Part shown: piece after piece, positions 1 through 64,000 of the stretch
Position numbering within the stretch: the first letter of the stretch is position 1
Layout of the letters: each line of letters starts with the position of its first letter
Source: Escherichia coli
GTDB lineage: Bacteria; Pseudomonadota; Gammaproteobacteria; Enterobacterales; Enterobacteriaceae
Assembly (NCBI RefSeq): GCF_965641715.1
Contig: NZ_OZ282453.1
Strand: one strand, 5' to 3'
DNA length: 64,000 nt
The notes under the pieces: model-generated
Told to the model about the DNA's origin: nothing
Seen by the model: only the letters and a program-made list of their open reading frames with translations
Databases searched by the model: none
Program-made: the position numbers and the translations under genes

Positions 1-164
1 CGTATAACACAGCAGCAGGCGGACGCTGCAGATGATTATTCTGCGGTGACATATATTCATCCCTGAAATGTATTAATGAAATAAACGATATTTTACGCGC
101 AATAAATGTTTGGCGCATTAGTTGTTTGAGCGAAAAATATCTGGAAAGCAGATCACAGTAAATA

Positions 165-200
165 AAAAAACCTGCTGGTGAGGCAGGTTCTTTTATTTAC
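165..200. terminator. Hairpin (7-bp stem AACCTGC/GCAGGTT) flanked by an A-run on one side and a T-rich tract on the other; possible bidirectional intrinsic terminator
   Basis: Seen in sequence: aaaaaaaCCTGCtggtgagGCAGGttcttttattt. Confidence 0.4.
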
Positions 201-482
201 TACTTTGATGTTAAGTTACTGATACTGCAACATGGCATCTCAACGAGCGAATTATAACCACCTCGCGACCGTGTTGCAATTAAGATAATGAGATTTATAA
301 TCCTGACTGTTGGGAAGTTGCGCCGGATCGAACCCATTTCAAGTCCTGGCTACCGGACGGGTGGTGCCGCAGGTAGTGCTCTGATCCGGAGTGCAACATG
401 GCGACTCAACATACGTAAACCAGTATCGACAGGCAGCGTAAGGGTAAGGTGCTGGTGTTGCGCTCCTTAATAAGGAGAGCGG

Positions 483-572
483 ATGGACACGCTGACACAA
501 AAGTTAACCGTGCTCATTGCTGTACTGGAGCTATTAGTAGCTCTGTTACGGTTGATTGATTTGTTGAAGTAA
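483..572 (+). CDS. Small ORF encoding a 29-aa hydrophobic/amphipathic peptide MDTLTQKLTVLIAVLELLVALLRLIDLLK
   Basis: ATG preceded by AAGGAG at about 6 nt spacing; followed by a GGGGG/CCCCC hairpin at about 592-620; not in the ORF track (below its length cutoff). Confidence 0.4.
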   Translation: MDTLTQKLTVLIAVLELLVALLRLIDLLK

Positions 573-680
573 CGGGCAAATTGAAACGCATCTAAGGGGG
601 AAACCGCTTCCCCCTTTAATAAAGCTATACTCGTCATACTTCAAGTTGCATGTGCTGCGACTTGAATTATCTAGAGTATA

Positions 681-998
681 TTATTCTATTTCTTGGTTGA
701 ATATATTCTGTAGTTCACGATTAAAAATTGCTATTACAGTTTCAGGTGATTCACCTCGTAATTTCCGCTCATCAATACACTCATCTCTTATATAAATCAA
801 CGCATCATTTATTAGCGGGTCAGCATCTTCTCGATCACGTTGATGAAATGTTGGATGTAGCCGGAATCGCTCCAGTCGATAGACGGAACCTGTAAATAAT
901 TCAGAGCATTTATGGACCTCAAGTCTGAAGGAAAACGGATCTTCAGGTACAGGGACCTCATAATCGTAAATAGCAACCAGCTCTTTTTGCACGATCAT
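681..998 (-). CDS. yehK: Uncharacterized 105-aa protein, YehK-like
   Basis: Track ORF of 105 aa; position next to yehI and length match my recollection of K-12 YehK. Confidence 0.55.
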   Translation of the reverse strand: MIVQKELVAIYDYEVPVPEDPFSFRLEVHKCSELFTGSVYRLERFRLHPTFHQRDREDADPLINDALIYIRDECIDERKLRGESPETVIAIFNRELQNIFNQEIE

Positions 999-1058
999 CG
1001 CTTTCCCCGCTGGTAAGTCGTGTTGATAACGGGCAGTTGCATCACTGCCCGCTGTGTT

Positions 1059-4000
1059 TTAATGGAAAATGACGTCAGGTGCGCTTAACGCCTCACTCAA
1101 ATCAAACACATCAAGTTCGGCAAAAGTGACGGATTTATTGTCACGGTACACTCGAAGAGAACGGAAGCTCATTAGCGCTTTGCTATCAACATTGTAGTGG
1201 TTAAAACCGGGTGAAAACTTAAGGACCAGCCGGTACTCACCCAGGTCATAGACAAATGCGTCCTCATAGCCTGACTCCCAGCCTTTGTATCGCATTCCCA
1301 TAAGTTGCCCAACGGTAGCGGATTTACCTTCCCAGCGAGTCAGGCTGTTACTGGTTGACTCGTCAGGTGTGAGCAGCACCGTGCGGCGCGACAACTGGCG
1401 AAAAGGCGGCATAATTTCGTAATCGGCAAAAAGCTGTGCAAATTCACTGCGCATTTCTGCTGTCATTTCTAACGGGTGGGCAATGCCAATCAGAGCATCC
1501 GCAGGAAGGTCAATGGGCTCATCCTGCGCATTGCAGAACTCCCCCTCTGCGGCCACACGAAAGGCGTTGAGTAAACGACGCGGTTCATTTGCCGGATAAA
1601 CCCCCCATATTAATCGCTGGGTAACCAGGCGGGTAAAGGGATGATTAACAAACAGAGAATGAAAATCTGCCAGCGACCAGCGTCGGGTGGTACGTAGGGC
1701 AGCTTCAAGACGCGGGAGCAGGTTTTTGCTCACCTGAGTAGCATCTTTTTTTAGCCCTTTTAGTCGGGCCAGTGCCTCGGGCGCTTTCAGTTGATCGTCA
1801 TCGGCACGCAACCGGGGAACACTTTTCTGGCGAACGTTTTGTTGATCAAAGATAACCGGGTTGAGGTTTTCATCGAAGCGAACGGTAAACTGCCGGGGAC
1901 CAAAATCAAAAATCAACGCCTGCGGATCATCAAGACCCAGTGTTGGGACTAATCTGTCCGCTAACTCTTCCTGGCTTAGCCCGCGATTTTCTGCGACCAC
2001 CTGAAGAAATTCCGCTGCGTTTTCACGTAATGAAGAGGATTTCGCCCGTTGTGATACATGATGCAGCTGTATCAGCGCCATATCATTATTCATCAAGGTA
2101 AGTATATTCAGACCAATGACAGCACGGGCAGATTTGCCTTCTTGTGGCCAGGCGAGGATCTGTGTCGTCAGATCCCGAGCCGTGCTTTCGTCACCAAAGA
2201 GACTTAACGCCAGAAATGCCCAGTTGTCTTTTGCGGGGGCACCAGCTTGTTGCCACGCAGTGAAGAGATCCCAGGCAAAAGCGGCCAGCGTTTGTGGCTG
2301 GCAAAACGTTTTCAGTTGTTCCAGACCGCTATAAAAACGTCCGCCCTGGGTAAAGCGCAGCATTTCGCCGATAATTTCCAGAGCGTCATCGGTAACAGGC
2401 TGATTATTAGTGATAAGTCGCGGCCTGGACCACATTGCCGGATGCCAGAAATCAGGGGCTTTTGGAATGCGTGCCGGGTAAATGTCCATTGGACCCTGTT
2501 TCAGTAAATGCTCCAGGGCAGGCCATACATCTGTACGCTGCCAGCGGTTTGCCACGGTTTGCAGCAATTCACCATGTCCCTGTTCGTAAAGTAAACGCAG
2601 GGCAAGTAATGCAGCTTCGCTATTATCGCTGGATTTGGTGAAGACAAGAGGGATAAGTGCAGTAGCCGTATGTTCCGGCCAATGTAAAATCCACTGGCGA
2701 GCCAGATCACGCTGCACCGCGAAACGTCGCCAGACGCGGGCAACGGGCAGGGCCAGTTCTGTTGCGCCAAAATTTAAAATTAACGGAAATGTTTCTTTTG
2801 GACGATGTAAAAAAGCCAACATCAGACCTGGTAGCGCATCCAACCCGAGGATACTGAGAAAATAGTCCTCACCCGCGAACAGATGTTTTTTCTCATTGAT
2901 ACGCAGCCAGAAGGTCAAAGCCATCTCACGCGGCAACTGTGCCAATAAATACAGGTTCCAGACACTCTTTTCCGGACGATAACGTGAGTAGTTGTCATTT
3001 TCCCATATGTTAATTAACGCTTCTATGTGACCGCTGCGGAGCGCCTGTTCTGCTAATTGTGCTTCCGGGGAGTTCCAGCCATTCAGGATCTCTTCAACCC
3101 GCCCCTGGTAGTAATGCCACTGAACAATGAGTGAATTGCGTGCAGCATCCAGTTTTCCGGGGAGTATATAATTCAGAAACAGCCATACATCATCCCCAAA
3201 ACCCAGTTCCTGTAATACAACTCGCCCACTTTTTTGTTCCATGCGTTCCGCAAGAGATTCCGTGCTGAAATAACGGGCAGACTCAGTGGAGGCAAGCCAC
3301 TCTTGTTCGCCTGGTTGCCAGTAAACTTGCGGGGTTAATTCGAGCGGTGCCAAATCAAGACGTGGAGCTGTCATTTTTTTCTTACTACGCCACGGTGGTG
3401 AAACGAGGATTTCAGGCAGATTGCTGTTATCGGTGCCATCAATAACCGGTTTGGGCGGTGCCAATAAATAACTATTCAGTACTGCCCGGGCTTGAGTACT
3501 TAACCACTGCATCACCTCTTCTGCCAGTTGTGGCTGCGATGCCATCAGCGTTTGTAACAGCGTACGCCAGTATTCATCGCGTGCTTTTTGCTGGGCAGGC
3601 AGCTTTTTGTCTTCGATGATTGGATAACCAGGGCGGGCTGGTGGTTCTTTTAACGCCAGCAGTTCTGCCAGTGCCGCGAGCGTCGCGTGGGGGAAGTTTT
3701 TACTGTATTTAGCCACACGTTGCAGGCTGGGTTTGTTTTTATCAGCCACCAGTAGCAAGGTGTGGATGACCTGCGGATGGTTAATTTGTACCAACAGACT
3801 GCCGCAATCTTCTTTATGGGCATACATCGCGAGGCGCGGAATGGCTGCCAGTCCTTGTTCGCGCAAAAGGGCGGCGCAGGCCGCGTAGCCGAAGTGGTTT
3901 TTTTGTGACATGTAGCTGGCTTCGCGATCGCTAAATACGTCCAGGCCCCAGTATCGTTCGAGTTTTTTTACCGCCGTATTATCAGTAGCAACGACCTTTA

Positions 4001-4691
4001 ACCACTCCTTTGAATGGAGACTTGACCGGGAGCTTTCAAGACTGGCGAGTTCATTGGCTATTTCAGGCTTTTCCGGGAGGATCAGCGCAATAAAAGGACG
4101 GCGAATTTTGGGTATTCCTGGCAGTGCGGCAATGAGTTTATCGGCACAACGCTGCCAGCAACTTTCCTCTGCCAGCGACAGATGCTTACGCAAACGGAGA
4201 TCGAAATCGTTATAGGTCGCGGAGCCATAACCGTAGCCATAGTCCTCGTCCTGATACTGCAATGTCACTACCAGAGGATCACTCTCATAACACCGCGCAA
4301 TAAACTGGCGTGCAATCACCACCTCAGTCGCATATTCCAGCCCCTCTTGTTGGACGATTTCGTCGAGCAACTGTTGGCTGTCATTTTGCGCGATACAGGC
4401 TAGCGCCGCCATTGTCCGGGCCGGGATTGAGGGTTTGTGTTCGCCGATCAAGTTGATGGCCTGCGTGATGGCGGACTGCCACTCCAGTGAAAAATTTTCA
4501 TAACGCCAGACAATGTTTTTTTTCTTCTCAGCTTTTTTTAGCAATTCATCACCCAGTGTCTGGATGAGGCTTTCAGTGATAACAGGCGCTGGTTCGCCCG
4601 GCCAATTGCGATGGCTGAGTGGTGTTTTACCCTTTTTATATTTCAGTTCCAGTTGGGCGTTATCAGCCAGCCACGGTAATTCCTTGTCCAT
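1059..4691 (-). CDS. yehI: Large uncharacterized protein (1210 aa), YehI-like, DUF4132-type C-terminal region
   Basis: Track ORF 1210 aa; paralogous to the two downstream giant ORFs (shared motifs WPGEP, RKHLSLAEE, LDFGPRQFTV, YEIMPPFRQL); lacks the N-terminal WGR-like domain. Confidence 0.7.
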   Translation of the reverse strand: MDKELPWLADNAQLELKYKKGKTPLSHRNWPGEPAPVITESLIQTLGDELLKKAEKKKNIVWRYENFSLEWQSAITQAINLIGEHKPSIPARTMAALACIAQNDSQQLLDEIVQQEGLEYATEVVIARQFIARCYESDPLVVTLQYQDEDYGYGYGSATYNDFDLRLRKHLSLAEESCWQRCADKLIAALPGIPKIRRPFIALILPEKPEIANELASLESSRSSLHSKEWLKVVATDNTAVKKLERYWGLDVFSDREASYMSQKNHFGYAACAALLREQGLAAIPRLAMYAHKEDCGSLLVQINHPQVIHTLLLVADKNKPSLQRVAKYSKNFPHATLAALAELLALKEPPARPGYPIIEDKKLPAQQKARDEYWRTLLQTLMASQPQLAEEVMQWLSTQARAVLNSYLLAPPKPVIDGTDNSNLPEILVSPPWRSKKKMTAPRLDLAPLELTPQVYWQPGEQEWLASTESARYFSTESLAERMEQKSGRVVLQELGFGDDVWLFLNYILPGKLDAARNSLIVQWHYYQGRVEEILNGWNSPEAQLAEQALRSGHIEALINIWENDNYSRYRPEKSVWNLYLLAQLPREMALTFWLRINEKKHLFAGEDYFLSILGLDALPGLMLAFLHRPKETFPLILNFGATELALPVARVWRRFAVQRDLARQWILHWPEHTATALIPLVFTKSSDNSEAALLALRLLYEQGHGELLQTVANRWQRTDVWPALEHLLKQGPMDIYPARIPKAPDFWHPAMWSRPRLITNNQPVTDDALEIIGEMLRFTQGGRFYSGLEQLKTFCQPQTLAAFAWDLFTAWQQAGAPAKDNWAFLALSLFGDESTARDLTTQILAWPQEGKSARAVIGLNILTLMNNDMALIQLHHVSQRAKSSSLRENAAEFLQVVAENRGLSQEELADRLVPTLGLDDPQALIFDFGPRQFTVRFDENLNPVIFDQQNVRQKSVPRLRADDDQLKAPEALARLKGLKKDATQVSKNLLPRLEAALRTTRRWSLADFHSLFVNHPFTRLVTQRLIWGVYPANEPRRLLNAFRVAAEGEFCNAQDEPIDLPADALIGIAHPLEMTAEMRSEFAQLFADYEIMPPFRQLSRRTVLLTPDESTSNSLTRWEGKSATVGQLMGMRYKGWESGYEDAFVYDLGEYRLVLKFSPGFNHYNVDSKALMSFRSLRVYRDNKSVTFAELDVFDLSEALSAPDVIFH

Positions 4692-4700
4692 GCTCTTTCC

Positions 4701-7700
4701 TTATTCAAACAGGGCTTCAATATCGTTAATTAGCTCGCTGGCGGTGATGGCATCGAGTACGGAGAGCTGCGCTTCCTGTATTGAATTACTCCCCCAGCCA
4801 TAGCTTTCCGCTTTGCCTTCCCATAGCCACAGCTTGCTTAAGAGTTGCTCGGCACTCAGTTCGGCTGGCGACATGCCTACCGCAAAGCCTTCATCGATTT
4901 CCATGATTAACGACCAGCGGCCCAGAGGTTTGATCATCCAGCCGATCCAGCCTCCATCCTGTGGTTCGCCCTTTATCCAGCCTTTATTCGCCAGCCCCAT
5001 TACCCGACCGCTCGGGCATTTTCTGCCTGCCCAGCGGGTCAGTTCGCTGGCATTGCGCTCGGTTTCTGTCAGGGCGTAACTGTTACGGTCGAGCTGGCGG
5101 AACGGCGGTAGCAGTTCGTAGTCGGCAAAAAGCTGCCCAAATGCGGCGGCATCCGTCGGTGATATTTCCAGAACGTGAGGAATACCAACAGAGATATCGC
5201 CTTCCGGCAGGGTGAAAAGATCATCGTCAGCGGTGCTGTAGCTGTTATCTTCCGCTACGCGGAAGCACGTCAGTAGCTGGTTTTCGGTGCTATAAACGCC
5301 CCAAATCAGACGGCGGGTTAAGTGGTGTACCAGTGGATGTTCAACCAGGAAGAGCTGAAAGTTTTCTGGCGACCAGCGGCGACGCAGGCACATGGCGGAT
5401 TCCAACCTTGCTACCTGCTGGGCGGCGACGGTACGCGCATCTTTTTTCAGCAGTTTGTAGCGGTTAACAGCATCGTTCGCCTGTGATTCATCATCGCTTT
5501 TGTTTGGTTTGGGCAGGTCTTTCAGACGGCTGCCGGAAGCGTCACGCACAAACGGTTTTAAGGTTTCATCAAAGCTGACGGTGAACTGGCGTGGGCCGAA
5601 ATCCAGCAGCAACGAACCGTTATCATCCAGACTGAGATCCGGTGCTAACCGATCTTCAAGCTCCGCCACTGTCAGTTCGCGACTTTCAGCAATGTCGGCA
5701 ATTTTCTCTTTCGCCCGCTCCTGTAAAGCTTTGAATTTCAGTTTCTGAGCAATGCCGTTAAGCTGCATCAGAGCGATATCACTACCGATAGCGGCGAGAA
5801 TATCCAACCCAACGGTGGCGCGTTTATGCTGAGATTCGCCAGGCCAGGCGCGTATTAATGGCGTCAGTTTGCGAGCGGTGTCGTCGTTACCGAGAACACA
5901 TAACGCAGTGAACGCCCAGCTTTCTTTCGATGGTGCACCCGTAGTCAGCCAGGCGGTAAACAGATCCCAGGCAAATTCAGCCAGTGAGTCGGCGGTACAG
6001 GCATCTTTCACCTGCAATAATCCCGGATACAGCGCCTCTTCCTGAGGGAAGCGGAGCATTTCACCGAGGTGGAGGAGGGCGTTATCTGGCAGTACCTTGC
6101 TGCTATTTTTGAGTTTTGGGCGAGTCCATAATGGAGGTTGATAAAACAACGGTAAAGGGGGGATTTTCGCCGGGTATTTACCCACAGGACTGTTGTCGTT
6201 ATTTTTATTTTGAGTTTCCCAGGGCGGCGAGACTAGTACCATTGGTAGAATTTCTGAGTTTGCAAAATCTTCATTGCGACTATTCAGCAATTGCTGACAT
6301 TGTTGCAATAAATTTGCCGCTTGCGACGATAATCCGATGACTAATTTTTCGACCAATAAAGGATTTGCATTAAGTAATGAAACCAGCAACGTATGTTTGC
6401 GTTTATCATCTTTTTTTACCAATTCTTCGGCTAATGCCGCTATCGTGGCAGAAGGAAAATTTTCGGCACTTTTTATTAGTCGTTCATAACAGCGTTTATT
6501 AGTATCGGCGGCTTCGATGAGTGCCGTAATGGCCAACGGATGATTAATACATTTCAGTACGTCACCGCAATTATCTTCTTCAGCATAGGAAGCCAGGCGA
6601 GCCAGTGCCGCTATACCTTGTTCCCGTAATACCGTAGCTGACCAACTGGCACCATAGGTGTTAAATACATCAATGTATTGATAGTTCTCCAGTATTTCGA
6701 GCGTGAATGGATCTGTCGCTACCAGTTTCAACATTTCAAGTTGTGGAACATCTGCGACCTGGTGTAAACGATGTACGATCTCATGGGCCACTTCGGGTAT
6801 TTCTGGCATTAAAATGGCAATTAACGGTTGGCGATAGAGTGATATATCTGGTAACGCAACGAGTAATTTTGCAATGCAATTTTGCCATACTTCTTCTTCT
6901 GCTAGTGATAAATGTTTACGCAGACGTAAACTAAATTTGTCGTTATTCCTTCTATAACTGTCCTTGCTGCTATCTGCATAATTAATAAAGAAAGTCAAAT
7001 GTTCATCTTTATAGTCAAAATCGAAATCAATTTGCCACCAGAAGATGACAGTTTCAGTTGCGTATTCGATACCGAAGGTGCTTACAATTTCATCCAGCAA
7101 CTCGGATGAGGTTTCATCATTCCAGCCCTGACAAAAACATATTTCCAGAAAAGTAAGTACCGCCATAGTACGCGCGGGTATCTCAGTCTTTTGGGCCTTA
7201 ATTAAGCTGATTGCCTGGCTAATCGCATCAGCCCATTCATCAGAGCATGAGCTGTAATCGAAAGTCAGATTTTTATAATAATGATAAGTACGATTTGCCA
7301 ATCGGGAAATTAAATTTTGTTTTTCGGGTTTGGTTGGTTTTTTAACTGGCTCTCCCGGCCAAAGGCGGTGGCTGAGGGCATGGCGGGCAATATTCGGGGG
7401 AAGAATAATGGGATCGTTGTCTGCCAGCCAGGGTAAACCATTAGTTGCTGCCTGGCGATTTATTGAGGCTTTTTCCTCTGTGACCAGGACTTTCTTTGCT
7501 GAGGCATCATGTGAGTGAGCGTTAGCGTCTACTTGCTCCACATACCCCTTCTTCACCTTCTCCGCAATCAGCTTCAGTTCCACTTTTTCCGCCGCCGCAG
7601 CATCTGCAAAGCTTTTTACCTGACTTTGCCCGTTAGTGCCGACTTTACCCCAGGTTATATGCAGCTCGTTTCCCTGCTGCTCCACCGCCCAGAATTTATG

Positions 7701-7733
7701 TGATTTTTCGTCCTGATAAATATAGGTTTTCAT
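4701..7733 (-). CDS. Large paralog (1010 aa) with N-terminal WGR-like domain and DUF4132-like C-terminal region
   Basis: Track ORF; N-terminus MKTYIYQDEKSHKFWAVEQQGNELHITWGKVGTNGQ is WGR-like; C-terminal half aligns by eye with its neighbours. Confidence 0.65.
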   Translation of the reverse strand: MKTYIYQDEKSHKFWAVEQQGNELHITWGKVGTNGQSQVKSFADAAAAEKVELKLIAEKVKKGYVEQVDANAHSHDASAKKVLVTEEKASINRQAATNGLPWLADNDPIILPPNIARHALSHRLWPGEPVKKPTKPEKQNLISRLANRTYHYYKNLTFDYSSCSDEWADAISQAISLIKAQKTEIPARTMAVLTFLEICFCQGWNDETSSELLDEIVSTFGIEYATETVIFWWQIDFDFDYKDEHLTFFINYADSSKDSYRRNNDKFSLRLRKHLSLAEEEVWQNCIAKLLVALPDISLYRQPLIAILMPEIPEVAHEIVHRLHQVADVPQLEMLKLVATDPFTLEILENYQYIDVFNTYGASWSATVLREQGIAALARLASYAEEDNCGDVLKCINHPLAITALIEAADTNKRCYERLIKSAENFPSATIAALAEELVKKDDKRKHTLLVSLLNANPLLVEKLVIGLSSQAANLLQQCQQLLNSRNEDFANSEILPMVLVSPPWETQNKNNDNSPVGKYPAKIPPLPLFYQPPLWTRPKLKNSSKVLPDNALLHLGEMLRFPQEEALYPGLLQVKDACTADSLAEFAWDLFTAWLTTGAPSKESWAFTALCVLGNDDTARKLTPLIRAWPGESQHKRATVGLDILAAIGSDIALMQLNGIAQKLKFKALQERAKEKIADIAESRELTVAELEDRLAPDLSLDDNGSLLLDFGPRQFTVSFDETLKPFVRDASGSRLKDLPKPNKSDDESQANDAVNRYKLLKKDARTVAAQQVARLESAMCLRRRWSPENFQLFLVEHPLVHHLTRRLIWGVYSTENQLLTCFRVAEDNSYSTADDDLFTLPEGDISVGIPHVLEISPTDAAAFGQLFADYELLPPFRQLDRNSYALTETERNASELTRWAGRKCPSGRVMGLANKGWIKGEPQDGGWIGWMIKPLGRWSLIMEIDEGFAVGMSPAELSAEQLLSKLWLWEGKAESYGWGSNSIQEAQLSVLDAITASELINDIEALFE

Positions 7734-7745
7734 TGTTAAATCCTT

Positions 7746-10700
7746 TTAATCAAACAGTGATTCAATGTCGTTAATCAGCTCGCTGGCGGTGATGTCGTCG
7801 AGCATGGAGAAAGTGGGTGAGGATTGTTTACCATAGCGATCATAAGGGGCGGTGATTTTTACGCTTTCGACAGGCAGCAGGTCGCTATACCCCGTTTCGC
7901 CATAAATTAATGAAAAAGGTTCCGTTTCAAGTTCGAGAGCACCATAAGGGGTAGATTTGCGCATCGCATAAACGCTGCCGCTTTCTTCCAGACGTTGCCA
8001 GCCTCGGCGTTCCAGCCCGACAATGCGTCCGGCCTGGCAGAGACGTCCGTTCCAGCGTGACAATTCATGGACATTACGTTCGTTATCAGCAAGGTGGTAA
8101 CTACCACGTTCGAGCTGTTGGAAAGGGGGAAGCAGTTCGTAATCAACGTAAATTTGCCTGAATGCAGCGGCGGATTCAGGGGGGATTTCCAGCACATGCG
8201 GTATACCGATGTTTCCTGCTGGCAGCGTGAATAACTCATCCTGCGCATCGCTGTAAGTGCTGTCTTCTGCCACGCGAAAACAGGTGATAAGAGCGTTTTC
8301 ATCGTTATAAACCCCCCATAACAGCCGTCGGGTTAAGTGACGTACCAGCGGATGCTCCACCAGAAACAGGCGGAACTGCTCTGCCGTCCAGCGTCTGCGC
8401 TGGCACATAGCCTGTTCCAGACGGGTAATATGCTGGCTGGCGATAGCACGAACATCTTTTTTCAACTGTTTGAAGAGATTAACTGCGTCAGTTGCCAGTG
8501 TTTTATCATCGCTCTGGTTTGGCTTAGGTAAATCTTTCAGGACTTTGCCGTTTGCATCGCACACTACAGGTTTTAAGGTTTCGTCAAAACCAACGGTGAA
8601 TTTGCGGGGGCCGAAATCCAGTATCAGCGAGCCACTGCTATCAAGCCCTAAATCTGGAGCCAGGCGGTCTTCCATTTCAGCCATAGTCAGCCCACGGTTT
8701 TCAGCAACTATGTTGATTTTCTCGCGGGCATGTTCCTGTAATGCTTTGAATTTAATTTTTCGCGCGATGCCATTAAGCAGCATTAGCGCAACATCGCTGC
8801 CAATATCAGCTAATACATCCAGCCCGGACACCGCCCGTTTATGCTGGGATTCCCCAGGCCAGGCGCGGATAAGCGGGGTTAATTTACGCGCGGTGTCGTC
8901 ATTGCCTAAAATCCCAAGCGAAGTAAATGCCCAGTTTTCTTTTGCGGGTGCGCCAGCTTCTGTCCAGGCGGTATACAGATCCCAGCCAAATTCAGCCAGT
9001 GATTCGCGGGTGAAGATTTCTCTAATGATATCCAGCCCAGCGTAGGCGGTAATGTCGCGAGGAAAGCTCAGCATAGTGCCGAGGTGGCGCATAGCGTCAT
9101 CTGACAGAGGCAGGTTGTTACTTTTAAGCCGTGGTCTGCGCCATAAGGTGAACTGATAAAAGCCGGGCAGTGGGGCGATTTTAGCGGGATATTCTTCCAG
9201 CGGCTCGCTATCAAATAATGTTGCCAGCGCAGCTAAAACATCAGGTTGGTTATACCCCTGGGCGATTTCTTCAATCGTTTCTCGCTGGTTTAAATTCACC
9301 AGCAGACGAAGCGCCTGGCGGGCACAATCACGATCTTTTCCTTTTTTGCCCAAGGCCACAGGAAGTAGCCCGGCGGCAGCATGGCGTGGGAAGTTAGCCA
9401 GCCATTTTCGAGCATCTTCAGCAGACATTTTTTTCTGTAATCGCTGCGCCATCGGTAATGCTAATTCGCTGACGCCCAGGAAGAGGGTGAATATCCATAA
9501 CTGTTGTGGCTTACGTTGCAGACATTTCATAAACGCAGGAATGGCCGCATCACCAAAAATCGCCAGAATTTCTCTCTCGCCGGAGAATTGCTCTTCATTA
9601 ATTATTTGATTGAGAAAAGAAATAGCATGCTGAGTGGGTAGGAAGCAGAGCGCGTACAACTGCCAGTGTCTGCTTCCTTTGTTATGGTATTGCGCAAACT
9701 CGGCTTTCAGCGCGGGGAAATCGAAACGTAACAGGGCATCAACTGCGCTTTGTGGCATTATTTTTTTTTCGTATTGTTCTTCTCCGGTTCTGCGCCATTC
9801 CTTAAACCCCAGTCGCCAAAGGATTTGCTGTTCTGGCGTTAAAGGGATGAAAGACGTTTCCCAGCGTTCTTTTTTTATCGGTGGCAGGTCGGTAAATAAG
9901 GTTTGCTGTGATGCCTGATATTGCGCGATTTCACTGAATCTGGATATGTCAGTATGACTGATTAACTCTGTAATTCCTGGTGTGATATCCGTGACGGCAG
10001 GAATGGGAAGTACCGGTAAATCAAATACGGGTATGACATTCTTTTTCTTATTTATTACCCACGGTGGAGCGACAAGCAGCTCCGGCAACATATCCACAGT
10101 GGCATATTCACATTCTTCAGCTACTGGCAGCGGACGACATTCAGATAAGATGCCTGCCGCCTTAGCATTAACCCAGGGAATGACCTCGCATACTAACTCT
10201 GGCGTGGCGGTAATCAGTTTGACAAGCGCTTTACGCCACTCATTATTTTCATGTATTGCCAGCAAAGTAGCATAAGCGGCAATAGCCGCAGCGGGATGTT
10301 TTTGGCAGGCTTTGCTTAAGTATTCCAGGTGCTTTTTCTTGCCATTTACACCGAGGATCAGAATTTGAATCGCATCCGGGTGATTCGTTTTCCATAGCCA
10401 TTTGACAAGATCTTCAGTCTCGCTGATACGCTCGAAGAGATAAGTGGGATTGTCAGAATGCTCTTCCGTAAACTCAAGAAGTATCCGGCTTACACCGCGC
10501 ACCCCATTATTTGCCAGCAACATTGCCAGATAAGCGCGAAAATCATGATACAACGGTGGGAAGTCGTATTTTTCTGCTGTAGTCAGAGCGGCGTCATCGG
10601 TTACCACCAGTCTTAACCAGGTCATCGCCGGAACGTTTTGATCTGCATAACGTAGCGCCATAGCATTGGCAATATCCGGGCGTTCAGGGAGCAGTAACGC

Positions 10701-11543
10701 CGCAAAAGGTTGTCGTGCTGGGGATAGCGAGGGAATAGCAGCGAGTACTTTATCTACACAGCGTTGCCACTCATCTTCTGAAGCGAGTGAAAGATGATGA
10801 CATAGACGTTGATGCCAACTCGGTAGCGATTCTGCTTCGTGATTAGGTGGAATGATGGTGGTTACTGCGCCTTTTACTGGTTTATATTTGAGTTGAAGAG
10901 CGAGAAGGGCGATTTCAACGGCACTTTCCAGACCACAGCGAATGACTAAGTCATCGACCAGTTCATCTTGAGAGTAAGAGTTCCAAAAGCCCCAGAGCAA
11001 TGCTGCATCAGATTGCGCACTCCCTGTCGGTTGATTACCCTTAACTCGCATTTGTAACTCAGCAAAAGCCTGCTGCCAGTTTTCTGGATAAGAGCGGTAA
11101 TTGTTGTCGGGATCATATGCCCTGGTGTTATTCGCGATGCGCTTCCATATTTGGCCATCTTTGTACAGATAATTGATCTCTCTGGGGCGAGAGCGATGAG
11201 GAAAAGCAAATCGATTAATATCGTCAGTGACCGGAATGACTGCATCATCAGCCAGCCAGGGGCGTTGGTTTTTACTCTCAGGGGAAGTTTCAACTTCAGG
11301 AGTGGCTTTGGTAATGGGGGGGATATGCACGTTTGCTGAAGCATTTTCCACATAGCCTTTTTTCGTTTTCTCCGCGATAAGCTTCAGTTTCGCTTTTTCC
11401 GCTGCTGCAACATCAGCAAAATTTTTTACCTGGCTTTGCCCTTGGGTACCAACTTTTCCCCAGCTGATATGCAACTCGTTTCCCTGCTGCTCCACCGCCC
11501 AGAATTTATGTGATTTTTCGTCCTGATAGATAAAGTGTCTCAT
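7746..11543 (-). CDS. molR: MolR-like large protein (1265 aa), intact; WGR-like N-terminus plus DUF4132-like region
   Basis: Track ORF 1265 aa next to metG; N-terminus MRHFIYQDEKSHKFWAVEQQGNELHISWGKVG; in K-12 this gene is, as I recall, a pseudogene. Confidence 0.6.
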   Translation of the reverse strand: MRHFIYQDEKSHKFWAVEQQGNELHISWGKVGTQGQSQVKNFADVAAAEKAKLKLIAEKTKKGYVENASANVHIPPITKATPEVETSPESKNQRPWLADDAVIPVTDDINRFAFPHRSRPREINYLYKDGQIWKRIANNTRAYDPDNNYRSYPENWQQAFAELQMRVKGNQPTGSAQSDAALLWGFWNSYSQDELVDDLVIRCGLESAVEIALLALQLKYKPVKGAVTTIIPPNHEAESLPSWHQRLCHHLSLASEDEWQRCVDKVLAAIPSLSPARQPFAALLLPERPDIANAMALRYADQNVPAMTWLRLVVTDDAALTTAEKYDFPPLYHDFRAYLAMLLANNGVRGVSRILLEFTEEHSDNPTYLFERISETEDLVKWLWKTNHPDAIQILILGVNGKKKHLEYLSKACQKHPAAAIAAYATLLAIHENNEWRKALVKLITATPELVCEVIPWVNAKAAGILSECRPLPVAEECEYATVDMLPELLVAPPWVINKKKNVIPVFDLPVLPIPAVTDITPGITELISHTDISRFSEIAQYQASQQTLFTDLPPIKKERWETSFIPLTPEQQILWRLGFKEWRRTGEEQYEKKIMPQSAVDALLRFDFPALKAEFAQYHNKGSRHWQLYALCFLPTQHAISFLNQIINEEQFSGEREILAIFGDAAIPAFMKCLQRKPQQLWIFTLFLGVSELALPMAQRLQKKMSAEDARKWLANFPRHAAAGLLPVALGKKGKDRDCARQALRLLVNLNQRETIEEIAQGYNQPDVLAALATLFDSEPLEEYPAKIAPLPGFYQFTLWRRPRLKSNNLPLSDDAMRHLGTMLSFPRDITAYAGLDIIREIFTRESLAEFGWDLYTAWTEAGAPAKENWAFTSLGILGNDDTARKLTPLIRAWPGESQHKRAVSGLDVLADIGSDVALMLLNGIARKIKFKALQEHAREKINIVAENRGLTMAEMEDRLAPDLGLDSSGSLILDFGPRKFTVGFDETLKPVVCDANGKVLKDLPKPNQSDDKTLATDAVNLFKQLKKDVRAIASQHITRLEQAMCQRRRWTAEQFRLFLVEHPLVRHLTRRLLWGVYNDENALITCFRVAEDSTYSDAQDELFTLPAGNIGIPHVLEIPPESAAAFRQIYVDYELLPPFQQLERGSYHLADNERNVHELSRWNGRLCQAGRIVGLERRGWQRLEESGSVYAMRKSTPYGALELETEPFSLIYGETGYSDLLPVESVKITAPYDRYGKQSSPTFSMLDDITASELINDIESLFD

Positions 11544-11683
11544 TCTGCATCCCTGTAATTTTATCCAGTTGAATGCAGATGCTACCAGTATTTATGCGGG
11601 TTAGAGAGAGACAAAATCGTAAGAAAACAACTTTAGGAATTTATAAAGAAAAGGCGCTGTCGATGCAGCGCCTTGAAGGGGGA

Positions 11684-13717
11684 TTATTTCACCTGATGAC
11701 CCGGTTTAGCACCAGCATCCGGGCTTAGCAGGAAAATATCTTTCCCGCCAGGACCGGCAGCCATCACCATGCCTTCGGAGATACCGAAGCGCATTTTACG
11801 TGGTGCCAGGTTAGCCACCATAATGGTGTGACGACCAATCAGTACCTGCGGATCCGGGTAAGCAGAACGAATGCCAGAGAAGACATTGCGTTTTTCACCG
11901 CCGAGATCCAGCGTCAGGCGCAGCAGTTTGTCAGAACCTTCAACAAACTCTGCGTTTTCAATCAGCGCCACGCGCAGGTCAACTTTAGCGAAGTCGTCAA
12001 AGGTGATGGTTTCCTGAATCGGATCATCTGCCAGCGGGCCAGTTACCGGCGCGGCAGCTGCTTTCACTTCTTCTTTAGACGCTTCCACCAGTGCTTCAAC
12101 CTGCTTCATATCTATGCGGTTATACAGCGCCTTGAACGGATTCACTTTATGGCCCAGCAGCGGTTGCTGGATACCATCCCAGGTCAGTTCCGTATTCAGG
12201 AATGCTTCTGCGCGCTCGGTCAGTTTCGGCAGTACCGGCTTCAGGTAAGTCATCAGCACGCGGAACAGGTTTATGCCCATCGAGCAAATTGCCTGCAGGT
12301 CAGCATCGCGGCCTTCCTGTTTCGCCACCACCCACGGAGCCTGTTCATCGACATAGCGGTTAGCCAGATCAGCCAGCGCCATGATTTCGCGCACTGCTTT
12401 ACCAAATTCGCGGCTTTCCCACGCTTCACCAATCACTTCAGCGGCATCAGTGAAGGTTTTGTACAACTGCGGGTCAGCCAGTTCGCTTGCCAGCACGCCG
12501 TCAAAACGCTTGTTGATAAAGCCCGCATTACGAGAGGCCAGGTTAACCACTTTGTTAACGATATCGGCATTCACGCGCTGAACGAAATCTTCCAGGTTGA
12601 GATCGATATCATCAATGCGCGAAGAGAGTTTCGCAGTGTAGTAGTAACGCAGGCTGTCGGCGTCAAAATGATTCAGCCAGGTGCTGGCCTTAATAAAGGT
12701 GCCACGAGACTTAGACATCTTCGCGCCATTCACCGTCACATAGCCGTGAACAAACAGGTTGGTCGGCTTGCGGAAGTTGCTGCCTTCCAACATGGCAGGC
12801 CAGAACAGACTGTGGAAGTAAACGATGTCTTTGCCGATGAAGTGATACAGCTCAGCGGTGGAATCTTTCTTCCAGTATTCATCGAAGTTTACAGTGTCGC
12901 CGCGCTTGTCGCACAGATTCTTGAAAGAACCCATGTAGCCAATCGGTGCGTCCAGCCAGACGTAGAAGTATTTGCCCGGCGCGTTCGGAATTTCGAAACC
13001 GAAGTACGGTGCATCTCGGGAGATATCCCACTGTTGCAGGCCGGATTCAAACCATTCCTGCATTTTGTTGGCCACCTGCTCCTGCAACGCGCCGCTGCGA
13101 GTCCATGCCTGCAACATTTCGCTGAAAGAGGGCAGATCAAAGAAGAAGTGTTCGGAATCACGCATTACCGGCGTAGCGCCAGAAACCACCGATTTTGGTT
13201 CGATCAATTCAGTCGGGCTATATGTTGCGCCGCAGACTTCACAGTTATCGCCGTATTGATCCGGCGATTTACATTTCGGGCAGGTACCTTTCACAAAACG
13301 GTCCGGCAGGAACATGCCTTTTTCCGGATCGTACAGTTGAGAGATGGTGCGGTTTTTAATAAAACCGTTCTCTTTCAGGCGGCTGTATATAAGCTCCGAC
13401 AGCTGACGGTTCTCTTCGCTGTGCGTAGAGTGGTAATTGTCGTAGCTGATGTTAAAGCCTGCGAAATCAGTCTGATGTTCCTGACTCATTTCGCCAATCA
13501 TCTGCTCCGGGGTGATACCAAGCTGCTGAGCTTTCAGCATGATTGGCGTACCGTGGGCATCGTCGGCGCAGATGAAGTTGACTTCGTGGCCGCGCATTCG
13601 CTGGTAACGGACCCAGACATCAGCCTGGATGTGCTCCAGCATATGGCCGAGGTGGATTGAGCCGTTGGCGTACGGCAGTGCGCACGTTACCAGAATTTTC
13701 TTCGCGACTTGAGTCAT
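11684..13717 (-). CDS. metG: Methionine--tRNA ligase
   Basis: Translation [29 protein letters not shown] (HIGH motif), KMSKS present, C-terminal tRNA-binding domain; start set at MTQ rather than the track's upstream MPT. Confidence 0.95.
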
Positions 13718-13884
13718 AGTAGGCATTACTTCTTTGTAGTGAAAAGGGCTTAGATAGTACCAAATGGGGCATGGTTACGTAAGTCCTGTGCAAGCATCTT
13801 ATGATGCATTATTAGGTAAGTACTTAGCTGTTAACTTCAGGTAAACTAATAGCGATAAGTTATCTTTATAAATAAGGAGTCGGG

Positions 13885-14994
13885 ATGAACGAACAATCCC
13901 AGGCCAAATCACCAGAAGCCTTGCGCGCAATGGTCGCCGGGACACTGGCCAATTTTCAGCACCCAACCCTGAAGCATAACCTCACCACGCTGAAAGCGTT
14001 GCACCATGTCGCCTGGATGGACGACACGTTGCATGTGGAACTGGTTATGCCATTCGTCTGGCATAGCGCGTTTGAAGAGTTAAAAGAGCAATGTAGCGCC
14101 GAACTGCTGCGTATCACCGGGGCGAAAGCTATCGACTGGAAACTGTCGCACAATATCGCCACCTTAAAACGCGTGAAGAATCAGCCGGGTATTAATGGCG
14201 TGAAGAACATCATTGCGGTCAGTTCCGGTAAAGGCGGCGTGGGTAAATCCTCCACGGCGGTAAACCTGGCGCTGGCACTGGCGGCGGAAGGGGCGAAAGT
14301 CGGTATTCTGGACGCCGATATCTACGGCCCATCAATTCCCACCATGCTGGGCGCAGAAAATCAGCGTCCAACTTCGCCGGACGGTACCCATATGGCACCG
14401 ATTATGTCTCATGGCCTGGCAACCAATTCAATTGGTTATCTGGTCACTGACGACAATGCGATGGTGTGGCGTGGACCGATGGCGAGCAAGGCGTTAATGC
14501 AGATGTTGCAGGAAACCTTGTGGCCGGATCTCGACTATCTGGTGCTTGATATGCCGCCAGGCACCGGTGACATTCAATTGACGCTGGCGCAGAACATTCC
14601 GGTAACTGGTGCAGTCGTGGTCACCACCCCGCAGGACATCGCGTTGATCGATGCGAAAAAAGGCATTGTGATGTTCGAGAAAGTCGAGGTTCCGGTGCTC
14701 GGTATTGTCGAGAACATGAGTGTGCATATTTGTAGTAACTGTGGTCACCATGAACCGATTTTCGGTACCGGTGGTGCAGAGAAACTGGCTGAAAAATACC
14801 ATACACAGCTGCTGGGGCAGATGCCGTTACACATCTCCTTACGTGAGGATCTCGATAAAGGCACGCCAACGGTTATCAGCCGTCCGGAGAGCGAATTTAC
14901 CGCTATCTACCGCCAGCTGGCTGACCGCGTTGCAGCTCAGCTCTACTGGCAGGGTGAAGTTATTCCAGGCGAGATTTCCTTCCGCGCGGTCTAA
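13885..14994 (+). CDS. apbC: Fe-S cluster carrier ATPase ApbC/Mrp
   Basis: 369 aa; P-loop SGKGGVGKS; divergent from metG. Confidence 0.9.
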   Translation: MNEQSQAKSPEALRAMVAGTLANFQHPTLKHNLTTLKALHHVAWMDDTLHVELVMPFVWHSAFEELKEQCSAELLRITGAKAIDWKLSHNIATLKRVKNQPGINGVKNIIAVSSGKGGVGKSSTAVNLALALAAEGAKVGILDADIYGPSIPTMLGAENQRPTSPDGTHMAPIMSHGLATNSIGYLVTDDNAMVWRGPMASKALMQMLQETLWPDLDYLVLDMPPGTGDIQLTLAQNIPVTGAVVVTTPQDIALIDAKKGIVMFEKVEVPVLGIVENMSVHICSNCGHHEPIFGTGGAEKLAEKYHTQLLGQMPLHISLREDLDKGTPTVISRPESEFTAIYRQLADRVAAQLYWQGEVIPGEISFRAV

Positions 14995-15255
14995 CGCCTA
15001 TTAACCATTCTGGTTATTCTTCATACACCGCAGAGATGTTACATTGATGCGGTGTATTTGTTTTTGCCGCATTAATGAACACTTATTTAATACTGCGAAT
15101 ATTCAGTGGATCTTAGTCCGAAACTGTACAAAGGCGATTGATTGTGCAACCACTGTCTCTTTATCATCCCTCGTGGCTGTGTAGCGGATGTACAGCTATA
15201 GTGTGTTATGCACTCAATCTACCCGGCATAACCTTTACTACAGGGATAACGTTCA

Positions 15256-15537
15256 ATGAATAAGTATTGGTTGTCAGGAGCTGTTTTTCTTGCTTATGGA
15301 CTAGCATCACCCGCGTTCTCTTCTGATACTGCAACATTAACCATCAATGGCAGAATTAGTTCCCCTACATGCAGTATGGATGTTGTTAATAATCATCTTC
15401 AGCAACGTTGTGGGCAGTTGTTACAACGAGTTGAAACCAACTATCGTGCTTCTTCTACTGCAAAAGGCGTTACGACAGAAGTGGTAGCTGTGGGTAATAA
15501 CGACAAACGCAAAATCGTGTTAAATCGCTACGATTAA
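15256..15537 (+). CDS. yehE: Small secreted protein YehE-like (93 aa)
   Basis: Signal-peptide-like N-terminus; position upstream of the fimbrial operon. Confidence 0.55.
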   Translation: MNKYWLSGAVFLAYGLASPAFSSDTATLTINGRISSPTCSMDVVNNHLQQRCGQLLQRVETNYRASSTAKGVTTEVVAVGNNDKRKIVLNRYD

Positions 15538-15828
15538 TTTGCCAACACCGTTTTAAGCATATTTAAAAAGCCAAAATCATTCCTATGAATGATTTTGGCT
15601 TTTTTATTCATCCCATAAATGTTATTTACGGTAATTTACGGTAATTAATCAGTTTCAAAAATGTTTGTTATAGCGAATTATTTGTTGTATTTATATCGCA
15701 TTAGTTAATTTGTTTTAAATCAACAAAACAATATGTTTACATTGCGGCAACCTTTTTGATGTGAGAAATTTGTTTCCAAGAGATACAGACTCTTAACAAA
15801 ACAAAATAAACTTATTAAGGAATGCATC

Positions 15829-16371
15829 ATGAAACATTCAATTATTGCTGTCGCTGTCTTATCTTCTGTATTTATGAGTGCTGGTATTTTCGCTGCTGAA
15901 GTAGATACCGGAACTTTAACCATTAAAGGTAATATTGCTGAATCACCATGTACATTTGTCGCTGGCGGTGATTCAGTCAGTATTAATATGCCGACTGTAC
16001 CCACCACTGTATTTGATGGAAAAGCGAAATATTCAACTTATGATGGCGCGGTTGGTGTAACCAGCAGTATGCTGAAAATTACTTGTCCGAAGACTATTGA
16101 TGGCGTAAAACTTTCGTTGATCACCAACGAGAAAATTCTTGGTAATGATAAGGCAATATCCAGTAGTAATGACACAGTTGGATACTATCTCTATTTGGGA
16201 GATAGCAGTGACGTACTGGATATTTCCGCACCATTTAATATTGAAAGTTATAAAACTGCTGATGGACAATATGCAATACCGTTTAAGGCAAAATATCTGA
16301 AGTTGACTGACAGTGGTGTTGCATCTGGTACTGTTAACTCTTCATTGGTTATGCGTGTTGCCCAGGATTAA
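15829..16371 (+). CDS. yehD: Fimbrial major subunit (chaperone-usher pathway)
   Basis: 180 aa, signal peptide MKHSIIAVAVLSSVFMSAGIFA, fimbrillin-like; first gene of the yeh operon. Confidence 0.75.
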   Translation: MKHSIIAVAVLSSVFMSAGIFAAEVDTGTLTIKGNIAESPCTFVAGGDSVSINMPTVPTTVFDGKAKYSTYDGAVGVTSSMLKITCPKTIDGVKLSLITNEKILGNDKAISSSNDTVGYYLYLGDSSDVLDISAPFNIESYKTADGQYAIPFKAKYLKLTDSGVASGTVNSSLVMRVAQD

Positions 16372-16410
16372 ATATTTAAAATAATCATCTTGTTTTTTCA
16401 GTAAGTTAAA

Positions 16411-17133
16411 ATGGCCGCCATATTCATGGCGGCCAGCATAAATATAAGAGGCATTAAGATGAAAGGGTTATTATCTTTACTCATCTCTTCTATGATATTC
16501 CCCGTGCATGCCGGAATGGTTATTTTCGGGACCCGTATCATTTACCCGGCAGAGCAGAAAGAGGTCATGGTACAACTGATGAATCAGGGAAACCGCTCTT
16601 CGCTGATGCAGGCGTGGATTGATGATGGCGACACGTCTCTGCCGCCAGAAAAGATTCAGGTTCCTTTCATGTTAACGCCACCAGTAGTGAAAGTAGCGGC
16701 CAATTCTGGGCAACAAATAAAAATTAAAATCATGCCTAATAAATTACCCAGTAATAAGGAAAGTATTTTTTATCTTAATGTTCTGGATATTCCACCGAAT
16801 AGCCCAGAAGATGAAGGAAAGAATGCGTTAAAATTTGCCATGCAAAACAGAATCAAGTTGTTTTACCGACCTGCTGGTATTGCTCCGGTAAATAAAACGA
16901 CTTTTAAAAAATTACGAGTGAGTCGTAGCGGTAATAACGTAGTCATAAAAAATGACTCGCCAAATTGGGTAACGATTTCTGATGTTAAGGCTAATAACGT
17001 CAAAGTGAATTATGAAACAATCATGATTGCACCACATGAAAGTCAGAATGTTAGTGTAAAAAATAATAATGCGAATAGCTGGCAACTGACCATTATCGAT
17101 GACCACGGCAACTATATTAGTGACAAAATTTAA
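16411..17133 (+). CDS. yehC: Periplasmic fimbrial chaperone (PapD-like)
   Basis: Track ORF; signal peptide MKGLLSLLISSMIFPVHAG; PapD-like motifs (IYPAEQKE, NRIKLFYRP); true start may be the internal Met at 16459. Confidence 0.8.
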   Translation: MAAIFMAASINIRGIKMKGLLSLLISSMIFPVHAGMVIFGTRIIYPAEQKEVMVQLMNQGNRSSLMQAWIDDGDTSLPPEKIQVPFMLTPPVVKVAANSGQQIKIKIMPNKLPSNKESIFYLNVLDIPPNSPEDEGKNALKFAMQNRIKLFYRPAGIAPVNKTTFKKLRVSRSGNNVVIKNDSPNWVTISDVKANNVKVNYETIMIAPHESQNVSVKNNNANSWQLTIIDDHGNYISDKI

Positions 17134-17148
17134 TTGCAGGAGCTGCCT

Positions 17149-19629
17149 ATGTTGAGAATGACCCCACTTGCATCAGCAATAGTCGCGTTATTGCTCGGCA
17201 TTGAAGCACATGCAGCAGAAGAAACCTTTGACACCCATTTTATGATGGGAGGAATGAAAGGTGAGCAAGTAACAAATTTGCGTCTTGATGATAATCAGCC
17301 TTTACCTGGGCAGTACGACATTGATATTTATGTCAATAAACAATGGCGTGGAAAATATGAGATTATCGTCAAAGATAACCCACATGAAACTTGCCTGACG
17401 CGTGAAATTGTAAAGCGGTTAGGTATAAATAGCGATAATTTTGCACGCGAAAATCAGTGTTTAACATTTGAGCAACTTGTTCAGGGCGGAAGCTACTCCT
17501 GGGATATTGGGATTTTTCGTTTGGATCTCGCTGTTCCGCAAGCCTGGGTCGAAGAGCTGGAAAATGGTTACGTTCCGCCAGTAAACTGGGAGCGGGGAAT
17601 CAATGCGTTTTATACGTCTTATTACGTAAGTCAGTATTACAGTGACTATAAAGCCTCGGGCAATAGTAAGAGCACTTATGTGCGTTTTAACAGTGGGCTA
17701 AATTTGCTGGGATGGCAGCTGCATTCAGATGCCAGTTTTAGCAAAACGGATAATAATCCTGGTGAGTGGAAAAGCAACACACTGTTTCTGGAGCATGGAT
17801 TTTCTCAAATTCTCGGTGCGCTGCGTATTGGTGATATGTACACCTCATCCGATATATTTGATTCCGTTCGCTTCACCGGGGTTCGGTTATTTCGTGATAT
17901 GCAGATGTTGCCAAACTCGAAGCAAAATTTTACCCCACGGGTACAGGGGATTGCCCAGAGTAACGCGTTGGTAACTATTGAACAGAACGGTTTTGTCGTT
18001 TATCAGAAAGAGGTTCCACCAGGTCCGTTTTCGATTAGTGATTTGCAGTTAGCGGGCGGAGGGGCGGATCTTGATGTTAGTGTTAAGGAAGCCGATGGTT
18101 CTGTGACTACGTATCTGGTGCCTTATGCGGCAGTACCTAATATGCTGCAACCAGGTGTATCAAAATATGATTTTGCGGCAGGCCGTAGTCATATTGAAGG
18201 TGCGAGCAAGCAAAGTGATTTTGTCCAGGTCGGTTATCAGTATGGTTTTAATAATTTATTGACGCTGTATGGCGGCACGATGGTTGCTAATAATTACTAT
18301 GCCTTTACCCTCGGAACAGGTTGGAACACGCGTATTGGCGCAATTTCAGTCGATGCAACTAAATCGCACAGTAAGCAAGACAATGGTGATGTGTTTGACG
18401 GACAAAGTTATCAAATTGCCTATAACAAATTTTTGAGCCAAACATCAACACGTTTTGGTCTGGCGGCCTGGCGTTATTCGTCGCGTGATTACCGCACATT
18501 TAACGATTATGTGTGGGCAAATAATAAAGATAATTATCGTCGTGATAAAAACGATGTCTATGATATTGCCGATTATTACCAGAATGATTTTGGTCGCAAA
18601 AATAGCTTTTCCGCCAATATGAGTCAGTCATTGCCAGAAGGCTGGGGATCTGTGTCATTAAGTACTTTATGGCGTGATTACTGGGGGCGAAGCGGCAGTA
18701 GTAAAGATTATCAACTGAGTTATTCCAATAACTGGCGGCGGATAAGCTATACCCTCGCGGCAAGCCAGGCGTATGACGAGAACCACGCCGAAGAGAAACG
18801 CTTTAATATTTTTATATCGATTCCCTTTGACTGGGGCGATGACGTTACGACGCCGCGGCGGCAAATATATATGTCTAACTCAACGACCTTTGATGATCAG
18901 GGTTTTGCTTCAAACAATACCGGATTATCGGGAACCGTTGGGAACCGCGATCAGTTTAACTATGGTATCAACTTGAGCCATCAACATCAGGGAAATGAAA
19001 CGACAGCTGGGGCCAATTTGACCTGGACCGCACCGGCCGCAACAGTGAATGGCAGCTATAGTCAGTCGAGTACTTATCGACAGGTCGGAGCCAGTGTTTC
19101 AGGGGGACTGGTTGCCTGGTCTGGTGGCGTTAATCTGGCGAACCGTCTTTCCGAAACGTTTGCAGTGATGCATGCGCCGGGAATCAAAGATGCTTATGTC
19201 AATGGGCAAAAATATCGCACAACAAACCGTAATGGTGTGGTGGTGTACGACGGACTGACACCTTATCGGGAAAATCACCTGATGATGGATGTGTCGCAAA
19301 GCGATAGCGAAACAGAATTACGCGGGAATCGTAAAATGACCGCCCCTTATCGCGGCGCGGTCGTTCTGGTTGATTTTGATACCGATCAGCGTAAGCCCTG
19401 GTTTATAAAAGCATTAAGATCCGATGGACAGCCATTAACGTTTGGTTATGAAGTCAATGATATGCATGGTCATAACATTGGTGTTGTCGGCCAGGGCAGT
19501 CAGATATTTATTCGCACCAATGAAATACCGCCAGCGGTTAATGTGGCAATTGATAAGCAACAAGGGCTTTCATGCACAATCACCTTCGGTAAAGAGATTG
19601 ATGAAAGTAAAAATTATATCTGTCGGTGA
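17149..19629 (+). CDS. yehB: Fimbrial outer-membrane usher
   Basis: About 826 aa from MLRMTPLASAIVALLLG; usher-type; start set at an internal ATG of the track ORF. Confidence 0.85.
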   Translation: MLRMTPLASAIVALLLGIEAHAAEETFDTHFMMGGMKGEQVTNLRLDDNQPLPGQYDIDIYVNKQWRGKYEIIVKDNPHETCLTREIVKRLGINSDNFARENQCLTFEQLVQGGSYSWDIGIFRLDLAVPQAWVEELENGYVPPVNWERGINAFYTSYYVSQYYSDYKASGNSKSTYVRFNSGLNLLGWQLHSDASFSKTDNNPGEWKSNTLFLEHGFSQILGALRIGDMYTSSDIFDSVRFTGVRLFRDMQMLPNSKQNFTPRVQGIAQSNALVTIEQNGFVVYQKEVPPGPFSISDLQLAGGGADLDVSVKEADGSVTTYLVPYAAVPNMLQPGVSKYDFAAGRSHIEGASKQSDFVQVGYQYGFNNLLTLYGGTMVANNYYAFTLGTGWNTRIGAISVDATKSHSKQDNGDVFDGQSYQIAYNKFLSQTSTRFGLAAWRYSSRDYRTFNDYVWANNKDNYRRDKNDVYDIADYYQNDFGRKNSFSANMSQSLPEGWGSVSLSTLWRDYWGRSGSSKDYQLSYSNNWRRISYTLAASQAYDENHAEEKRFNIFISIPFDWGDDVTTPRRQIYMSNSTTFDDQGFASNNTGLSGTVGNRDQFNYGINLSHQHQGNETTAGANLTWTAPAATVNGSYSQSSTYRQVGASVSGGLVAWSGGVNLANRLSETFAVMHAPGIKDAYVNGQKYRTTNRNGVVVYDGLTPYRENHLMMDVSQSDSETELRGNRKMTAPYRGAVVLVDFDTDQRKPWFIKALRSDGQPLTFGYEVNDMHGHNIGVVGQGSQIFIRTNEIPPAVNVAIDKQQGLSCTITFGKEIDESKNYICR

Positions 19630-19639
19630 GAGGTGAAAT

Positions 19640-20674
19640 ATGATGTTCAGAAATGCAATATTACTAATATTTATATTGTGGGCTAATTTTACCTGGGCTG
19701 GATGTCGTACTACTGCATCATTAAATATTACTGATAGTATTAATGTTGGGGGGATTTTAGCGAATGAAACTTCCTTTAGTAAAAGTGTCGTGTTTACTGG
19801 GATATCTTGTGATACGAGCACGGATAAAATAGTTTATAAAAATATCCAAAGTGATTGGGTTGAAGTTGGGCCTTTTGGTAATGGCGAAAAATTAAAGGTT
19901 AAAATAGAGTCTTTAGGTAAAACCAGCGACACGATTGGGAAATCCAGCAATGCGCAGGCAGTATTACCCTATGTGGTTAAAATAGCCAGAGGTACACCTG
20001 ATTTTACTGGAGAAAGAAAATCTACCTGGTTTATTTCAGATACCGTGATTGCAAATATTGGCGGTGAGTCATCGTCATCCATCGACTTTTGGTTGGGTAT
20101 TTGTAAGGCATTGAAGTTTAACTGGTGTGTGAATTATCTCACCAGCAAACTGGCGGGGGATACTTTTACGCTTGGGTTAAGTATTTCCTATTATCCTAAA
20201 AATACGACCTGTAAGCCTGAAAACACAGTTATAAAAGTAGATGATATCGCCTTGTCCCAGCTCAGAAATCAGGGAAAGATTGCGGCGAACAGTAAGGAAG
20301 GAACAATTACGTTGAAATGTGATAATCTTTTCGGCGACAAAAAACAAGCATCGCGGAATATGGTTGTATATCTTTCTAGCAGTGACTTAGTTAAAGGAAG
20401 TAATACTATTTTGCGTGGTAAAACAGATAATGGTGTAGGGTTTGTGTTGGATCTAACAGAACCACCAAAAGGGACTGAGGCTGCCATTAAAATTTCGGCC
20501 AACGGCGATCAGGGCGCGGCGACATCATTATGGAAAACAGATAAACCAGGAGTTTCATTAAATAGCAACATTATTAATATACCTGTCATGGCCAGTTACT
20601 ATGTATATGATGAAAAAAAAGTTAAATCTGGCGTACTGGAGGCAACCGCATTAATCAACGTGAAATACGACTAA
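19640..20674 (+). CDS. yehA: Fimbrial adhesin-like tip protein
   Basis: 344 aa with signal peptide; last gene of the operon; AT-rich. Confidence 0.7.
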   Translation: MMFRNAILLIFILWANFTWAGCRTTASLNITDSINVGGILANETSFSKSVVFTGISCDTSTDKIVYKNIQSDWVEVGPFGNGEKLKVKIESLGKTSDTIGKSSNAQAVLPYVVKIARGTPDFTGERKSTWFISDTVIANIGGESSSSIDFWLGICKALKFNWCVNYLTSKLAGDTFTLGLSISYYPKNTTCKPENTVIKVDDIALSQLRNQGKIAANSKEGTITLKCDNLFGDKKQASRNMVVYLSSSDLVKGSNTILRGKTDNGVGFVLDLTEPPKGTEAAIKISANGDQGAATSLWKTDKPGVSLNSNIINIPVMASYYVYDEKKVKSGVLEATALINVKYD

Positions 20675-20755
20675 TAACAAGCAAGACGAGCAAGTGGCTA
20701 ATAATAAGAAATAATAAGGTGTCTGCATTTCCCCCTCTCTCCGAGGGGGCTTTTT

Positions 20756-21094
20756 TTAGCGATGATAAAAAATCTCACCGTCGTAGGCTTTAATGATTTT
20801 TCCGTCGGTATTATTGATCAGCACATATGCACCGCCCATATAGGTCCAGTGGGTTCCGGCGTCAGGTGCGGGCAGGTTACGCAACTGCCACTGCTTAATG
20901 TTGTACTCATCGGTACGGTACATCTCTGGTACGGTGTCACCTGGTTTGAAATGCTTGAAGTCAGCAATGAAGCTGCTTAACTCATACTTTGAAATTCCCG
21001 AGGCATTGGTCGAACCCGCGGTGGCTGGTGCGGCCCATGCTGCGCTGGTTACCAGCAAAAGCGCACCCAGCAACATCTTATTTTTTATGGTCAT
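20756..21094 (-). CDS. rcnB: Periplasmic nickel/cobalt homeostasis protein RcnB (YohN)
   Basis: 112 aa from MTIKNKMLLGALLLVTSAAWA (signal peptide); downstream of rcnA; track ORF is longer but the start was chosen at the signal peptide. Confidence 0.7.
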   Translation of the reverse strand: MTIKNKMLLGALLLVTSAAWAAPATAGSTNASGISKYELSSFIADFKHFKPGDTVPEMYRTDEYNIKQWQLRNLPAPDAGTHWTYMGGAYVLINNTDGKIIKAYDGEIFYHR

Positions 21095-21311
21095 ATACTC
21101 TCCACTTTGGGGATCAGTAAAATCAGTCGCATATCTTTCCCGCCATACAATATAACCGACAAGAGATATTTTGTTAGTGATCCCATGATTTCGTAAAAAG
21201 TGTAAATGAAAGGATGCAGCAAAAGCATCCTCATTGAACGAGAAGTGAACGGAATAAGCTGATTTAAGAATCATCCTGGGCTAAAGGGATAACGAAGCCC
21301 AGGTGATTGTT

Positions 21312-22163
21312 TTATCTCATAATACCCATAAAGCCATGCACTCCCATATACAACCCGACTAAACCAATCAACAGACTGGAAAAATAGGGGGCGCGTTTAG
21401 CGAGAGTGTTAAATCCGCTCCAGCGTTTTGCAACTTGTTGAACACTGATTGCCGCTCCAACGCCTACTGTAACCAGCGTTAATGCCAGGCCGATGCTGAA
21501 ACTGACGACCAGTGTTGCGCCCAGTGTCAGGGCTTTCAACTGAATGCAAATCAACAGCACGGTAATTGCTGCCGGGCAGGGAATAAGGCCACCTGTTAAG
21601 CCAAATAACAAAATTTGCCAGTTGGTGACCTCTCTACCATCAAAGCGTCGTTTAATGTCATTGGCATGGGCTCGTGCATGGGCATCCTGATACTCTTCGT
21701 TGTCGCCATGTTCATGATGGTGATGATGTTCGTGGTCGTGGTCGTGGTCGTGGTCTTGATGATCTTCGTGATCGTGGTGATGATGCTCATGATCATGCTC
21801 GTGCATATTCTCCAGCCAGTTGCGTTCGCCGCGCCAGGTACGCCAGAACATCCAGAACGCGGTGCCAATAATGATCACTGCGGAAATCAACTGGAGCCAC
21901 GGTTCTGCTGATTGAGCAGTAAAGCGCTTGCTGATCACCATCCCGCCAAAGGCAATCAACCAGACCACCGCGGTATGCGAAATGGTTGCTGCCAGTCCGA
22001 GCATCACCGCCTGTTTAGTGGTGCCTTTGATGGCGATGATAAACGCCGCCATCATCGTTTTTGAGTGCCCTGGTTCCAGGCCATGAAGCGCACCAAGTAA
22101 GATGGCGCTGGGGATGAAGAACCAGGCGTTTCCTTGCTGAAGAAGAGTTGTAAATTCGGTCAT
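21312..22163 (-). CDS. rcnA: Nickel/cobalt efflux permease RcnA
   Basis: 283 aa membrane protein with a central His/Asp/Glu-rich loop (HEHDHEHHHHDHEDHQDHDHDHDHEHHHHHEH). Confidence 0.9.
   Translation of the reverse strand: MTEFTTLLQQGNAWFFIPSAILLGALHGLEPGHSKTMMAAFIIAIKGTTKQAVMLGLAATISHTAVVWLIAFGGMVISKRFTAQSAEPWLQLISAVIIIGTAFWMFWRTWRGERNWLENMHEHDHEHHHHDHEDHQDHDHDHDHEHHHHHEHGDNEEYQDAHARAHANDIKRRFDGREVTNWQILLFGLTGGLIPCPAAITVLLICIQLKALTLGATLVVSFSIGLALTLVTVGVGAAISVQQVAKRWSGFNTLAKRAPYFSSLLIGLVGLYMGVHGFMGIMR
21732..21755. repeat. Hexanucleotide tandem repeat (GTGGTC x4 on the + strand) encoding the HD-repeat part of the RcnA His-rich loop
   Basis: Seen in sequence: cgtggtcgtggtcgtggtcgtggtc. Confidence 0.7.
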
Positions 22164-22200
22164 GATAATAATTCTTAGTATTAATTCGGCAATCTTATTC

Positions 22201-22235
22201 TACTCCCCCCCAGTACCTGATACTACCCCCCAGTA
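22201..22235. promoter_or_regulatory. Two inverted-repeat sites of the TACT-G6-N-AGTA type (RcnR operator) in the rcnA-rcnR intergenic region
   Basis: Seen: TACTCCCCCCCAGTA and TACTACCCCCCAGTA 5 bp apart; matches the published RcnR recognition motif as I recall it. Confidence 0.65.
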
Positions 22236-22283
22236 GATTAATAGTGCTATGATTTTTCATGTTCTTGTTAACCAGGTGTTGCC

Positions 22284-22556
22284 ATGTCTCATACAATCCG
22301 TGATAAACAGAAACTGAAAGCGCGTGCCAGTAAGATTCAGGGCCAGGTCGTGGCGCTCAAGAAAATGCTCGACGAGCCGCACGAATGCGCTGCAGTTTTA
22401 CAACAGATTGCTGCTATCCGTGGCGCGGTAAACGGTCTGATGCGGGAAGTGATTAAAGGTCATCTGACGGAACACATCGTTCACCAGGGGGATGAGCTAA
22501 AACGTGAAGAAGATCTGGATGTTGTTCTGAAGGTGCTGGATTCATATATCAAATAA
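22284..22556 (+). CDS. rcnR: Ni/Co-responsive transcriptional repressor RcnR (CsoR/RcnR family)
   Basis: 90 aa; divergent from rcnA; contains the H-x-C-containing helix typical of the family. Confidence 0.85.
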
Positions 22557-22644
22557 TTTATTAACGCGATTGTAAAACTGCCGTTTTTCCTCGTTTACAA
22601 CGGGTGCGCTGGACATTACCATCCTCCTCTGCGATTTATCATCG

Positions 22645-22778
22645 CAACCAAACGACTCGGGGTGCCCTTCTACGTGAAGGCTGAGAAATACCCGTATCAC
22701 CTGATCTGGATAATGCCAGCGTAGGGAAGTCACGGACCACCAGGTCATTGCTTCTTCACGTTATGGCAGGAGCAAACT
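22645..22778 (+). promoter_or_regulatory. TPP (THI-box) riboswitch leader of thiMD
   Basis: Sequence ggggtgcccttctacgtgaaggctgagaaatacccgtatcacctgatctggataatgccagcgtagggaa matches the classic thiM aptamer; lies immediately upstream of the thiM start. Confidence 0.8.
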
Positions 22779-23567
22779 ATGCAAGTCGACCTGCTGAGTT
22801 CCGCGCAATCTGCGCACGCGTTACACCTTTTTCACCAACATTCCCCTCTTGTGCATTGCATGACCAATGATGTGGTGCAAACCTTTACTGCCAATACCTT
22901 GCTGGCGCTCGGTGCATCGCCAGCGATGGTTATCGAAACCGAAGAGGCCAGTCAGTTTGCGGCTATCGCCAGTGCCTTGTTGATTAACGTTGGCACGCTG
23001 ACGCAGCCACGCGCACAGGCGATGCGTGCCGCCGTTGAGCAAGCAAAAAGCTCTCAAACCCCCTGGACGCTTGATCCAGTAGCGGTTGGTGCGCTCGATT
23101 ATCGTCGCCATTTTTGTCATGAACTTTTATCTTTTAAACCGGCAGCGATACGTGGTAATGCTTCGGAAATCATGGCATTAGCTGGCGTTGCTACTGGCGG
23201 ACGGGGAGTGGATACCACTGACGCGGCAGCTAATGCGATACCCGCTGCACAAACACTGGCACGGGAAACTGGCGCAATCTTCGTGGTCACTGGCGAGGTG
23301 GATTATGTTACCGATGGTCGTCGCACCGTTGGCATTCACGGCGGCGATCCGTTAATGGCCAAAGTGGTAGGAACTGGCTGTGCATTATCGGCAGTTGTCG
23401 CTGCCTGCTGTGCGTTACCAGGCGATATGCTGGAAAATGTCGCATCTGCCTGTCACTGGATGAAACAAGCCGGAGAACGCGCAGTCGCCAGAAGCGAGGG
23501 GCCAGGCAGTTTTGTTCCACATTTCCTTGATGCGCTCTGGCAATTGACGCAGGAGGTGCAGGCATGA
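22779..23567 (+). CDS. thiM: Hydroxyethylthiazole kinase
   Basis: 262 aa; ThiM-like sequence; overlaps the thiD start by 4 nt. Confidence 0.9.
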
Positions 23568-24364
23568 AACGAATTAACGCTCTGACGATTGCCGGTACTG
23601 ATCCGAGTGGTGGTGCGGGGATTCAGGCCGATCTTAAAACCTTCTCGGCACTTGGCGCTTATGGTTGCTCAGTTATTACTGCTCTGGTGGCGCAAAACAC
23701 CCGTGGCGTACAGTCGGTGTATCGCATTGAGCCTGATTTTGTCGCTGCCCAGCTCGATTCGGTGTTCAGCGATGTGCGAATCGACACCACTAAAATCGGT
23801 ATGTTGGCGGAAACCGATATTGTTGAAGCGGTGGCAGAACGGTTGCAACGTTATCAGATCCAAAACGTGGTACTCGACACCGTTATGCTGGCAAAAAGCG
23901 GCGACCCACTGCTTTCACCTTCGGCGGTTGCTACGCTGCGCAGTCGATTATTGCCACAGGTTTCATTAATAACGCCAAACTTGCCCGAAGCTGCTGCCTT
24001 GCTCGACGCGCCACACGCGCGCACCGAACAGGAAATGCTGGAACAAGGGCGATCGCTGTTGGCGATGGGCTGTGGCGCAGTGCTAATGAAAGGTGGTCAT
24101 CTGGATGATGAGCAAAGCCCGGACTGGCTGTTTACCCGCGAGGGTGAACAACGGTTTACCGCACCGCGCATTATGACCAAAAACACCCACGGCACTGGTT
24201 GTACACTCTCTGCGGCGTTGGCTGCACTACGCCCGCGCCATACAAACTGGGCTGACACCGTACAGGAGGCAAAAAGCTGGCTTTCATCGGCGTTAGCACA
24301 GGCCGACACGCTGGAAGTTGGTCACGGTATTGGTCCGGTTCACCACTTCCACGCCTGGTGGTGA
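23564..24364 (+). CDS. thiD: Hydroxymethylpyrimidine/phosphomethylpyrimidine kinase
   Basis: 266 aa; N-terminus [31 protein letters not shown] typical of ThiD/PdxK kinases. Confidence 0.9.
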
Positions 24365-24419
24365 GCACCGTACTATAGCTGCTTTGGTTATTGTCAGCCT
24401 TTGGCACTGACATTCAGGG

Positions 24420-25247
24420 ATGAAACCAATGCAGCTAAGCATTACCAGTCGAAAAAAACTCACCGCTCTATTATGCGCTCTTGGGCTAATTTCCATCGTT
24501 GCAATTTATCCGCGTCAGACGGTGAATTTTTTCTATTCGACAGCAGTTCAGATTACAGACTACATCCACTTCTACGGTTATCGCCCGGTTAAATCTTTCG
24601 CTATTCGCATTCCTGCCAGTTACACCATTCACGGAATAGATGTTTCGCGCTGGCAGGAGCGGATCGACTGGCAGCGGGTGGCAAAAATGCGCGACAACGG
24701 TATCCGCTTACAGTTTGCTTTTATTAAGGCGACGGAAGGCGAAAAGCTGGTGGACCCGTATTTTTCGCGTAACTGGCAACTAAGCCGCGAAAATGGCCTG
24801 CTGCGCGGGGCGTATCATTATTTCTCCCCGTCGGTAGCAGCGCCGGTTCAGGCGCGATTATTTCTGCAAACGGTGGATTTCTCACAAGGCGATTTCCCTG
24901 CCGTGCTGGACGTAGAAGAACGGGGAAAATTATCGGCAAAAGAATTACGCAAGCGGGTAAGTCAGTGGCTAAAAATGGTCGAAAAAAGTACGGGAAAAAA
25001 GCCGGTTATTTACTCAGGAGCCGTTTTTTATCACACCAATCTGGCGGGCTATTTCAATGAATATCCGTGGTGGGTGGCTCACTACTATCAACGTCGTCCG
25101 GACAATGACGGCATGGCCTGGCGCTTCTGGCAGCATTCCGACCGTGGACAGGTAGATGGCATCAATGGTCCGGTGGATTTTAATGTATTTAATGGCACGG
25201 TGGAGGAGTTGCAGGCATTCGTTGATGGGATTAAAGAAACGCCTTAA
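24420..25247 (+). CDS. yegX: Glycoside hydrolase family 25 (lysozyme-like) protein YegX
   Basis: 275-aa track ORF; N-terminal membrane anchor; GH25-like; start may be a few codons downstream. Confidence 0.7.
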   Translation: MKPMQLSITSRKKLTALLCALGLISIVAIYPRQTVNFFYSTAVQITDYIHFYGYRPVKSFAIRIPASYTIHGIDVSRWQERIDWQRVAKMRDNGIRLQFAFIKATEGEKLVDPYFSRNWQLSRENGLLRGAYHYFSPSVAAPVQARLFLQTVDFSQGDFPAVLDVEERGKLSAKELRKRVSQWLKMVEKSTGKKPVIYSGAVFYHTNLAGYFNEYPWWVAHYYQRRPDNDGMAWRFWQHSDRGQVDGINGPVDFNVFNGTVEELQAFVDGIKETP

Positions 25248-25298
25248 ATAAGAAGCAGTGATATACTCCCACCAGACTCCCTGGCAGGAAAAAGACAA

Positions 25299-26045
25299 AT
25301 GGAACAAGCGCATACCCAGCTGATTGCCCAACTGAACGAGCGTATTTTAGCGGCGGATAACACGCCGCTTTATATTAAGTTTGCCGAAACGGTAAAAAAT
25401 GCCGTGCGCAGCGGGGTGCTGGAGCATGGCAATATTTTGCCCGGTGAGCGTGATTTAAGTCAGTTAACCGGCGTTTCGCGCATTACGGTGCGCAAGGCGA
25501 TGCAGGCGCTGGAAGAAGAGGGCGTGGTGACGCGTTCGCGTGGTTACGGCACGCAGATCAACAACATCTTCGAATACTCGTTGAAAGAAGCGCGAGGTTT
25601 TTCTCAGCAGGTGGTATTGCGCGGGAAAAAGCCCGATACGCTATGGGTTAACAAGCGTGTCGTGAAATGTCCCGAAGAAGTCGCGCAGCAGCTGGCGGTC
25701 GAAGCGGGAAGTGATGTCTTTTTGCTTAAGCGTATTCGCTATGTCGATGAAGAAGCGGTATCGATTGAGGAATCGTGGGTTCCGGCGCATTTAATTCATG
25801 ATGTTGATGCCATCGGAATTTCTCTTTATGACTATTTCCGCAGCCAGCACATTTACCCACAACGTACACGTTCCCGCGTTAGCGCCCGGATGCCAGATGC
25901 CGAGTTTCAGTCACATATTCAGTTAGATAGCAAAATACCGGTGCTGGTGATCAAGCAAGTGGCGCTTGACCAACAGCAACGGCCTATTGAATACAGCATT
26001 AGCCACTGTCGCAGCGATCTATACGTTTTTGTTTGCGAGGAGTAG
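25299..26045 (+). CDS. yegW: GntR/HutC-family transcriptional regulator YegW
   Basis: 248 aa; N-terminal winged HTH (LPGERDLSQLTGVSRITVRKAMQAL) plus UTRA-like C-terminus. Confidence 0.8.
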   Translation: MEQAHTQLIAQLNERILAADNTPLYIKFAETVKNAVRSGVLEHGNILPGERDLSQLTGVSRITVRKAMQALEEEGVVTRSRGYGTQINNIFEYSLKEARGFSQQVVLRGKKPDTLWVNKRVVKCPEEVAQQLAVEAGSDVFLLKRIRYVDEEAVSIEESWVPAHLIHDVDAIGISLYDYFRSQHIYPQRTRSRVSARMPDAEFQSHIQLDSKIPVLVIKQVALDQQQRPIEYSISHCRSDLYVFVCEE

Positions 26046-26984
26046 TTCCTCGCGCGTTGGCGCACAATCACCGCCCCGATGCCCGACAACCCACGACGCC
26101 ACTGCATTGCCCAGTAATACGGCATCCGCCAGTGGCAGACCAGAGGCCAGCCCGGCAAGTACGCCACCGGCATGACTGTCGCCCGCCCCAATGGTGTCGA
26201 CAACTTGCGTTGGAAATGCCGGAATGCAGCCAGAAGCGTCGTTGCTGAAATACCATGCGCCTTCTTTATCGAGACGAACGATCAACGGCGCGGCAAATTT
26301 CTCCTGCCATTGTTTGCCAAGTGTTGTTATCTCTGCGGATAAAGCAAAACGTTCGGCGGCAATCTCAGCCTCTTGACGATTGAGTGACACTAAAGGTCGA
26401 CAGGCCATGATCCGCGCCAGTAATGCATCCGGGATATCGCCAATACGTGGGCCAAAATCGATAAACGGCGTCACGTCTTGCAGCTTTTCCAGCCATTCCA
26501 CTAATAATTCGCCGCAGGGCGAGGCCATTTGATAACCGGAAAAATAGAGCAGGCTGCCAGGCGCAACGGTTAATCGCGCCAGACACTGGCGATTCCACTG
26601 ATTTTCCACACCGCTGAATGACATAAAAGTGCGTTCGCCATCCGGCTCAACCAGCGCCAGACACCAGCCGTTATCACCTTCGGCGTTATCGATCAGGCTG
26701 ATTAAGCCCTCTTTTGCCATCCGGTTGCGAATAATCTCCGCCCACACGCCCTGACCGAGCGGCAAGGCGTTACCCGCTTCGATGCCGAGGCGTTTTAACG
26801 CCACGGCAATATTCAGGGCGCAGCCGCCAACGTTAACGCTCTGCTGTTTCAGTTCGATATCGCACCCACGCCAGGGGAGGGCATAAGCGTCGGCGATCAC
26901 GTCAATGACCGCCGCGCCGACGACCATCACCGGCTGACGCGTGGTTAATTCAGGCAGCAGCGTGTGTAATCGAGCGCCGCTCAT
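26019..26984 (-). CDS. yegV: PfkB-family sugar/nucleoside kinase YegV
   Basis: 321 aa; ribokinase-like motifs (DTIGAGDSHAGG). Confidence 0.8.
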   Translation of the reverse strand: MSGARLHTLLPELTTRQPVMVVGAAVIDVIADAYALPWRGCDIELKQQSVNVGGCALNIAVALKRLGIEAGNALPLGQGVWAEIIRNRMAKEGLISLIDNAEGDNGWCLALVEPDGERTFMSFSGVENQWNRQCLARLTVAPGSLLYFSGYQMASPCGELLVEWLEKLQDVTPFIDFGPRIGDIPDALLARIMACRPLVSLNRQEAEIAAERFALSAEITTLGKQWQEKFAAPLIVRLDKEGAWYFSNDASGCIPAFPTQVVDTIGAGDSHAGGVLAGLASGLPLADAVLLGNAVASWVVGHRGGDCAPTREELLLANKNV

Positions 26985-27985
26985 ACCACCTCCCGTTGTT
27001 GGCGATACTTCGCCAGCGCTGTGGCATAGCGGTTGAAATCAAGCTGATTTACCGCATCCAGTTCCGCCTTTAACGCAGGATCGATAGCGTTAACGCCATG
27101 CAACGCGCCGCAAATCGCCGTCGCCATAGCGCCGATGGTGTCTGTGTCGCCGCCAAGGTTAGCGCACAGGACGGCGCAACGGTTCGGGTCGGTTTGTGCC
27201 AGTTCAACCAGCGCAATGGCGCACGGAACGGACTCAATAGTGCTGGTACCTGCGCCAACGACCTGGTAAAGCTGTTCGCTGGCGGATTCAGTGCCGTCGG
27301 CATTGCGCACAATTTTCAGCGCAATCTCCAGACGTGCTGCCAGTGAGGCGCTGAAGGTAGTGATGCGTTTTTGCTGTGCATGTCGCGCAATTGAAGGCAG
27401 TGAATCAACAATCGCTGACCAGCTTTCTCCGTCAATGGCACGAGAAATCGCCCATGCGATGACTACCGCGCCTGCAACCGCCAGATCGGATTTATGGGTC
27501 GGGCTGGACGCCAGCGCCACATCATCAATAAAGGAATCAACATCGTGCGCCGGAAGCAAACAACCTAATGGCGAGACGCGCATCGCTGCGCCGTTGGTCA
27601 CGCCGTTGTTTTCCAGTTCAGCAACGGGTTTACCGTCGCGAATGGCGTTGAGAGCAATCTTCGAGGTCGGACCTAGTACGTTTTTGTTAAAGGCGTCGAA
27701 ACGCAGCGCCCAGTCGAGAATATTACGCCCAATCAGATTCGGGTCGATCTTGCCTTCACGTTCCAGTAACGCATCCGCCAGACACAGCGCCATCGAGGTA
27801 TCGTCGGTGAATTCGGCGCGGTTAAAATAACAGGCCGCGTTATTCTCCTTTGGTCCAGGCAGAAAACGGTCAATCCAGCCAAAGTGTGCTTTAACGCGGC
27901 TGCGTGGCCAAAGCTCGGAGGGCATCCCCATCGCATCCCCTAACGCCTGCCCATAAAGAGCACCGAGAATACGTTCTGTTTTCAT
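26981..27985 (-). CDS. yegU: ADP-ribosylglycohydrolase-family protein YegU
   Basis: 334 aa; N-terminus RILGALYGQALGDAMGMP typical of ARH/DraG family; 4-nt overlap with yegV. Confidence 0.8.
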   Translation of the reverse strand: MKTERILGALYGQALGDAMGMPSELWPRSRVKAHFGWIDRFLPGPKENNAACYFNRAEFTDDTSMALCLADALLEREGKIDPNLIGRNILDWALRFDAFNKNVLGPTSKIALNAIRDGKPVAELENNGVTNGAAMRVSPLGCLLPAHDVDSFIDDVALASSPTHKSDLAVAGAVVIAWAISRAIDGESWSAIVDSLPSIARHAQQKRITTFSASLAARLEIALKIVRNADGTESASEQLYQVVGAGTSTIESVPCAIALVELAQTDPNRCAVLCANLGGDTDTIGAMATAICGALHGVNAIDPALKAELDAVNQLDFNRYATALAKYRQQREVV

Positions 27986-29259
27986 TTAACTTCCCCTTGT
28001 GTCAACGCAATATCGCGATCATCGACCTTGATAGCCGTAATTTCGTTGTCGGATTCGCGGAAAAAAATCATGAACAGCACGGCGATAATGGCAATCATCA
28101 CCGCGCCAAAAGTCCACATCCCGGACCAGTTGAAAGTCAGTCCGTTTACCGGTTCCTGATAAGCGAACATCTTTTCCATCATCACACCGCCAAGACGATA
28201 GCCGAGCAAACTGCCGAAGCCCTGGCAGCAGAGCGTGATCAGCCCCTGCGCGGCGGTACGCATATGCACGGGGGCTTTTTTATCGACATAGATGTAAGCG
28301 GTAACGTAGTAAAAATCGTAACTTACGCCGTGAAGCAAAATACCGAGGAACAGTAACGCGTAGGTGAAATATTCATCCGCACTACCGTAAATAAAGAAGC
28401 CATAGCGGATCGCAGCGGTGATTAGACCAAGCAATAATACCTTTTTGATACCAAAGCGTTTAGTGAAAAACGGCAATGCCAGCATAAAGAAGATTTCAGA
28501 GAACTGGCCGAGCGTCATCCAGCCGGTGGCGTTTTTCATGCCAACTTCGGTCAGATAACCGTTGGCAAAGATGTAATAGAACGCCAGTGGCATCGCAAAC
28601 AGGAATGAACAGAAGAAAAAGACGAGGAAGTTTTTATCGCGCAGCAGGATCAGCGCATCCAGGCCGAGCATGACTTTAATGTCCATTTTGCCGGTGCTTT
28701 TTGGTGGCGTGTCGGGCAGGAAAAACGCAAACACACCGAGCAGAGCAGAACTTCCGGCGGTAATCAGCAGCGGGATGTTAGTCGGTGAGATATCGGCATA
28801 CCCCAGCATTTGCGGCAAGAAACCACATGCCAGACCGGAGGCAATCCAGCCGATAGTGCCCATCACACGAATGCGCGGGAAATCACGCTCAACATCCGGC
28901 ACGTTGGCAAAAGCGATGCTGTTAGTCAGCGCAATGGTCGGCATATAGGTTAGCGAGTAGGCCAGCAGTAACGGGAAGAACCCGGCAAAAGTGGTCTGTT
29001 GCGCGGCGAAATACATCAGCACCGCACCAGCGAACATCAATACCGCCAGCACTTTCTGCGCCGAGAAAAAGCGGTCAGTGATGGAGCCAACCAGAATTGG
29101 CGACAGGATCGCCGCAATGGCTGTGCAGGCATACGACCAGCCAATTTCTCCGGCACTAAAACCGCTTTTACTTAACCACAACCACAATGGCACAAACCAC
29201 GCGCCCCAGATAAACCATTCAACAAACATCATGAACGACAGCTTTGCTGTTGTTTTCAT
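27982..29259 (-). CDS. yegT: MFS nucleoside:H+ symporter-family transporter YegT
   Basis: 425 aa, polytopic membrane protein; 4-nt overlap with yegU. Confidence 0.8.
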   Translation of the reverse strand: MKTTAKLSFMMFVEWFIWGAWFVPLWLWLSKSGFSAGEIGWSYACTAIAAILSPILVGSITDRFFSAQKVLAVLMFAGAVLMYFAAQQTTFAGFFPLLLAYSLTYMPTIALTNSIAFANVPDVERDFPRIRVMGTIGWIASGLACGFLPQMLGYADISPTNIPLLITAGSSALLGVFAFFLPDTPPKSTGKMDIKVMLGLDALILLRDKNFLVFFFCSFLFAMPLAFYYIFANGYLTEVGMKNATGWMTLGQFSEIFFMLALPFFTKRFGIKKVLLLGLITAAIRYGFFIYGSADEYFTYALLFLGILLHGVSYDFYYVTAYIYVDKKAPVHMRTAAQGLITLCCQGFGSLLGYRLGGVMMEKMFAYQEPVNGLTFNWSGMWTFGAVMIAIIAVLFMIFFRESDNEITAIKVDDRDIALTQGEVK

Positions 29260-29515
29260 CTTTTAATTCCTTCATGACAGGTAATGTAAGGTACGCGATG
29301 ACAATACCACTTAATAATACCTTTTAAATACCTTTGCGGTGAAAACTTGACCGCGCTAACATTTTTTCTGATGAATCGAGCCAACAGAAAACGCTGAAAA
29401 AACATCCAAAAGATGGAAAAACTCGCCCGTAACGACCAGGATTATGATTGCCCGCAAAAGGCGGGCCAGGACAATCCATAGCCGATATCCAATCGGAATT
29501 TACGGGAGCATAGTA

Positions 29516-30568
29516 ATGACAGATATTGCGCAGTTGCTTGGCAAAGACGCCGACAACCTTTTACAGCACCGTTGTATGACTATTCCTTCTGACCAGCTTT
29601 ATCTCCCCGGACATGACTACGTAGACCGCGTGATGATTGACAATAATCGCCCGCCTGCGGTGTTACGTAATATGCAGACGTTGTACAACACCGGGCGTCT
29701 GGCTGGCACAGGATATCTTTCTATTCTGCCCGTTGACCAGGGCGTTGAGCACTCTGCCGGAGCTTCATTTGCTGCTAACCCGCTCTACTTTGACCCGAAA
29801 AACATTGTTGAACTGGCGATCGAAGCGGGCTGTAACTGTGTGGCATCAACTTACGGCGTGTTGGCGTCGGTATCGCGGCGCTATGCGCATCGCATTCCAT
29901 TTCTCGTAAAACTTAATCACAACGAGACGCTAAGTTACCCGAATACCTACGATCAAACGCTGTATGCCAGCGTGGAGCAGGCCTTCAACATGGGCGCGGT
30001 GGCGGTTGGTGCGACTATCTATTTTGGCTCGGAAGAATCACGTCGCCAGATTGAAGAAATTTCTGCGGCTTTTGAACGTGCGCACGAGCTGGGCATGGTG
30101 ACAGTGCTGTGGGCCTATTTGCGTAACTCCGCCTTTAAGAAAGATGGCGTTGATTACCATGTCTCCGCCGACCTGACTGGTCAGGCGAACCATCTGGCGG
30201 CAACCATAGGTGCAGATATCGTCAAACAAAAAATGGCGGAAAATAACGGCGGCTATAAAGCAATTAATTACGGTTATACCGACGATCGCGTGTACAGCAA
30301 GTTAACCAGCGAAAACCCGATTGATCTGGTGCGTTATCAGTTAGCTAACTGCTATATGGGCCGGGCCGGGTTGATAAACTCCGGCGGTGCTGCAGGCGGT
30401 GAAACTGACCTCAGCGATGCAGTGCGTACTGCAGTTATCAACAAACGCGCTGGCGGAATGGGGCTGATTCTTGGACGTAAGGCGTTCAAGAAATCGATGG
30501 CTGACGGCGTGAAACTGATTAACGCCGTGCAGGACGTTTATCTCGATAGCAAAATTACTATCGCCTGA
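29516..30568 (+). CDS. fbaB: Fructose-bisphosphate aldolase class I
   Basis: 350 aa from [24 protein letters not shown]; the track ORF starts 24 codons upstream. Confidence 0.9.
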
Positions 30569-30574
30569 TACGCC

Positions 30575-30725
30575 TTATACGAACAACACCACCCCGTAGG
30601 ACGGATAAGGCGTTTACGCTGCATCCGGCAACCTATGCCTGATGCGACGCTGAAGCGTCTTATCATGCCTACACAGCGCTGCCACGTATGTTTACACTGC
30701 ATCCGGCATAAAATAACGCGCACTT
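30575..30725. repeat. REP/BIME-type palindromic units (several copies)
   Basis: Seen: gcctgatgcgacgctgaagcgtcttatcatgcctac and repeated gcatccggca motifs. Confidence 0.7.
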
Positions 30726-30822
30726 TGCTACGGCTTCCCTATCGGGAGGCCGTTTTTTTTGCCTTTCACTCCTCTAACAATTTTCATATTGTCGTTTTTG
30801 TGATCGTTATCTCGACATTTAA

Positions 30823-33022
<2,200 letters not shown>

Positions 33023-33031
33023 GGACGGTAT

Positions 33032-33484
33032 ATGACTAACCTGTTTGTTCGTAGCGGAATTTCTTTTGTCGATCGTAGCGAAGTTTTAACCCATATCGGT
33101 AATGAGATGCTCGCCAAAGGTGTGGTTCATGATACCTGGCCACAGGCATTAATTGCCAGAGAAGCAGAATTCCCTACCGGGATAATGCTTGAGCAGCACG
33201 CCATTGCAATACCGCATTGTGAGGCGATTCATGCTAAGTCGTCAGCCATTTATCTGTTAAGGCCAACAAATAAAGTTCATTTTCAGCAAGCGGATGATGA
33301 TAACGACGTGGCGGTATCGTTGGTTATTGCGTTGATTGTGGAAAATCCGCAGCAGCAATTGAAACTTTTACGCTGTTTATTTGGCAAGTTACAACAGCCC
33401 GATATCGTCGAGACACTAATCACTCTTCCTGAAACTCAGTTAAAGGAATACTTCACAAAGTATGTTTTAGATTCAGACGAATAA
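33032..33484 (+). CDS. gatA: PTS galactitol-specific EIIA
   Basis: 150 aa; operon context. Confidence 0.85.
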   Translation: MTNLFVRSGISFVDRSEVLTHIGNEMLAKGVVHDTWPQALIAREAEFPTGIMLEQHAIAIPHCEAIHAKSSAIYLLRPTNKVHFQQADDDNDVAVSLVIALIVENPQQQLKLLRCLFGKLQQPDIVETLITLPETQLKEYFTKYVLDSDE

Positions 33485-33514
33485 ATCCCTCTGTAACAAT
33501 AAAAAGGACTATTT

Positions 33515-33799
33515 ATGAAACGCAAGATTATTGTCGCTTGCGGAGGCGCGGTTGCGACCTCTACGATGGCGGCGGAAGAAATTAAAGAGTTGTGTCAGAG
33601 TCATAATATTCCTGTTGAATTAATCCAGTGTCGGGTTAATGAAATAGAAACCTATATGGATGGCGTGCATTTGATATGCACCACTGCCAGGGTGGATCGT
33701 AGTTTTGGCGATATTCCGTTAGTTCACGGCATGCCTTTTGTTTCTGGTGTCGGTATCGAAGCATTACAAAATAAAATTCTGGCTATCTTACAGGGGTGA
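33515..33799 (+). CDS. gatB: PTS galactitol-specific EIIB
   Basis: 94 aa; N-terminal active-site Cys motif ([16 protein letters not shown]). Confidence 0.85.
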
Positions 33800-33802
33800 C
33801 CT

Positions 33803-35158
33803 ATGTTTTCAGAAGTCATGCGTTATATTCTCGATCTCGGCCCTACGGTGATGTTGCCGATTGTCATCATTATTTTTTCTAAAATTTTAGGCATGAAGGC
33901 AGGCGATTGCTTTAAAGCGGGTCTGCATATCGGGATTGGCTTTGTTGGCATTGGCCTTGTGATTGGCTTAATGCTGGATTCCATTGGTCCGGCGGCGAAA
34001 GCGATGGCGGAAAATTTCGACCTGAATCTGCATGTGGTCGATGTCGGCTGGCCGGGCTCTTCACCAATGACCTGGGCGTCGCAAATTGCGCTGGTGGCGA
34101 TTCCGATTGCGATTCTGGTTAACGTGGCGATGTTACTGACCCGTATGACGCGGGTGGTAAATGTTGATATCTGGAATATCTGGCATATGACCTTCACCGG
34201 CGCGTTGCTGCATCTGGCAACCGGTTCATGGATGATAGGGATGGCAGGTGTGGTAATTCACGCGGCGTTTGTTTATAAGCTCGGCGACTGGTTTGCCCGC
34301 GATACCCGAAATTTCTTTGAGCTGGAAGGCATTGCAATCCCGCACGGTACGTCGGCGTATATGGGGCCAATTGCGGTGCTGGTCGATGCTATCATCGAGA
34401 AAATCCCAGGCGTTAACCGAATTAAATTTAGCGCCGACGATATTCAGCGCAAATTTGGTCCGTTTGGCGAGCCTGTCACCGTGGGTTTTGTGATGGGGCT
34501 GATTATCGGCATCCTCGCGGATTACGATGTCAAAGGTGTATTGCAGCTGGCGGTAAAAACGGCGGCAGTTATGCTGCTGATGCCACGGGTGATTAAACCC
34601 ATCATGGATGGTTTAACGCCCATCGCTAAGCAGGCCCGTAGTCGTTTACAGGCGAAGTTCGGCGGTCAGGAGTTCCTGATTGGCCTGGATCCCGCATTAC
34701 TGCTGGGGCATACGGCGGTGGTATCGGCAAGCCTGATTTTTATTCCACTCACCATTTTAATTGCTGTTTGTGTGCCGGGTAATCAGGTGCTGCCGTTTGG
34801 CGATCTTGCCACTATCGGCTTCTTTGTGGCGATGGCGGTCGCGGTGCATCGTGGAAATCTGTTCCGCACCTTAATCTCGGGTGTCATCATTATGAGCATC
34901 ACCCTGTGGATCGCGACGCAAACTATTGGTTTGCACACCCAACTGGCGGCTAATGCTGGGGCGTTAAAAGCCGGAGGTATGGTGGCTTCAATGGATCAGG
35001 GCGGTTCTCCCATTACCTGGTTACTGATTCAGGTTTTCTCCCCGCAAAATATTCCCGGTTTCATTATTATCGGCGCAATTTATCTTACCGGTATTTTCAT
35101 GACCTGGCGTAGAGCGCGTGGTTTTATTAAACAAGAGAAAGCCGTTCTCGCAGAATAA
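33803..35158 (+). CDS. gatC: PTS galactitol-specific EIIC permease
   Basis: 451 aa polytopic membrane protein. Confidence 0.9.
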   Translation: MFSEVMRYILDLGPTVMLPIVIIIFSKILGMKAGDCFKAGLHIGIGFVGIGLVIGLMLDSIGPAAKAMAENFDLNLHVVDVGWPGSSPMTWASQIALVAIPIAILVNVAMLLTRMTRVVNVDIWNIWHMTFTGALLHLATGSWMIGMAGVVIHAAFVYKLGDWFARDTRNFFELEGIAIPHGTSAYMGPIAVLVDAIIEKIPGVNRIKFSADDIQRKFGPFGEPVTVGFVMGLIIGILADYDVKGVLQLAVKTAAVMLLMPRVIKPIMDGLTPIAKQARSRLQAKFGGQEFLIGLDPALLLGHTAVVSASLIFIPLTILIAVCVPGNQVLPFGDLATIGFFVAMAVAVHRGNLFRTLISGVIIMSITLWIATQTIGLHTQLAANAGALKAGGMVASMDQGGSPITWLLIQVFSPQNIPGFIIIGAIYLTGIFMTWRRARGFIKQEKAVLAE

Positions 35159-35205
35159 TTTTTACCTGAGGGGGAGGTTATCCCCCTTAACAATCAGGAG
35201 TTTTT

Positions 35206-36246
35206 ATGAAATCAGTGGTGAATGATACTGATGGTATCGTGCGCGTTGCAGAAAGCGTCATTCCTGAAATTAAACATCAGGATGAGGTGCGGGTAAAAAT
35301 TGCCAGCTCGGGCTTATGTGGTTCCGATTTACCCAGGATATTTAAAAATGGTGCACATTATTATCCAATAACGTTAGGCCATGAATTTAGCGGCTATATT
35401 GATGCGGTAGGATCCGGTGTTGATGATTTACACCCTGGCGATGCGGTTGCCTGTGTGCCGTTATTACCCTGTTTTACTTGTCCAGAGTGTCTGAAAGGGT
35501 TTTATTCCCAGTGCGCAAAATATGATTTTATTGGCTCACGGCGTGATGGTGGATTTGCCGAATATATTGTCGTTAAGCGAAACAATGTCTTTGCACTACC
35601 TGCGGATATGCCTATTGAGGATGGGGCTTTTATTGAACCGATTACCGTTGGCCTGCATGCTTTTCATTTAGCGCAAGGTTGTGAGAATAAAAACGTTATT
35701 ATTATTGGTGCCGGAACCATTGGCCTGCTGGCCATTCAGTGCGCTGTCGCGCTGGGAGCAAAGAGTGTGACGGCGATCGACATTAGCTCAGAAAAACTGG
35801 CACTGGCAAAATCTTTCGGTGCGATGCAAACATTTAACAGTAGCGAAATGAGCGCGCCGCAAATGCAGGGCGTTTTACGCGAGCTGCGCTTTAATCAGCT
35901 TATCCTCGAGACGGCTGGCGTACCGCAAACTGTGGAACTGGCGGTAGAGATTGCCGGTCCTCATGCCCAACTGGCGCTGGTGGGGACGTTGCATCAGGAT
36001 CTGCATTTAACATCGGCAACGTTTGGCAAAATATTGCGTAAAGAGCTGACGGTTATCGGCAGTTGGATGAACTACTCCAGCCCTTGGCCTGGGCAGGAGT
36101 GGGAAACGGCGAGCCGGTTGCTGACAGAACGTAAGTTAAGCCTGGAGCCATTAATCGCTCACCGTGGAAGCTTTGAATGCTTCGCCCAGGCGGTGCGTGA
36201 CATCGCTCGTAATGCTATGCCGGGCAAAGTGTTGCTCATTCCCTGA
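35206..36246 (+). CDS. gatD: Galactitol-1-phosphate 5-dehydrogenase (Zn-dependent MDR family)
   Basis: 346 aa; zinc-ADH motifs (GHEFSGYI, structural Cys cluster CFTCPECL). Confidence 0.9.
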   Translation: MKSVVNDTDGIVRVAESVIPEIKHQDEVRVKIASSGLCGSDLPRIFKNGAHYYPITLGHEFSGYIDAVGSGVDDLHPGDAVACVPLLPCFTCPECLKGFYSQCAKYDFIGSRRDGGFAEYIVVKRNNVFALPADMPIEDGAFIEPITVGLHAFHLAQGCENKNVIIIGAGTIGLLAIQCAVALGAKSVTAIDISSEKLALAKSFGAMQTFNSSEMSAPQMQGVLRELRFNQLILETAGVPQTVELAVEIAGPHAQLALVGTLHQDLHLTSATFGKILRKELTVIGSWMNYSSPWPGQEWETASRLLTERKLSLEPLIAHRGSFECFAQAVRDIARNAMPGKVLLIP

Positions 36247-36345
36247 AACCGCGGGCCAGCGTGATGCTGGCCCGGTATTGTGCAAAACAGATCATTCACC
36301 AATGGTCCCCCTTCGTTTACACTAGCCACAATTGAATATGGGTAA

Positions 36346-37125
36346 ATGACGATGAATTCATTCGAGCGAAGGAATAAGATCATCCAATTAGTGAATGAAC
36401 AGGGAACCGTGCTTGTTCAGGATCTGGCGGGAGTATTTGCTGCCTCGGAAGCGACAATCCGTGCCGATTTGCGCTTTCTCGAACAAAAAGGCGTGGTTAC
36501 GCGCTTTCATGGCGGTGCGGCGAAAATAATGTCCGGTAATAGTGAAACCGAGACCCAGGAAGTCGGGTTTAAAGAGCGATTTCAGCTCGCCAGCGCGCCA
36601 AAAAACAGAATAGCGCAGGCGGCAGTCAAAATGATCCACGAAGGGATGACCGTTATTCTCGACAGCGGAAGTACGACAATGCTTATCGCCGAAGGATTAA
36701 TGACCGCCAAAAATATCACGGTGATTACCAACAGTCTCCCGGCAGCGTTTGCCCTTTCCGAAAATAAAGACATTACTCTGGTCGTCTGCGGTGGCACGGT
36801 CCGCCATAAAACGCGCTCGATGCATGGTTCCATTGCCGAGCGTTCATTGCAGGATATTAATGCCGATTTAATGTTTGTCGGTGCTGATGGTATTGATGCG
36901 GTTAATGGTATTACGACCTTTAATGAAGGTTATTCGATTAGCGGGGCGATGGTCACCGCCGCTAATAAAGTGATTGCCGTTCTCGATTCATCGAAATTTA
37001 ACCGTCGCGGTTTTAATCAGGTACTGCCAATCGAAAAAATCGACATTATTATTACCGACGATGCTGTGTCAGAGGTGGATAAACTGGCATTGCAGAAGAC
37101 ACGGGTGAAATTAATTACGGTGTAG
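36346..37125 (+). CDS. gatR: DeoR-family repressor of the gat operon, uninterrupted
   Basis: 259-aa ORF with N-terminal HTH and DeoR C-terminal domain; no IS element interrupts it here. Confidence 0.85.
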   Translation: MTMNSFERRNKIIQLVNEQGTVLVQDLAGVFAASEATIRADLRFLEQKGVVTRFHGGAAKIMSGNSETETQEVGFKERFQLASAPKNRIAQAAVKMIHEGMTVILDSGSTTMLIAEGLMTAKNITVITNSLPAAFALSENKDITLVVCGGTVRHKTRSMHGSIAERSLQDINADLMFVGADGIDAVNGITTFNEGYSISGAMVTAANKVIAVLDSSKFNRRGFNQVLPIEKIDIIITDDAVSEVDKLALQKTRVKLITV

Positions 37126-37129
37126 TATT

Positions 37130-37200
37130 GTTCTGTATGCCGGATAAGGTATTTACACCGCATCCGGCATTACGGATTCTCCCTGGTTCAAGAGAGAATA
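37130..37200. repeat. REP-like palindromic element
   Basis: Seen: tgccggataaggtatttacaccgcatccggca. Confidence 0.55.
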
Positions 37201-37206
37201 GTTTGA

Positions 37207-38106
37207 TTAACGCAATAATGGACAATCTGGTGGTAATCGACAACGCAACGCCGCCGGAAGTATTTCAATATGGAAGTTTTGCCCACTCAACGGTTCGCCA
37301 TCAAGATTAAAAGTGATTTCGTGTGGGGCTTGTATATCAAACCACGACGAAGCGCCTTCGATAATATTCGGGTTATCTTCGTCAGATTTTAAGGTTGATA
37401 CGAGAGCCGGAAGAATTTCATCGCCGGTAAAAATGCGCAGTTGCAGCAAGCCATCGTTAATTAACGCGTTCGGACACAATTGCTGACCGCCACCGGCCTG
37501 ACGCCCGTTACCAATACCAATGACCAGGGCGTCACCTTGCCAGTGAAAGTTTTCACCGCGGATTTCACAACGGTCCGGTTGCAGAGTATCCATGCGCATT
37601 AAGCCATGAATGATGTAAGAGACGCCACCCAGCGCGGCTTTTAATTTTTCCGGCGTTTCTGTGGTAATACGTGTCCCAAACCCGCCTGTCGCCATATTAA
37701 TAAAACAGGTTTGTTTGTTGACCTGCGCCATATCTATCGCAATGGCGTTACCGGCAATTGCCAGTTTCAGCGCCTTATCCAGTGCCTCAGGAATCCCTAC
37801 ACTGGTGGCAAAATCATTGGCGGTTCCTAATGGCAAAATTCCCAGCGCGGGTATGTTATCCCCCTCACACTGAATCAACGCCGTAGAAACTTCATTAATG
37901 GTGCCATCGCCACCACCGGCAATCACCGTTGCGACGCCCAACTTCCGGGCCTCCTCTACATATCGTGCGGCATCGCCTTTCTCCCAGGTGACCCGCACAT
38001 GGATCGTCATTCCTTCCTCACGCAACAGCATAATTGCTTCGCGCAATGGTAAATTGTCAGTACTTTTGCCATTAAGAATCAGTAAGCTGGCGGGAAATTC
38101 TGCCAT
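37207..38106 (-). CDS. yegS: Lipid kinase YegS (DAGK catalytic-domain family)
   Basis: 299 aa; N-terminus [15 protein letters not shown]; GGDGT motif. Confidence 0.9.
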
Positions 38107-38519
38107 GATCGTATGTGCCTTTATGATTGGTCTGTAGATAGTGTAGAGCAGAAAAGAAAAGGTGGAGTCAGAACAGGATGAAAGTCGGAGGATAAAAAGT
38201 CAGTTCAAGTATGGGGGATTCAGTGGTTACCACCAGGAGCTTGCAATGGGAACAGCGAATATTAACGGTAGCCACCGATAAATTTCAAAAAAGAGCATAT
38301 GCCTAATATTCAACCAAACAGTGGCATCTTAAATATACTATTCCAAATATATTAAAGCCCCCATGGAGTTACCCGGAAGGGCCTCCATGTCCGTAATTCC
38401 TACTTATGTAGGAAATGTTGTACAGAACATTTATTATAATCCTATTCAAATATAATAATCAGCCATTATTATATTTAAACACTAGAGAGTGTCGTTGGTA
38501 TTTAATGGGGAAAGGTGAG

Positions 38520-38837
38520 ATGAAAAAGATAGCTGCTATATCATTAATTAGTATTTTTATTATGTCTGGTTGTGCTGTGCATAATGATGAGACAAGTATC
38601 GGTAAATTTGGTCTTGCATATAAAAGTAATATTCAGCGTAAACTCGATAACCAATACTACACCGAAGCCGAAGCTTCTTTAGCCAGGGGCAGAATATCTG
38701 GTGCAGAAAATATAGTAAAAAATGATGCAGCCCATTTCTGTGTTACTCAGGGCAAAAAAATGCAGATAGTTGACCTGAAGACAGAAGGTGCAGGATTACA
38801 TGGCGTCGCTCGTCTGACATTCAAATGTGGAGAGTGA
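38520..38837 (+). CDS. yegR: Small lipoprotein YegR-like (105 aa)
   Basis: MKKIAAISLISIFIMSGC lipobox; AT-rich; start chosen at the internal ATG of the track ORF. Confidence 0.6.
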   Translation: MKKIAAISLISIFIMSGCAVHNDETSIGKFGLAYKSNIQRKLDNQYYTEAEASLARGRISGAENIVKNDAAHFCVTQGKKMQIVDLKTEGAGLHGVARLTFKCGE

Positions 38838-38995
38838 GAATATTTTTTGGTAAGCGTCAAACATGCGCGTTCTGGTTGTGCTTAGCCGGAACCTGTGCGA
38901 GCACGATGCCAATAAGTGAAAGGCATCGTGCTATGAAGGGAGATTCTATCGATGTGGTCAATGGAAGACGGTGACCAGGGATAGGGCTTATGCAT

Positions 38996-39022
38996 AAAAA
39001 ATAAGCCCGTGTAAGGGCGTTT
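38996..39022. other. P2-type integrase core/attachment sequence (prophage boundary on the int side)
   Basis: Seen: aaaaaataagcccgtgtaaggg, matching the P2 att core AAAAAATAAGCCCGTGTAAGGG as I recall it; lies about 80 bp from the int stop. Confidence 0.65.
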
Positions 39023-39101
39023 ATATACCCTTACAACAGGGGCTTTCAGCGGTGCAATGCGGGTTTGCGCGGCACGCAAGACCACTGAAAGCCATAATAA
39101 A

Positions 39102-40115
39102 CTACCCTACTGTGGACACTGTGTGGACACTCTGAGAGCCAACACCACCACGTAGAGGATTAAGCGTTATCGCGTCCTGTAGGTACTCAGGGGCGAAGTG
39201 CGCATATGTCATTGTCTGCTCAATTCTTGAATGCCCAAGTATTCTCTGAAGCGTGATAATGTTGCCTCCGTTTATCATAAAGTGCGTGGCGAAGCTGTGC
39301 CGCAATGCGTGCGTAGCCTGACCCGGTGGTAGGTCGGGTTTCAGCTCCTTCATTAGCCGTCTGAACGCGGGATAGTTAGCATCAGTGAACAGATAGCCAC
39401 GCTTACCCGTTGTGATCATTGTTGCCAGTTCCTCGGATATAGGAACGGTTCGCGGCTTGTTGGTTTTTGTCTTAACGAAAGTGACGCGATTTTGAATGAT
39501 ATTTTCCGCTTTCAGTTTTGCTGCCTCACTCCATCTCGCGCCGGTGCTAAGGCAAAGAATCGCAATTTTTTTATTATCACCGTCCACTTTTGACAGCAGA
39601 AGCGCGATCTCCTCTTGCGTCAGGTAGCCGGTTTCTGGCTTATCCTCTTTGAGTCTTTTAAGACCTCGGAAAGGATGCTCCCCGAAAAATAGCTCCGCAT
39701 CTATCAACGCGGTAAACATCCCGCTAAGACACGTTAAATCACGATTTATACTCGATGGCTTGATGCCTTGAGAACGCCGCACAGTGCTGTATTGGCTTAT
39801 CAATGACTTAGTAATCTGAAAGGCACAAGGGTCACTGGTTATCTTTGTGAACAACTCTAACTTGCCCAGGTAATCTCGGCCGTGAGTTTCATACTTGCCT
39901 TTCAGCTCCCACCAGATTTTTGTTAGCTCTGACAGATGCCGCTTATCTGTCGGTTTCGCCAACCATTTTTTGTTGTGATGGTTGTACTGGGTATGCTTCT
40001 CGAAAGCGATAGCTTCGCTTTTCTTGTCAAATTTCCTGCGGATGCGCTTTCCGTTGCGCCCTGCAGGTCTAATGTCCACTTCATAACGACCATCATCGAG
40101 CTTTTTAACAGACAT
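39102..40115 (-). CDS. int: P2-type tyrosine integrase
   Basis: About 337 aa from MSVKKLDDGRYEVDIRPAGRNGKRIRRKF; C-terminal catalytic motifs HALRHSFATHF and LGHSRIEQTMTYAHF. Confidence 0.9.
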   Translation of the reverse strand: MSVKKLDDGRYEVDIRPAGRNGKRIRRKFDKKSEAIAFEKHTQYNHHNKKWLAKPTDKRHLSELTKIWWELKGKYETHGRDYLGKLELFTKITSDPCAFQITKSLISQYSTVRRSQGIKPSSINRDLTCLSGMFTALIDAELFFGEHPFRGLKRLKEDKPETGYLTQEEIALLLSKVDGDNKKIAILCLSTGARWSEAAKLKAENIIQNRVTFVKTKTNKPRTVPISEELATMITTGKRGYLFTDANYPAFRRLMKELKPDLPPGQATHALRHSFATHFMINGGNIITLQRILGHSRIEQTMTYAHFAPEYLQDAITLNPLRGGVGSQSVHTVSTVG

Positions 40116-40211
40116 AAAGCCTCCCGATGATGTTACTGCGTACTTCAATTTCCTGATTTAAATAACAAAAACTCACCGTGCATTTACTGCACAGATAAGC
40201 ACCGTAAATGG

Positions 40212-40508
40212 TTAGCCAGTTTTCTGGTCTGAGTGGGGTGACGTTGTTGTCTGCTGCCCAAAGTGCGCGAGAGCCGGTGCAATCTGCCCAGCTTCTGGTG
40301 ATATCGTCTCAGTCATGAACCACATGGTATATTTTTTGAACTGTGGATGATTCAAAATCTTCATCACTGCTTGTATGCCCATATCTTTTACTCCCTTCTC
40401 ATAACTAGAAAGAGAGCTATACGGAACTCCAGTTAAGTCACTGAATTCTTTTCTATTCATACGTTCCGACTCACGCATGATGGCCAGCTTCTCGTTGACG
40501 GGTATCAT
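40212..40508 (-). CDS. C: Immunity repressor C (HTH)
   Basis: About 98 aa from MIPVNEKLAIMRESERMNRKEFSDLTGVPYSSLSSYEKG; divergent from cox. Confidence 0.75.
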   Translation of the reverse strand: MIPVNEKLAIMRESERMNRKEFSDLTGVPYSSLSSYEKGVKDMGIQAVMKILNHPQFKKYTMWFMTETISPEAGQIAPALAHFGQQTTTSPHSDQKTG

Positions 40509-40591
40509 CGTAATTAACACTCCACTATTGATAGAAAAACGATAACGGAGTAATCTTCGCTTCGTTACCGCAGATTTATGGCTCCAATATG

Positions 40592-40621
40592 GCAATTAAA
40601 AGCCATTAGGAGCAATTAAAA
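40592..40621. promoter_or_regulatory. Direct repeats GCAATTAAAA x2 spaced 20 bp in the C-cox switch region; candidate C operator half-sites around the early promoter
   Basis: Seen in sequence; P2 C repressor is known to bind direct repeats flanking the early promoter -35 (recalled). Confidence 0.4.
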
Positions 40622-40643
40622 CACTAACGAGGAATAGTCACAA

Positions 40644-40919
40644 ATGAATAGGGTCATTGAGAGCGCGAGCGACGCGGTTCCGTATCAGGAGTTTGCGCGT
40701 CTTATTGGTAAAACCCCTGCTGCTGTCAAAGGGATGATTGAGAAAGGCAAACTACCGATAGTTGAGATGACTGATCCGCAGTCTACAAGTGGGAGAGCAG
40801 GGGAATACCGGGTATATCTGCCAGCATGGAACAAAGGCATGAAGATGGCCTATGACAGTCGCCCTAAAGAAATTCGTGATGGTTGGTTGATGTGGTTGGG
40901 ATTAGGTGAACCAGCATAA
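40644..40919 (+). CDS. cox: Cox excisionase/early-promoter repressor
   Basis: 91 aa; strongly P2 Cox-like by recollection (AVPYQEFARLIGKT...GRAGEYRVYLPAWN...IRDGWLMWLGLGEP). Confidence 0.85.
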   Translation: MNRVIESASDAVPYQEFARLIGKTPAAVKGMIEKGKLPIVEMTDPQSTSGRAGEYRVYLPAWNKGMKMAYDSRPKEIRDGWLMWLGLGEPA

Positions 40920-41100
40920 GGAGCCAGAAATGAAAGAGCCACGTTGTATAGCTCAGTTACTGCGTAACGAAAGTCCACGCCCGATGAAGTTCAACATCAC
41001 TCATGGTAAAGGGCGTAAAGGCATCATCATCCGCACTCGCAAGCCTGGATTTATTGCTATGGCTAAACGCTTTATGAAATCCCGAGGGATATCGTTATGA
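40906..41100 (+). CDS. Small early-operon ORF (64 aa), hypothetical
   Basis: Track ORF; position between cox and B as in P2. Confidence 0.4.
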   Translation: MNQHKEPEMKEPRCIAQLLRNESPRPMKFNITHGKGRKGIIIRTRKPGFIAMAKRFMKSRGISL

Positions 41101-41597
41101 CGGTTATGACTCTTGCATTAGTTCAAAAACAACCTGCAGCTCTACGCGTCGTTATAGGAAAGCATCTTGCGGAACCTCGCTGGCACGATACCTGTGATTT
41201 TTATAATCAGATGATGGAGCGTGACCGCTTGACTGTCTGTTTTCATGCTCGGTTAAAACAGCGTCACGCAGTAATGCGCTTTGAAGAAATGAATGATGTC
41301 GACCGCGAACGTCTGGCTTGTGCTATCGATGAGCTGCGCGCTGCTTTTTCAAAACGTCGTCAGGTTGGCGCAAGTGAATCTGCATATATTAGTTTTCTAA
41401 CGGTGGGTCAGCGCCGCTCTTTATTTCTACACGCGGGATTGAGTGAGGTCGAGTTCAATCAGCCTTACTGGCGCATTGACGAAGATGCTTGTTATTGGCG
41501 AGAGAAACTATTCCGCGCTTTGCGTGAGCTTTTTGGGTTATTTGAACACGCGCCAACGATATTAACCTCGGTAAAGCCTGAGCAGTATTTACATTAA
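41097..41597 (+). CDS. B: Replication protein B (helicase loader-like)
   Basis: 166 aa; same length and position as P2 gpB. Confidence 0.7.
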   Translation: MTVMTLALVQKQPAALRVVIGKHLAEPRWHDTCDFYNQMMERDRLTVCFHARLKQRHAVMRFEEMNDVDRERLACAIDELRAAFSKRRQVGASESAYISFLTVGQRRSLFLHAGLSEVEFNQPYWRIDEDACYWREKLFRALRELFGLFEHAPTILTSVKPEQYLH

Positions 41598-41645
41598 TTA
41601 ATCTGGATTCGTTTTATTACACGCCTTACTGCGTGGGGATTCCTT

Positions 41646-41882
41646 TTGTCTGGAGATAGGCAAATGCATAAACAAAATAAAGTGCCGACGTGTGTGCTCT
41701 CGGTACATCTGGCGCAAGCGTTGCGCGATGCGCAGCTCGATACCGCGACCCGTTTATCCTCTCATTTTGATCGCCTAATTGCGCACATCAGTAAGTTAGA
41801 ACTCAACCGCACCGAGATCATCGAGCTATTGGGGCAAGAGTCCGAAAAATTGCACAACTCAATTTTTCATTGTGCTTGCTAA
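41646..41882 (+). CDS. Small early ORF (78 aa), hypothetical
   Basis: Track ORF; P2 has small ORFs here. Confidence 0.4.
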   Translation: MSGDRQMHKQNKVPTCVLSVHLAQALRDAQLDTATRLSSHFDRLIAHISKLELNRTEIIELLGQESEKLHNSIFHCAC

Positions 41883-41904
41883 TCAATTTTAGAAGGAGAC
41901 AAAA

Positions 41905-42180
41905 ATGAGTATCCGTATCGAGATAAATCATCAGTATGTAGTTACAAGCGATCGCTACCAGTTCATTTTGCAGGAAAAGAAAGTGGCGACTGCTGGAAAA
42001 AATAAAGGTAGCGAATGGCTTGATACTGTCGGGTATTACCCGACGATTCAAAAACTGATTTCTGGTCTGGTACTACATGACCTTTTAAATGGCGGTGCTG
42101 ATAGTTTTGCGGCGTTGGGTGAGCAGGTCGAGCAGTTGGGACTGCAATGTCAGACCGCGTTTTGTGCTGATGGCCGTTGA
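41905..42180 (+). CDS. Small early ORF (91 aa), hypothetical
   Basis: Track ORF. Confidence 0.4.
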   Translation: MSIRIEINHQYVVTSDRYQFILQEKKVATAGKNKGSEWLDTVGYYPTIQKLISGLVLHDLLNGGADSFAALGEQVEQLGLQCQTAFCADGR

Positions 42181-44461
42181 GACTCGGGGGCGTATTGCCC
42201 CCTCGCTAGCCCTGCCAATATCTAAGCGCACCGGCGATACTTTCGTTGGTGCTTATCCCTGGAATGCTCCCCGCGCTGCCATTGGCCGTGACAGACCCCT
42301 TACACGTGCCGAATTCCGTCAGGTGCAAGGTGTTTTATACCGGATTGACCGCCTGCCTTTCTTTCTTAAGACGTTGTTTACTTCCCGTTATAACTTCATT
42401 CGTCGCACAAAGAGCCCGCCCGGGGCGCTCTATTTCCTGAAAAACACCTTTGAGCGGAAGCTGTTGCCGCGTCTTGAGCGCGTTAACGAGCTGTGCGGGA
42501 TGAATGAATCTGCGTCGATTGGTTTCTTGTCTGAGCGTGACGAATATGCGCGCTTGCCTGATATGAATGACAAAGAGCTGAAAAAATTTGCGGCCAGAAT
42601 TGCCGCGCAGCTCTGGCGTAAATACGAGGAACTCAGCGACGAATGGGCTGAGGCATTCGGCGGTAAAGAGACCCTTTTCACCGATGAGGCGCAGGTGCAC
42701 ATATATGGTCAGGTGGCTGGTGTTGCACGCGCGTTCAACTTAACCCCGCTCTACTGGAAAAAATACCGTAAGGGTCAGATGACGATCCGCATGGCGTTTT
42801 CCGCTATTTCCCGTCTGATAAAAGATGATTGGTGGGTTAACCAGCTCAAGGCGCAGCGTATGCGCTGGCGCGAGGCGCTGCTTATCGCTGCCGGTGAAGT
42901 CAACAAAGACCGTTCACCTTACGCCAGCAAAATGGCGATCCGCGAGGTTCACTCGCGCCGGCTGGCTAATCTCGAATACCTGAAATCCTGTGAGCTGGAA
43001 AACAAAGTTACCGGCGAACGTATCGACCTCATCAGTAAAGTCATGGGGAGTATTTCAAACCCTGAAATACGCCGTATGGAGCTGATGAACACCATTGCCG
43101 GAATTGAACGCTATGCGGCCAGCGTTGGTGATGTGGGAATGTTTATCACGCTGACCACGCCGTCGAAGTATCACCCGACCCGACAGGTCGGCAAAGGTGA
43201 CAGCAAAACGGTGCAGCTCAATCACGGCTGGAACGAAACCGCATTCACCCCTAAAAACGGCCAGCGCTATCTGTGCCGAATCTGGAGCCTGATGCGTACC
43301 GCTTTCAAAGATAACGATTTGGAAGTGTATGGGATGCGCGTTGTCGAGCCGCACCACGACGGCACGCCACACTGGCATATGATGCTTTTTTGCAAACTCA
43401 GTCAGCGTAAAGCTATCAACGAAATTATGCGTCGTTATGCCCTCAAAGAGGACGGACACGAAAAGGGCGCGGCAAAACAGCGCTTTGAGTCGCGTCACCT
43501 TAATCAGGGGGGCGCGGCGGGTTATATCGCCAAATACATTGCCAAAAATATCGACGGCTACGCGCTTGACGGTCAGCTCGATCACGATACCGGCAAATCT
43601 CTGAAAGATACGGCCGCAGCCGTAACCGCATGGGCGTCTACATGGCGTATCCCTCAGTTTAAACCGATTGGCCTCCCGACAATGGGCGCTTACCGCGAAC
43701 TGCGTAAGCTGCCGCGCGGGGTGAGTATCGCCAGCGAGTTTGACGACCGTGTCGAGGCCGTCCGGGCTGCTGCAGATGAGGGGGAATTTGACCTGTACAT
43801 CAGCGCGCAGGGTGGGGCAAACATGCCGCGTGATGCTCAGGCGGTCAGGGTCGCCCGTAAGGTGACGGATGAGGTAAACGAATACGAGGAGGATATCGAG
43901 AAAGTGGTCGGTATTTATGCCCCTCATCTTGGGGTGAGCCGCGTACATGTAACCCGTACAGCGGAATGGCGCATAGTTCCAAAGGTTTTGGCCGTTGAGC
44001 CTTTGACCTTAAAAAGCGGCTCTGCCGCGCCTCGGAGTCCTGTCAATAACTGTGGAAAGCTTGCCGACGGTGGCGATCCAGTTATGACACCTACACCGTC
44101 TGAGCAAGCCGCAGCGGTGTTAAATCTGATTGAGGCCGGGGTTATCGGCTGGAATGAGCCAGACGTCATGAAGGTTCTTAACGGCGCGTTAAAAGCTGGC
44201 GCACCTCGCAATAATCGCCAGCAAAGAAGCAATGCGCCACTCAAAACGAGCGAGCAAGCTCCATCAGCCAGGATGACAACACCAGAAAGGGATCGCGTGG
44301 CGAAAATTCGTTTCGATTTGGCTCAGGAGGGCATTACCCCAGAACGGTGGGCGCTCGAAGCGCTGGCGCGTGGGGCAACGGTGATTTATGGCGATAAAAA
44401 AATCAAATACGCGGCTGCTGATGAGTGGCCGGGATTCTCAATTCAAGAGGAGCAGAATTAA
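42170..44461 (+). CDS. A: Replication initiation endonuclease A (rolling-circle Rep)
   Basis: About 763 aa from MAVETRGRIAPSLALPISKRTGDTFVGAYPW; HUH-like motif (HHDGTPHWHMMLF) and active-site Tyr region (AGYIAKYIAKNIDGY). Confidence 0.9.
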   Translation: MAVETRGRIAPSLALPISKRTGDTFVGAYPWNAPRAAIGRDRPLTRAEFRQVQGVLYRIDRLPFFLKTLFTSRYNFIRRTKSPPGALYFLKNTFERKLLPRLERVNELCGMNESASIGFLSERDEYARLPDMNDKELKKFAARIAAQLWRKYEELSDEWAEAFGGKETLFTDEAQVHIYGQVAGVARAFNLTPLYWKKYRKGQMTIRMAFSAISRLIKDDWWVNQLKAQRMRWREALLIAAGEVNKDRSPYASKMAIREVHSRRLANLEYLKSCELENKVTGERIDLISKVMGSISNPEIRRMELMNTIAGIERYAASVGDVGMFITLTTPSKYHPTRQVGKGDSKTVQLNHGWNETAFTPKNGQRYLCRIWSLMRTAFKDNDLEVYGMRVVEPHHDGTPHWHMMLFCKLSQRKAINEIMRRYALKEDGHEKGAAKQRFESRHLNQGGAAGYIAKYIAKNIDGYALDGQLDHDTGKSLKDTAAAVTAWASTWRIPQFKPIGLPTMGAYRELRKLPRGVSIASEFDDRVEAVRAAADEGEFDLYISAQGGANMPRDAQAVRVARKVTDEVNEYEEDIEKVVGIYAPHLGVSRVHVTRTAEWRIVPKVLAVEPLTLKSGSAAPRSPVNNCGKLADGGDPVMTPTPSEQAAAVLNLIEAGVIGWNEPDVMKVLNGALKAGAPRNNRQQRSNAPLKTSEQAPSARMTTPERDRVAKIRFDLAQEGITPERWALEALARGATVIYGDKKIKYAAADEWPGFSIQEEQN

Positions 44462-44925
44462 TGAGCAAAATCCATGAGTTAAAAATTGCACCTGAGTATT
44501 TTAACTCTGTGATATCTCAGGAAAAACGTGCTGAATTTCGTCTCAATGACCGCGATTATTCTAGCGGTGATATTCTCGGGTTGCATGAATGGGAACCGGT
44601 AAACAGATATACCGGGAAACGTGTATCAGTGAGGGTGACAAACGTTACGGATTTATCTGAATGGGCGGAAAATTATGTGATGCTGAGTTTTCAGTTAATG
44701 ATGCCAGATGTCCAGTGCGGTATGTCCCTAATGAACTGGAAAGAGTTAAGCGAGAAGGGGCTTGTTTTCAGAGTTAATCACGAAATTCTACACCCGTTAG
44801 GGCTGGCTATTAGATATGAAACACTTAACAGCGTTTCTGGTAGGGCTTACATCGCTGATGATGGTGTCTGGCAATATTCCGACAAGTTGGTCGCAGATGC
44901 TAAAAAAAATGGGTGGTTAAAATGA
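44461..44925 (+). CDS. Hypothetical phage protein (154 aa), possible PUA/ASCH-like fold
   Basis: Start ATG overlaps the A stop; N-terminus MSKIHELKIAPEYFNSVISQEKRAEFRLNDRDY. Confidence 0.5.
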   Translation: MSKIHELKIAPEYFNSVISQEKRAEFRLNDRDYSSGDILGLHEWEPVNRYTGKRVSVRVTNVTDLSEWAENYVMLSFQLMMPDVQCGMSLMNWKELSEKGLVFRVNHEILHPLGLAIRYETLNSVSGRAYIADDGVWQYSDKLVADAKKNGWLK

Positions 44926-45161
44926 GTCATATGCGAATGATGCCAGTGCCGCCGATACATTCAACGCAAAACATTAAGCTGATGGCCGTCGTACATCGCC
45001 TGCAACAAATTATGATTAACGAGAATCTGACCCCTGACGAACTGGTCGGGTGTGCCGGTGTCGTCCGGGATAATCACCGCAAATACAGCGATATCAGCAA
45101 TCCGAAAATTGAGGCGTTTCGGCCACCAAATATGGCAAAGCCACCACCGCGTCGACCATAG
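44913..45161 (+). CDS. Hypothetical small ORF (82 aa)
   Basis: Track ORF only. Confidence 0.3.
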   Translation: MVKMSHMRMMPVPPIHSTQNIKLMAVVHRLQQIMINENLTPDELVGCAGVVRDNHRKYSDISNPKIEAFRPPNMAKPPPRRP

Positions 45162-45443
45162 CAAACGCCGCCGGTGCTGAAACTTGTTTTCAGTGCCAGC
45201 GGTGTTGAGCAACGAGCCCCGCGAGACGTTAGCCTGCACCGTAGAGACCACCCCCAACCGGCACGATTAAAGTCGGTTTTATTATGCAATTTTCCCACAA
45301 TTTCCCGGTTTTTTAGCCGTGCATGCAACAGGTGCATTTTTTTGCATACGTTGGGGATGCCTGTTCTGGCCGCGCGCCGCCAGAGCAGGCGCGGATCCAG
45401 AGTGGTCATGCAACTGCATTAAAAACGACCCATAAAGCGGGCA

Positions 45444-45462
45444 GGCGAGGCGGGGTAAGCGT
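45444..45462. other. Candidate cos (cohesive-end) site
   Basis: Seen: GGCGAGGCGGGGTAAGCGT; the first 12 nt match the P2/186 cohesive end GGCGAGGCGGGGAAAGCAC as I recall it; sits in a GC-rich, structured non-coding stretch. Confidence 0.5.
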
Positions 45463-45533
45463 TGCGCGCGCCTGTCAAAGATATTAAGATTGTCTCAAAA
45501 TCGATTGATTTTATTGAACTAATGGAGCTAGGA

Positions 45534-47090
45534 ATGATTAAGGGTATAGGTCTTCAAAACTTCAGGAGCTTTGTCAACAAAACGTTTATTGATTTAAAAC
45601 CAATTACAGTATTTGTTGGTAAGAACAGCAGTGGTAAAAGTTCCCTATTGCGCACATTTCCTTTACTTCGTCAATCTGTAGAAGAAAATACTACTGGCCC
45701 AATACTATGGTATGGGAGATATGTGGATTTTGGCGATTTTACAGATGTACTTTCCCGAAACTCTGAAAAAAAAGAAATTACGTTTAGTTTTTCACTCTCA
45801 ATTCCGCCAGAGGTTTCACAAAGATATACATATTATCGTTCTACTGATTTAGCAAAGCAACCAACAGATATTGAAGCAGAGTTAACTGTTTACTCTAAAG
45901 ATAAAAAAACAAAAACGAAAACGATTAAGCTTATATTGGCTGATTTAACAATATTTATTTCAATGGATGAGAGTAGTAATGTTAAATTACTCATTGAATC
46001 AGATGATAAAACAATAGAGCGTGATGGGATAATAGCTAAAAATCTTGGGCAGTTCATACCAAATCTAATTTTGAAGGGTAAGGAAGACAGTCCTCCTCCA
46101 AGCACATCATTCTATTTGAGACATTCTAGGCATGACAGGGCGTTAGAATTGTCATTTATTGATTCAGCGGCGAAATATATAAAGAAATATTTCCATACTA
46201 AATCTGATATAAATCAAGTGACAGAGGCATTCAAAAGAATTGGCTTTATACCCAAAGCGTACGCTAGTAAATTAGTTGCTTTTCTATTTAAGGAACAAAA
46301 AGTTTTTAGTAGAAACTTTGAATTTCAACATGATGAAATAATGAATGAGTTATATCCATTTATAATTGGATGGAATATTAATAATCTTATAGATATAATA
46401 AATACATCCTTGTCAGATTCATTCAGAAATGTAAAGTACATAGCTCCACTGCGTGCTACATCAGAAAGATTTTATCGTTTTCAAGATTTACAGGTTAATG
46501 AGATAGATCATACTGGTTCCAATCTTGCAATGCTTTTGAATTCATTAAGACCGGCTGATAAATCAAAATTTGAAGATTGGACAAAGTTAAATTTTGATTT
46601 CATTATCAAGGTTGAACAAAGTGGCTCTCACTTTGCAATTTTAATAAACACCGGTGAAAATAGTGAGAACTATAATGTTAGTGATATGGGGTTTGGTTAT
46701 TCTCAGGTTTTGCCGATAGTTACAGCCATTTGGCTTGAGACAGAACGTCGTGCTACCACGGTTAGAAAACCTATAACATTTATCATTGAGCAGCCAGAAT
46801 TGCATTTACATCCGTCATATCAGCATAATTTAGCAAGTATTTTTGCAAAAGTAGTAACTAAAGCAAAAGAAAATAATGTAGATTTGAAGATAATTTTTGA
46901 GACACATAGCCAGACCATGATTGAAGCACTTGGTGAATATATTGAGGAAAATGAAAGTCTTTCACAGGATGATATTTCAATACTGGTATTTGAAAAAGAT
47001 GATAAGCAGCAGACTATAGTTAAGAAATCTTATTTTGACGAGAATGGTTTCCTAAAAAATTGGCCGGTTGGCTTTTTCTCGGGTAAGTAG
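45534..47090 (+). CDS. Cargo gene 1: ABC/OLD-type (AAA_15/AAA_21-like) ATPase, about 518 aa
   Basis: Walker A GKNSSGKSS; Walker B/D-loop FIIEQPELHLHP; H-loop-like IFETHS; AT-rich; SD GGAG upstream of the ATG chosen at MIKGIGLQNFRSF. Confidence 0.75.
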   Translation: MIKGIGLQNFRSFVNKTFIDLKPITVFVGKNSSGKSSLLRTFPLLRQSVEENTTGPILWYGRYVDFGDFTDVLSRNSEKKEITFSFSLSIPPEVSQRYTYYRSTDLAKQPTDIEAELTVYSKDKKTKTKTIKLILADLTIFISMDESSNVKLLIESDDKTIERDGIIAKNLGQFIPNLILKGKEDSPPPSTSFYLRHSRHDRALELSFIDSAAKYIKKYFHTKSDINQVTEAFKRIGFIPKAYASKLVAFLFKEQKVFSRNFEFQHDEIMNELYPFIIGWNINNLIDIINTSLSDSFRNVKYIAPLRATSERFYRFQDLQVNEIDHTGSNLAMLLNSLRPADKSKFEDWTKLNFDFIIKVEQSGSHFAILINTGENSENYNVSDMGFGYSQVLPIVTAIWLETERRATTVRKPITFIIEQPELHLHPSYQHNLASIFAKVVTKAKENNVDLKIIFETHSQTMIEALGEYIEENESLSQDDISILVFEKDDKQQTIVKKSYFDENGFLKNWPVGFFSGK

Positions 47091-47092
47091 TT

Positions 47093-48205
47093 ATGTTGAT
47101 TAATATCGAAAATGCGACACCTGAGAAGGTGCTAAATAACTCATTTGCCATAGCGGTTGAAAATATACTTCGGGCATTCGCTGAACAAAAACACTTGGTT
47201 ATAGGGGCAAGGGTTTTTTTTAAAACTATTATCAATGATCAAAGCGGGCTTTATAGCCTTTCATCAAAAAGTTACGCGCAAGAGGCTTTGTCGGGTCTAA
47301 CAGAGTACTATGCTATCTTGGATCAGGTCTCATTTTATGTATCTGTCGACTTTAATATTAGTGATAAATCATTTAAATGGGTTCAGATCGGTGAATCTTT
47401 TAAATTTGTTTGTGGTCCATTGTATTTTAATGACTCGGCACAATTGCAAAAAACGAAAATAGTATGTGAAAATCCTTTGGATTCTGATTTTTTTAAGGTT
47501 ATAGCGGCTCATTATGCCGAAGGTATTAACTTATCTCGCTGCGAAATGGGTTTTATCGCTCTAAATGGCGGTGGGGGCAGTACTAAGGATATATTCGAGC
47601 GTGCAATTCAAAATAATGAGATAGTTTTTTGTATTGTGGATAATGACAAAAAACATCCTGGAGCCCCATTCGGAGGTACTTGCTCACATTTTTTGGGCTC
47701 ACAAATTACTCGCTCAGGTTTCGTGGAGATTTTAGATGTACATGAAATAGAATCTCTAGTTCCTTTATCGACAATTGAAGATGTATTAAGAAGTCAAAGT
47801 CAATTGCAACAAAAAGAAAAATCTCTCATTTTCTTTAAGCATCTTTGCTCCGTAGATGAATCAGTAAAATTTTATATTGACCATAAAAAAGGTTTTGATT
47901 TTAAAACAGCCCTTGAACTCGATCGAAAACATGGTGCATATTGGCGTCCGATATTAAAGAAGCTTGATATAAAATATGATTGTGAGTATATCGAATCAAA
48001 ACGTTGTAGCTGCAACGCTGCTTGTGTAAGTTATGATGGTTTTGGAGAGAATTTGCTCAGCAATACATTGAAATATATACAAAAGGGAAGTTTAAAAAAA
48101 TATAATCCTCACCTAACACCAGTGCTTTCTGATAAATGGTATAAGTTAGGTAAGAATTTCTTTAGTTGGAGTTGTGGTCCATATAAAAAAGCAAGGGTTG
48201 GTTAA
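47093..48205 (+). CDS. Cargo gene 2: 370-aa partner protein, possible TOPRIM/DUF4435-like effector with C-terminal Cys cluster
   Basis: ATG 2 nt after the cargo-1 stop; hydrophobic strand plus DxD (IVFCIVDNDKKHPG); CEYIESKRCSCNAAC cluster; AT-rich. Confidence 0.65.
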   Translation: MLINIENATPEKVLNNSFAIAVENILRAFAEQKHLVIGARVFFKTIINDQSGLYSLSSKSYAQEALSGLTEYYAILDQVSFYVSVDFNISDKSFKWVQIGESFKFVCGPLYFNDSAQLQKTKIVCENPLDSDFFKVIAAHYAEGINLSRCEMGFIALNGGGGSTKDIFERAIQNNEIVFCIVDNDKKHPGAPFGGTCSHFLGSQITRSGFVEILDVHEIESLVPLSTIEDVLRSQSQLQQKEKSLIFFKHLCSVDESVKFYIDHKKGFDFKTALELDRKHGAYWRPILKKLDIKYDCEYIESKRCSCNAACVSYDGFGENLLSNTLKYIQKGSLKKYNPHLTPVLSDKWYKLGKNFFSWSCGPYKKARVG

Positions 48206-48300
48206 ATTATCACAGCCCCGATAAAGTGGGCTGTGATGTTATTATCTGTGGTTCTTGAGTTACAGGGCTGAATATAATGTTGAGATGTTTATTTTGAAAA

Positions 48301-49308
48301 TCAAAGTGAATATTTTTTAAATCTTATAACTTCCATTTCTAACCAGTTGTTTAGTTCTTTGAACCGTTCCTGTAAAGGAGTTAACTCATTTCGGACAAAC
48401 ACTTGTGCAGCTTTTACAACATCACCAAAACCGCCAACATTGTCAGGCATAATTCCCATCATTTGTGGTGGTACCCTATGAGCACTCAACAAATCTTCTG
48501 CACTAACCTTTTTGATATTGAAAAAATCATCTTTCGTGGCGACTTCACTCAACGGCACAATCTTGATGCCATCCGGTTTCCCGTTGGGCGCGTAGAAAAA
48601 CAGGTTTTTGAAATTCCCGAGTCCTTTTGAGTCGCGCATCGCGTTACGGAGAGATTCAACATCGGTGCTGCTCTGTGCCGCGTCGGTGACATACATGATG
48701 TACCCCGCATGTGCGCCATTCTGATAATACTTGCGGCGAAACAGGGTAGCGGATTCATTCAGCCAGGCGGAATTAAGCGCGCTCAGGTATTCCGGCATCC
48801 CGTACAGCTCCTGATTGATATCGGGCTCAAGCAGGTGACACACAGAACCGGGGGCGAACGGGTGCGGCTGGGTGTAGCTCGACACGTACCAGTAAACGCC
48901 ATCTTCGACACCCCGGCGGGTGTATTTGGCCGGTGAGGTTTCCAGTTTTAAGAGCTGGCCGGTGACGCTCATGCGCTTCTCAAGATAGCCGTTGGCAAAA
49001 ACCAGATAATCAAGCACAAGGCGACTGAAATCCTGACGTGACAGCAACGGGTGCGGGATATAGGTGCTCGTCAGAATGTTACGTTTCACGTAAATCGGCG
49101 AGCTGTGATGGACGGCGGCGCGCAGGCTTTTTGCCAGTCCCGAGAAATTGACCGGCGGCTCGTACCATTTCCCGTTATTGATACACTCTACGTAGTCGAG
49201 GATGTCGCGGCGATCCAGAACGGGAGAAGGCTCACCAAAGGTGAACGCCTCCATTTTTTGCGGTGCGCTGGCGGTCATTGTGGCGGGTTTCTTCTGTCGT
49301 TTTTTCAT
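48301..49308 (-). CDS. Q: Portal protein (gpQ)
   Basis: 335 aa; position and length as P2 Q; divergent from the capsid operon. Confidence 0.85.
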   Translation of the reverse strand: MKKRQKKPATMTASAPQKMEAFTFGEPSPVLDRRDILDYVECINNGKWYEPPVNFSGLAKSLRAAVHHSSPIYVKRNILTSTYIPHPLLSRQDFSRLVLDYLVFANGYLEKRMSVTGQLLKLETSPAKYTRRGVEDGVYWYVSSYTQPHPFAPGSVCHLLEPDINQELYGMPEYLSALNSAWLNESATLFRRKYYQNGAHAGYIMYVTDAAQSSTDVESLRNAMRDSKGLGNFKNLFFYAPNGKPDGIKIVPLSEVATKDDFFNIKKVSAEDLLSAHRVPPQMMGIMPDNVGGFGDVVKAAQVFVRNELTPLQERFKELNNWLEMEVIRFKKYSL

Positions 49309-49309
49309 C

Positions 49310-51079
49310 TTAGTTAATATCCAGAATTGAGGTTGATTGCATGCCGCTACCGGCGGAAAGCGGCTCGTTTAACAGGGCGTGCATGGTCGCCCACGCAATA
49401 TCCGCGTGACTGGCTTCCTCGCTGCGGCTGGCTTCATAGGTGGCACTGCGCCCGCTGCTGGTCATGGTTTTACGGATCGCCATAAATGACTGCGTGATGT
49501 CGGTTGCTCCGGCGTCATATTCCAGACACCCGCGTCGGATGGTGTCTTTCGCTTTCAGCACCATCGCGGTTTTCATTTCCGGCGTGTAGCGAATGGCGCG
49601 CGCTGCCGGGAAGAAGGAGCGCACGAGCTGGTAAACACCCTGGCCGATGCCGGTCGCATCGATGCCGATATACTCGACGCAATATTTCTCTGTCAGCTCG
49701 CGGATGGCCTCGGCCTGCGTCGCAAAACCCATCCCTTTCCACTGGTGACGCTCAAGGATGCGGAACTTGCCACCGGCAACCAGTGGCGGAGCCAGTACCG
49801 CACAGCCTGCGCTGTCGCCGGTGTGCGACGGGTCATAGCCAATCCAGACCGGACGCCAGTTAAACGGACGGTCAGAGAACGGCGCAAAGTCCTCCCATTC
49901 TTCCATCGCATCGACCATGCAGCGCTGCAGCTCCTCGAACGGGAATACCGACGCTTTATCGTCGACGAATTCGCACATGAAGAGGTTGCGGAAATCGTCG
50001 GCGCTGTTTTCCTGTTTCAGTTGATCCAGATTAAACAGGGTGCAGCCACCGGCGAGGGCATCCTCAATGGTGACGATCTGCCGCCACTGCCCGTCCGGGC
50101 ACAGCACGCCACCGGCGAGCGCCTTATGACTGATGTCAATGTCGACACGCTCACTCGCGCTGCTGCGTCCCCTGTTGAACAGCTCACCTGACCAGAACGG
50201 ATACGCGCCGTGCGCCAGCGTCGAAGGGGTTGAAAAATAGGTGGTGCGCAGGTGGGATTGTGACGCCATCCCCGAGGCCACTTTACGCAGCCGCTGAAAG
50301 TTGGGGATCCAGAAGATTTCATCGACATACAGGTCGCCGTTATGGCTCTGCGCGGTGTTGGAGTTTGTCCCGAGGAAAATCAGCTCTGCACCGTTGTTGC
50401 CGATAACAATCGGGTCGCCTGACAGGTCGACGTCGACCATGCGCGCAAAGGCGATGATGTACTTTCGGAACACGTAAGCCAGCGTCTTACTGGCTGACAA
50501 AAATATCTGGTTTTGCCCGGTTTTGAGGGCGCGCAGTAATGACTCACGGGCAAAGTAGAACGTCGCGCCAATCTGGCGTGATTTGAGGATGTGGCGAATA
50601 CGGTGCGCGATACCGGCCTTGTGCCAGTTGAGCTGATACTCAAAGGACTGGTCGAAGAAAATCTCTTCCAGCTTTTCGATGGCCTCATCGCTGAAAAAAT
50701 TGCGTTTCGGCTTGCGGCGATCGCCCTTGTTACGACTGGCAATGTTGGGGTTTAAATCCACTTCATTACCGGTCTGGCCGTAGCGGTTGATGCGTGCGAA
50801 CCGTTCCATCTGGCGTGACAGAAAGTCAGCGACCTTAAAGTCATGCGGCGTCAGGTCAGGCTTTGCATAAAGCTGAATCAGGCGCGCCTCGAGCGTCGTT
50901 TCCACGCGGTTAAGCGGGGCGGTTTCCTCCCACCCGTCACGCTGTTTCCAGCTCTGCACGGTCGGGCGCTTAACCTGCAGTGTGTCGGCGATTTGTGGCA
51001 CGGAAAATCCCTGCCAGAACAACAGCCGCGCCTGTCGTCGCGGGTCATGCAAAAGGGAGAGGTCAGTCGAAATGGTCAT
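49310..51079 (-). CDS. P: Terminase large (ATPase) subunit (gpP)
   Basis: About 589 aa from MTISTDLSLLHD; the track ORF begins at an upstream TTG. Confidence 0.85.
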   Translation of the reverse strand: MTISTDLSLLHDPRRQARLLFWQGFSVPQIADTLQVKRPTVQSWKQRDGWEETAPLNRVETTLEARLIQLYAKPDLTPHDFKVADFLSRQMERFARINRYGQTGNEVDLNPNIASRNKGDRRKPKRNFFSDEAIEKLEEIFFDQSFEYQLNWHKAGIAHRIRHILKSRQIGATFYFARESLLRALKTGQNQIFLSASKTLAYVFRKYIIAFARMVDVDLSGDPIVIGNNGAELIFLGTNSNTAQSHNGDLYVDEIFWIPNFQRLRKVASGMASQSHLRTTYFSTPSTLAHGAYPFWSGELFNRGRSSASERVDIDISHKALAGGVLCPDGQWRQIVTIEDALAGGCTLFNLDQLKQENSADDFRNLFMCEFVDDKASVFPFEELQRCMVDAMEEWEDFAPFSDRPFNWRPVWIGYDPSHTGDSAGCAVLAPPLVAGGKFRILERHQWKGMGFATQAEAIRELTEKYCVEYIGIDATGIGQGVYQLVRSFFPAARAIRYTPEMKTAMVLKAKDTIRRGCLEYDAGATDITQSFMAIRKTMTSSGRSATYEASRSEEASHADIAWATMHALLNEPLSAGSGMQSTSILDIN

Positions 51080-51245
51080 GGTTGCCTCGTACTGGTGAAT
51101 ACGGGGCAAGGCTAAGGAAATAGCCGGGTATTATCGCTAACCCCCTGTTGTGTCAGGGGTTGCACTTCCGCAAGCGGTGGCTGATGTGGGGCGGAGTCGG
51201 GAAACTACCCCCGAACCGAAAACCCAACATCAGGACACCTGAACA

Positions 51246-52100
51246 ATGGCAAAGAAAGTTTCTAAATGGTTTCGCATTGGCGTCGAGGGTGACACCTGCG
51301 ATGGCCGTGTCATCAGCGGTGATGACATTCAGGAAATGGCGGATTCCTTCGACCCGCGTGTCTATGGCTGTCGCATTAACCTCGAACACCTGCGCGGCAT
51401 TCTGCCCGACAGTGTGCTCAAACGTTATGGCGACGTGACCGAAGTAAAAGCGGAAATCATCAGCGATGACTCTGCCCTGAATGGCAAAAAGGCGCTGTTT
51501 GGCAAAATCGCACCGCTGGACGAACTGGTCAGCATGGTGCGCAGCGGTCAGAAAGTTTACACCTCGATGGAGATCCGCCCTAACTTCGCCAACAGCGGCA
51601 AATGTTATCTCGTTGGCCTGGCGGTGACCGATGACCCGGCAAGCCTCGGCACCGAATACCTCGAATTCTGCAGCCGTGCGACCCAGAACCCGTTGGCCGG
51701 TAAAAAAGCTCACCCTGACGACCTGTTTTCCGTTGCCACGCTGGCTGAGCTGGAATTCGAGGACGTCCCCGACACTGTCCTCAACAGCCTGACCGACAAG
51801 GTCAAAGCCATTTTCAGCCGCAAGCAGGCGAGCGATGACGCGCGTCTGGCAGATGTGCATGAGGCGGTCACTACTGTCACTGAGCAGGTGCAGACCAGCC
51901 TGAGCAATAGCGAAAAACGTGTAACCGAACTCGAAACCGCGTTTGCGCAGTTTAAGCAGGATGTGACCCGCCAGACCGAAGAAAACGCGCAGGCGTTTAC
52001 CACGCTGAAAAGTTCCCTCGATAACACCGAGAGCCATCGCCAGCCGCGCCGCGAGAAGTCGAAAGGCGGAACGGGCGACGAGCTGCTGACCAACTGCTGA
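51246..52100 (+). CDS. O: Capsid scaffolding protein (gpO)
   Basis: 284 aa; MAKKVSKWFRIGVEGDTCDGRVISGDDIQEMA. Confidence 0.85.
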   Translation: MAKKVSKWFRIGVEGDTCDGRVISGDDIQEMADSFDPRVYGCRINLEHLRGILPDSVLKRYGDVTEVKAEIISDDSALNGKKALFGKIAPLDELVSMVRSGQKVYTSMEIRPNFANSGKCYLVGLAVTDDPASLGTEYLEFCSRATQNPLAGKKAHPDDLFSVATLAELEFEDVPDTVLNSLTDKVKAIFSRKQASDDARLADVHEAVTTVTEQVQTSLSNSEKRVTELETAFAQFKQDVTRQTEENAQAFTTLKSSLDNTESHRQPRREKSKGGTGDELLTNC

Positions 52101-52160
52101 TAACCCGCCGGGTGCGCGTCACCCGGCCTGATGCCCCTTTTTAGAAAAACAGGAATAACA

Positions 52161-53228
52161 ATGCGTAAAGATACCCGCTTTAAATTTAATGCTTACCTGT
52201 CCCGCGTGGCGGAGCTGAACGGCGTCGACACCGACGATGTGGCAAAGAAATTCACCGTCGAGCCGTCCGTGACGCAAACCCTGATGACCACCCTGCAGGC
52301 GTCATCTGCGTTTCTGACCAAAGTGAATATCGTGCCGGTCGACGAGCTGAAAGGCGAAAAAGTCGGGGTGGGCGTCAACGGTACGATTGCCAGCACCACT
52401 GACACCGCCGCTGATGATGAGCGTAAGACCGCTGATTTTACCGCGCTCGAATCCAACAAATACGAATGTGCGCAAATCAACTTCGATTTCCATATTCGTT
52501 ACAAACAGCTCGATCTGTGGGCGCGATTCCAGGACTTTCAGACCCGTATCCGTGACGCGATTATCAAGCGCCAGTCGCTCGATTTCATCATGGCCGGTTT
52601 CAACGGTATTACCCGTGCGGCGACCTCCAACCGTAAGCAGAACCCGCTGCTGCAGGATGTCGCGGTGGGCTGGCTGCAAAAGTACCGCAATGAAGCTGCG
52701 GCACGCGTGATGTCAAAAATCACCGACGAAGACGGCAAGGTGATTTCCGATGTGATCCGCGTGGGTAAAAACGGTGACTATGAAAACCTCGATGCGCTGG
52801 TCATGGATGCGACCACCAACCTGATTGATGAGATTTATCAGGATGACCCGGAGCTCGTCGTTATCACTGGCCGTAAGCTGATGGCGGATAAATATTTCCC
52901 GCTGGTCAACAAGGCGCAGGAAAACAGCGAAACGCTGGCCGCTGACATCATCATCAGCCAGAAGCGGATCGGCAACCTGCCCGCCGTGCGCGTGCCGTAC
53001 TTCCCGGCGAATGCCCTGATGGTGACGCGCCTCGATAACCTGTCGATTTACTTCATGGATGATGCGCACCGCCGCGCCATCATTGAAGAGCCGAAAAAAG
53101 ACCGTATCGAAAACTACGAGTCAATGAATATTGACTATGTGATCGAGGCTTACGCGGCCGGTTGCCTGATTGAGAACATCAATTTAGGTGACTTCACTGC
53201 ACCTGCCGCACCGGAAAGCGGGGAGTAA
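52161..53228 (+). CDS. N: Major capsid protein (gpN)
   Basis: About 355 aa from MRKDTRFKFNAYLSRVAELNG. Confidence 0.9.
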   Translation: MRKDTRFKFNAYLSRVAELNGVDTDDVAKKFTVEPSVTQTLMTTLQASSAFLTKVNIVPVDELKGEKVGVGVNGTIASTTDTAADDERKTADFTALESNKYECAQINFDFHIRYKQLDLWARFQDFQTRIRDAIIKRQSLDFIMAGFNGITRAATSNRKQNPLLQDVAVGWLQKYRNEAAARVMSKITDEDGKVISDVIRVGKNGDYENLDALVMDATTNLIDEIYQDDPELVVITGRKLMADKYFPLVNKAQENSETLAADIIISQKRIGNLPAVRVPYFPANALMVTRLDNLSIYFMDDAHRRAIIEEPKKDRIENYESMNIDYVIEAYAAGCLIENINLGDFTAPAAPESGE

Positions 53229-53231
53229 GCC

Positions 53232-53987
53232 ATGACGAGTCCCGCAGCGCGTCACATGATGCGGGTCTCGGCCTCTGAAACTGCGCGGCGGGCTGCTGCT
53301 CCGCTGCGCAATGCAACTGCCTATGAGCAGATGCTCGTCAAGCTGGCCGCAGACTGTCGCACGTTAAAACAAATCCGCTCCAACGAGCGCAAGGCAGACA
53401 AAAAACGTGAGCTGTTACCGTTTTATCTGCCGTGGGTGGCTGGAGTCATCGCCAGTGGCAAAGGGGCACAGGATGACATCGTCATGACCGTCATGCTCTG
53501 GCGTCTTGATGCTGATGACATTGCCGGTGCGCTGGAAATCGCCCGCTACGCGATGACGTATGGCCTGACCATGCCGACCGGCGGCCACCGCCGCACAACG
53601 CCGTATTTACTGGCCGAAGAGGTCGCCCTGTCAGCGCAGCGCTTGCTTGATGCAAAACAGCCAGTCGTGCTGTCGCTCCTGCTCGACACCATCGCACTGA
53701 CCGAACGTGCAGACATGCCCGATATCGTGCGCGCGAAGTTGTACAAAATCACCGGCTACGTGCTGCGTGATGCTGGCAACCTGACTGACGCGCTGGCGCA
53801 CCTGCAGCGTGCGATCCAGTTAGAACGGACTATCGGTGTGAAAAAGGATATTGAGCAGCTTGAACGCGCGCTGAGACCCAAACCAGAACCTGCACCCAAA
53901 CAGAATAAACCGCGTACGCGCAAACCTGCCGCTAAACCGGCGGCACAGCGCGGGCGTCCCCCGAAAGCGGCAAAAGCCGCAGGTTAA
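53232..53987 (+). CDS. M: Terminase small/endonuclease subunit (gpM)
   Basis: 251 aa; position after N; basic C-terminus. Confidence 0.8.
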   Translation: MTSPAARHMMRVSASETARRAAAPLRNATAYEQMLVKLAADCRTLKQIRSNERKADKKRELLPFYLPWVAGVIASGKGAQDDIVMTVMLWRLDADDIAGALEIARYAMTYGLTMPTGGHRRTTPYLLAEEVALSAQRLLDAKQPVVLSLLLDTIALTERADMPDIVRAKLYKITGYVLRDAGNLTDALAHLQRAIQLERTIGVKKDIEQLERALRPKPEPAPKQNKPRTRKPAAKPAAQRGRPPKAAKAAG

Positions 53988-54086
53988 CCGAGCGCTCCCC
54001 GAGCCGGGCGGCACGCCGGTCAATGCGGGTATTGATTGCCCTGACTGCGACCGGCGTCCACCGCCCACCCATTACCCGAGGTTGTC

Positions 54087-54593
54087 ATGACGACAGTGAT
54101 TATTGAGCCAAAAAAAGAGCCGCAGGACGTGCCGGGCGTGGTGATACCGCCACCGGGCGTGAGTGAGCCGGCAATAAAAAACACCTTCTTTTTTCCTGAT
54201 GTTGATCCGAAGCGCGTGCGTGAGCTGATGCGTCTGGAGCAGACCGTTTCCCCGCTGCGCCTGAATGATGCGATTAAAGCCGGTATGGCCGAAACCAATG
54301 CGGAGCTTGCCCTGTGGCGGGTTGACCAGATGGCCGCAGGTCATCAGACGCTGGCAGATGTGCCTGCCGATGATATCGACGGTGAAAGCGTGCGCTGTTT
54401 CCACTATTTCCGCGCCGTCTGCGCCATGACCAGCGCCACCCTGTTTGAACGCTATCGCGGCATCGATGCGACGGCGAAAGGTGACCGCAAGGCGGAAAGC
54501 ACCGAGGCGGTTATCGATGAACTGTGGCGGGATATGCGCTGGTCTGTGGCGCGTATTCAGGATAAGCCGCGCTGCATTGTCGGCCAAATCTGA
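54087..54593 (+). CDS. L: Head completion/stabilization protein (gpL)
   Basis: 168 aa; position. Confidence 0.8.
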   Translation: MTTVIIEPKKEPQDVPGVVIPPPGVSEPAIKNTFFFPDVDPKRVRELMRLEQTVSPLRLNDAIKAGMAETNAELALWRVDQMAAGHQTLADVPADDIDGESVRCFHYFRAVCAMTSATLFERYRGIDATAKGDRKAESTEAVIDELWRDMRWSVARIQDKPRCIVGQI

Positions 54594-54796
54594 TGAAGGT
54601 TTACGCGATGCAGGGTGACACCCTTGATGCGATTTGCGCCCGGTATTACGGGCGCACTGAGGGCGTCGTTGAAACGGTGCTGCAGGCGAATCCGGGGCTG
54701 TCAGAGTTGGGCGTTATTCTACCGCACGGCACGGCCATTGAACTGCCCGAAACCGACAGCGCCCCGAAAACCGAAACGGTGATTCTATGGGACTGA
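54593..54796 (+). CDS. X: Tail protein X (LysM-like)
   Basis: 67 aa; position. Confidence 0.75.
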   Translation: MKVYAMQGDTLDAICARYYGRTEGVVETVLQANPGLSELGVILPHGTAIELPETDSAPKTETVILWD

Positions 54797-55008
54797 GTGT
54801 GGAAAAAATCACGACCTTTATCGCTTACTGGCTGGCCGTGGGGCTGGCGTATTTCGGGGCGATGTCGCCCGAAAAGCTGGCGCTGTATGTGGGGAGTGCC
54901 TGCGCCATTTTTACCGCGCTGACGAATTACTGGTTTAAGCGCAAAACCTTTCGCTATCTGAAATCGCTCGGACTCGATAAGGGGGCGATACGTGAGCTCA
55001 ATCATTAA
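54787..55008 (+). CDS. Y: Holin-like membrane protein (gpY)
   Basis: 73 aa with two hydrophobic segments, directly upstream of the endolysin. Confidence 0.65.
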   Translation: MGLSVEKITTFIAYWLAVGLAYFGAMSPEKLALYVGSACAIFTALTNYWFKRKTFRYLKSLGLDKGAIRELNH

Positions 55009-55501
55009 ACGCTGCAGTGTGGCCGCCGTGCTGGCGCTGGCGGCACTGGTGCCTGACTTTCGTCTGCTTAACACCTCGCCCGAGGGGCTGGCGCTGATTG
55101 CTGACCTTGAAGGATGTCGCCTGACGCCTTACCAGTGCAGCGCGGGCGTGTGGACGTCGGGCATTGGCCACACTGCCGGGGTTGTCCCGAAAGGGGATAT
55201 TACCGAACAGCGCGCGGCGGAAAACCTCGTCGCGGATGTGCTCAACACTGAGCAACGGCTCGCGGTCTGTGTGCCGGTGGATATGCCACCGCGCGTCTAT
55301 GACACGCTGGTCAGTTTTGCCTTTAACGTGGGAACGGGGGCCGCCTGCCGGTCGACGCTGGTCTCGTATATCAAACGTCATCAGTGGTGGCAGGCGTGCG
55401 ACCAGCTCACCCGCTGGGTGTATGTGAAGGGTGTCCGAAACCGGGGGCTGGAAAACCGCCGCGATCGGGAGTGGGCTTACTGCGTTAAGGGGATGCAATG
55501 A
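54992..55501 (+). CDS. K: Endolysin (phage lysozyme, gpK)
   Basis: 169 aa; lysozyme motif LEGCRLTPYQCSAGVWTSGIGHT. Confidence 0.85.
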   Translation: MSSIIKRCSVAAVLALAALVPDFRLLNTSPEGLALIADLEGCRLTPYQCSAGVWTSGIGHTAGVVPKGDITEQRAAENLVADVLNTEQRLAVCVPVDMPPRVYDTLVSFAFNVGTGAACRSTLVSYIKRHQWWQACDQLTRWVYVKGVRNRGLENRRDREWAYCVKGMQ

Positions 55502-55923
55502 AAGTGCTGATTATTCTGCTGGCCGGGTTGCTCGCCATGGTGCTGTGGCTGCGCCACGATAACGCGAATTTATCCCGCTCCTTTGAAAAGGCGAACCGGG
55601 TCGCCAATGAGCAAAAGACGACGATTGGCATGCTGAAAAATCAGTTTGCCGTATCGCAGCGCATCGCCAGGACGAATGAAGCCGTGCAGGTCAGGCTCAG
55701 TGACGAGCTGAACGCCGCCGGAGAGCTGGCGGCAAGACGTGAACAAACCATAACGAGGCTGCTGAATGAAAACGAGGATTTGCGCCGCTGGTATAGCGCT
55801 GATTTGCCTGATGCTGTGCGCCGGTTGCACATCCGCACCGGCTGCGCCTCCGCTGCCTATTGTTTACAACGCCTGCCCGAAGGTGAGCTTCTGCCCGATG
55901 CCGGGCAGCGATCCCACGACTAA
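55498..55923 (+). CDS. lysB: i-spanin (LysB/Rz-like)
   Basis: 141 aa; N-terminal TM helix then coiled-coil region. Confidence 0.75.
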   Translation: MKVLIILLAGLLAMVLWLRHDNANLSRSFEKANRVANEQKTTIGMLKNQFAVSQRIARTNEAVQVRLSDELNAAGELAARREQTITRLLNENEDLRRWYSADLPDAVRRLHIRTGCASAAYCLQRLPEGELLPDAGQRSHD

Positions 55924-56056
55924 CGGCGACCTGAGTGCTGATATTCGCAGGCTTGAGCACGCGCTCACCGCCTGCGCGCTAAAGGTCGAAACCATCAAAG
56001 ACTGTCAGGATAAAATCGATGCAGAAAATGAAAAGCCTGCGCCAGGCGCTTACTGA
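55766..56056 (+). CDS. lysC: o-spanin lipoprotein (LysC/Rz1-like), embedded out of frame in lysB
   Basis: 96 aa; lipobox LCAGC; Pro-rich; overlaps lysB 3' end in another frame. Confidence 0.7.
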   Translation: MKTRICAAGIALICLMLCAGCTSAPAAPPLPIVYNACPKVSFCPMPGSDPTTNGDLSADIRRLEHALTACALKVETIKDCQDKIDAENEKPAPGAY

Positions 56057-56486
56057 CGCCGTGCCGCAGTTAAAAAACAATCCCGAAATGATGCGCATCT
56101 TTGCCGATGAGGGAAATATCTATGCGCGTCTCGCGGCCTCGCTGTCTCATGAAAAGAATTACACCCTGAATGTGATCGTCTGCGATTTTGTGGGCGACCC
56201 TGACCTGATTTTCGTGCCGGTGGCGGCATGGCTGCGTGAGAACCAGCCGGATATCTGCACGCTGGATGAGGGGCGCAAAAAGGGCTATCGGTTCCAGATG
56301 GATTTAAACGACGGTGATAATGTGGATATCAGTATCAGCCTGCAGCTCACCGAGCGCACTCTCGTCAGGGATGAAAATGGTGCGCTGCACGTCAGCTATG
56401 CGCCTGAACCACCTTTACCCGAGCCGGTGACGCGGCCAACTGAGCTGTATATCAATGGCGAACTGGTGAGCAAATGGGATGAATGA
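56019..56486 (+). CDS. R: Tail completion protein R
   Basis: 155 aa; position. Confidence 0.75.
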   Translation: MQKMKSLRQALTDAVPQLKNNPEMMRIFADEGNIYARLAASLSHEKNYTLNVIVCDFVGDPDLIFVPVAAWLRENQPDICTLDEGRKKGYRFQMDLNDGDNVDISISLQLTERTLVRDENGALHVSYAPEPPLPEPVTRPTELYINGELVSKWDE

Positions 56487-56946
56487 ATTTAAACCTTTTG
56501 ATGACAAGCTTGCGGGGTTGATTGCGGCAATATCACCGGCGGGTAGGCGTAAGCTGGCCGCTGAAATAGCAAAGCAACTGCGCAGATCGCAACAGCAACG
56601 CATCAAACAGCAAATTGCGCCTGATGGCACGCCGTATCAGGCTCGTAAGCGCCAGCCGCTCAGGGCAAAATCGGGGCGAATCAAAAGGTCGATGTTCCAG
56701 AAATTGCGAACCAGTCGCTACATGAAAGCCAGTGGCCGCAATGATGCCGCCGTGGTGGAGTTTACCGGCAAAGTGCAACGCATCGCCCAGATTCATCAGC
56801 TCGGACTCAAAGACCGGCCAAACCCTCATGCTCAGGACGTGCAATACCCGGAACGCCAGTTACTCGGATTTAGCATGACTGATAAGGAGTTGATTGAACT
56901 GTTAATTAACATGCATTTCAGAAAAAATACTGTGGCTGAATGCTGA
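56479..56946 (+). CDS. S: Tail completion protein S
   Basis: 155 aa; position. Confidence 0.75.
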   Translation: MNEFKPFDDKLAGLIAAISPAGRRKLAAEIAKQLRRSQQQRIKQQIAPDGTPYQARKRQPLRAKSGRIKRSMFQKLRTSRYMKASGRNDAAVVEFTGKVQRIAQIHQLGLKDRPNPHAQDVQYPERQLLGFSMTDKELIELLINMHFRKNTVAEC

Positions 56947-57038
56947 GAGTCCTAAGAAAATAGAGAAAGCAGATATTATACAAAAAAGATAATATCTGCT
57001 GCTGGGTCGATATTTGAATGTATTTATTTAATCTATTG

Positions 57039-57791
57039 CTAACGTTCGAATATTATTATCACCCCAAGAGTGAGATGTATATGATCTTCTATTTGTTCAT
57101 ATTCTTCTTGGGTGTAAGAAAGTTTAGCTAATTCTTCTGTTGCTGAAAAGACATCAATGGATACTTGGACGCCTGATGGGATTTCATTTTTTATTTCATT
57201 AATGTATTTGTTGTATTTTCTTGTGATTAGTATTATTGCGCGATCTCTGTCGACGGTGGTTGAGCAATATCGATTGGATTTGCTGTTGTTATTGTGGAAT
57301 GATTCGAATGCGCAATTGAGGGCAAGTCTTAGATTTGATGATCCTGTATTTCCAGTGTGATTGAAGTATTCTATGTTTCTTCTTAAGTCTTCAAATAGTT
57401 TTGCCTTATTTGGATTGTCCCCTTTAACTTCAATAGCACATTTTGGATAATCAAACCCATTATTATTGCCTAGTATGGCAATGTCTATCCTACCTTTTCT
57501 GGTTGTGTTTGCTTTGATTCTTAGTATTTGCCTTGAAAATATTTTCCCCGGCGTTAGTCTTTTTGAAAATGGCACCGTTGAAGTTATAAAATCCCCTGTA
57601 TCATATTCAAAAATTATTTTCTCATCATCTATGTGAAAATTTTTACTATCAAGTAGGGCTTTGCCTATTGATACAGTAGCGACGTATTCGGTATTGATTT
57701 TACCACCAGAACTGAAATTCATTAAACGTGTGATTTTAGCTGCATTGGACATGCCATCCTTTACTGCTGTGATTATTTCGTAATTGTCCAT
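57039..57791 (-). CDS. Cargo gene (moron), 250 aa, candidate PD-(D/E)xK-fold nuclease
   Basis: Opposite strand to the late genes; AT-rich; motif RIDIAILG...CAIEVKGD (D...E-x-K). Confidence 0.6.
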   Translation of the reverse strand: MDNYEIITAVKDGMSNAAKITRLMNFSSGGKINTEYVATVSIGKALLDSKNFHIDDEKIIFEYDTGDFITSTVPFSKRLTPGKIFSRQILRIKANTTRKGRIDIAILGNNNGFDYPKCAIEVKGDNPNKAKLFEDLRRNIEYFNHTGNTGSSNLRLALNCAFESFHNNNSKSNRYCSTTVDRDRAIILITRKYNKYINEIKNEIPSGVQVSIDVFSATEELAKLSYTQEEYEQIEDHIHLTLGVIIIFER

Positions 57792-58109
57792 ATTATTTAC
57801 TCAGGTAACTGTTTTATTTTGATTGTTCTTACTGGATGTTTTATAAGTATAATAATTTGGATTATGCTAATCAACTAGTCTTCTTTCGGCTTTTACTAAT
57901 GACTCATTTATGAATGATAATGTTATGATTCCAGCAACCGAAGTGGGTATTTTTTTGCACCCAAGTGATCGTTTTGTGGAACTAATATGAGTCTATAAGT
58001 ATCCCTATTTCACTAGTAGGTTGAGACGTCACACTTGCTGGCTGTTGTTTCATGCCCCACAAAACTCAGCTCAATTGTCGCTGGCCTCACTAGGCGGCAT
58101 CCTTTCCCC

Positions 58110-58751
58110 ATGAATACTTTAAATTCCATTCAGGATATCGCCCGAGCGATCCGAAACCTTATCCGCACCGGCATTGTGACTGCAGTCAATCCCGATGAGG
58201 GGCTTTGTCGTGTCCAGACCGGCGGCATGCAAACCACCTGGCTAAACTGGCTGACCTGCCGCGCCGGTCGCTCGCGTGTCTGGTGGGCTCCCTCGGTTGG
58301 CGAGCAGGTGCTTATTCTTGCCATTGGTGGCGAGCTTGACACCGCCTTTGTGCTGCCTGGTATTTTCTCTGATGACCATCCCGCGCCGTCGACCTCGCCC
58401 GATGCGTTTCACGTCACTTTTCCTGACGGGGCGGTTATCGAGTACGAGCCCGAAAACGGGGCGCTCACCGTGTCCGGTATCAAAACTGCCGACGTTACCG
58501 CATCGGAGTCCATCACCGCCACCGTGCCGGTGGTGCTGGTTAAGGCATCGACCTGCATCACCCTCGATACACCCGAGGTGGTGTGTACCAACAAGCTGAC
58601 AACCGGCACGCTCGAAGTGAAAAAAGGCGGGACGATGTCGGGGAACATCGAGCACACCGGCGGGAAATTTACCTCGAACGGCGTGCAGGTCGATGACCAC
58701 GACCACGGCGGCGTGAAGCGGGGCGATGACAGAACGGTGGGGACACAATGA
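58110..58751 (+). CDS. V: Baseplate spike/assembly protein V
   Basis: About 213 aa from MNTLNSIQDIARAIRNL. Confidence 0.85.
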   Translation: MNTLNSIQDIARAIRNLIRTGIVTAVNPDEGLCRVQTGGMQTTWLNWLTCRAGRSRVWWAPSVGEQVLILAIGGELDTAFVLPGIFSDDHPAPSTSPDAFHVTFPDGAVIEYEPENGALTVSGIKTADVTASESITATVPVVLVKASTCITLDTPEVVCTNKLTTGTLEVKKGGTMSGNIEHTGGKFTSNGVQVDDHDHGGVKRGDDRTVGTQ

Positions 58752-59098
58752 TGGTGCGTTATCTGGGAATGAACAGCCACACCGGTCTCAGTATTTCTGA
58801 GGTGGAACACATCAGGCAAAGCGTGCGCGACATTCTGGTCACGCCGGTGGGCTCGCGGGTCATGCGTCGGGAATATGGCTCGCTACTGTCTGCACTGATT
58901 GACCAGCCGCAGACCCCGGCGCTGCGCCTGCAGATTATGGCCGCGTGCTACTCGGCTATCCAGAAGTGGGAACCGCGCGTCAGTTTGTCGACCATCGCCT
59001 TTGAACGCGGAGAGGATGACGGAGCGATGTACGTCGATATGACCGGCACGCGTTCGGCATCAGGCCAGCCTTTTTCTATCACCCTTCCACTGAGTTAA
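58748..59098 (+). CDS. W: Baseplate protein W (GPW/gp25 family)
   Basis: 116 aa; position. Confidence 0.8.
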   Translation: MMVRYLGMNSHTGLSISEVEHIRQSVRDILVTPVGSRVMRREYGSLLSALIDQPQTPALRLQIMAACYSAIQKWEPRVSLSTIAFERGEDDGAMYVDMTGTRSASGQPFSITLPLS

Positions 59099-59103
59099 AC
59101 GTT

Positions 59104-60012
59104 ATGGCTATTGTTGACCTGAGCCAGCTCGCCGCACCTGATGTTGTGGAAGAGCTGGACTATGAAACCATCCTGACAGAGCGAAAGGCGACGCTCGTCT
59201 CGCTGTATCCCGAAGAGCAACAAGACGCGGTCGCGCGCACGCTGACGTTTGAATCAGAGCCGATCGTGAAACTGCTGCAGGAAAATGCTTATCGGGAGGT
59301 TATCTGGCGTCAGCGTGTCAATGAGTCGGCACGGGCGGTGATGCTGGCTTACGCTGCCGGTCATGACCTCGATAACCTTGGCGCAAATTACAACGTTGAA
59401 CGTCTCGTTATTACGCCTGCTGATGAAACCACGCTGCCGCCGACACCTGCTGTGATGGAGTCGGACACCGATTATCGCCTGCGTATTCAACAGGCTTTTG
59501 AGGGAATGAGTGTTGCCGGGTCGACCGGTGCGTATCAGTTTCATGGCCGCAGCGCTGACGGGCGGGTCGCCGATATTTCTGTTATCAGCCCGGAGCCTGC
59601 CTGCGTGACCGTGTCGGTGCTGTCCCGGGAGAATAACGGCGCGGCATCCGGGGAACTGCTCGCCGTGGTGCGTAATGCGCTGAACGATGAGGATGTGAGG
59701 CCGGTTGCTGACCGTGTGACCGTGCAGTCGGCGGTCATTGTCGACTACACCATTGATGCCGCGCTTTATCTTTATCCCGGCCCCGAAAGCGAGCCGGTGC
59801 TCAGTGCGGCAAAAGCGAAGCTGCAGACCTATATCAACGCGCAGCACCGGCTCGGGCGTGACATCCGCAAGTCTGCCATCTATGCAGCACTCCACGTTGA
59901 GGGCGTGCAGCGTGTCGAACTTGTCGCGCCGGTGGCTGACATCGTACTCAATGAGACGCAGGCGTCATATTGCACTGCGTACAGTGTAAATATCGGGGGC
60001 AACGATGAGTGA
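59104..60012 (+). CDS. J: Baseplate protein J
   Basis: 302 aa; position. Confidence 0.85.
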   Translation: MAIVDLSQLAAPDVVEELDYETILTERKATLVSLYPEEQQDAVARTLTFESEPIVKLLQENAYREVIWRQRVNESARAVMLAYAAGHDLDNLGANYNVERLVITPADETTLPPTPAVMESDTDYRLRIQQAFEGMSVAGSTGAYQFHGRSADGRVADISVISPEPACVTVSVLSRENNGAASGELLAVVRNALNDEDVRPVADRVTVQSAVIVDYTIDAALYLYPGPESEPVLSAAKAKLQTYINAQHRLGRDIRKSAIYAALHVEGVQRVELVAPVADIVLNETQASYCTAYSVNIGGNDE

Positions 60013-60535
60013 TACCCGTCTGCTGCCGGTGGGCTCGTCGCCGCTTGAGGTGGCGGCGGCGCGCGCCTGCGCGGATATCGAAAATACCCCTGTCCCGCTG
60101 CGTCGCCTCTGGAACCCTGACAACTGCCCCGCAAACCTGCTGCCGTGGCTGGCCTGGGCGTTTTCGGTTGATCGCTGGGATGAGAGCTGGCCGGAAGAAA
60201 CCAAACGCGAGGTTATCCGCAGCGCGTGGTTTATCCATGCGCACAAAGGGACGATAGGTGCGGTGCGTCGTGTGGTCGAGCCGCTCGGGTATCTGATTAA
60301 CGTGACGGAGTGGTGGGAGACGAACGACCCGCCGGGCACGTTTCGCCTTGATATCGGCGTGCTGGAGACCGGCATCACCGAGGAAATGTATTACGAAATG
60401 GAGAGGCTTATTGCTGATGCAAAGCCAGCCAGCCGCCATCTTATTGGCCTGAATATTATCCAGGACATACCGGGTTATCTCTTCACCGGAGCCCTGACCT
60501 ATGACGGCGACATCATCACGGTTTACCCCGGATAA
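60005..60535 (+). CDS. I: Baseplate/tail protein I
   Basis: 176 aa; position. Confidence 0.8.
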
Positions 60536-60546
60536 GTGAGAACACA

Positions 60547-62229
60547 ATGACAGTGAAATATAAAACCGTTATCACCCGAGCCGGTGCGGAAAAACTGGCG
60601 GCGGCGACGCTCCCGAACGGGAAAAAAGTCAATTTTGCGGTGATGGCCGTCGGGGACGGTGGCGGTAAGCTTCCCGAGCCGGACGCCAGTCAGACAAAAC
60701 TCGTCAATGAGGTCTGGCGTCATGCGCTGAACAAAATCTGCCTGGACAAAAAACATAAAAATTATGTCGTGGCGGAGCTGGTGATCCCCCCGGAGACCGG
60801 CGGTTTCTGGCTGCGTGAAATGGGGCTTTACGATGACACCGGCACGCTGATTGCGGTCGGCAATATGGCCGAAAGTTATAAGCCCGAACTGGCGGAAGGG
60901 TCAGGCCGCGCACAGACGCTGCGCATGGTGATCATGGTGAGCGATATCGACACCGTCGAGCTGTCCATCGATACAACACTGGTGATGGCGACGCAGGATT
61001 ATGTCGACGATAAACTCGCAGAGCATGAGCAGTCCCGTCGCCATCCTGACGCCACGCTGAAAGAAAAAGGGTTCACGCAGTTAAGCAGTGCGACCGACAG
61101 CACGTCTGAGGCGCTCGCCGCGACGCCGAAAGCGGTCAAAGTGGCGTATGACCTTGCGAAAGGTAAATACACGGCTCAGGACGCGACCACGGCGCAGAAA
61201 GGGATTGTCCAGCTCAGTAGCGCCACCGACAGCGTGTCTGAGACCCTCGCCGCGACGCCGAAAGCGGTTAAGGCGGCGAATGATAATGCTAATGGCCGCG
61301 TTCCTTCCTCGCGCAAAATTAACGGACATTCCCTGAATGCTGACATCAGTGTCACCTCGCAGGATATTTTCGACGGTCAGGCTATTGGGCTGGTAATGGA
61401 GGATTTAGATACCCTGAAAACGCCGGGTATTTACTTTCAGCCAGCGAACGCCAATACCTCAGCCGCCAGACATTACCCTGAAAATAACGCCGGGACGCTG
61501 GTCATTTATAAAAATGCCGGAGTGACTCAGGTATACCGGGTTTATAACAGCTCCCGGAGCTACTCGCGCAGCCAGTATTCAACAGGTGCATGGACACCGT
61601 GGACGCCTGATGATGTTTTTCCGGTAGGCGCGCCCGTTGCGTGGCCGTCTGACAGTGTTCCTGCTGGTTATGCCGTCATGCAGGGACAAACTTTTGATAA
61701 AGCCGCTTATCCGCTTCTTGCGGCTGTGTACCCATCGGGTGTTATTCCTGATATGCGGGGCTGGACAATCAAAGGTAAACCGGCCAGCGGTCGTGCAGTG
61801 CTTTCACAGGAACTGGATGGCATCAAGTCACATACTCACAGCGCAAGTGCATCAAATACAGACTTAGGTACTAAATCAAGCAGTGCATTTGATTACGGTA
61901 CTAAAACGGCCAGCACATTTGACTATGGTACTAAAACCACTAACAGCACCGGAGCGCATGCGCACGGTATTTCTGTTGGTAACACAGGCGCAGGTAATGG
62001 TATTTCAGCAGGTTACAACTCAGGGCTGGGCAATGGAACGACGGGGAGTGCAGGTGCGCACGCCCATACGGTCGGTATTGGCGCTCACAACCACACCGTT
62101 GGAATTGGTGCTCACAGTCATACTGTGGCAATAGGGGCTCACGGACATAACATCACTGTTAACGCAGCCGGTAACGCTGAAAACACCGTCAAAAACATCG
62201 CATTCAACTATATCGTGAGGCTTGCCTGA
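60547..62229 (+). CDS. H: Tail fiber protein H
   Basis: 560 aa; conserved N-terminus [20 protein letters not shown]; internal tandem repeat; divergent C-terminus. Confidence 0.85.
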
Positions 62230-62807
62230 TGACTTTCAAAATGACCGGGAAAAGCCGGACAATCACTGTTTATAACTATCGCGCAGATACCTGTGAATTT
62301 ATTGGAAAAGGTGACGCCCTGATCCCACCATTTACCGGACTCCCTGCCTGTTGTACCAGTGAAAAACCGCCAGAAACCAGCGCGGGATGTATTCCCGTTT
62401 ACGACACTGAAAGCGGACGATGGAACATCACTGAAGACCACAGGGGTGAGGTTGTCTATGACACTGAAACAGGTCATCAGATGGAGATAACCGAACCGGG
62501 TAAATATCCGACAGGGACAACAACCGCTGCACCTGAAAACCCGTGGCAAAAATGGAATGGTAAAGCATGGATTGATGATGCTGATGCAGAACGGAATGCA
62601 TTGACTGAGTCTGCGAAAAACAACAAAAGCATGCTTCTTAAGCAGGCCAATACTGCGGTTGCGACATTACAGGACGCTGTTGATCTGGAGATGGCAACCG
62701 AAGATGAAAAAGCACAGCTCGCGGCATGGAGGAAATACCGTGTTTTACTGAGCCGCATCCAGCCAGAGAATGCCCCGGATATTGAATGGCCGCCGCTGCC
62801 AGTCTGA
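62229..62807 (+). CDS. G: Tail fiber assembly chaperone G
   Basis: 192 aa; start overlaps the H stop. Confidence 0.75.
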   Translation: MTFKMTGKSRTITVYNYRADTCEFIGKGDALIPPFTGLPACCTSEKPPETSAGCIPVYDTESGRWNITEDHRGEVVYDTETGHQMEITEPGKYPTGTTTAAPENPWQKWNGKAWIDDADAERNALTESAKNNKSMLLKQANTAVATLQDAVDLEMATEDEKAQLAAWRKYRVLLSRIQPENAPDIEWPPLPV

Positions 62808-62941
62808 TCCGACATCCGGCGGGCAGTTGCCCGCCTTTTCCTTTCCCGTCGTTGTGCCAGACCTTAGCCAACCCTGACAAATAGCCCCTCATCACCACAC
62901 AACAGAAAATACACTCACCCCTTAACCACGGAGTTAAACGG

Positions 62942-64000
62942 ATGAGTGACTATCATCACGGCGTCGAGGTCATCGAGATTAACGATGGCGTGCGCACCAT
63001 TTCCACCGTTTCAACCGCCATTATCGGCATGGTCTGTACGGCCAGCGATGCTGACGAGAAAACATTTCCCCTCAATGAGCCGGTACTCATTACGAACGTG
63101 CAGAGTGCTATCGGTAAGGCTGGCAAAAAGGGCACGCTGTCGACGTCCCTGCAGGCTATCGCTGACCAGTGCAAACCTGTCATCGTGGCCGTGCGTGTGG
63201 CCGAAGGTATTGAAGATCCGGAGAACCCCGAAGCGGCGCACAAACAGACCATTTCCAATATCATCGGCACCACCGATGAAAACGGCAAATATACCGGGCT
63301 GAAAGCCCTGCTGACGGCGAAAACCGTCACCGGCGTTAAGCCACGGATTCTCGGCGTGCCGGGGCTGGATTCGCAGGAAGTGGCGACCGCGCTCGCGTCC
63401 ACCTGTCAGAGCCTGCGCGCCTTTGGCTATATCAGCGCGTGGGGCTGTAAAACCATTTCCGATGCCATCGACTACCGCGAGAATTTCAGCCAGCGTGAGC
63501 TGATGGTCATCTTCCCTGATTTTCTGGCATGGGACACCACGGCGAACGCGACCGCGACAACCTGGGCGACGGCGCGCGCACTCGGCCTGCGTGCCAAAAT
63601 CGACCAGACGGTCGGCTGGCATAAAACCCTGTCTAACGTTGGCGTTAACGGTGTGACCGGCGTCAGTGCCTCAGTATCGTGGGATTTGCAGGAACCGGCG
63701 ACCGACGCCAACCTGCTGAATCAGGCTGGTGTCACTACGCTTATCCGCAATGATGGTTTCAAATTTTGGGGAAACCGTACCTGCTCAGATGATCCGCTTT
63801 TCCTGTTTGAAAACTACACCCGCACCGCGCAGGTGCTGGCCGACACGATGGCGGAGGCGCACGCGTGGGCGATGGATAAACCCATTACCCCGACCCTCAT
63901 TCGCGATATCGTTTCCGGTATCAATGCCAAATTCCGCGAGCTGAAAACCAACGGTTATATCGTTGACGGCTTCTGCTGGTACGACCCGGAGTCGAACGAC
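62942..64000 (+). CDS. FI: Tail sheath protein FI (partial, runs off the window end)
   Basis: Translation MSDYHHGVEVIEINDGVRTISTVSTAIIGMVCTASDADEKTFPLNEPVLITNVQSAIGKAGKKGTL is P2 FI-like; frame open to position 64000. Confidence 0.85.
   Translation, partial: MSDYHHGVEVIEINDGVRTISTVSTAIIGMVCTASDADEKTFPLNEPVLITNVQSAIGKAGKKGTLSTSLQAIADQCKPVIVAVRVAEGIEDPENPEAAHKQTISNIIGTTDENGKYTGLKALLTAKTVTGVKPRILGVPGLDSQEVATALASTCQSLRAFGYISAWGCKTISDAIDYRENFSQRELMVIFPDFLAWDTTANATATTWATARALGLRAKIDQTVGWHKTLSNVGVNGVTGVSASVSWDLQEPATDANLLNQAGVTTLIRNDGFKFWGNRTCSDDPLFLFENYTRTAQVLADTMAEAHAWAMDKPITPTLIRDIVSGINAKFRELKTNGYIVDGFCWYDPESND

Follow-up and report, generated by a model that had tools for sequence, protein, structure and literature searches.

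We describe a pair of genes in a P2-like prophage of Escherichia coli (positions 45534-48205 of the analysed stretch of 64,000 nt, referred to as the window) that probably makes up an anti-phage defence module complete in itself; its activity we infer, and the P2 A-Q hotspot is the cargo site that it occupies. We interpret the cassette as a new variant within the defence class that combines an ABC ATPase with a nuclease: gene 1 is, as judged from profile searches, an OLD-type ABC ATPase of an NsnB-like clade, and gene 2 is a predicted OLD-type Toprim nuclease.

Both genes lie on the plus strand. Gene 1 (45534-47090) encodes 518 aa beginning with MIKGIGLQNF, with the same start in RefSeq, and gene 2 (47093-48205, open reading frame with stop codon) encodes 370 aa. 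The junction reads ...GGTAAG TAG TT ATG, leaving 2 nt between stop and start, and this bears out the tight coupling of two genes claimed in a preliminary description of the locus. That description had also pointed to an AT-rich composition against GC-richer surroundings, and we observed a GC content of 0.29-0.37 across 45600-48400 compared to 0.52-0.60 in both flanks. Its placement of the cassette in the prophage, with a cos-like site on one side and portal gene Q on the other, agrees with the RefSeq annotation of an identical region, where the order is integrase, cox, replication endonuclease A, DUF3850, cassette, portal Q and terminase P, with the DUF3850 gene upstream of cos and portal Q downstream of the cassette. 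On the A side the cargo is bounded by the cos-like core GGCGAGGCGGGGTAAGCGT (45444-45462), which differs at 3 positions from what we take to be the P2 cos core, a match expected 0.03 times by chance. Yersinia phage P37 aligns with its terminus at 45408-45460, and the AT-rich DNA sets in about 10 nt past the core. By eye, some 50 nt around the site resemble the P4 cos regions in Table S2A of Rousset et al. A Shine-Dalgarno-like sequence, GGAGCTAGGA (45524-45533, plus strand), was read immediately 5' of the gene 1 ATG, and a promoter scan between cos and this ATG found no consensus sigma-70 promoter. At the other end a stable terminator-like hairpin (48208-48238, plus strand) lies 5 nt past the gene 2 stop, where gene 2 and Q converge; it folds at -19.5 kcal/mol (z = -5.1), and none of 200 shuffled sequences folds equally well.

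The gpA-gpQ (A-Q) region of P2 is a documented defence hotspot (Rousset 2022), and the view of the locus as an A-to-Q cargo hotspot was thus correct. The suggestion that the cassette might be an undescribed variant stands insofar as it fits no named system, but not in full, as Table S5B of Rousset et al. (2022) already lists the cassette as P2-hotspot system #36, occurring 105 times. It was found neither among the tested systems of that study nor in indexed papers; literature searches with RefSeq accessions and with PDC-M55 gave no record, and the DefensePredictor preprint contains no relevant mention of it.

For gene 1, Pfam searches returned AAA_15 (94.9 bits, E 1e-26) together with DUF3696 (1.1e-6, residues 477-515), and among the PADLOC models NsnB scored best (3.7e-55), followed by PDC-M55A (6.9e-46), HEC-03B (1.4e-37) and AriA (3.1e-31). 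By this ranking and by its DUF3696 tail, gene 1 is nearest to NsnB rather than to AriA. The OLD/ABC-type ATPase proposed earlier is supported by these profiles, and of the motifs named for it, Walker A (GKNSSGKS, G29-S36, 45618-45641) and the H-loop (ETHS within IFETHS, 46899-46910) are present, whereas EQPELHLHP (46788-46814), previously taken as the D-loop alone, comprises a non-canonical Walker B plus D-loop. A signature-like motif, DMGFGYSQ, spans residues 384-391, and the DUF3696 tail with NWPxGFF extends over 46962-47078; all of these features are on the plus strand. In the Walker B the canonical D-E is replaced by E-Q, and this exchange is invariant in orthologues, which suggests from the sequences that the protein may act as an ATP-binding switch rather than as a fast hydrolase. 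The motifs of gene 1, NWPxGFF included, are invariant in 6 orthologues with 32-41% identity, and the ATPase models come out in the same order as for gene 1, NsnB first, when orthologues from a Pf phage, a cyanobacterium and a metagenome contig are scored.

The product of gene 2 has no match in Pfam (even at E<=10), NCBIfam or PHROGs, and its sequence alone, or a profile of 16 sequences, gave only chance matches against solved structures. Structure prediction was confident and divides the protein into three parts: an N-terminal alpha/beta domain (aa 1-118, 47093-47446), a Toprim nuclease core delimited by predicted structure and conserved residues (aa 119-236, 47447-47800) and a helical, Cys-bearing C-terminal region (aa 237-370 and stop, 47801-48205), all on the plus strand. 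The best matches of this model among solved structures are OLD nucleases, AriB, retron Eco2 and GajA. In the Toprim core, E126 and D130 come after b1, residues 159-161 form a GGG loop, b3 ends in D183xD185, and E218 and E220 come after b4; E126, D183xD185 and E220 are invariant across the family. The DxD element (IVDNDKK) pointed out in the preliminary description is this invariant Toprim motif, and like Walker A and IFETHS of gene 1 it is invariant or nearly so in orthologues. The Pfam, profile and structure searches proposed there have yielded AAA_15 and DUF3696 for gene 1, and for gene 2 a Pfam-blank protein with a modelled Toprim fold near OLD and AriB. The N-terminal domain is variable and Rossmann-like, and we propose that it may serve as a docking or specificity module. 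We considered an NsnC-like inactive PIN domain for this part, but a separate high-confidence model matched only generic Rossmann-like folds, and for this reason we do not claim it to be PIN-like. In the C-terminal region D263, K265 and G267 are conserved, as are cysteines at alignment columns 299, 305, 311 and 361, which from the sequences could form a metal site; column 299 is Tyr in the E. coli protein versus Cys in 97% of the family, and the Cys loop (290-310) is the sole segment modelled with low confidence. When the gene 2 family was compared by hhalign with an AriB alignment, the result was not significant (probability 2.3%, E 0.021), and neither was the comparison with two AriB sequences. 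Hhalign nevertheless placed the E and hEhEN motifs in register.

The pair is found well beyond this prophage. At a coverage of at least 80% the cassette occurs in 38 of 5,426 complete E. coli genomes, and all 57 E. coli matches, full or partial, are chromosomal. In an HMM search of representatives the gene 2 family, clustered at 50% identity, comprises about 1,400 clusters with a uniform full-length, two-gene architecture, and the family ranges from Enterobacterales to cyanobacteria and Desulfuromonadales, including P2-like and Pf phages. A scan of genome contigs with a narrow alignment gave only 4 loci, so that for the taxonomic spread we rely chiefly on the HMM search and on sampled contigs. 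Outside E. coli an ATPase gene lies directly upstream of gene 2 in all 17 loci examined. In the 12 loci tested by tblastn, a gene 1 homologue ends immediately upstream of gene 2 in every case (3 of them being short contigs that hold only its C-terminal part), and in the remaining 5 the upstream gene encodes an AAA_15 ATPase of 516-529 aa by Pfam. The distance from stop to start is at most 11 nt in 16 of the 17 loci and 48 nt in Geitlerinema. In the window and in all 17 loci the two proteins are encoded by separate open reading frames, and no third gene accompanies the pair consistently across the non-E. coli loci; a frameshift affects two enterobacterial copies. The pair is present in a P2-like myovirus and in a Pseudomonas Pf inovirus, elsewhere it adjoins an integrase and DUF4238, or BrxL, TA modules or methyltransferases, and it also occurs as a bare stand-alone chromosomal insertion among housekeeping genes. 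The gene pairing is obligate and the pair is mobile.

Several known systems share parts of this design. The OLD family nucleases have a Toprim core with a conserved Glu and DxD and, according to the predicted structure, gene 2 shares their OLD-like fold. In OLD classes 1-3 (P2 Old; Gabija GajA; retrons Eco2/Eco8) ATPase and Toprim are fused, whereas the cassette encodes them as separate polypeptides; sequence similarity to the Old models is confined to the first ~45 aa (P-loop region), no GajB UvrD-like helicase occurs in the window cassette or in annotated related loci, and in contrast to retrons Eco2/Eco8 the cassette has no reverse transcriptase. Judged by its sequence matches, the cassette is a weak relative of PDC-M55, a phage defence candidate of PADLOC (Payne et al. 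2024 preprint). Gene 1 matches the PDC-M55A model as given above, and PDC-M55B is the sole model matched by gene 2 and most of its relatives, within the Toprim core. This match is partial for gene 2 (2.1e-4, 19 bits), nine relatives score 18-37 bits or nothing, and the profile has 315 positions versus ~370 aa in the family proteins. As the matches are weak and partial, the gene 2 family appears to be a sister of PDC-M55B rather than a member. Control of a separately encoded nuclease by a related ABC ATPase, in a system of two genes, is also known from HEC-03 (ABC ATPase and PIN), a validated defence system requiring both genes (Payne et al.), and from WonAB (OLD-ABC ATPase and PD-(D/E)xK), likewise validated, whose nuclease, by prediction, docks on the C-terminal extensions of WonA once these have dimerised (PMC12137116). 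Their effectors are PIN or PD-(D/E)xK proteins, while that of the cassette is a predicted OLD-type Toprim; for HEC-01, also a pair of ABC ATPase and TOPRIM, the assays of Payne et al. showed no defence.

The preliminary description had called the pair a candidate anti-phage defence system and had compared it to PARIS (AriA/AriB) or to a split OLD-like system, possibly a distinct one. Both the candidate status and the distinctness hold, but the ATPase is nearer to NsnB than to AriA. It is highly improbable that the cassette is a divergent genuine PARIS, in which an anti-restriction trigger such as Ocr would release a tRNA-cleaving Toprim effector. Gene 1 does fit the AAA_15/AAA_21 detection rule for PARIS (Rousset 2022), well above its threshold of 32 bits, and the AriA model does match it, yet gene 1 and its distant orthologues score far better on NsnB, PDC-M55A and HEC-03B than on AriA; the ATPase is of another clade and carries the DUF3696 tail. 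Gene 2 is ~60 aa longer than the AriB-family sequences examined (303-316 aa), which leave no room for its 118-aa N-domain and its Cys-bearing C-terminal region. To this is added the non-significant AriB comparison, and none of 34 gene 2 family members, that is gene 2 and 33 diverse relatives, matches DUF4435 (PF14491); because DUF4435 is lacking, we do not regard the cassette as PARIS. Menshen, composed of NsnA, NsnB and NsnC (Millman 2022; analysed in PMC12065111), is closer on the ATPase side: NsnB is the top model, the DUF3696 C-terminal helix is shared, the signature motif has GxG in place of SGG in an NsnB-like manner, and the Walker B is acidic-amide in both (E-Q in gene 1, E-N in NsnB). 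In both systems an effector gene follows the ATPase gene, gene 2 has, like NsnC, a variable N-terminal alpha/beta part followed by a nuclease domain, and some NsnC effectors have a Toprim fold (DUF4276, RloB). Even so, an incomplete Menshen, either with NsnA (DUF262/ParB) encoded elsewhere or as a non-functional remnant, is quite improbable. A screen of the neighbourhood for NsnA-type (DUF262) genes, covering the window, the Pf phage and the 9 loci whose neighbours carry Pfam annotation, but not four other loci, found none beside the pair, and since NsnA is missing the cassette is not Menshen. Moreover, gene 2 matches no NsnC, DUF4276 or RloB model, its N-domain shows no PIN similarity, and its predicted combination of an OLD-type Toprim with a helical Cys-bearing region is not BECR, DUF4276 or RloB. 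The uniform full-length architecture of the ~1,400 clusters argues against decay.

A role outside defence is unlikely, though less so: the pair could be an addiction or TA-like stabiliser of a mobile element, or a nuclease complex of the phage cycle (DNA processing, Rad50-like repair, satellite interference). Mobile elements carry the cassette, the copy in the Pf phage bears the annotation 'rad50 ATPase', and roughly one in four cargo items of the P2 hotspot serves a purpose other than defence, e.g. partitioning. However, gene 1 lacks a coiled-coil insertion and there is no Mre11/SbcD partner, and no member of the ATPase clade (NsnB, HEC-03, AriA, PDC-M55) is known outside defence systems and candidates for them. 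Deletion of either PARIS gene, or of wonA in WonAB, is non-toxic, which speaks against toxin-antitoxin logic in those relatives. That the pair turns up in phages of unrelated type, and also in chromosomes as a bare insertion, indicates that it is not bound to the life cycle of a single phage.

The preferred reading of a defence module draws on the hotspot location, the ATPase profile matches, the gene pairing, the mobility of the pair and the precedents of NsnB, WonAB, HEC-03, AriB and P2 OLD. Points that weigh against it are the negative HEC-01 assays, the non-significant AriB comparison, the lack of recognisable PIN likeness in the N-domain, the Tyr at column 299, the two frameshifted copies and the failure to find a clear promoter. 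For this reading we propose the following mechanism. The gene 1 ATPase would oligomerise, and its DUF3696 tail with NWPxGFF may bind the variable N-terminal domain of gene 2, by analogy with the NsnB tails, which are predicted to clamp the N-terminal domain of NsnC (PMC12065111). Such binding would hold the OLD-type Toprim nuclease inactive until a phage-derived cue, sensed by the ATPase, alters its ATP-bound state and thereby releases or activates gene 2. The nuclease would then cleave nucleic acid in a metal-dependent manner via E126, D183, D185, E218 and E220; by analogy the target might be tRNA, which AriB and P2 OLD cleave as tRNases, or, following GajA, DNA. Infection would then be halted, most likely through abortive growth arrest. 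More tentatively, the pair may stand for an unnamed immune family of considerable size (at least about 1,400 clusters), a sensor-less hybrid of Menshen and split OLD/PARIS, in which an NsnB-type ATPase, locked by E-Q in an ATP-binding mode, is itself the sensor and gates a Toprim nuclease with its own variable recognition domain and Cys metal site.

As the design principle is well known, the advance is incremental rather than conceptual. If active, the cassette would be a named, widespread addition to the ABC-ATPase-plus-nuclease immune superfamily and would give an annotation to a family of ~370-aa proteins that is blank in Pfam, NCBIfam and PHROGs. It would also be a naturally occurring case in which to examine whether ATPases of the NsnB type can sense infection without the NsnA DNA sensor, and the invariant E-Q Walker B provides a handle on the question raised by the HEC study, whether ATP binding or hydrolysis gates the effectors. 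Since the module is carried by a P2-like myovirus as well as by a filamentous Pf phage, it may be relevant to phage-phage competition in both E. coli and P. aeruginosa.

The cassette was found to consist of two open reading frames whose positions agree exactly with those in the preliminary description: gene 1 extends from 45534 to 47090 (518 aa) and gene 2 from 47093 to 48205 (370 aa), with a junction that reads TAG-TT-ATG. A Shine–Dalgarno-like GGAG...AGGA is located 5' of gene 1, and a stable hairpin (−19.5 kcal/mol, z = −5.1) lies 5 nt past the gene 2 stop codon. A longer gene 1 frame starting from a TTG at 45462 finds no support, because RefSeq and all orthologues begin with MIKGIGL/MKSI. 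The GC content is 0.29–0.37 over the cassette compared to 0.52–0.60 on either flank. The surrounding P2-like prophage adjoins yegR and is arranged as integrase, C-like HTH, cox, replication endonuclease A, DUF3850, a small ORF, the cassette, convergent portal Q and terminase P. That the cargo lies between cos and Q, as had been proposed from inspection, follows from three observations: a cos-like core is present at 45444-45462, the sequence around it is similar to the P4 cos regions printed in Table S2A of Rousset et al. 2022, and 45408-45460 matches the terminus of Yersinia phage P37. Between replication gene A and cos, the DUF3850/ASCH ORF (166 aa) and a second ORF of 82 aa that overlaps it (44425-45161) gave a marginal PDC-M11B match (0.0029) as their sole PADLOC signal. 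An identical cassette with at least 80% coverage was observed in 38 of 5,426 complete E. coli genomes, and all 57 E. coli matches in complete genomes, full or partial, were chromosomal.

The second variable locus of P2 lies between the morphogenesis gene S (56479-56946) and the baseplate gene V. At this site we found a 250-aa Tin homologue on the minus strand (57039-57791; PADLOC Tin 5.6e-93, no Pfam match), so that the prophage bears a known T-even exclusion gene in its other cargo slot. In P2 itself, tin lies beside old in the A–Q hotspot. The reference genome NZ_AP021944 (L001 23520-25252), which has an identical A–Q cassette, differs at the S–V locus (window 57000-58100), where it holds another gene, for a hypothetical protein of 328 aa; the contents of the two slots therefore vary independently in this prophage lineage.

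For gene 1, Pfam returned AAA_15 over the full length (1e-26), AAA_21 and a C-terminal DUF3696 (1.1e-6, residues 477-515). Among the PADLOC models the Menshen ATPase NsnB ranked highest (3.7e-55), followed by PDC-M55A (6.9e-46), HEC-03B (1.4e-37) and the PARIS ATPase AriA (3.1e-31), with the GajA, Old, AbiLi and HEC-01 models far below AriA; the ranking was unchanged for orthologues from a cyanobacterium, a metagenome contig and a Pseudomonas Pf phage. No NCBIfam family scored above its cut-off, and the PHROGs match, phrog_21420, has no assigned function there. We aligned six gene 1 orthologues (32–41% identity) and observed that the Walker A GxNxxGKS, a signature-like DMGFGxSQ, the Walker B/D-loop EQPELHLHP, the H-loop ETHS and the tail NWPxGFF are invariant. 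The acidic pair of Walker B, E419-Q420 (46788-46793), reads E-Q in place of the canonical D-E, and this is kept in the cyanobacterial, Vibrio, Desulfuromonadales and Pf phage orthologues. In an ABC ATPase, an amide at the position of the catalytic base would point to a switch that works by binding ATP and hydrolyses it slowly; the equivalent E-to-Q change in other ABC ATPases is an experimental trap for the ATP-bound dimer. NsnB has E-N at the equivalent site, together with a GxG signature (PMC12065111). Taken together, the model ranking, the invariant motifs and the parallel with NsnB identify gene 1 as an OLD-ABC ATPase of the NsnB clade.

Of the Pfam families that had been named for comparison, AAA_15 and AAA_21 were recovered in gene 1, while gene 2 yielded neither DUF4435 nor any other match even at E ≤ 10, and none in NCBIfam or PHROGs. 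Likewise, 34 diverse gene 2 relatives matched no Pfam family at E ≤ 0.001 and eight matched no NCBIfam model. The only database signal of gene 2 was a weak, partial PADLOC match to PDC-M55B (2.1e-4, residues 123-281), for which nine relatives scored 18–37 bits or nothing. Searching by word index yielded just 31 clusters, chiefly from Enterobacterales. When 1.84 billion representatives were searched with a profile, the number rose to 1,855 clusters at E ≤ 1e-3 and to 1,416 at the stricter E ≤ 1e-10, and among the 150 matches listed almost all were full-length, at about 370 aa. The family is large and without annotation. An AlphaFold2 model built from 16 sequences was confident (pLDDT 88.6, pTM 0.88) and showed three regions. 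Residues 1-118 form an alpha/beta domain (pLDDT 96.8 when modelled alone) that is the most variable part, with Met1 alone invariant. Residues 119-236 form a Toprim core, in which E126 closes strand b1 and D183xD185 closes strand b3, the latter being the DxD element already noticed in the preliminary description; D130 (97%), the GGG loop 159-161 and E218/E220 are also conserved, and E126, G159, G161, D183, D185 and E220 are invariant in 34 sequences, down to 20% identity. Residues 237-370 are helical, with conserved D263/K265/G267 and Cys at alignment columns 299, 305, 311 and 361. The Cys loop is the sole low-confidence stretch, which would be compatible with a metal site left unmodelled by AlphaFold. 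In E. coli gene 2 (residues 297-299, window 47981-47989), column 299 is Tyr where 97% of the family has Cys, with Cys found at 297 and 307, so that in this lineage the putative metal site may have a different arrangement. Foldseek gave no significant match, but its top ranks were nonetheless GajA and retron Eco2, and the depositors of Pseudomonas phage 62-2 independently labelled their homologue 'putative OLD family nuclease'. We conclude from motif evidence that is strong and fold evidence that is moderate that gene 2 probably encodes a Toprim nuclease of the OLD type that has an additional domain at its N terminus.

In 17 loci surveyed outside E. coli, the pair is the unit. A gene 1 homologue ends immediately upstream of gene 2 in 12 of them by tblastn (three on short contigs that hold only its C-terminal part), and in the remaining five the upstream gene encodes a 516–529 aa AAA_15 ATPase by Pfam. 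The stop–start distance is at most 11 nt in 16 loci and 48 nt in Geitlerinema, and BLASTP gives an identity of 33% to gene 1 for four full-length orthologues (about 32% by tblastn). No conserved third gene accompanies the pair in the 17 loci, and a DUF262/NsnA gene is absent from the Pf phage and the nine loci with Pfam-annotated neighbours, a set that leaves out loci L010-L013. The contexts differ widely. In E. coli the pair occupies the P2 hotspot. In a Pf-like inovirus, the filamentous P. aeruginosa phage 62-2 (OR621022.1, L014:4399-7035), it lies at the end near the repressor; the 'rad50 ATPase' of this phage is 33% identical to gene 1, and its nuclease matches gene 2 at 27% identity over 97% of its length. 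Elsewhere the pair is found in an islet together with an integrase and DUF4238, a validated defence gene (Rousset 2022), as bare two-gene insertions amid housekeeping genes in Klebsiella aerogenes, Providencia and one more lineage, and in neighbourhoods with BrxL, HNH, toxin–antitoxin pairs, methyltransferases or transposases. Some copies have decayed, namely those of Pectobacterium PL152, Morganella psychrotolerans and Thiothrix unzii (L010:5452-8089, L011:5436-8068, L002:5338-8001): the first two are frameshifted, and the Pectobacterium copy has integrase fragments and an Ogr/Delta-like zinc-finger ORF as neighbours; in Thiothrix an IS element, a transposase pair, has inserted into the ATPase gene and split it. 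A self-contained, horizontally mobile, patchy and sometimes decaying pair is typical of defence cargo.

The gpA–gpQ hotspot was defined by Rousset et al. 2022, whose Table S5B lists the cassette as system #36, 'AAA_15/AAA_21/AAA_23', with 105 occurrences among 18,150 loci; its gene 2 sequence is identical to that of the window and the displayed part of gene 1 differs by one residue. By sequence comparison neither protein is present in their table of tested systems, and the RefSeq accessions are cited in no indexed paper. The cassette is catalogued but unnamed, with an effector family that lacks any annotation. A resemblance to PARIS or a split OLD system, perhaps as a distinct variant, had been suggested at the outset, and the cassette does belong with PARIS, Menshen, OLD and PDC-M55 to a superfamily of ABC-ATPase-plus-effector defences and would work in a similar way. 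It is not PARIS, which requires the DUF4435 that gene 2 lacks; nor is it Menshen, since NsnA is absent from the annotated neighbourhoods and gene 2 has no NsnC match, or a class 1-3 OLD system, since the genes are split and no helicase or retron is present. At best the cassette is a sister of PDC-M55, and PDC systems are candidates by definition (PADLOC).

Several related systems show one common logic. For Menshen, AlphaFold3 predicts a clamp around the N-terminal domain of NsnC, formed by two DUF3696 tails of an NsnB dimer (PMC12065111); for WonAB, docking of the nuclease is predicted to occur on dimerised C-terminal extensions of the OLD-ABC ATPase, defence is lost in ATPase mutants and activation arrests translation (PMC12137116). 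HEC-03 (ABC ATPase plus PIN) requires both genes, PARIS releases the tRNase AriB, and P2 OLD is a tRNase opened by tetramer destabilisation. Given the domains, motifs and gene pairing established here, we propose by analogy that a gene 1 oligomer would sequester the gene 2 nuclease through contacts between tail and N-terminal domain, that a cue from the phage would alter the state of the ATP-bound ATPase and so activate or release the Toprim nuclease, and that cleavage of tRNA or DNA would stop infection. As a whole, with complex, trigger, substrate and phenotype all taken from analogy, such an ATPase-gated nuclease seems to us probable on balance, and a role in defence more broadly is likely. 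The architecture would not surprise a specialist; the family is large and recurrent in phages, and it bears on how infection is sensed by NsnB-type ATPases that work without NsnA.

Follow-up and report, generated by a model that had tools for sequence, protein, structure and literature searches.

The open reading frame described here is predicted to encode a Toprim nuclease acting as the effector in a prophage-borne anti-phage module of two genes, the other gene coding for an ABC ATPase of the OLD type, and we assign this reading a probability of about 0.7. The frame lies on the forward strand of the window, i.e. the whole stretch of 64,000 nucleotides that was analysed, which represents Escherichia coli chromosome with a P2-like prophage; according to the list of open reading frames it occupies positions 47093–48205 and comprises 370 codons followed by a stop codon. 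Systems pairing an ABC ATPase with a Toprim protein are already known, and the pair does not represent a new principle. If the prediction is true, a large family of proteins labelled 'hypothetical' would gain a fold, an active site and a likely function.

The frame is a genuine gene, since it has many full-length relatives and a confident AlphaFold2 model. A profile search against 1.84 billion cluster representatives recovered 1950 relatives at E ≤ 1e-3, 485 of them at E ≤ 1e-30, nearly all being 330–390 residues long and aligning from end to end, and at least 1000 contigs are on record as encoding the identical E. coli protein. The family is large, has no Pfam family of its own and is 'hypothetical' in every source checked. 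Neither the query, scanned up to E ≤ 10, nor any of 75 diverse homologues matched a Pfam family, and a scan of 15 homologues gave none either; nothing meaningful was obtained for the protein from NCBIfam and PHROGs, and the sequence-profile search of the PDB gave a chance match to RPB5 only (E 1.4). A further homologue search with the profile of the 75 sequences, aimed at distant relatives with a Pfam annotation, returned only close relatives already known among the 8000 candidates considered. The sole PADLOC model matching the family is PDC-M55B, which aligned with residues 123–281 of the query (E 2e-4) and, again in the Toprim region, with five of the ten other family members tested (E from 1e-7 to 4e-3); these matches are weak and partial, covering about 150 of the 370 residues and leaving four to five of these ten members unmatched. 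A scan of positions 44900–48400 for promoters and terminators found such sites to be no commoner than in shuffled sequence. The features of the gene pair and of the partner protein are listed in Table 1.

Table 1. Features of the partner gene, the encoded protein and the upstream ATPase gene, with their positions in the window.
Feature	Position	Strand	Remarks
ABC ATPase, 518 aa from the RefSeq start (longest ORF from 45462)	45534..47090	+	Walker A GKNSSGKS, Walker B FIIEQPE, H-loop FETHS, C-terminal DUF3696 tail
Partner gene (predicted effector)	47093..48205	+	370 aa; RefSeq WP_000906719, labelled 'hypothetical protein'; 1950 homologous cluster representatives; AlphaFold2 pLDDT 94.2
N-terminal α/β domain, residues 1–118	47093..47446	+	Proposed adaptor domain; M1 is the sole invariant residue
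Toprim core, about residues 119–224	47447..47764	+	Modelled strands 122–125, 150–158, 178–183, 209–214
VCENPLD, E-x3-D pair (E126 invariant, D130 at least 90% conserved)	47462..47482	+	75-sequence alignment; putative parallel to Burkholderia OLD E400/E404, from motif order and spacing
GFIALNGGGGSTKD, residues 153–166, Gly-rich loop after Toprim strand 2 (G159 and G161 invariant)	47549..47590	+	Alignment and model
IVFCIVDNDKKHPG, residues 177–190, Toprim strand 3 followed by DxD (D183 and D185 invariant)	47621..47662	+	Alignment and model
HEIE after strand 4 (E218 at least 90% conserved, E220 invariant)	47741..47752	+	Proposed second-metal ligands; putative parallel to Burkholderia OLD T506/E508
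DHKKG (D263, K265 and G267 each at least 90% conserved)	47879..47893	+	K265 may correspond to K562, the catalytic Lys in Burkholderia OLD
Cys cluster C297-x7-C305-x-C307-x3-C311, optional insert in the helical domain	47981..48025	+	Probable metal site; 59/75 homologues; pLDDT 64–69
C361 in SWSCG, near the C-terminus	48173..48175	+	Present in 53/59 homologues with the insert versus 2/16 without it

Toprim core of the partner protein

Conservation was read from an alignment of the 75 diverse homologues, which has a mean column identity of 32%. M1, E126, G159, G161, D183, D185 and E220 are invariant in all 75 sequences, and D130, G160, C180, P189, G194, T196, E218, P224, D263, K265, G267, W284, W349 and W359 are conserved in at least 90% of them. 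The AlphaFold2 model built on the same alignment (pLDDT 94.2, pTM 0.92) consists of three parts, namely the N-terminal α/β domain (residues 1–118), the Toprim core (about 119–224) and a helical domain (225–370). Members of the Toprim superfamily are characterized by a four-stranded α/β core in which strand 1 is followed by a conserved glutamate and strand 3 by a DxD motif. In the model, strand 1 leads to E126, strand 2 to the glycine-rich loop, strand 3 to the DxD and strand 4 to the HEIE motif; as modelled, the partner has the strands, the glutamate and the DxD by which the superfamily is defined.

In the original prediction of a TOPRIM-like nuclease, two stretches were taken to resemble strand 1 and the DxD motif, and the expected catalytic glutamate was considered not obvious. 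Both stretches are present, GFIALNGGGGSTKD at residues 153–166 and IVFCIVDNDKKHPG at residues 177–190, their GGGG and DND motifs lying 24 residues apart, and the DxD does follow strand 3; the GGGGS, however, follows strand 2 (residues 150–158) and not strand 1. The order of strands and motifs being that of a Toprim domain, the GGGGS belongs to strand 2 and the glutamate that had seemed to be missing is E126 in VCENPLD, located right after the strand formed by residues 122–125. Absence of the catalytic glutamate was thus rejected, since E126 is invariant in all 75 homologues, and so was a 'pseudo-nuclease' reading, since every catalytic-type position is conserved. Judging from the Toprim topology, the acidic residues should gather in one pocket.

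A Foldseek search of the model against the PDB, which had been suggested along with the prediction, returned nothing at E ≤ 0.001; the top matches, GajA, Eco2 and the OLD protein of Xanthomonas, are thematically consistent with a nuclease of this type but not significant (E ≥ 0.035). The fold and the conserved metal-binding-type residues resemble those of the OLD, PARIS and Gabija nucleases. In the class 2 OLD protein of Burkholderia pseudomallei (PDB 6NK8), as in the partner, a Toprim core is followed by a helical domain; there, metal A is bound by E400, D455 and D457 and metal B by E404, T506 and E508, and K562 comes from the helical domain (PMC6755086). Residues E126, D130, D183, D185, E218, E220 and K265 of the partner occur in matching order and with similar spacing, from which we infer a putative one-to-one correspondence with E400, E404, D455, D457, T506, E508 and K562, respectively. 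The partner would accordingly possess an OLD-like two-metal active site, in which the first metal would be bound by E126, D183 and D185 and the second by D130, E218 and E220, with K265 supplied from the helical domain. The protein is very probably an active Toprim nuclease of the OLD type, and the core of the original prediction is thus supported, with the motifs reassigned as above. It differs from OLD in that ATPase and Toprim are encoded by two genes here and fused in one polypeptide there, and in that the partner family has the extra N-terminal α/β domain and a cysteine-rich insert; no significant similarity was seen when hhalign was used to compare the partner family profile with P2 Old, of which the C-terminal part was taken (E 0.54).

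N-terminal domain and cysteine-rich insert

The N-terminal domain shows no conservation of catalytic type among the 75 homologues. When residues 1–120 were folded alone, only generic Rossmann-like matches were returned, none of them specific, which gives no support to an inactive PIN domain at the N-terminus of the partner. A domain arrangement unusual for AriB and OLD proteins had been anticipated, and this is borne out by the extra 118 residues of the N-terminal domain and by the absence of any match to DUF4435 (PF14491) in the query at E ≤ 10 or in the 75 members.

The original prediction also included a C-terminal, zinc-ribbon-like cluster of the form C-x8-C-x-C-x3-C. A cluster of four cysteines is indeed present, although its first spacing is x7 (C297-x7-C305), and it is located about 60 residues from the C-terminus, in an insert of about 24 residues within the helical domain. 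Zinc ribbons are built of two β-hairpin 'knuckles', each providing two zinc ligands (CxxC...CxxC). A classical zinc ribbon was rejected for the partner, since its four cysteines are too compact, falling within 15 residues of a low-confidence loop (pLDDT 64–69) that has no hairpins in the model, and since the insert is missing from 16 of the 75 homologues. In the other 59 the insert contains at least three cysteines, mostly exactly four, the commonest spacings in the family being C-x5-C-x-C-x3-C and C-x5-C-x2-C-x2-C, compared with 7-1-3 in the query. Because the insert is optional and is accompanied by C361 (Table 1), it fits a putative optional structural metal site, for zinc or conceivably an Fe-S centre, that would link the helical domain with the C-terminal tail. 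The usual first cysteine of the family corresponds to position 299 of the query (window positions 47981–47989 encode residues 297–299), where a tyrosine is found. C297 of the query is common to a few relatives only, and close enterobacterial relatives have both cysteines (C-x-C); C297 may stand in for the cysteine missing at position 299.

Gene pairing and prophage setting

The gene upstream of the partner encodes an ABC ATPase with intact Walker A, Walker B and H-loop motifs. Its Pfam matches are AAA_15 (1e-26), AAA_21 (1.7e-9) and DUF3696 (1.1e-6, residues 477–515), and of the PADLOC models it matches NsnB best (4.9e-55, residues 25–539), followed by PDC-M55A (7.5e-46), HEC-03B (1.8e-37) and AriA (7.2e-31). 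Only 2 nt separate the stop codon of the ATPase gene from the start codon (ATG) of the partner gene, and the latter is translationally coupled to the former. The view of the protein as the partner of an ATPase was upheld, a homologous ATPase being encoded directly upstream in all 16 loci examined, which represented E. coli and metagenomic P2-like phages, a Pf-like Pseudomonas phage, a Pseudomonas locus beside an integrase gene, Thiothrix, a cyanobacterium and short metagenomic contigs. The ATPase is full length in these loci, except for two contigs cut at their ends and an IS-interrupted copy in Thiothrix, and the identities of ATPase and partner drop together (79/67, 50/38, 34/27 and 32/25%). 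In one of the P2-like phages the order gpA, pair, portal is kept at a partner identity of only 38%. No third conserved gene was found around the pair in the loci examined, and none of them contains a gene for NsnA (ParB-DUF262), including the query locus, where gpA, a DUF3850 gene and a small hypothetical ORF lie upstream. No fused ATPase-Toprim form was seen among the matches listed (150 representatives of 189–396 residues).

Two of the homologous loci may be described separately. In the filamentous Pf-like Pseudomonas phage 62-2 (OR621022.1) the pair is found at positions 4399–7035, at one end of the 12.6-kb genome; the partner is labelled 'putative OLD family nuclease' there, and its Cys insert is wholly missing. 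In Thiothrix unzii (CP072793.1, 3338–7101) a transposase (HTH and DDE_3) splits the ATPase, and the nuclease gene is intact. An intact nuclease without ATPase is not expected if the ATPase restrains a toxic nuclease; decay of this locus, or a nuclease that is inert when alone, would be possible explanations.

The gene order in RefSeq is integrase, cox, gpA replication endonuclease, DUF3850 protein, small hypothetical ORF, 'DUF3696 domain-containing protein' and WP_000906719, after which the portal (gpQ) and terminase genes follow on the opposite strand. The pair sits between gpA and gpQ, where P2 itself keeps old and tin, and this locus of P2 has been shown to be a hotspot of anti-phage systems (Rousset et al. 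2022). The exact two proteins correspond to P2-hotspot system 36, 'AAA_15/AAA_21/AAA_23', which has 105 occurrences and in which the partner is unannotated (Rousset et al. 2022); neither sequence is found in the tested-system tables of that study, and the catalogue of the hotspot would gain a testable system if the present reading is true. The 2.9-kb stretch at 45400–48300 recurs with 100% identity in several complete E. coli genomes and was found in 57 of 5426 genomes, always on the chromosome. The two-gene cassette has a GC content of 33.7% versus 54% for gpA and is therefore regarded as foreign cargo.

Between gpA and the cassette (44425–45161, +) there are a DUF3850/ASCH-like ORF (phrog_1812, 5.9e-51) and an ORF of 82 residues (phrog_11386). 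Both look like phage backbone and not like parts of the system, since a DUF3850 gene (Orf91) is found at the equivalent position in P2 too; on a divergent P2-like contig the pair is present without a comparable ORF of at least 100 residues. Further downstream, at 57039–57791 on the reverse strand, an ORF of 250 residues with about 33.5% GC encodes a protein strongly homologous to Tin (PADLOC Tin, 5.6e-93). The gene is located among tail and baseplate genes and not in the gpA–gpQ hotspot as in P2, so that the prophage has defence cargo at two separate variable loci. Outside the prophage, the broad low-GC stretch at 15001–21000 (36–44% GC, positive GC skew) may be another horizontally acquired island.

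Proposed role and comparison with known systems

A sequester-and-release logic is put forward tentatively for the two proteins. The NsnB-like ATPase with its DUF3696 tail would, probably by way of the N-terminal domain of the nuclease, keep the latter in an inactive state; when the ATPase senses an infecting phage, the nuclease would be released or activated, and the freed enzyme would cut nucleic acid (DNA or tRNA/RNA), whereby the infection would be aborted and the lysogen population protected. The likely regulatory logic is given by PARIS, in which the ATPase AriA holds the nuclease AriB until triggered by anti-restriction proteins such as Ocr, upon which AriB is set free and cleaves host tRNA.

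That the partner is a defence effector is considered likely from its context, i.e. the matches of the ATPase to the NsnB, PDC-M55A, HEC-03B and AriA models and the location of the pair in a hotspot and on several mobile elements. The pair could instead serve the prophage in DNA repair or recombination, replication, partition or a toxin-antitoxin-like addiction, as the gpA–gpQ locus also carries non-defence cargo, e.g. partition systems and toxins (Rousset et al. 2022), the N-terminal part of the ATPase gives weak RecF/SMC/Rad50-type matches, and the pair is found on several kinds of mobile elements. Such a role is quite improbable, however, given that every one of the best-scoring models for the ATPase is that of a defence system, that the cassette is foreign low-GC cargo moving among unrelated elements, namely a P2-like phage, a Pf-like phage and an integrase-adjacent locus, and that the ABC ATPase-Toprim pairs of known function are defence systems. 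Within defence, the pair shares with PARIS an OLD-type ABC ATPase (AAA_15/AAA_21) and a Toprim nuclease encoded by two adjacent genes in a P2/P4 defence hotspot. It might then be a divergent PARIS, with the partner as the AriB (DUF4435) orthologue and the ATPase as AriA, which would sense Ocr-type anti-restriction proteins and lead to cleavage of tRNA. The match of the ATPase to the PADLOC AriA model (7.2e-31) agrees with this, as does the hhalign comparison, in which the glutamate motif and the glycine loop of partner and AriB are in register, but the latter is not significant (probabilities of 2–5%), be it with the AriB/DUF4435 alignment (E 0.02, probability 2%) or with two AriB sequences. 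Moreover, the family has no match to DUF4435, as given above, or to the PADLOC AriB model; the ATPase, with its DUF3696 tail, is far nearer to NsnB (4.9e-55) and PDC-M55A (7.5e-46) than to AriA, and the partner is about 60 residues longer than AriB, its N-terminal domain of 118 residues being extra, whereas the E/D motif of AriB is reached already at residues 37–41. We therefore see very little chance of the pair being a PARIS system.

In Menshen, NsnB is an ABC ATPase with a DUF3696 helix, and two such tails are predicted to clamp the N-terminal domain of NsnC, which is composed of an N-terminal adaptor and a C-terminal nuclease, the nuclease domains including Toprim folds (PMC12065111). The pair could be a reduced Menshen, i.e. 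NsnB and NsnC without NsnA, in which an inactive PIN domain of the partner would dock on the DUF3696 tails and be followed by a Toprim toxin domain. The ATPase has NsnB as its best PADLOC match and the same AAA_15 and DUF3696 composition, and the partner shares with NsnC the two-part layout of a non-catalytic N-terminal domain followed by a nuclease domain. Yet a ParB-DUF262 gene for the sensor NsnA is found in none of the loci examined, whereas the Menshen survey, seeded on NsnA, describes the three genes as a conserved association (PMC12065111); pairs without NsnA therefore fall outside that survey. The partner furthermore matches neither DUF4276 nor RloB, which are the Toprim families reported for NsnC, and its N-terminal domain is not recognizably PIN-like, all of which makes a reduced Menshen unlikely.

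The class to which the predicted module of ATPase and nuclease effector would belong is well described, with PARIS and HEC-01 as two-gene systems and OLD and Gabija as the fused forms; HEC-01 combines an ABC ATPase with a Toprim protein, and no defence was detected for it in the reported assays. The pair also resembles the PADLOC candidate PDC-M55, of which PDC-M55A matches the ATPase (7.5e-46) and PDC-M55B the partner family, although the latter match is weak and partial and PDC-M55 itself is only a candidate system. The chances are roughly even that the pair represents a distinct, unnamed anti-phage system, situated evolutionarily between PARIS and Menshen. In such a system an NsnB-type ATPase lacking NsnA would directly control a private Toprim family (about 2000 clusters at 50% identity, without Pfam match) with its own N-terminal docking domain and a Cys4(+1) site, for Zn or possibly Fe-S, pinning the C-terminal tail to the helical domain, and it would be borne by P2-like and Pf-like phages and other mobile-element-like loci. 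The pair is a natural experiment on the working of NsnB-type ATPases without NsnA, with a bearing on how Menshen functions and on the exchange of nuclease effectors by ABC ATPases.

Follow-up and report, generated by a model that had tools for sequence, protein, structure and literature searches.

Which kind of lysis cassette is represented by the pair of genes at 55498-56056, how are the two genes arranged relative to each other, and what does the lack of lysA next to them mean? The pair lies near the right end of a 64,000-nt stretch of Escherichia coli DNA, the whole of which is referred to below as the window. The original prediction, made from the letters of the sequence, had described the locus as an embedded, Rz/Rz1-like spanin pair downstream of an endolysin gene named K, from which the lysA gene carried by P2 between K and lysB was missing. 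After comparison with protein families, named phages and complete E. coli genomes, the locus is very probably the lysis cassette of a P2/186-family (Peduoviridae) prophage in the E. coli chromosome, with the pair at 55498-56056 forming part of a complete set of lysis genes at 54787-56056.

Organization of the late operon

The host backbone of the window is E. coli, the yegX-thiMD region being up to 99.5% identical. In the prophage, an integrase gene (39102-40148, − strand) is followed by replication gene A, the portal gene Q and the late genes, and the element extends past the end of the window at 64000. As judged from the listing of open reading frames together with reading of the sequence, the order of the late operon around the cassette is L, X, holin, endolysin, lysB, lysC, R and S, all on the + strand. 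L (54087-54593; PF05926) and X (54593-54796; PF05489) are located upstream of the lysis genes, and the tail completion gene R (56019-56486; PF06891 P2_Phage_GpR, 4.3e-44) and S (56479-56946; PF05069) are located downstream. All of the late genes adjoining the cassette are intact. A cargo open reading frame further downstream (57039-57791) was found to be unrelated to P2 orf30.

The LysB and LysC pair

Both open reading frames that had been proposed for the pair proved to be real, and the product of each passes the equivalog cut-off of its NCBIfam model, at a level well beyond chance. The lysB gene (55498-55923, + strand, ATG start) encodes a protein of 141 aa, which scored 128.6 bits (1.9e-37) against TIGR03495 phage_LysB ('Rz-like lysis system protein LysB'; cut-off 92.75) and matched phrog_89, Rz-like spanin, in PHROGs (4.4e-49), while a Pfam search of LysB gave no family match. 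The identity between P2 LysB and the window LysB is 59%. A single N-terminal TMD was detected at residues 3-17, with a mean Kyte-Doolittle value of 2.96. The AF2 model of LysB consists of one long helix from residue 2 to residue 112 (pLDDT about 87-94 for residues 1-100) and of a disordered, Cys-containing C-terminal tail. The shape of LysB in this model, an N-terminal TMD plus a long, presumably periplasmic, alpha-helix, is that expected of an i-spanin.

The lysC gene (55766-56056, + strand, ATG start, 96 aa) is preceded by a Shine-Dalgarno sequence, GAGG, 7 nt upstream of its start. LysC scored 123.7 bits (2.6e-36) against NF038368 P2_Rz1 and 52.7 bits (3.9e-14) against PF23793, its sole Pfam match; both models carry the description 'Rz1-like lysis system protein LysC' and have a cut-off of 27. 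The PHROGs label for LysC is Rz-like spanin, and P2 LysC is 70.5% identical to the window protein. The product begins with MKTRICAAGIALICLMLCAGC-TS. Its predicted signal peptide, MKTRICAAGIALICLMLCAG, is composed of the n-region MKTR and a hydrophobic core, and the lipobox LCAGC occupies residues 17-21, with Cys21 as the predicted lipidated residue, Thr22 at position +2 and a Pro-rich mature N-terminus. In an alignment of 8 homologs, the length of 96 aa was common to all eight, and M1, K2, C18, G20, C21 and T22 were invariant. The presence of the LCAGC string and the invariance of C21 and T22 agree with the original prediction that LysC is a lipoprotein. A strict lipobox regular expression gave no match in LysC, owing to the Cys at −3 (L-C-A-G-C), but this mismatch was not counted against the prediction of a lipoprotein, since the P2 LysC family shows no variation in the motif. 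Sorting to the outer membrane is predicted because the +2 residue is Thr22, and not Asp.

In public annotations of the LysC family, the start is often placed at a Met within the protein, so that the product has 52 or 81 aa rather than 96 aa and lacks the signal peptide.

Spanin gene pairs are divided into three classes, embedded, overlapped and separated (PMC6139136; Kongari et al. 2018). In that classification, the embedded class has the o-spanin gene wholly within the i-spanin gene, as in lambda; the type example of the overlapped class is P2 LysB/LysC; and embedded and overlapped members are never mixed within one spanin family. The start of lysC was confirmed to lie inside lysB in a different frame, namely the +1 frame, but the gene is not contained in lysB, as the original label 'embedded' had implied. 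The two genes share 158 nt (55766-55923), and lysB stops at 55923; the remaining 133 nt of lysC lie past that point, the last 38 nt, up to 56056, being within R. As lysC runs beyond the lysB stop, the pair is overlapped and not embedded under the above definitions (PMC6139136), indicating that the window LysB/LysC pair belongs to the overlapped class of P2 type. In both P2 and 186, lysC likewise spans from lysB to R, and the NCBI annotation note for lysC in E. coli genomes reads 'substantially overlapping although not fully embedded'.

The family-model scores, the LysB TMD and the LysC lipobox together support the earlier assignment of LysB and LysC as a putative two-component spanin pair of Rz/Rz1 type. 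As in lambda Rz/Rz1, a predicted inner-membrane protein with a periplasmic helix is combined with a small Pro-rich, predicted outer-membrane lipoprotein encoded in the +1 frame; the difference is that Rz1 lies wholly inside Rz, whereas lysC extends past lysB. The DNA identity to distant relatives was 78-83% in the dual-coding DNA (146 nt) and 61-69% in the lysB-only DNA upstream, the higher conservation of the dual-coding part being what constraint on two frames predicts.

Holin and endolysin

The holin gene (54787-55008, + strand) encodes a protein of 73 aa that matched the phrog_20 holin (3.1e-21). Its Pfam scores stayed below the cut-off, at 22.6 against 28.8 for PF16080 (HP1 holin) and at 18.3 against 26 for PF04971 (P21 holin S). 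Two moderately hydrophobic segments were found at residues 11-25 and 31-45, the C-terminus is charged, and the identity of the protein with the Midge holin and with that of a Yersinia phage is 82%. By these features, the window holin resembles the class II holins of the HP1 and P21 families, with two predicted TMDs, and may be of either the pinholin or the canonical subclass. Homology with P2 Y was considered and ruled out: P2 Y and 186 Orf24 belong to PF04550, and P2 Y and P2 K as queries gave zero matches in the 64-kb window.

The endolysin gene (54992-55501, + strand, 169 aa) starts with GTG and overlaps the 3' end of the holin gene by 17 nt. Its product matched PF00959 (phage lysozyme domain; 6.1e-36) and the phrog_7 endolysin (2e-58). 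The N-terminus carries a weakly hydrophobic segment, SVAAVLALAALV, in which residues 9-23, SVAAVLALAALVPDF, are preceded by the charged IIKR and align with the SAR region of P1 Lyz in 1XJT. From residue 40, the motif EGCRLTPYQCSAGVWT gives E40-G-C42-x6-C49-x5-T55, that is, E-x8-[D/C]-x5-T, and Cys8 is also present. The closest relatives in PDB are 1XJT/1XJU and 3HDE/3HDF (E-values 7e-22 to 4e-18), which we take to be P1 Lyz and phage 21 R, respectively, both SAR endolysins. Among phage proteins, the window endolysin is 84-87% identical to those annotated as 'SAR endolysin' (Midge, 87%) and 'lysozyme R' (Yersinia phage). By these observations, the product is a predicted lysozyme of SAR type, with P1 Lyz and phage 21 R among its relatives.

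The likeness to both lies in the lysozyme fold family and in an N-terminal segment of SAR type. The E-G-C-x6-C-x5-T of the window protein aligns with E42/C44/C51 of P1 Lyz; as in the phage 21 R/S21 pinholin system, it is partnered by a small holin with two predicted TMDs. Both proteins are, however, distant relatives, as the E-values given above indicate, and the Cys of the SAR domain is residue 8 in the window endolysin rather than a mid-segment residue. With Cys8, Cys42 and Cys49, the window endolysin may be activated by disulfide isomerisation of the P1 type. The name 'endolysin K', which the original prediction had used, could not be kept: similarity to P2 K is undetectable, and PF00959 is matched by the window endolysin and not by P2 K or 186 P, for neither of which any Pfam match, PF00959 included, was obtained at E <= 0.01.

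Absence of lysA from the cassette

The stop codon of the endolysin gene (TGA, 55499-55501) overlaps the start codon of lysB (ATG, 55498-55500) within a shared ATGA at 55498-55501, as had been predicted. This overlap leaves zero space between the two genes, and lysA is thus absent from the cassette. The same junction is the position of lysA in P2, Midge, EtG, ENT4 and E. coli A15. The finding named at the outset as one that would refute the prediction, a homolog of lysA hidden in another frame, was searched for by tblastn in the six frames of the 64-kb window and was not obtained. The queries, P2 LysA and Midge LysA, are both members of NCBIfam NF038378 (DNZ54_00345 family), and even with permissive settings (word size 2, E up to 10) the best match had an E-value of 0.027 and was located in host DNA at 5892-6026. 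A hydropathy scan of stop-to-stop open reading frames of at least 50 aa in the region 39000-64000 gave no multi-TMD candidate except for two frames with two segments each, at 57726-57875 (+ strand), inside AT-rich cargo, and at 62959-63405 (− strand), both of which were deemed implausible as LysA analogs. The same detector found three segments in each of the control LysA proteins from P2, Midge and A15. As to published accounts, no statements on lysA were found in Rousset et al. 2022, in which the text matches were word-prefix artefacts, and the LysA and LysB of PMC6116005 are mycobacteriophage proteins of the same names but unrelated.

Comparison with related cassettes

The original prediction had treated the absence of lysA as a notable feature, but the same endolysin-lysB junction without lysA is present in phage 186 (NC_001317). 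The 186 cassette is composed of the Orf24 holin, the P endolysin, a LysB homolog and Orf28 (LysC), followed by N, the equivalent of R. From the endolysin on, the layout is identical to that of the window, including a 96-aa Orf28 that starts in lysB and ends in N, and the 186 proteins are about 67-70% (LysB) and 68% (LysC) identical to those of the window. The difference lies in the upstream half: the holin and endolysin of 186 are of P2 Y/K type (PF04550; no PF00959), whereas the window carries an HP1-like holin and a SAR lysozyme. The P2 cassette (Y-K-lysA-lysB-lysC) agrees with that of the window in its position after X and before R, in its homologous LysB and LysC, and in the overlap of lysC into R. 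It differs by lysA (141 aa, 4 TMDs according to the literature), which is inserted between K and lysB, and by its holin Y and endolysin K, which are unrelated in sequence to the window counterparts.

The opposite combination was found in phages Midge, EtG (Erwinia) and ENT4 (Enterobacter) and in the E. coli A15 prophage, which carry an equivalent holin, SAR endolysin, LysB and LysC. ENT4 DNA is 84% identical to the window over L-X-holin-endolysin, and the cassette flanks of A15 are 94.7% identical. In contrast to the window, these four have lysA between endolysin and lysB, and their LysB begins with MS[KR] instead of MKVL. In A15, the extra DNA of about 420 nt (a 429-nt lysA) is located exactly at the window junction, and its LysB begins with MSRFIV.

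Besides phage 186, 13 Yersinia Eganvirus phages and Klebsiella phage RCIP0057 share the arrangement of the window: lysA is missing, the stop codon of the endolysin gene overlaps the start codon of lysB, and a lysC of 96 aa overlaps both lysB and R. These phages were deposited as complete genomes of isolated phages. The junction sequence ATGAAAGT, together with the LysB N-terminus MKVL, is common to the window, phage 186, the Yersinia Eganvirus phages and E. coli KV7. By megablast, the cassette (54700-56200) had matches in 161 of the 5426 complete E. coli genomes, six of which carry a full-length cassette of 94.7-95.3% identity in the equal, lysA-less gene order, annotated as lysozyme, LysB and LysC. 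The lysozyme gene, as a marker of the holin plus lysozyme module, was found by blastn in about 1085 of the 5426 genomes. A LysB homolog was found in 126 records of the phage collection and a LysA homolog in 79, so that about a third of the LysB-bearing records are without detectable LysA, and lysA of the Midge/A15 type was detectable in 18 of the 5426 E. coli genomes; counts of genomes without lysA depend on the sensitivity of the sequence search and could overestimate its absence. The cassette type is therefore already known, both from phage 186 and from many sequenced phages and prophages.

Gain and loss of lysA

Each of the two holin/endolysin types occurs both with and without lysA, which makes four combinations: the Y/K type has lysA in P2 and lacks it in 186, and the HP1-type holin with SAR lysozyme is accompanied by lysA in Midge, EtG, ENT4 and A15 but not in the window, KV7 and the Yersinia Eganvirus phages. 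Since each combination is represented, lysA is an optional and mobile accessory of the cassette, dispensable, and gained or lost independently of the type of holin and endolysin. The lysA gene of P2 is reportedly non-essential. Wherever lysA is present, it overlaps lysB at the 5' end of the latter, and the N-terminus of LysB covaries with its presence, MS[KR] being found with lysA and MKVL without. P2 LysA has been described as an antiholin that delays lysis (PMC3091744). As a speculative and rather improbable proposal, LysA might be, instead of an antiholin specific for Y, a timing or membrane factor that is independent of the holin and functionally tied to the spanin LysB.

The function of LysA might be supplied otherwise in the window, either by a second start within the holin gene, as in lambda S107/S105 and S21 71/68, or by an unrecognised small protein. 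In lambda and phage 21, the use of two starts to make an antiholin is established (mentioned in PMC3091744). The window holin gene begins with ATG GGA CTG AGT GTG GAA, and the in-frame GTG at codon 5 would possibly allow two products. The long forms of lambda and phage 21 act as antiholins through Lys-containing extensions, whereas the four extra residues here, MGLS, bring no positive charge. Except for the two implausible frames described above, no other open reading frame with at least two strong hydrophobic segments was detected in 39000-64000. A substitute for LysA is accordingly considered unlikely.

The presence of the 429-nt lysA at the junction in A15, a near relative with flanks of about 94.7% identity, indicates an insertion/deletion polymorphism between near relatives. 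The cassette could on this ground be regarded as a decaying remnant, in which lysA was lost from a defective prophage by a recent deletion and the control of lysis timing was broken. The ATGA stop/start overlap is, however, clean, and both the frame and the TMD of LysB are intact. As the ATGAAAGT junction with MKVL is also present in phage 186, the Yersinia phages and E. coli KV7, it represents an old and widespread allele rather than a private lesion. Moreover, phages without lysA were isolated and deposited as complete genomes, and the neighbouring late genes of the window are intact. Altogether, decay of the cassette by recent loss of lysA is most improbable. Derivation of the junction from the A15 allele by a single clean deletion, from the lysA start ATGAAA to about codon 5 of lysB, was also rejected: it predicts a LysB beginning with MKVILLA, and MKVLIILLA was observed. 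Because the predicted and the observed N-termini differ, the lysA-less junction is not reducible to one clean event.

The original picture as a whole, in which a P2 cassette stripped of lysA contains an embedded Rz/Rz1 pair of lambda type, agrees with the start of lysC within lysB in the +1 frame, but is virtually untenable in view of the end of lysC 133 nt past the lysB stop, the difference of the window holin and endolysin from P2 Y and K, and the rule that spanin families never mix embedded with overlapped members (PMC6139136).

Proposed mode of lysis

The complete cassette of the P2/186-family prophage is predicted to be functional, as judged from homology. In the first step, the two-TMD holin would build up in the inner membrane and collapse the membrane potential at a programmed time. 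The SAR endolysin, which after export by Sec would be kept inactive through its N-terminal signal-anchor-release segment, would then be freed, refold and degrade the peptidoglycan. [quoted passage not shown] A separate ribosome-binding site would serve the translation of lysC in the +1 frame, from its start in lysB to its end in R. The lysA gene, for an accessory membrane protein with 4 TMDs, is missing from this variant of the cassette, just as it is from phage 186. Characterised homologs, namely lambda Rz/Rz1, P1 Lyz, phage 21 S/R and the P2 lysis genes, are the basis for the proposed sequence of events, the release of the SAR endolysin, the fusion of the membranes and the size of the holin hole. 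The first two steps would follow P1 Lyz and phage 21 S/R, and the third would follow lambda Rz/Rz1 in the model of PMC6139136.

The significance of this locus by itself is small: lysis cassettes of this kind are common in Peduoviridae, and this is a further example. It illustrates that the terms for spanin architecture need precise use, the window pair being overlapped and not embedded. Natural pairs with and without lysA that are about 95% identical, such as A15 versus KV7 or the window, could help to define the function of LysA.

Presence and absence of lysA in the lysis cassette

The lysA gene of E. coli A15 (429 nt; DNZ54_00345 family) is located at positions 1102-1530 of the comparison record L007 (NZ_CP028759), at the junction between the endolysin gene and lysB, of which the counterpart in the window is 55498. 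The gene is missing in both strain KV7 and the window, and the cassettes are about 95% identical; lysA is a presence/absence polymorphism among cassettes of this degree of identity. The first residues of LysB were found to covary with the state of lysA in 8 phages and prophages, being MS[KR].. where lysA is present and MKVL.. where it is absent.

The endolysin gene (window 54992-55501, plus strand) encodes Cys49 at the catalytic-triad position (E40-x8-C49-x5-T55), together with Cys42 and, within the N-terminal SAR segment, Cys8. As judged from the alignment, the arrangement appears to be the same as that of P1 Lyz (E42/C44/C51 and C13), for which it supports activation by disulfide isomerization.

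Annotation of the lysis genes

P2 LysA (L003, NC_070904, 1829-2254; phrog_162), a membrane protein with several TMDs, is a putative antiholin. Several RefSeq phage records, as well as PHROGs, call it 'endolysin', and in the P2 record NC_070904 the actual endolysin, K, goes by 'hypothetical protein'; this misnaming propagates.

The conserved lysC ORF is 96 aa in length, with M1-K2 and the lipobox invariant. In public annotation, lysC starts at an internal Met in six of the comparison records (L001, 2827-2985; L002, 2396-2554; L003, 2654-2812; L005, 2629-2787; L007, 1828-2073; and L008, 1412-1657). The annotated product is 52 aa in the GenBank records of phages and in a single RefSeq record of P2, and 81 aa by PGAP, the signal peptide being lost in both. 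In contrast, Orf28 of phage 186 is annotated at the full 96 aa. Start errors of this kind are reported to be common among o-spanins (PMC6139136).

Cargo genes of the prophage

Between the replication gene A, which is accompanied by a DUF3850/ASCH ORF, and the portal gene Q, an AT-rich island (window 45462-48205, plus strand; GC 0.33-0.35) carries two genes. The first encodes a 542-aa ATPase (AAA_15/AAA_21/DUF3696), matched in PADLOC by NsnB (4.9e-55), PDC-M55A (7.5e-46), and AriA (7e-31), while its 370-aa partner gave a weak match to PDC-M55B alone (2e-4). The A-Q interval is the old/tin defence hotspot of P2 (PMC9122126). The two genes of the island probably form an anti-phage system, the type of which is uncertain.

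Another AT-rich ORF (window 57039-57791, minus strand; 250 aa, GC about 0.33) is located between the tail genes S and V, and was matched over its full length by the PADLOC model (5.6e-93) of Tin, the T-even exclusion protein of P2, and also by phrog_9821. In P2, the S/V slot is filled instead by the unrelated orf30, for which comparison with the window ORF detected no similarity. Both tin and old of P2 sit at the gpA-gpQ locus (PMC9122126). Because the Tin-like ORF of the window lies in the S/V gap and not at that locus, this gap seems to be a second slot for cargo or defence genes.

Follow-up and report, generated by a model that had tools for sequence, protein, structure and literature searches.

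Between the tail gene S and the baseplate gene V of a P2-like prophage of Escherichia coli lies a single AT-rich gene on the strand opposite to its neighbours, which raises the question of what this gene encodes, to which mobile pool it belongs and what it may do for the lysogen. The window analysed here is the whole stretch of 64 kb that contains this prophage; on the chromosome the prophage borders the E. coli gat operon, and it has diverged from P2, with Enterobacter phage ENT4 (83.6%) as its best match among phages. The prophage map places the genes that matter for the argument as follows:

39102-40148, minus strand: int
40212-40595, minus strand: C
40644-40919: cox
41097-41597: B
42089-44461: A, followed by an orf91-like gene
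45462-48205: two-gene cargo between A and Q, encoding a DUF3696 ABC-type ATPase and a 370-aa protein
48301-49308, minus strand: Q
49310-51109, minus strand: P, followed by the late genes
56479-56946, plus strand: gpS, tail completion, left flank of the locus (PHROG 26, E = 4.6e-47)
58107..58751, plus strand: gpV, baseplate spike/assembly, right flank of the locus, with its ATG at 58107 (PHROG 6142, E = 7.8e-38)

Upstream of gpS lies R, and downstream of gpV follow W, J, I, H, G and FI, all on the plus strand. The flanks of the S-V locus share ~74% nucleotide identity with P2, and the island between them has a GC content of 34% in a prophage of 56%.

The minus-strand open reading frame at 57039..57791 (coordinates that include the stop codon) starts with ATG and encodes 250 aa. 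GC content drops to a trough of 0.31-0.37 over ~56950-58000, against 0.55-0.61 in the flanks, with values of 0.347 for the gene, 0.338 for the whole cassette that carries it and 0.56 for the flanking late genes; AT-rich non-coding spacers of 92 bp downstream and 315 bp upstream surround the gene. A preliminary description made from the DNA letters had likewise called the gene AT-rich and its non-coding flanks too. By our own arithmetic, with ~7% of random codons being stops at 34% GC, a run of 250 stop-free codons has a chance probability of ~1e-8. Given this value and the many homologues (25 clusters at 50-100% identity, and 183 representative relatives in a wider search), the frame is not a chance one.

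Judged by sequence similarity, the gene is a diverged, full-length homologue of P2 tin. The PADLOC model for Tin (PDLC02359) matches with E = 5.6e-93 and is covered over positions 2-238 of 239, and BLASTP against P2 Tin, accession NP_046797.1, returns a collinear alignment over the full length of 250 aa [55.6% identity, E = 2e-96, a single gap of 2 residues]. When 50,697 phage records were searched with tblastn, the sole match was phage P2, at the feature annotated tin. The protein also matches PHROG 9821 (E = 1.2e-91), a family labelled 'unknown function', and the exact protein is labelled 'hypothetical protein [Escherichia coli]' at NCBI; Pfam at E<=0.001, NCBIfam and the PDB sequences gave no match. 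Indeed, in RefSeq, Pfam and NCBIfam every Tin-type gene that we encountered, including true P2-type copies, goes by 'hypothetical protein', and only PADLOC recognises Tin. Hence a Tin defence gene remains unlabelled in routine annotation.

The resemblance to P2 Tin extends from the protein (250 aa here, 253 aa in P2) to base composition (GC 0.347 and 0.329, respectively), to the P2-type prophage that carries the gene, to its orientation on the strand opposite to its neighbours and to the same invariant E, D and ExK residues. As in the Tin family generally, we find a single protein of ~250 aa with no obligatory partner, since the cassette holds one gene and homologues stand alone in unrelated mobile contexts. 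The differences lie in position and in detail. The gene occupies the S-V (Orf30) slot and stands by itself, whereas P2 tin sits in the A-Q 'TO' slot, where it follows old on a common old-tin transcript; this proximity to old in A-Q is a trait of P2 and not of the protein family. Moreover, 44% of the residues differ, so that the range of phages or the variants of single-stranded DNA-binding protein (SSB) recognised may differ as well.

The segment that carries the gene can be delimited closely, and its components are these:

56919..58042, no strand assigned: swapped cargo cassette of ~1.1 kb, GC 0.338, bounded by homology breaks against the sibling prophages L012 and L013
56953..57000, minus strand: probable intrinsic terminator for the tin-like gene, made up of a perfect 12-bp hairpin (56968-56979 / 56989-57000) and then UUUCUCUAUUUUCUU
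57039..57791, minus strand: tin-like gene (open reading frame; PADLOC Tin; BLASTP to P2 Tin; PHROG 9821; AlphaFold2 model)
57792..58042, minus strand: AT-rich upstream region private to the cassette, absent even from the 72%-identical S-V homologue
57874->57846, minus strand: candidate sigma-70-like promoter, TTGATT-17-TATACT, with 9/12 consensus matches
58043..58061, plus strand: TGTTGTTTCATGCCCCACA, a putative pV activator-binding element by pattern match and likeness to the P2 site

Homology to L012 and L013, siblings with other cargo, stops at 56867-56918 and restarts at 58035-58043, and from 58035 onward the DNA is 83-91% identical to sibling prophages. The left break (~56918) falls within the last codons of S, with the final ~9 codons of gpS lying inside the swapped AT-rich segment; gpS has 155 aa here vs 148-150 aa in sibling prophages. 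On the right, the boundary falls at TGTTGTTTCATGCCCCACA, which lies ~46 bp from the start of V, a spacing similar to that in P2, and which resembles the P2 sequence TGTTGTCTGGTAGTTCTACA within the annotated pV activator site at 10239-10266. The exact activator consensus TGT-N12-ACA is absent at pV; a looser TGTTGT-N10-ACA element is present and matches the annotated site of P2, though this pattern shows no enrichment over chance in the 64-kb window. We regard TGTTGTTTCATGCCCCACA as a putative late activator site on the grounds of its position and its similarity to P2, from which its function would carry over. Because the right boundary of the cassette lies at this element, the late promoter of V would be preserved, with the cargo placed immediately ahead of it, in the manner of P2.

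On the other side of the gene, the hairpin at 56968-57000 (inverted repeat I4) is 100% complementary with a 9-nt loop and is the dominant stem in the RNA fold downstream of the gene, within a 106-nt stretch whose z-score as a whole is only -1.46. A consensus terminator scan missed it, possibly since the loop exceeds the 8-nt limit of the scan. A U-rich tract comes next on the minus strand, so that the hairpin may plausibly serve as an intrinsic terminator. The promoter candidate is weak evidence, since nine promoter-like sites were found in the scanned region where 5.3 were expected. The two spacers were also screened for a hidden antitoxin, small ORF or sRNA, and a partner of this kind was rejected: the spacers contain just chance ORFs of 25-40 aa, and the Rfam search returned one sub-threshold snoRNA match and nothing credible. 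A search for inverted repeats at the flanks, such as have been reported for fun(Z), gave none that was convincing, the only clean repeat being that of the terminator hairpin. With a private upstream region, a terminator hairpin and no small ORF or RNA in its spacers, the cassette thus looks like a self-contained transcription unit of a single gene.

This arrangement bears on how the gene relates to the late genes around it. The preliminary description had it interrupting the late operon, and this has to be corrected: in the P2 record a terminator behind S closes the O operon, and a second late operon, activated by Ogr and having an activator site of its own, starts with V, so that the tin-like gene lies between two operons. 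The statement in that description that P2 carries an unrelated gene, orf30, at the same junction agrees with the P2 record. Orf30 too is encoded on the minus strand, beyond S and ahead of the pV activator site, with 261 aa and a GC content of 0.34, but it shares no sequence similarity with the Tin-like protein and has no PADLOC match; a relation between the Tin-like protein and this usual occupant of the slot was rejected on that ground.

Comparison of the junction across P2-like prophages reveals a variable set of occupants. The slot holds Orf30 in P2, a 309-aa protein of unknown kind in E. coli T-HYM1, a DUF262 + HEPN pair in WCHEC005784 [for the DUF262 protein, PADLOC NsnA 6.6e-80 and PD-T4-2_A 9.5e-43], and Tin-like genes in the prophage described here and in L002-L004 and L025. 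The S-V locus thus shows what is expected of a cargo hotspot, unrelated genes of deviant base composition between conserved flanks, and the tin-like gene is horizontally acquired, opposite-strand cargo in this slot. The suggestion of a cargo site with a different payload was right about the variability of the slot and missed the identity of the payload, which belongs to P2's own tin family, from the A-Q hotspot. Three loci of P2-like phages, namely TO, Z and orf30, have been described as the sites of their horizontally acquired genes (PMC3091744), and studies of defence hotspots have dealt with the A-Q locus (PMC9122126), with A-Q and Z/fun (PMC9519451) and, in a preprint, with A-Q, Z/fun and a third locus near the CI repressor. 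In phage R18C the S-V slot is occupied by a 741-bp ORF of unknown kind (PMC6823313), which is presumably not Tin-like, because the tblastn search of the phage database found Tin only in P2. The Tin family and the S-V cargo slot were known already, and what is new is a diverged Tin member in that slot.

The exact protein occurs on 29 contigs, on one of which it is again next to gpS, and other P2-like prophages carry members of the clusters P0002 (72% identity) and P0005 (67% identity) in the same S-V slot, likewise on the opposite strand. Copies of the P2 type (87-100% identity to P2 Tin) always lie beside old between A/orf91 and Q, in IMG/VR contigs and in complete E. coli genomes. Among the 5,426 complete RefSeq E. 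coli genomes a Tin-type gene is detectable in 17, three of which were sampled and have the P2-type old-tin layout; the S-V variant occurs in none of the 5,426. Other clades of Tin reside on a ParM/ParB plasmid-like element, in a Morganella prophage of lambdoid type (with lambda-J-like tail genes and next to an integrase) and in AlpA-type islands of Pectobacterium and Klebsiella aerogenes. One homologue on a viral contig (L021) is split into two frames, and the distant relatives P0031, P0054 and P0097 come from metagenomic contigs of only 1-3 kb, whose contexts are uninformative. Homologues were found only in mobile contexts (S-V slots, A-Q slots, the plasmid-like element, the prophage, AlpA islands) and not in conserved housekeeping ones. 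Going by these contexts, tin is free-standing and moves as a module between the A-Q and S-V hotspots of P2, and onto other mobile elements, independently of old.

What the protein may do is suggested in part by its predicted fold. Modelled with AlphaFold2 from 24 homologues, the protein is predicted to form one compact domain [pLDDT 84.9, pTM 0.86], with low confidence confined to the loops at 77-87 and 169-174 and no separate DNA-recognition domain. Its elements follow in the order helix 34-48, strands 57-64, 101-108 and 115-125, helix 129-144 and strand 156-166, that is, the alpha-beta-beta-beta-alpha-beta core of the PD-(D/E)xK superfamily. When the model was compared with known structures, the scores were 8.2 for OkrAI, 8.0 for BglII, 7.4 for the restriction-endonuclease-like protein 3ijm, 7.0 each for Bse634I and NucC, 6.9 each for BamHI and NgoMIV and 6.8 for Cfr10I. 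A Foldseek search against the PDB gave nothing significant. Against AFDB50, Foldseek returned 73 neighbours at E<=1e-3 from several phyla, several of them annotated as restriction endonuclease, Mrr domain or HsdR N-terminal domain.

Residue conservation points in the same direction. A profile search of 1.84 billion representatives recovered 183 relatives (99 at E<=1e-10), and when 72 full-length relatives, reaching down to ~20% identity, were aligned, no more than seven residues proved invariant: E35, E62, D103, E121, K123, D135 and R138. In the model, E35 starts the first core helix (34-48), E62 lies in strand 57-64, D103 in the second strand (101-108), E121 and K123 in the third (115-125), and D135 and R138 in helix 129-144, so that E35, D103 and E121-x-K123 stand where the site of a PD-(D/E)xK enzyme is expected. 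The stretch RIDIAILGNNNGFDYPKCAIEVKGD spans residues 101-125, and a D-[IV]-x...E-x-K motif recurs in most of the full-length distant relatives. We take the invariant residues to cluster in space from their secondary-structure positions. No curated PD-(D/E)xK profile in Pfam matched the Tin-like protein or any of the 72 relatives at E<=0.001, and the best hints came from single members each (PDDEXK_9 at 0.024, HSDR_N_2 at 0.088). The PD-(D/E)xK signature read from the letters alone is thus sustained by the predicted fold, by the AFDB neighbours and by the invariant motif residues, and structure prediction, through core order and AFDB50 neighbours, supports a restriction-endonuclease-like PD-(D/E)xK core in the Tin-like protein.

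The biology of the P2 homologue supplies the other part. The P2 record annotates tin as nonessential, as a gene of lysogenic conversion and as preventing the growth of T-even phages; of the phages tested in the BASEL study, Tin by itself inhibited every member of the Tevenvirinae and none besides (PMC8594841), and cloned old-tin protects (PMC9122126). The earlier guess of superinfection exclusion would therefore be right in kind, given the homology to P2 Tin. In the accepted model, ascribed to Mosig et al. 1997 as cited in PMC8594841, Tin poisons gp32, the single-stranded DNA-binding protein of T4.

We propose, with a probability of roughly 0.75, that the gene is a diverged exclusion module of the Tin family, carried as a self-contained lysogenic-conversion cassette in the S-V slot and acting by a catalytic mechanism linked to gp32. 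Building on the demonstrated family membership, cassette anatomy, mobility, fold and residue conservation, we would expect the lysogen to express the gene independently of the Ogr-activated late operons and, upon infection by a T-even-type phage, the protein to act on the replication apparatus of the invader, as P2 Tin does genetically through gp32. Phage DNA synthesis would then stop, with the cutting of nucleic acid on or close to replication intermediates coated by gp32 as part of the mechanism rather than pure stoichiometric 'poisoning'. Catalysis enters this mechanism because an E...D...ExK site is conserved in a restriction-endonuclease-like core: going by the model, the invariant site is probably required for exclusion, which may come about through nucleolysis at these intermediates. 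Several considerations speak against parts of this proposal. At 55.6% identity the target range and the trigger could differ from those of P2 Tin, no sequence profile links the protein to a named nuclease family, the promoter candidate is weak, and the published mechanism of Tin is gp32 poisoning and not nucleolysis. The literature that we searched contained no description of Tin as a nuclease, which does not prove that the idea is unpublished.

The alternative that survives best, although we hold it to be unlikely, is that the protein is a non-catalytic 'poison' of gp32, with a nuclease-like fold exapted as a scaffold for the binding of ssDNA or gp32. Inactive PD-(D/E)xK scaffolds are known in general, the conserved acidic and lysine residues could serve metal or DNA binding instead of catalysis, and no Pfam nuclease profile matches. 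This is also the published model of Tin, as later work cites it. Against it, the E, D and ExK residues together with D135 and R138 remain invariant in 72 sequences to ~20% identity, as for an active enzyme, and in exapted scaffolds the catalytic residues are usually lost.

Less probable again is a modification-dependent nuclease, similar to type IV enzymes, that recognises T-even DNA by its hydroxymethylcytosine or glucosyl-hmC, with the gp32 genetics reflecting access to the substrate or its protection. Such an enzyme would account for the restriction-endonuclease-like fold with an intact D...ExK, for the annotation of some AFDB neighbours as Mrr-domain proteins or restriction endonucleases, and for a cassette without a methyltransferase partner; it would also suit the restriction of P2 Tin activity to all Tevenvirinae, whose cytosines are hypermodified, and to nothing else in the BASEL panel (PMC8594841). 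However, the single compact domain has no separate DNA-recognition domain that we could find, the sequence matches none of the Mrr, McrB/C and GmrSD families, and Tin is reported, according to the title and summaries of Mosig 1997, to act via gp32. That the gene has no role in defence, being either a nuclease of benefit to the phage (e.g. for recombination or degradation of host DNA) or a decaying passenger without function, is very improbable: the label 'hypothetical protein' in all databases and the split frames of L021 would fit it, but the protein is conserved over its full length with its invariant residues intact, its P2 homologue has demonstrated anti-phage activity, the S-V slot of a sibling holds a DUF262 + HEPN pair that matches the defence models NsnA and PD-T4-2_A, and an orientation against the late operons within a private AT-rich region is the classic layout of the P2 lysogenic-conversion genes tin, old, fun and orf30.

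The Tin-family exclusion module that we favour can also be set beside better characterised systems. Its predicted PD-(D/E)xK fold is shared with the BamHI/OkrAI/BglII and Bse634I/NgoMIV/Cfr10I groups and with the CBASS effector NucC, at only 8-11% sequence identity and with no profile-level match, and the tin-like gene, unlike those systems, comes without a methyltransferase or a partner for cyclic-nucleotide signalling; sequence-specific cleavage is not implied by the likeness. Defence systems triggered by a phage SSB exist, retron Eco8 being an example. If Tin senses gp32, the two would be alike in concept, each having an effector that is activated by the phage SSB or acts on it; they have no relationship in sequence or architecture, Tin being a single protein of ~250 aa. 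A wider and more tentative proposal, to which we give less than even chances, is that Tin is the founder of a widespread, uncurated family of PD-(D/E)xK nucleases of ~250 aa, whose nucleolytic action would be triggered by the phage SSB or targeted through it, and of which the S-V clade would be a variant tuned to other SSBs. The candidates for such a family amount to 183 representative clusters at 50% identity, with structural relatives in several bacterial phyla.

If the nucleolytic reading is true, the mechanism of Tin would have to be revised after some 30 years, and a new family of single-protein, SSB-directed nuclease defence would be added to those known. An invariant E...D...ExK site in a restriction-endonuclease-like fold opens the 'gp32 poisoning' model to direct tests. 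Of most interest beyond the gene itself is an invariant PD-(D/E)xK site, annotated in no curated database, that Tin shares with ~180 related clusters. The S-V/Orf30 slot can carry recognised defence genes, which adds to the evidence that the late-gene junctions of P2-like prophages act as reservoirs of defence.

The remaining cargo positions of this prophage complete the picture. The G-FI junction, which had been given as about 135 bp and free of Z/fun-type cargo, is just that: G ends at 62807, FI starts with its ATG at 62943 (MSDYHHGVEV...), and the 135 bp between them (62808-62942) contain only a GC-rich hairpin and then T's. The A-Q ('TO') hotspot is filled, at 34% GC, by genes for a 542-aa DUF3696 ABC-type ATPase and a 370-aa protein, the latter with no match in Pfam. 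The ATPase matches the PADLOC models NsnB (4.9e-55), PDC-M55A (7.5e-46) and AriA (7e-31). With tin uncoupled from old and moved to the Orf30 slot, and another ATPase system in the TO slot, the arrangement illustrates how modules are shuffled from one P2 hotspot to another and is not categorically new.

The tin-like gene, a homologue of phage P2 tin (window 57039-57791, minus strand), appears in NCBI records in two protein forms, of 250 aa (29 contigs) and 237 aa (21 contigs), which apparently reflect differing start calls. We take the 250-aa start to be the correct one, because residues 1-13 are conserved with P2 Tin and sit in a confidently predicted helix. A further homologue, with 64% identity, lies at 1161-1909 of the IMG/VR contig L021 (IMGVR_UViG_2654587799_000002), in surroundings that are not P2-like; it is matched as two overlapping pieces (1161-1547 and 1538-1909), which suggests a frameshift, due either to a pseudogene or to an assembly error. 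Despite about 183 representative clusters, the Tin family has no Pfam or NCBIfam model, and PGAP calls genuine P2-type tin a "hypothetical protein" even where it stands beside old, itself labeled "ATP-dependent nuclease" (RefSeq E. coli genomes, e.g. L022-L024).

The cassette that carries the tin-like gene has its left recombination breakpoint within gpS, whose 3' end occupies window 56919-56946. The final ~9 codons of gpS are AT-rich and absent from the sibling prophages, and the protein is 155 aa long here versus 148-150 aa elsewhere; the C-terminus of this essential tail-completion protein has thus been rewritten through cargo swapping. The same site between gpS and gpV (the Orf30 slot) holds other genes in two sibling P2-like prophages:

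L013 (E. coli WCHEC005784, NZ_CP028578.2), 1190-2804, plus strand: DUF262 protein (PADLOC NsnA, 6.6e-80; PD-T4-2_A, 9.5e-43), the interval including a HEPN-domain protein
L012 (E. coli T-HYM1, NZ_CP141767.1), 2019-2948, minus strand: 309-aa hypothetical protein

In WCHEC005784 the HEPN-domain protein overlaps the DUF262 protein, and this occupant indicates that the slot can hold recognised defence-type genes in either orientation. The T-HYM1 protein, which had no PADLOC match, is a candidate cargo gene.

At the A-Q ("TO") hotspot, where P2 keeps old and tin, the window prophage carries different cargo:

45462-48205, plus strand: two-gene cargo, GC 0.338

Its first gene encodes a 542-aa DUF3696 ABC-type ATPase (PADLOC NsnB, 4.9e-55; PDC-M55A, 7.5e-46; AriA, 7e-31) with weak Old/GajA N-terminal matches. 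The second starts 2 bp downstream and encodes a 370-aa protein without Pfam or PHROG matches, its sole match being a weak one to PDC-M55B (2e-4). Both proteins are common, occurring in 264 to >1000 E. coli contigs, and the pair is probably a two-gene defence system in place of old-tin.

Two ORFs adjoin int (39102-40148):

within 37207-38837, minus strand: 299-aa ORF (phrog_8777, E 2.7e-135)
within 37207-38837, plus strand: 140-aa ORF (phrog_21109, E 7.6e-74)

Both match phage protein families whose function is unknown, and they may be cargo that lies between the attachment site and int, or may belong to a different element; the site was not located, because the 64,000-nt window has no tRNA gene.

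The preliminary description had held that the G-FI junction (62808-62942) lacks Z/fun-type cargo, and this is borne out by its contents, a hairpin directly followed by the pF region:

~62816-62840: GC-rich hairpin followed by T's, CCGGCGGGCAGTTGCCCGCCTTTT

The hairpin is likely the V-operon terminator.

Follow-up and report, generated by a model that had tools for sequence, protein, structure and literature searches.

A P2-like prophage tail fibre of Escherichia coli joining a P2/186-type front to a T4 gp37/lambda Stf-like tip and a lambda Tfa-type chaperone

Mosaicism of tail fibres among the phages P2, Mu, P1, lambda and the T-even phages is textbook knowledge dating from the early 1990s, and the mosaic fibres linking these phages were reportedly described by Haggard-Ljungquist et al. 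in 1992. For the distal part of T4 gp37, Islam et al. (PMC6957217) delimited a collar (residues 811-881 and 1010-1026), a needle stem (882-931 and 960-1009) and a tip (932-959). HxH motifs contributed by three chains hold one iron on the axis of the T4 fibre, with seven irons in all (PMC6957217, PMC6116203). More recently, Magaziner & Salmond (2022, PMC9659904) grouped more than 200 phage fibres carrying a gp37/Stf tip of about 215 aa as a 'T4- and lambda-based RBP family', in which divergence falls in the receptor-specificity region and the gp38/Tfa gene lies directly 3' of the fibre gene. One of its members is the P2-like Salmonella phage SEN5 (PMC9659904). As to the chaperones of such fibres, in the account of North et al. 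2019 given in PMC9608196 the variable N-domain of Tfa binds the cognate fibre and the conserved C-terminal helical domain oligomerises or trimerises.

Here we describe a tail fibre gene located in a window of E. coli DNA, the window being the whole stretch of 64,000 nucleotides that was analysed. With a probability of roughly 90%, we consider this fibre to belong to a P2-like (Peduoviridae) prophage and to be composed of a P2/186 front, a knob and a gp37/Stf needle, with the tip and its chaperone acquired as one cassette. The fibre illustrates the usual shuffling of modules in tail fibres and belongs to a family already described. Its exact sequence is public: NCBI lists the identical fibre protein, named 'phage tail protein', on 36 E. 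coli contigs and the identical chaperone, named "tail fiber assembly protein", on 37. The features referred to below are as follows.

60547-62229, plus strand: chimeric tail fibre gene in the P2 H position (560 aa, intact open reading frame, ATG start)
60547-60999, plus strand: P2-type N-terminal domain, aa 1-151 (PF12571 Phage_tail_fib, E 2.2e-55, full profile length)
61066-61295, plus strand: two 'phage tail fibre repeat' copies, aa ~174-206 and ~218-250 (PF03406 twice, E 1.8e-37)
61081-61329, antisense: shadow open reading frame, 82 aa
61088-61336, sense strand in another frame: shadow open reading frame, 82 aa
61366-61605, plus strand: putative knob domain, aa 274-353 (AlphaFold pLDDT 83-89; profile and Foldseek matches to pyocin fibres)
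61618-61827, plus strand: N-terminal part of the collar, aa 358-427 (PF07484 Collar, E 3e-10; T4 gp37 D10 811-881; 2XGF alignment)
61828-61965, plus strand: predicted descending needle-stem strand, aa 428-473 (T4 882-931; HxH at 429 and 471; FDYGTK repeat)
61966-62040, plus strand: hypervariable tip subdomain, aa 474-498 (maps to T4 gp37 932-959)
62041-62175, plus strand: predicted ascending needle-stem strand, aa 499-543 (four 9-aa GAHxH(T/N)(V/I) units; HxH at 505, 514, 523 and 532)
62176-62226, plus strand: predicted C-terminal strand returning into the collar, aa 544-560 (T4 1010-1026)
62229-62807, plus strand: tail fibre assembly chaperone of lambda Tfa type in the P2 G position, 192 aa (PF02413 Caudo_TAP, E 1.6e-36)
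62818-62845, plus strand: terminator-like hairpin and T-run at the end of the V-G operon (GGCGGGC-AGTT-GCCCGCC at 62818-62835, then TTTTCCTTTC)

The open reading frame at 60547-62229 matches PHROG 295 'tail fiber protein' (E 1e-229), and its start is the one given by RefSeq to the fibre gene of the closest E. coli prophage, which is 92% identical over 6 kb at the fibre locus. On the 5' side of the gene are a baseplate spike (Phage_base_V/Phage_spike), a gene whose annotation in the closest prophage is GPW/gp25 family protein, Baseplate_J and Tail_P2_I; on the 3' side is an assembly gene with the Caudo_TAP domain. These Pfam assignments place the neighbourhood in the order V-W-J-I-H-G, the late operon position occupied by gpH-type fibres in P2-like phages and shared with P2 gpH and 186 gpK, and the locus is collinear with those annotated in P2, 186 and the E. 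coli prophage. The terminator-like hairpin at the end of the operon likewise lies where phage 186 has an annotated terminator. The gpA, portal, terminase, capsid and lysis genes of the prophage are found upstream of the fibre gene within the window, and the chromosome flanking the prophage is that of E. coli.

The proximal part of the protein follows P2 closely. PF12571 is succeeded by the PF03406 repeats, as in P2 gpH-type fibres, and BLASTP aligned aa 1-253 with P2 H (75.9% identity), aa 1-251 with a P2 variant (78.5%) and aa 1-256 with 186 K (78.9%). The N-terminal domain (aa 1-151) is predicted to serve in baseplate attachment. Beyond about aa 253, no BLASTP alignment was obtained with P2 H, the P2 variant or 186 K. 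Similarly, many phage records match solely residues 1-251, 1-252 or 1-256 of the query, end-points that suggest a clustering of breakpoints just past the second PF03406 copy (aa ~251-256). An earlier first-pass annotation, made from the DNA itself, had described this protein as shorter than P2 H, which is correct (560 versus 669 aa, a difference of 109 aa; 186 K has 462 aa), and had proposed a swapped receptor-binding tip, a proposal that a full-length collinear alignment with P2 H including the C-terminus was to refute. That comparison was run, and no such alignment exists.

The distal part of the fibre finds its relatives elsewhere. Residues 357-560 are 62.8% identical to T4 gp37 813-1026, 62.7% identical to lambda orf-314 (distal Stf) and 79% identical to the Stf of the P1-like phage JL22. 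These roughly 204 C-terminal residues comprise the collar, the HxH motifs and the C-terminus of the gp37/Stf family, which is recognised by some 205-215 C-terminal residues including the collar, and the C-terminus itself is near-identical to those of T4 gp37 and lambda orf-314. The proteins that carry this tip differ in size, with the 560-aa P2-type fibre of the window standing against 1026 aa for T4 gp37 and 774 aa for Stf. The same distal residues could in principle be those of a P2 H orthologue that drifted vertically, with no exchange of modules, and the gene position and the N-terminal 253 residues are indeed shared with P2 H. However, identity to P2 H and 186 K drops abruptly at about aa 253, from 76-79% to undetectable. 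Over the 204 aa of the distal part it amounts to 63% with T4 gp37 and lambda Stf and to 79% with a P1-like Stf, and drift is unable to yield high similarity to the fibres of unrelated phages. The N-domain of the chaperone changes type as well. Vertical divergence from P2 H is thus refuted by the alignments of the distal part and of the chaperone, and we regard it as extremely unlikely. The swap of the tip proposed in the first-pass annotation is borne out by the end of the P2 H alignment near aa 253 and the gp37/Stf-like distal part, and it extends to the chaperone.

The chaperone gene overlaps the fibre gene by 1 nt (stop and start in TGATG), an arrangement also present in lambda, JL22 and the E. 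coli relative, whereas P2 and 186 have a gap of 2-3 nt between the two genes. Its product is 47% identical to lambda Tfa and collinear with it over 192 aa, 49% identical to the Tfa of P1-like JL22 and 25% identical to T4 gp38; a gp38/Tfa-type gene of this kind (184-207 aa) directly 3' of the fibre is a feature common to T4 gp37, lambda Stf and the window. The likeness to P2 G is confined to aa 127-191 (42%) and that to Mu U (5YVQ_B) to aa 126-191. The P2 and 186 chaperones share the last ~65 aa with that of the window at 40-43% identity and have an unrelated N-domain. A lambda-type N-terminal part joined to a C-terminal part resembling P2 G and Mu U fits the published domain model of Tfa. Since the chaperone is of lambda type and resembles P2 G only in its last ~65 aa, the tip and the chaperone were swapped together. 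The chaperone is predicted to be needed for folding of the tip. In Ur-lambda and Mu such a chaperone reportedly remains part of the particle, and in T4 it does not.

Fibres that are collinear with that of the window over their full length also exist among P2-like phages and prophages: STYP1 (69% identity), Chuche (68%), SEN1 (57.5%) and the E. coli protein WP_000216933.1 (90.7%). The same architecture, with a Tfa gene 3' of the fibre, is found in the Salmonella phages STYP1, SEN1 and SEN4/5, in Escherichia phage Chuche and in the WP2-S18-ESBL-07 prophage, and these relatives differ from the window chiefly in the stem, the tip and the chaperone. To judge from these alignments, the swap took place on two scales, encompassing everything after aa 253 relative to P2 and 186, and the stem, tip and chaperone relative to close relatives. 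Other break points occur, with Enterobacter phage ENT4 matching aa 1-352 and FSLSP004 aa 1-311, and this variety among relatives points to a fibre built as a string of exchangeable modules. The cassette as such occurs in P2-like, lambdoid, P1-like and T-even phages. Among 5,426 complete E. coli genomes no near-identical tip and chaperone cassette was found, and the best match fell in the 80-90% band, so that no recent donor could be identified in that set.

The proximal block contains the duplicated unit that the first-pass annotation had placed at about residues 178-250. QLSSATDS recurs at aa 178 and 222, the two PF03406 copies are 44 aa apart, and at the DNA level 98-nt copies at 61066-61163 and 61198-61295, 132 nt apart, are 77% identical. 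The second copy closes the block conserved with P2. Both copies are present at the same positions in P2 H and 186 K, and one PF03406 copy aligns to the tail fibre S of Mu (PDB 5YVQ). We considered concerted evolution of the two copies and rejected it, because each is closer to its P2 counterpart (84% identity for copy A, 76% for copy B) than copy A is to P2 copy B (64%). As matching copies are closer across phages, the duplication predates the split of P2, 186 and the window phage. The internal duplication is therefore part of the conserved P2/186/Mu-type proximal region, and is neither peculiar to this fibre nor a marker of the swap.

We next consider the needle. Residues 357-560 match the T4 gp37 needle (PDB 2XGF) at 63% identity with a phmmer E value of 1.3e-72, improving to 2.4e-103 with a profile of 51 sequences, and the gp37 domain limits were transferred to the window fibre through the pairwise alignment. 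Six HxH motifs are present (aa 429, 471, 505, 514, 523 and 532), the last four spaced 9 aa apart (aa 505-534), and they run along both strands of the stem as in the gp37/Stf family, with six in the window and seven in T4. The units of the ascending strand align to T4 motifs at 966-998, and the T4 motif at 915 corresponds to the second FDYGTK unit in the window. The stem of the window is ~4-5 residues shorter per strand than that of T4 gp37. Shuffling the protein 20,000 times never produced six HxH (0/20,000). Across 51 homologues all six motifs, including the histidines of the ascending strand, are invariant or at least 90% conserved, with H429/H431 and H471/H473 invariant, and 96 related tips have between 5 and 8 HxH motifs each. 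The His-rich C-terminal tandem repeats noted in the first reading of the sequence are thus real, and the string quoted there is present exactly. By homology to gp37, we read them as predicted HxH metal sites of a gp37-type needle stem, and not as a receptor-binding surface.

Metal binding and a trimeric needle fold are predicted for the window fibre, and the exact number and spacing of its metal sites would be an extrapolation, since the descending strand has two HxH motifs versus three in T4. An AlphaFold monomer model of aa 254-560, built with the alignment of 51 sequences, had a mean pLDDT of 61.9 and a pTM of 0.33, with pLDDT 40-64 in the collar and needle. Structure prediction of the C-terminal tip, suggested as a check in the first-pass annotation, therefore succeeded in part: the knob was modelled confidently and the needle was not modelled by the monomer. 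A poor needle is to be expected given that the needle is an intertwined obligate trimer and only a monomer was predicted. Foldseek ranked 2XGF first even with this poor model; the monomer being uninformative on collar and needle, the predicted fold draws on homology to the gp37 sequence. Tandem Repeats Finder (TRF) reported nothing on the HxH region, whose 27-nt units show pairwise identities of 56-70%. This low identity at the DNA level indicates that the HxH repeat is old and was kept at the protein level, and does not stem from a recent DNA duplication.

A repetitive, His-rich C-terminus could also be taken for a low-complexity or disordered tail that scavenges metal, and the open frames over the proximal repeat for real overlapping genes; the repetitive composition and the two 82-aa open reading frames over the repeat are what speak for such a reading. 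Yet the His repeats match an ordered crystal structure residue for residue and their positions are invariant among homologues. As to the frames, the first-pass annotation had counted two antisense shadow open reading frames, of which that at 61081-61329 is antisense as described and that at 61088-61336 lies on the sense strand in another frame. The two frames mirror the duplication and have no family match, the equivalent spans without stops have other lengths in P2 and 186, and the neighbouring genes carry longer shadow open reading frames (up to 213 aa). In our view the 82-aa frames are incidental to the repeat and to its codons rich in G+C, and we consider a disordered tail with overlapping genes to be scarcely credible. 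The reading of the C-terminus as a predicted gp37-type needle stem is kept in what follows.

Between the conserved proximal block and the collar lies a domain that resembles a knob of R-type pyocin fibres. Residues 274-353 are the sole high-confidence part of the monomer model (pLDDT 83-89). The profile of 51 homologues matched the R2/R1 pyocin fibres 6CT8, 6CL6 and 6CL5 with moderate E values of 6.9e-6 to 1.8e-4, and Foldseek matched the knob to pyocin fibres with E values of 2.8e-4 to 8.5e-4, TM-scores being low with the remainder of the model poor. The matched positions in the pyocin chains are those of Knob2 as defined by Buth et al. (PMC6116203). With scores of this moderate kind (profile ~1e-5, Foldseek ~3e-4), aa ~274-353 may be described as a knob domain resembling Knob2 of the R1/R2 pyocins (6CL5, 6CL6 and 6CT8; best profile E 7e-6, Foldseek E 3e-4). 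Knobs of R-type pyocin fibres are trimeric, with a five- or six-stranded antiparallel beta-sheet. The pyocin knob and the putative knob of the window fibre are both proximal to a shaft bearing an HxH iron site or its predicted equivalent. The two differ in that identity is only 21-24%, the pyocin fibre has two knobs and the window fibre one, and the distal end is a lectin-like foot in the pyocin fibre and a gp37-type needle in the window fibre.

The variability of the fibre is concentrated at the far end of the predicted needle. Column entropy among 96 tips reached 2.5-2.8 bits at aa 477-496 against 0.2-0.9 in the collar and stem, and the peak, which spans aa 472-500, falls on the tip subdomain of T4 (932-959). 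Divergence centred on this subdomain (T4 932-959/965) is characteristic of the gp37/Stf family, T4 gp37 and lambda Stf sharing with the window a variability that is limited to the tip. The 96 tips contained 62 distinct loop sequences. A nucleotide comparison with the closest E. coli prophage gave a similar picture, identity being 96-100% over gene I and proximal H, 53-81% over 61735-62234 with a minimum of 53% at 61935-62034, 77-89% over the chaperone gene G and 92-99% over the sheath gene. The loop of 25 residues is rich in Gly and Asn and shorter than those of T4 and lambda. Many uncharacterised prophage fibres of E. coli match it at 72-92%, and the closest loop among the sampled proteins (92% identical) belongs to the 524-aa P2-type E. 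coli fibre P0072. Alanine substitution of any of ten T4 tip residues abolishes plaque formation, and 7/10 of these essential residues are identical in the window fibre (H, H, I, N, G, G and Y). This pattern suggests that the skeleton of the loop is kept and its surface changed. By analogy with T4, aa 474-498 is probably the receptor-contacting loop that sets host range.

Naming a receptor from the nearest characterised tips (T4, lambda and phage NP) was dropped, as the loop is too different. It is possible, if somewhat doubtful, that the loop recognises a surface receptor different from those of T4 (OmpC/LPS) and phage NP (LPS GlcII) and that the knob adds a second site. Were the knob to do so, the fibre would be bivalent, as has been proposed for R-pyocin fibres.

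A hypervariable loop and repeats in a tail fibre gene also bring to mind a programmed host-range switch, either by inversion of the Mu G/P1 C type or by a diversity-generating retroelement acting at the tip. What speaks for a switch is the hypervariability of the tip loop, and the fact that K of phage 186 carries an annotated 'Mu-like inversion crossover site' immediately past its second repeat, where similarity to the window is lost. We searched 58000-64000 for this site of 186 and for the gix sequence of Mu. No Mu-like crossover site above the level of shuffles was found in this interval: the best match covered 16/26 bases, whereas shuffled sequences gave 15.6 on average and up to 18. The locus carries a single cassette and no invertase, G being followed by the terminator and the sheath gene. 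Similarly, a blastn search of 61701-62229 against the 64-kb window, beyond which the prophage continues, found only the query itself, so that a second copy of the tip DNA that could act as template of a retroelement is missing from the window. Overall, a programmed switch appears very improbable at this locus, and the acquisition of tip and chaperone by recombination remains our reading.

Following this reading, the fibre may be pictured as follows. The proximal 253 residues (PF12571 and two PF03406 copies) would join the fibre to the P2 baseplate. Further out, three chains would descend and then return as a six-stranded needle, along whose axis metal ions (iron in T4) would act as staples, with HxH motifs from all three chains holding each of them, in six layers in the window fibre versus seven in T4. 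At the far end, the loop at aa 474-498 would touch the receptor on the cell surface. A protein of lambda Tfa type would fold and trimerise the tip, its N-terminal ~125 residues being the fibre-specific lambda-type part and its C-terminal ~65 residues the sole part in common with P2 G and Mu U. The tip and chaperone would have been gained together by recombination 3' of the conserved repeat, and the tip loop may later have been diversified or exchanged again, with consequences for host range.

The analysis gives module boundaries at residue level (about aa 253, 274-353 and 357) and singles out a loop of 25 residues as the most likely determinant of host range. Together, these could be useful for the retargeting of P2-type phages, of P2/P4 transduction particles and of R-type pyocins with gp37/Stf tips. 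The locus is also a further documented case in which a fibre tip and its chaperone travel jointly across phage families. Its practical value is modest and it opens no new question, the tip family having been catalogued in 2022.

Finally, the DNA encoding the descending strand contains a short tandem repeat that the first-pass annotation had not mentioned. It has a period of 30 nt (10 aa) and 2.4 copies, spans 61867-61937 and encodes the FDYGTK units.

The annotation of phage 186 places a "Mu-like inversion crossover site" (4300-4325 of the 186 sequence) in the tail fibre gene K, directly after the gene's second copy of the PF03406 tail fibre repeat. We compared this site with window positions ~61300-61330, the point at which the fibre encoded here loses its likeness to P2 and 186. 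Because the 186 crossover site coincides with the end of P2/186 similarity, the comparison suggests that this junction has long been a recombination boundary, separating the constant from the variable parts of the fibre. The site itself is absent from the window, where the sequence of the 186 site was sought in 58000-64000.

The needle stem of the variable part contains a short tandem repeat:

61867-61937, 30-nt tandem repeat, 2.4 copies, 80% matches

The FDYGTK units encoded by this repeat lie in the descending stem strand (aa 428-473 of the fibre), and a gap over one unit (aa 447-456) is present in about 20% of 96 aligned tips, including T4 gp37. Gain or loss of a repeat unit may be one route by which needle length changes. 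The exact fibre and chaperone proteins were found on 36-37 public contigs, and none of the 5,426 complete RefSeq E. coli genomes harbored the tip-plus-chaperone DNA (window 61700-62807) above the 80-90% identity band.

Two further loci of the prophage carry cargo:

45462-48205 (+), two cargo genes between A (replication, 42089-44461) and the portal gene
57039-57791 (-), Tin homologue, 250 aa (PADLOC Tin, E 5.6e-93)

The first locus occupies the P2 old/tin cargo position. Its first gene encodes a 542-aa ABC/OLD-type ATPase (AAA_15, AAA_21, DUF3696) with PADLOC matches to NsnB (4.9e-55) and PDC-M55A (7.5e-46), while the second encodes a 370-aa protein with a weak PDC-M55B match (2e-4) and no Pfam match. 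Together, the pair appears to be a candidate for an anti-phage system of two genes. The second locus is a low-GC island (56800-58000, 32-36% GC versus ~55-60% in the flanks) located between the tail-completion genes and the baseplate spike gene V, the position of P2 orf30. Its product is a homologue of P2 Tin, which excludes T-even phages; in P2 itself, tin adjoins old at the other cargo locus.

In the flanking chromosome, the segment at 20000-24000 (a fimbrial gene together with rcnA, rcnB, thiM and thiD) reaches 97.7% identity with the best-matching complete E. coli genome, but its identity to 3,985 of the 5,424 genomes that match is no more than 90-95%. This seems to reflect either an unusual degree of divergence at the locus within E. 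coli or a host that belongs to a minority lineage.
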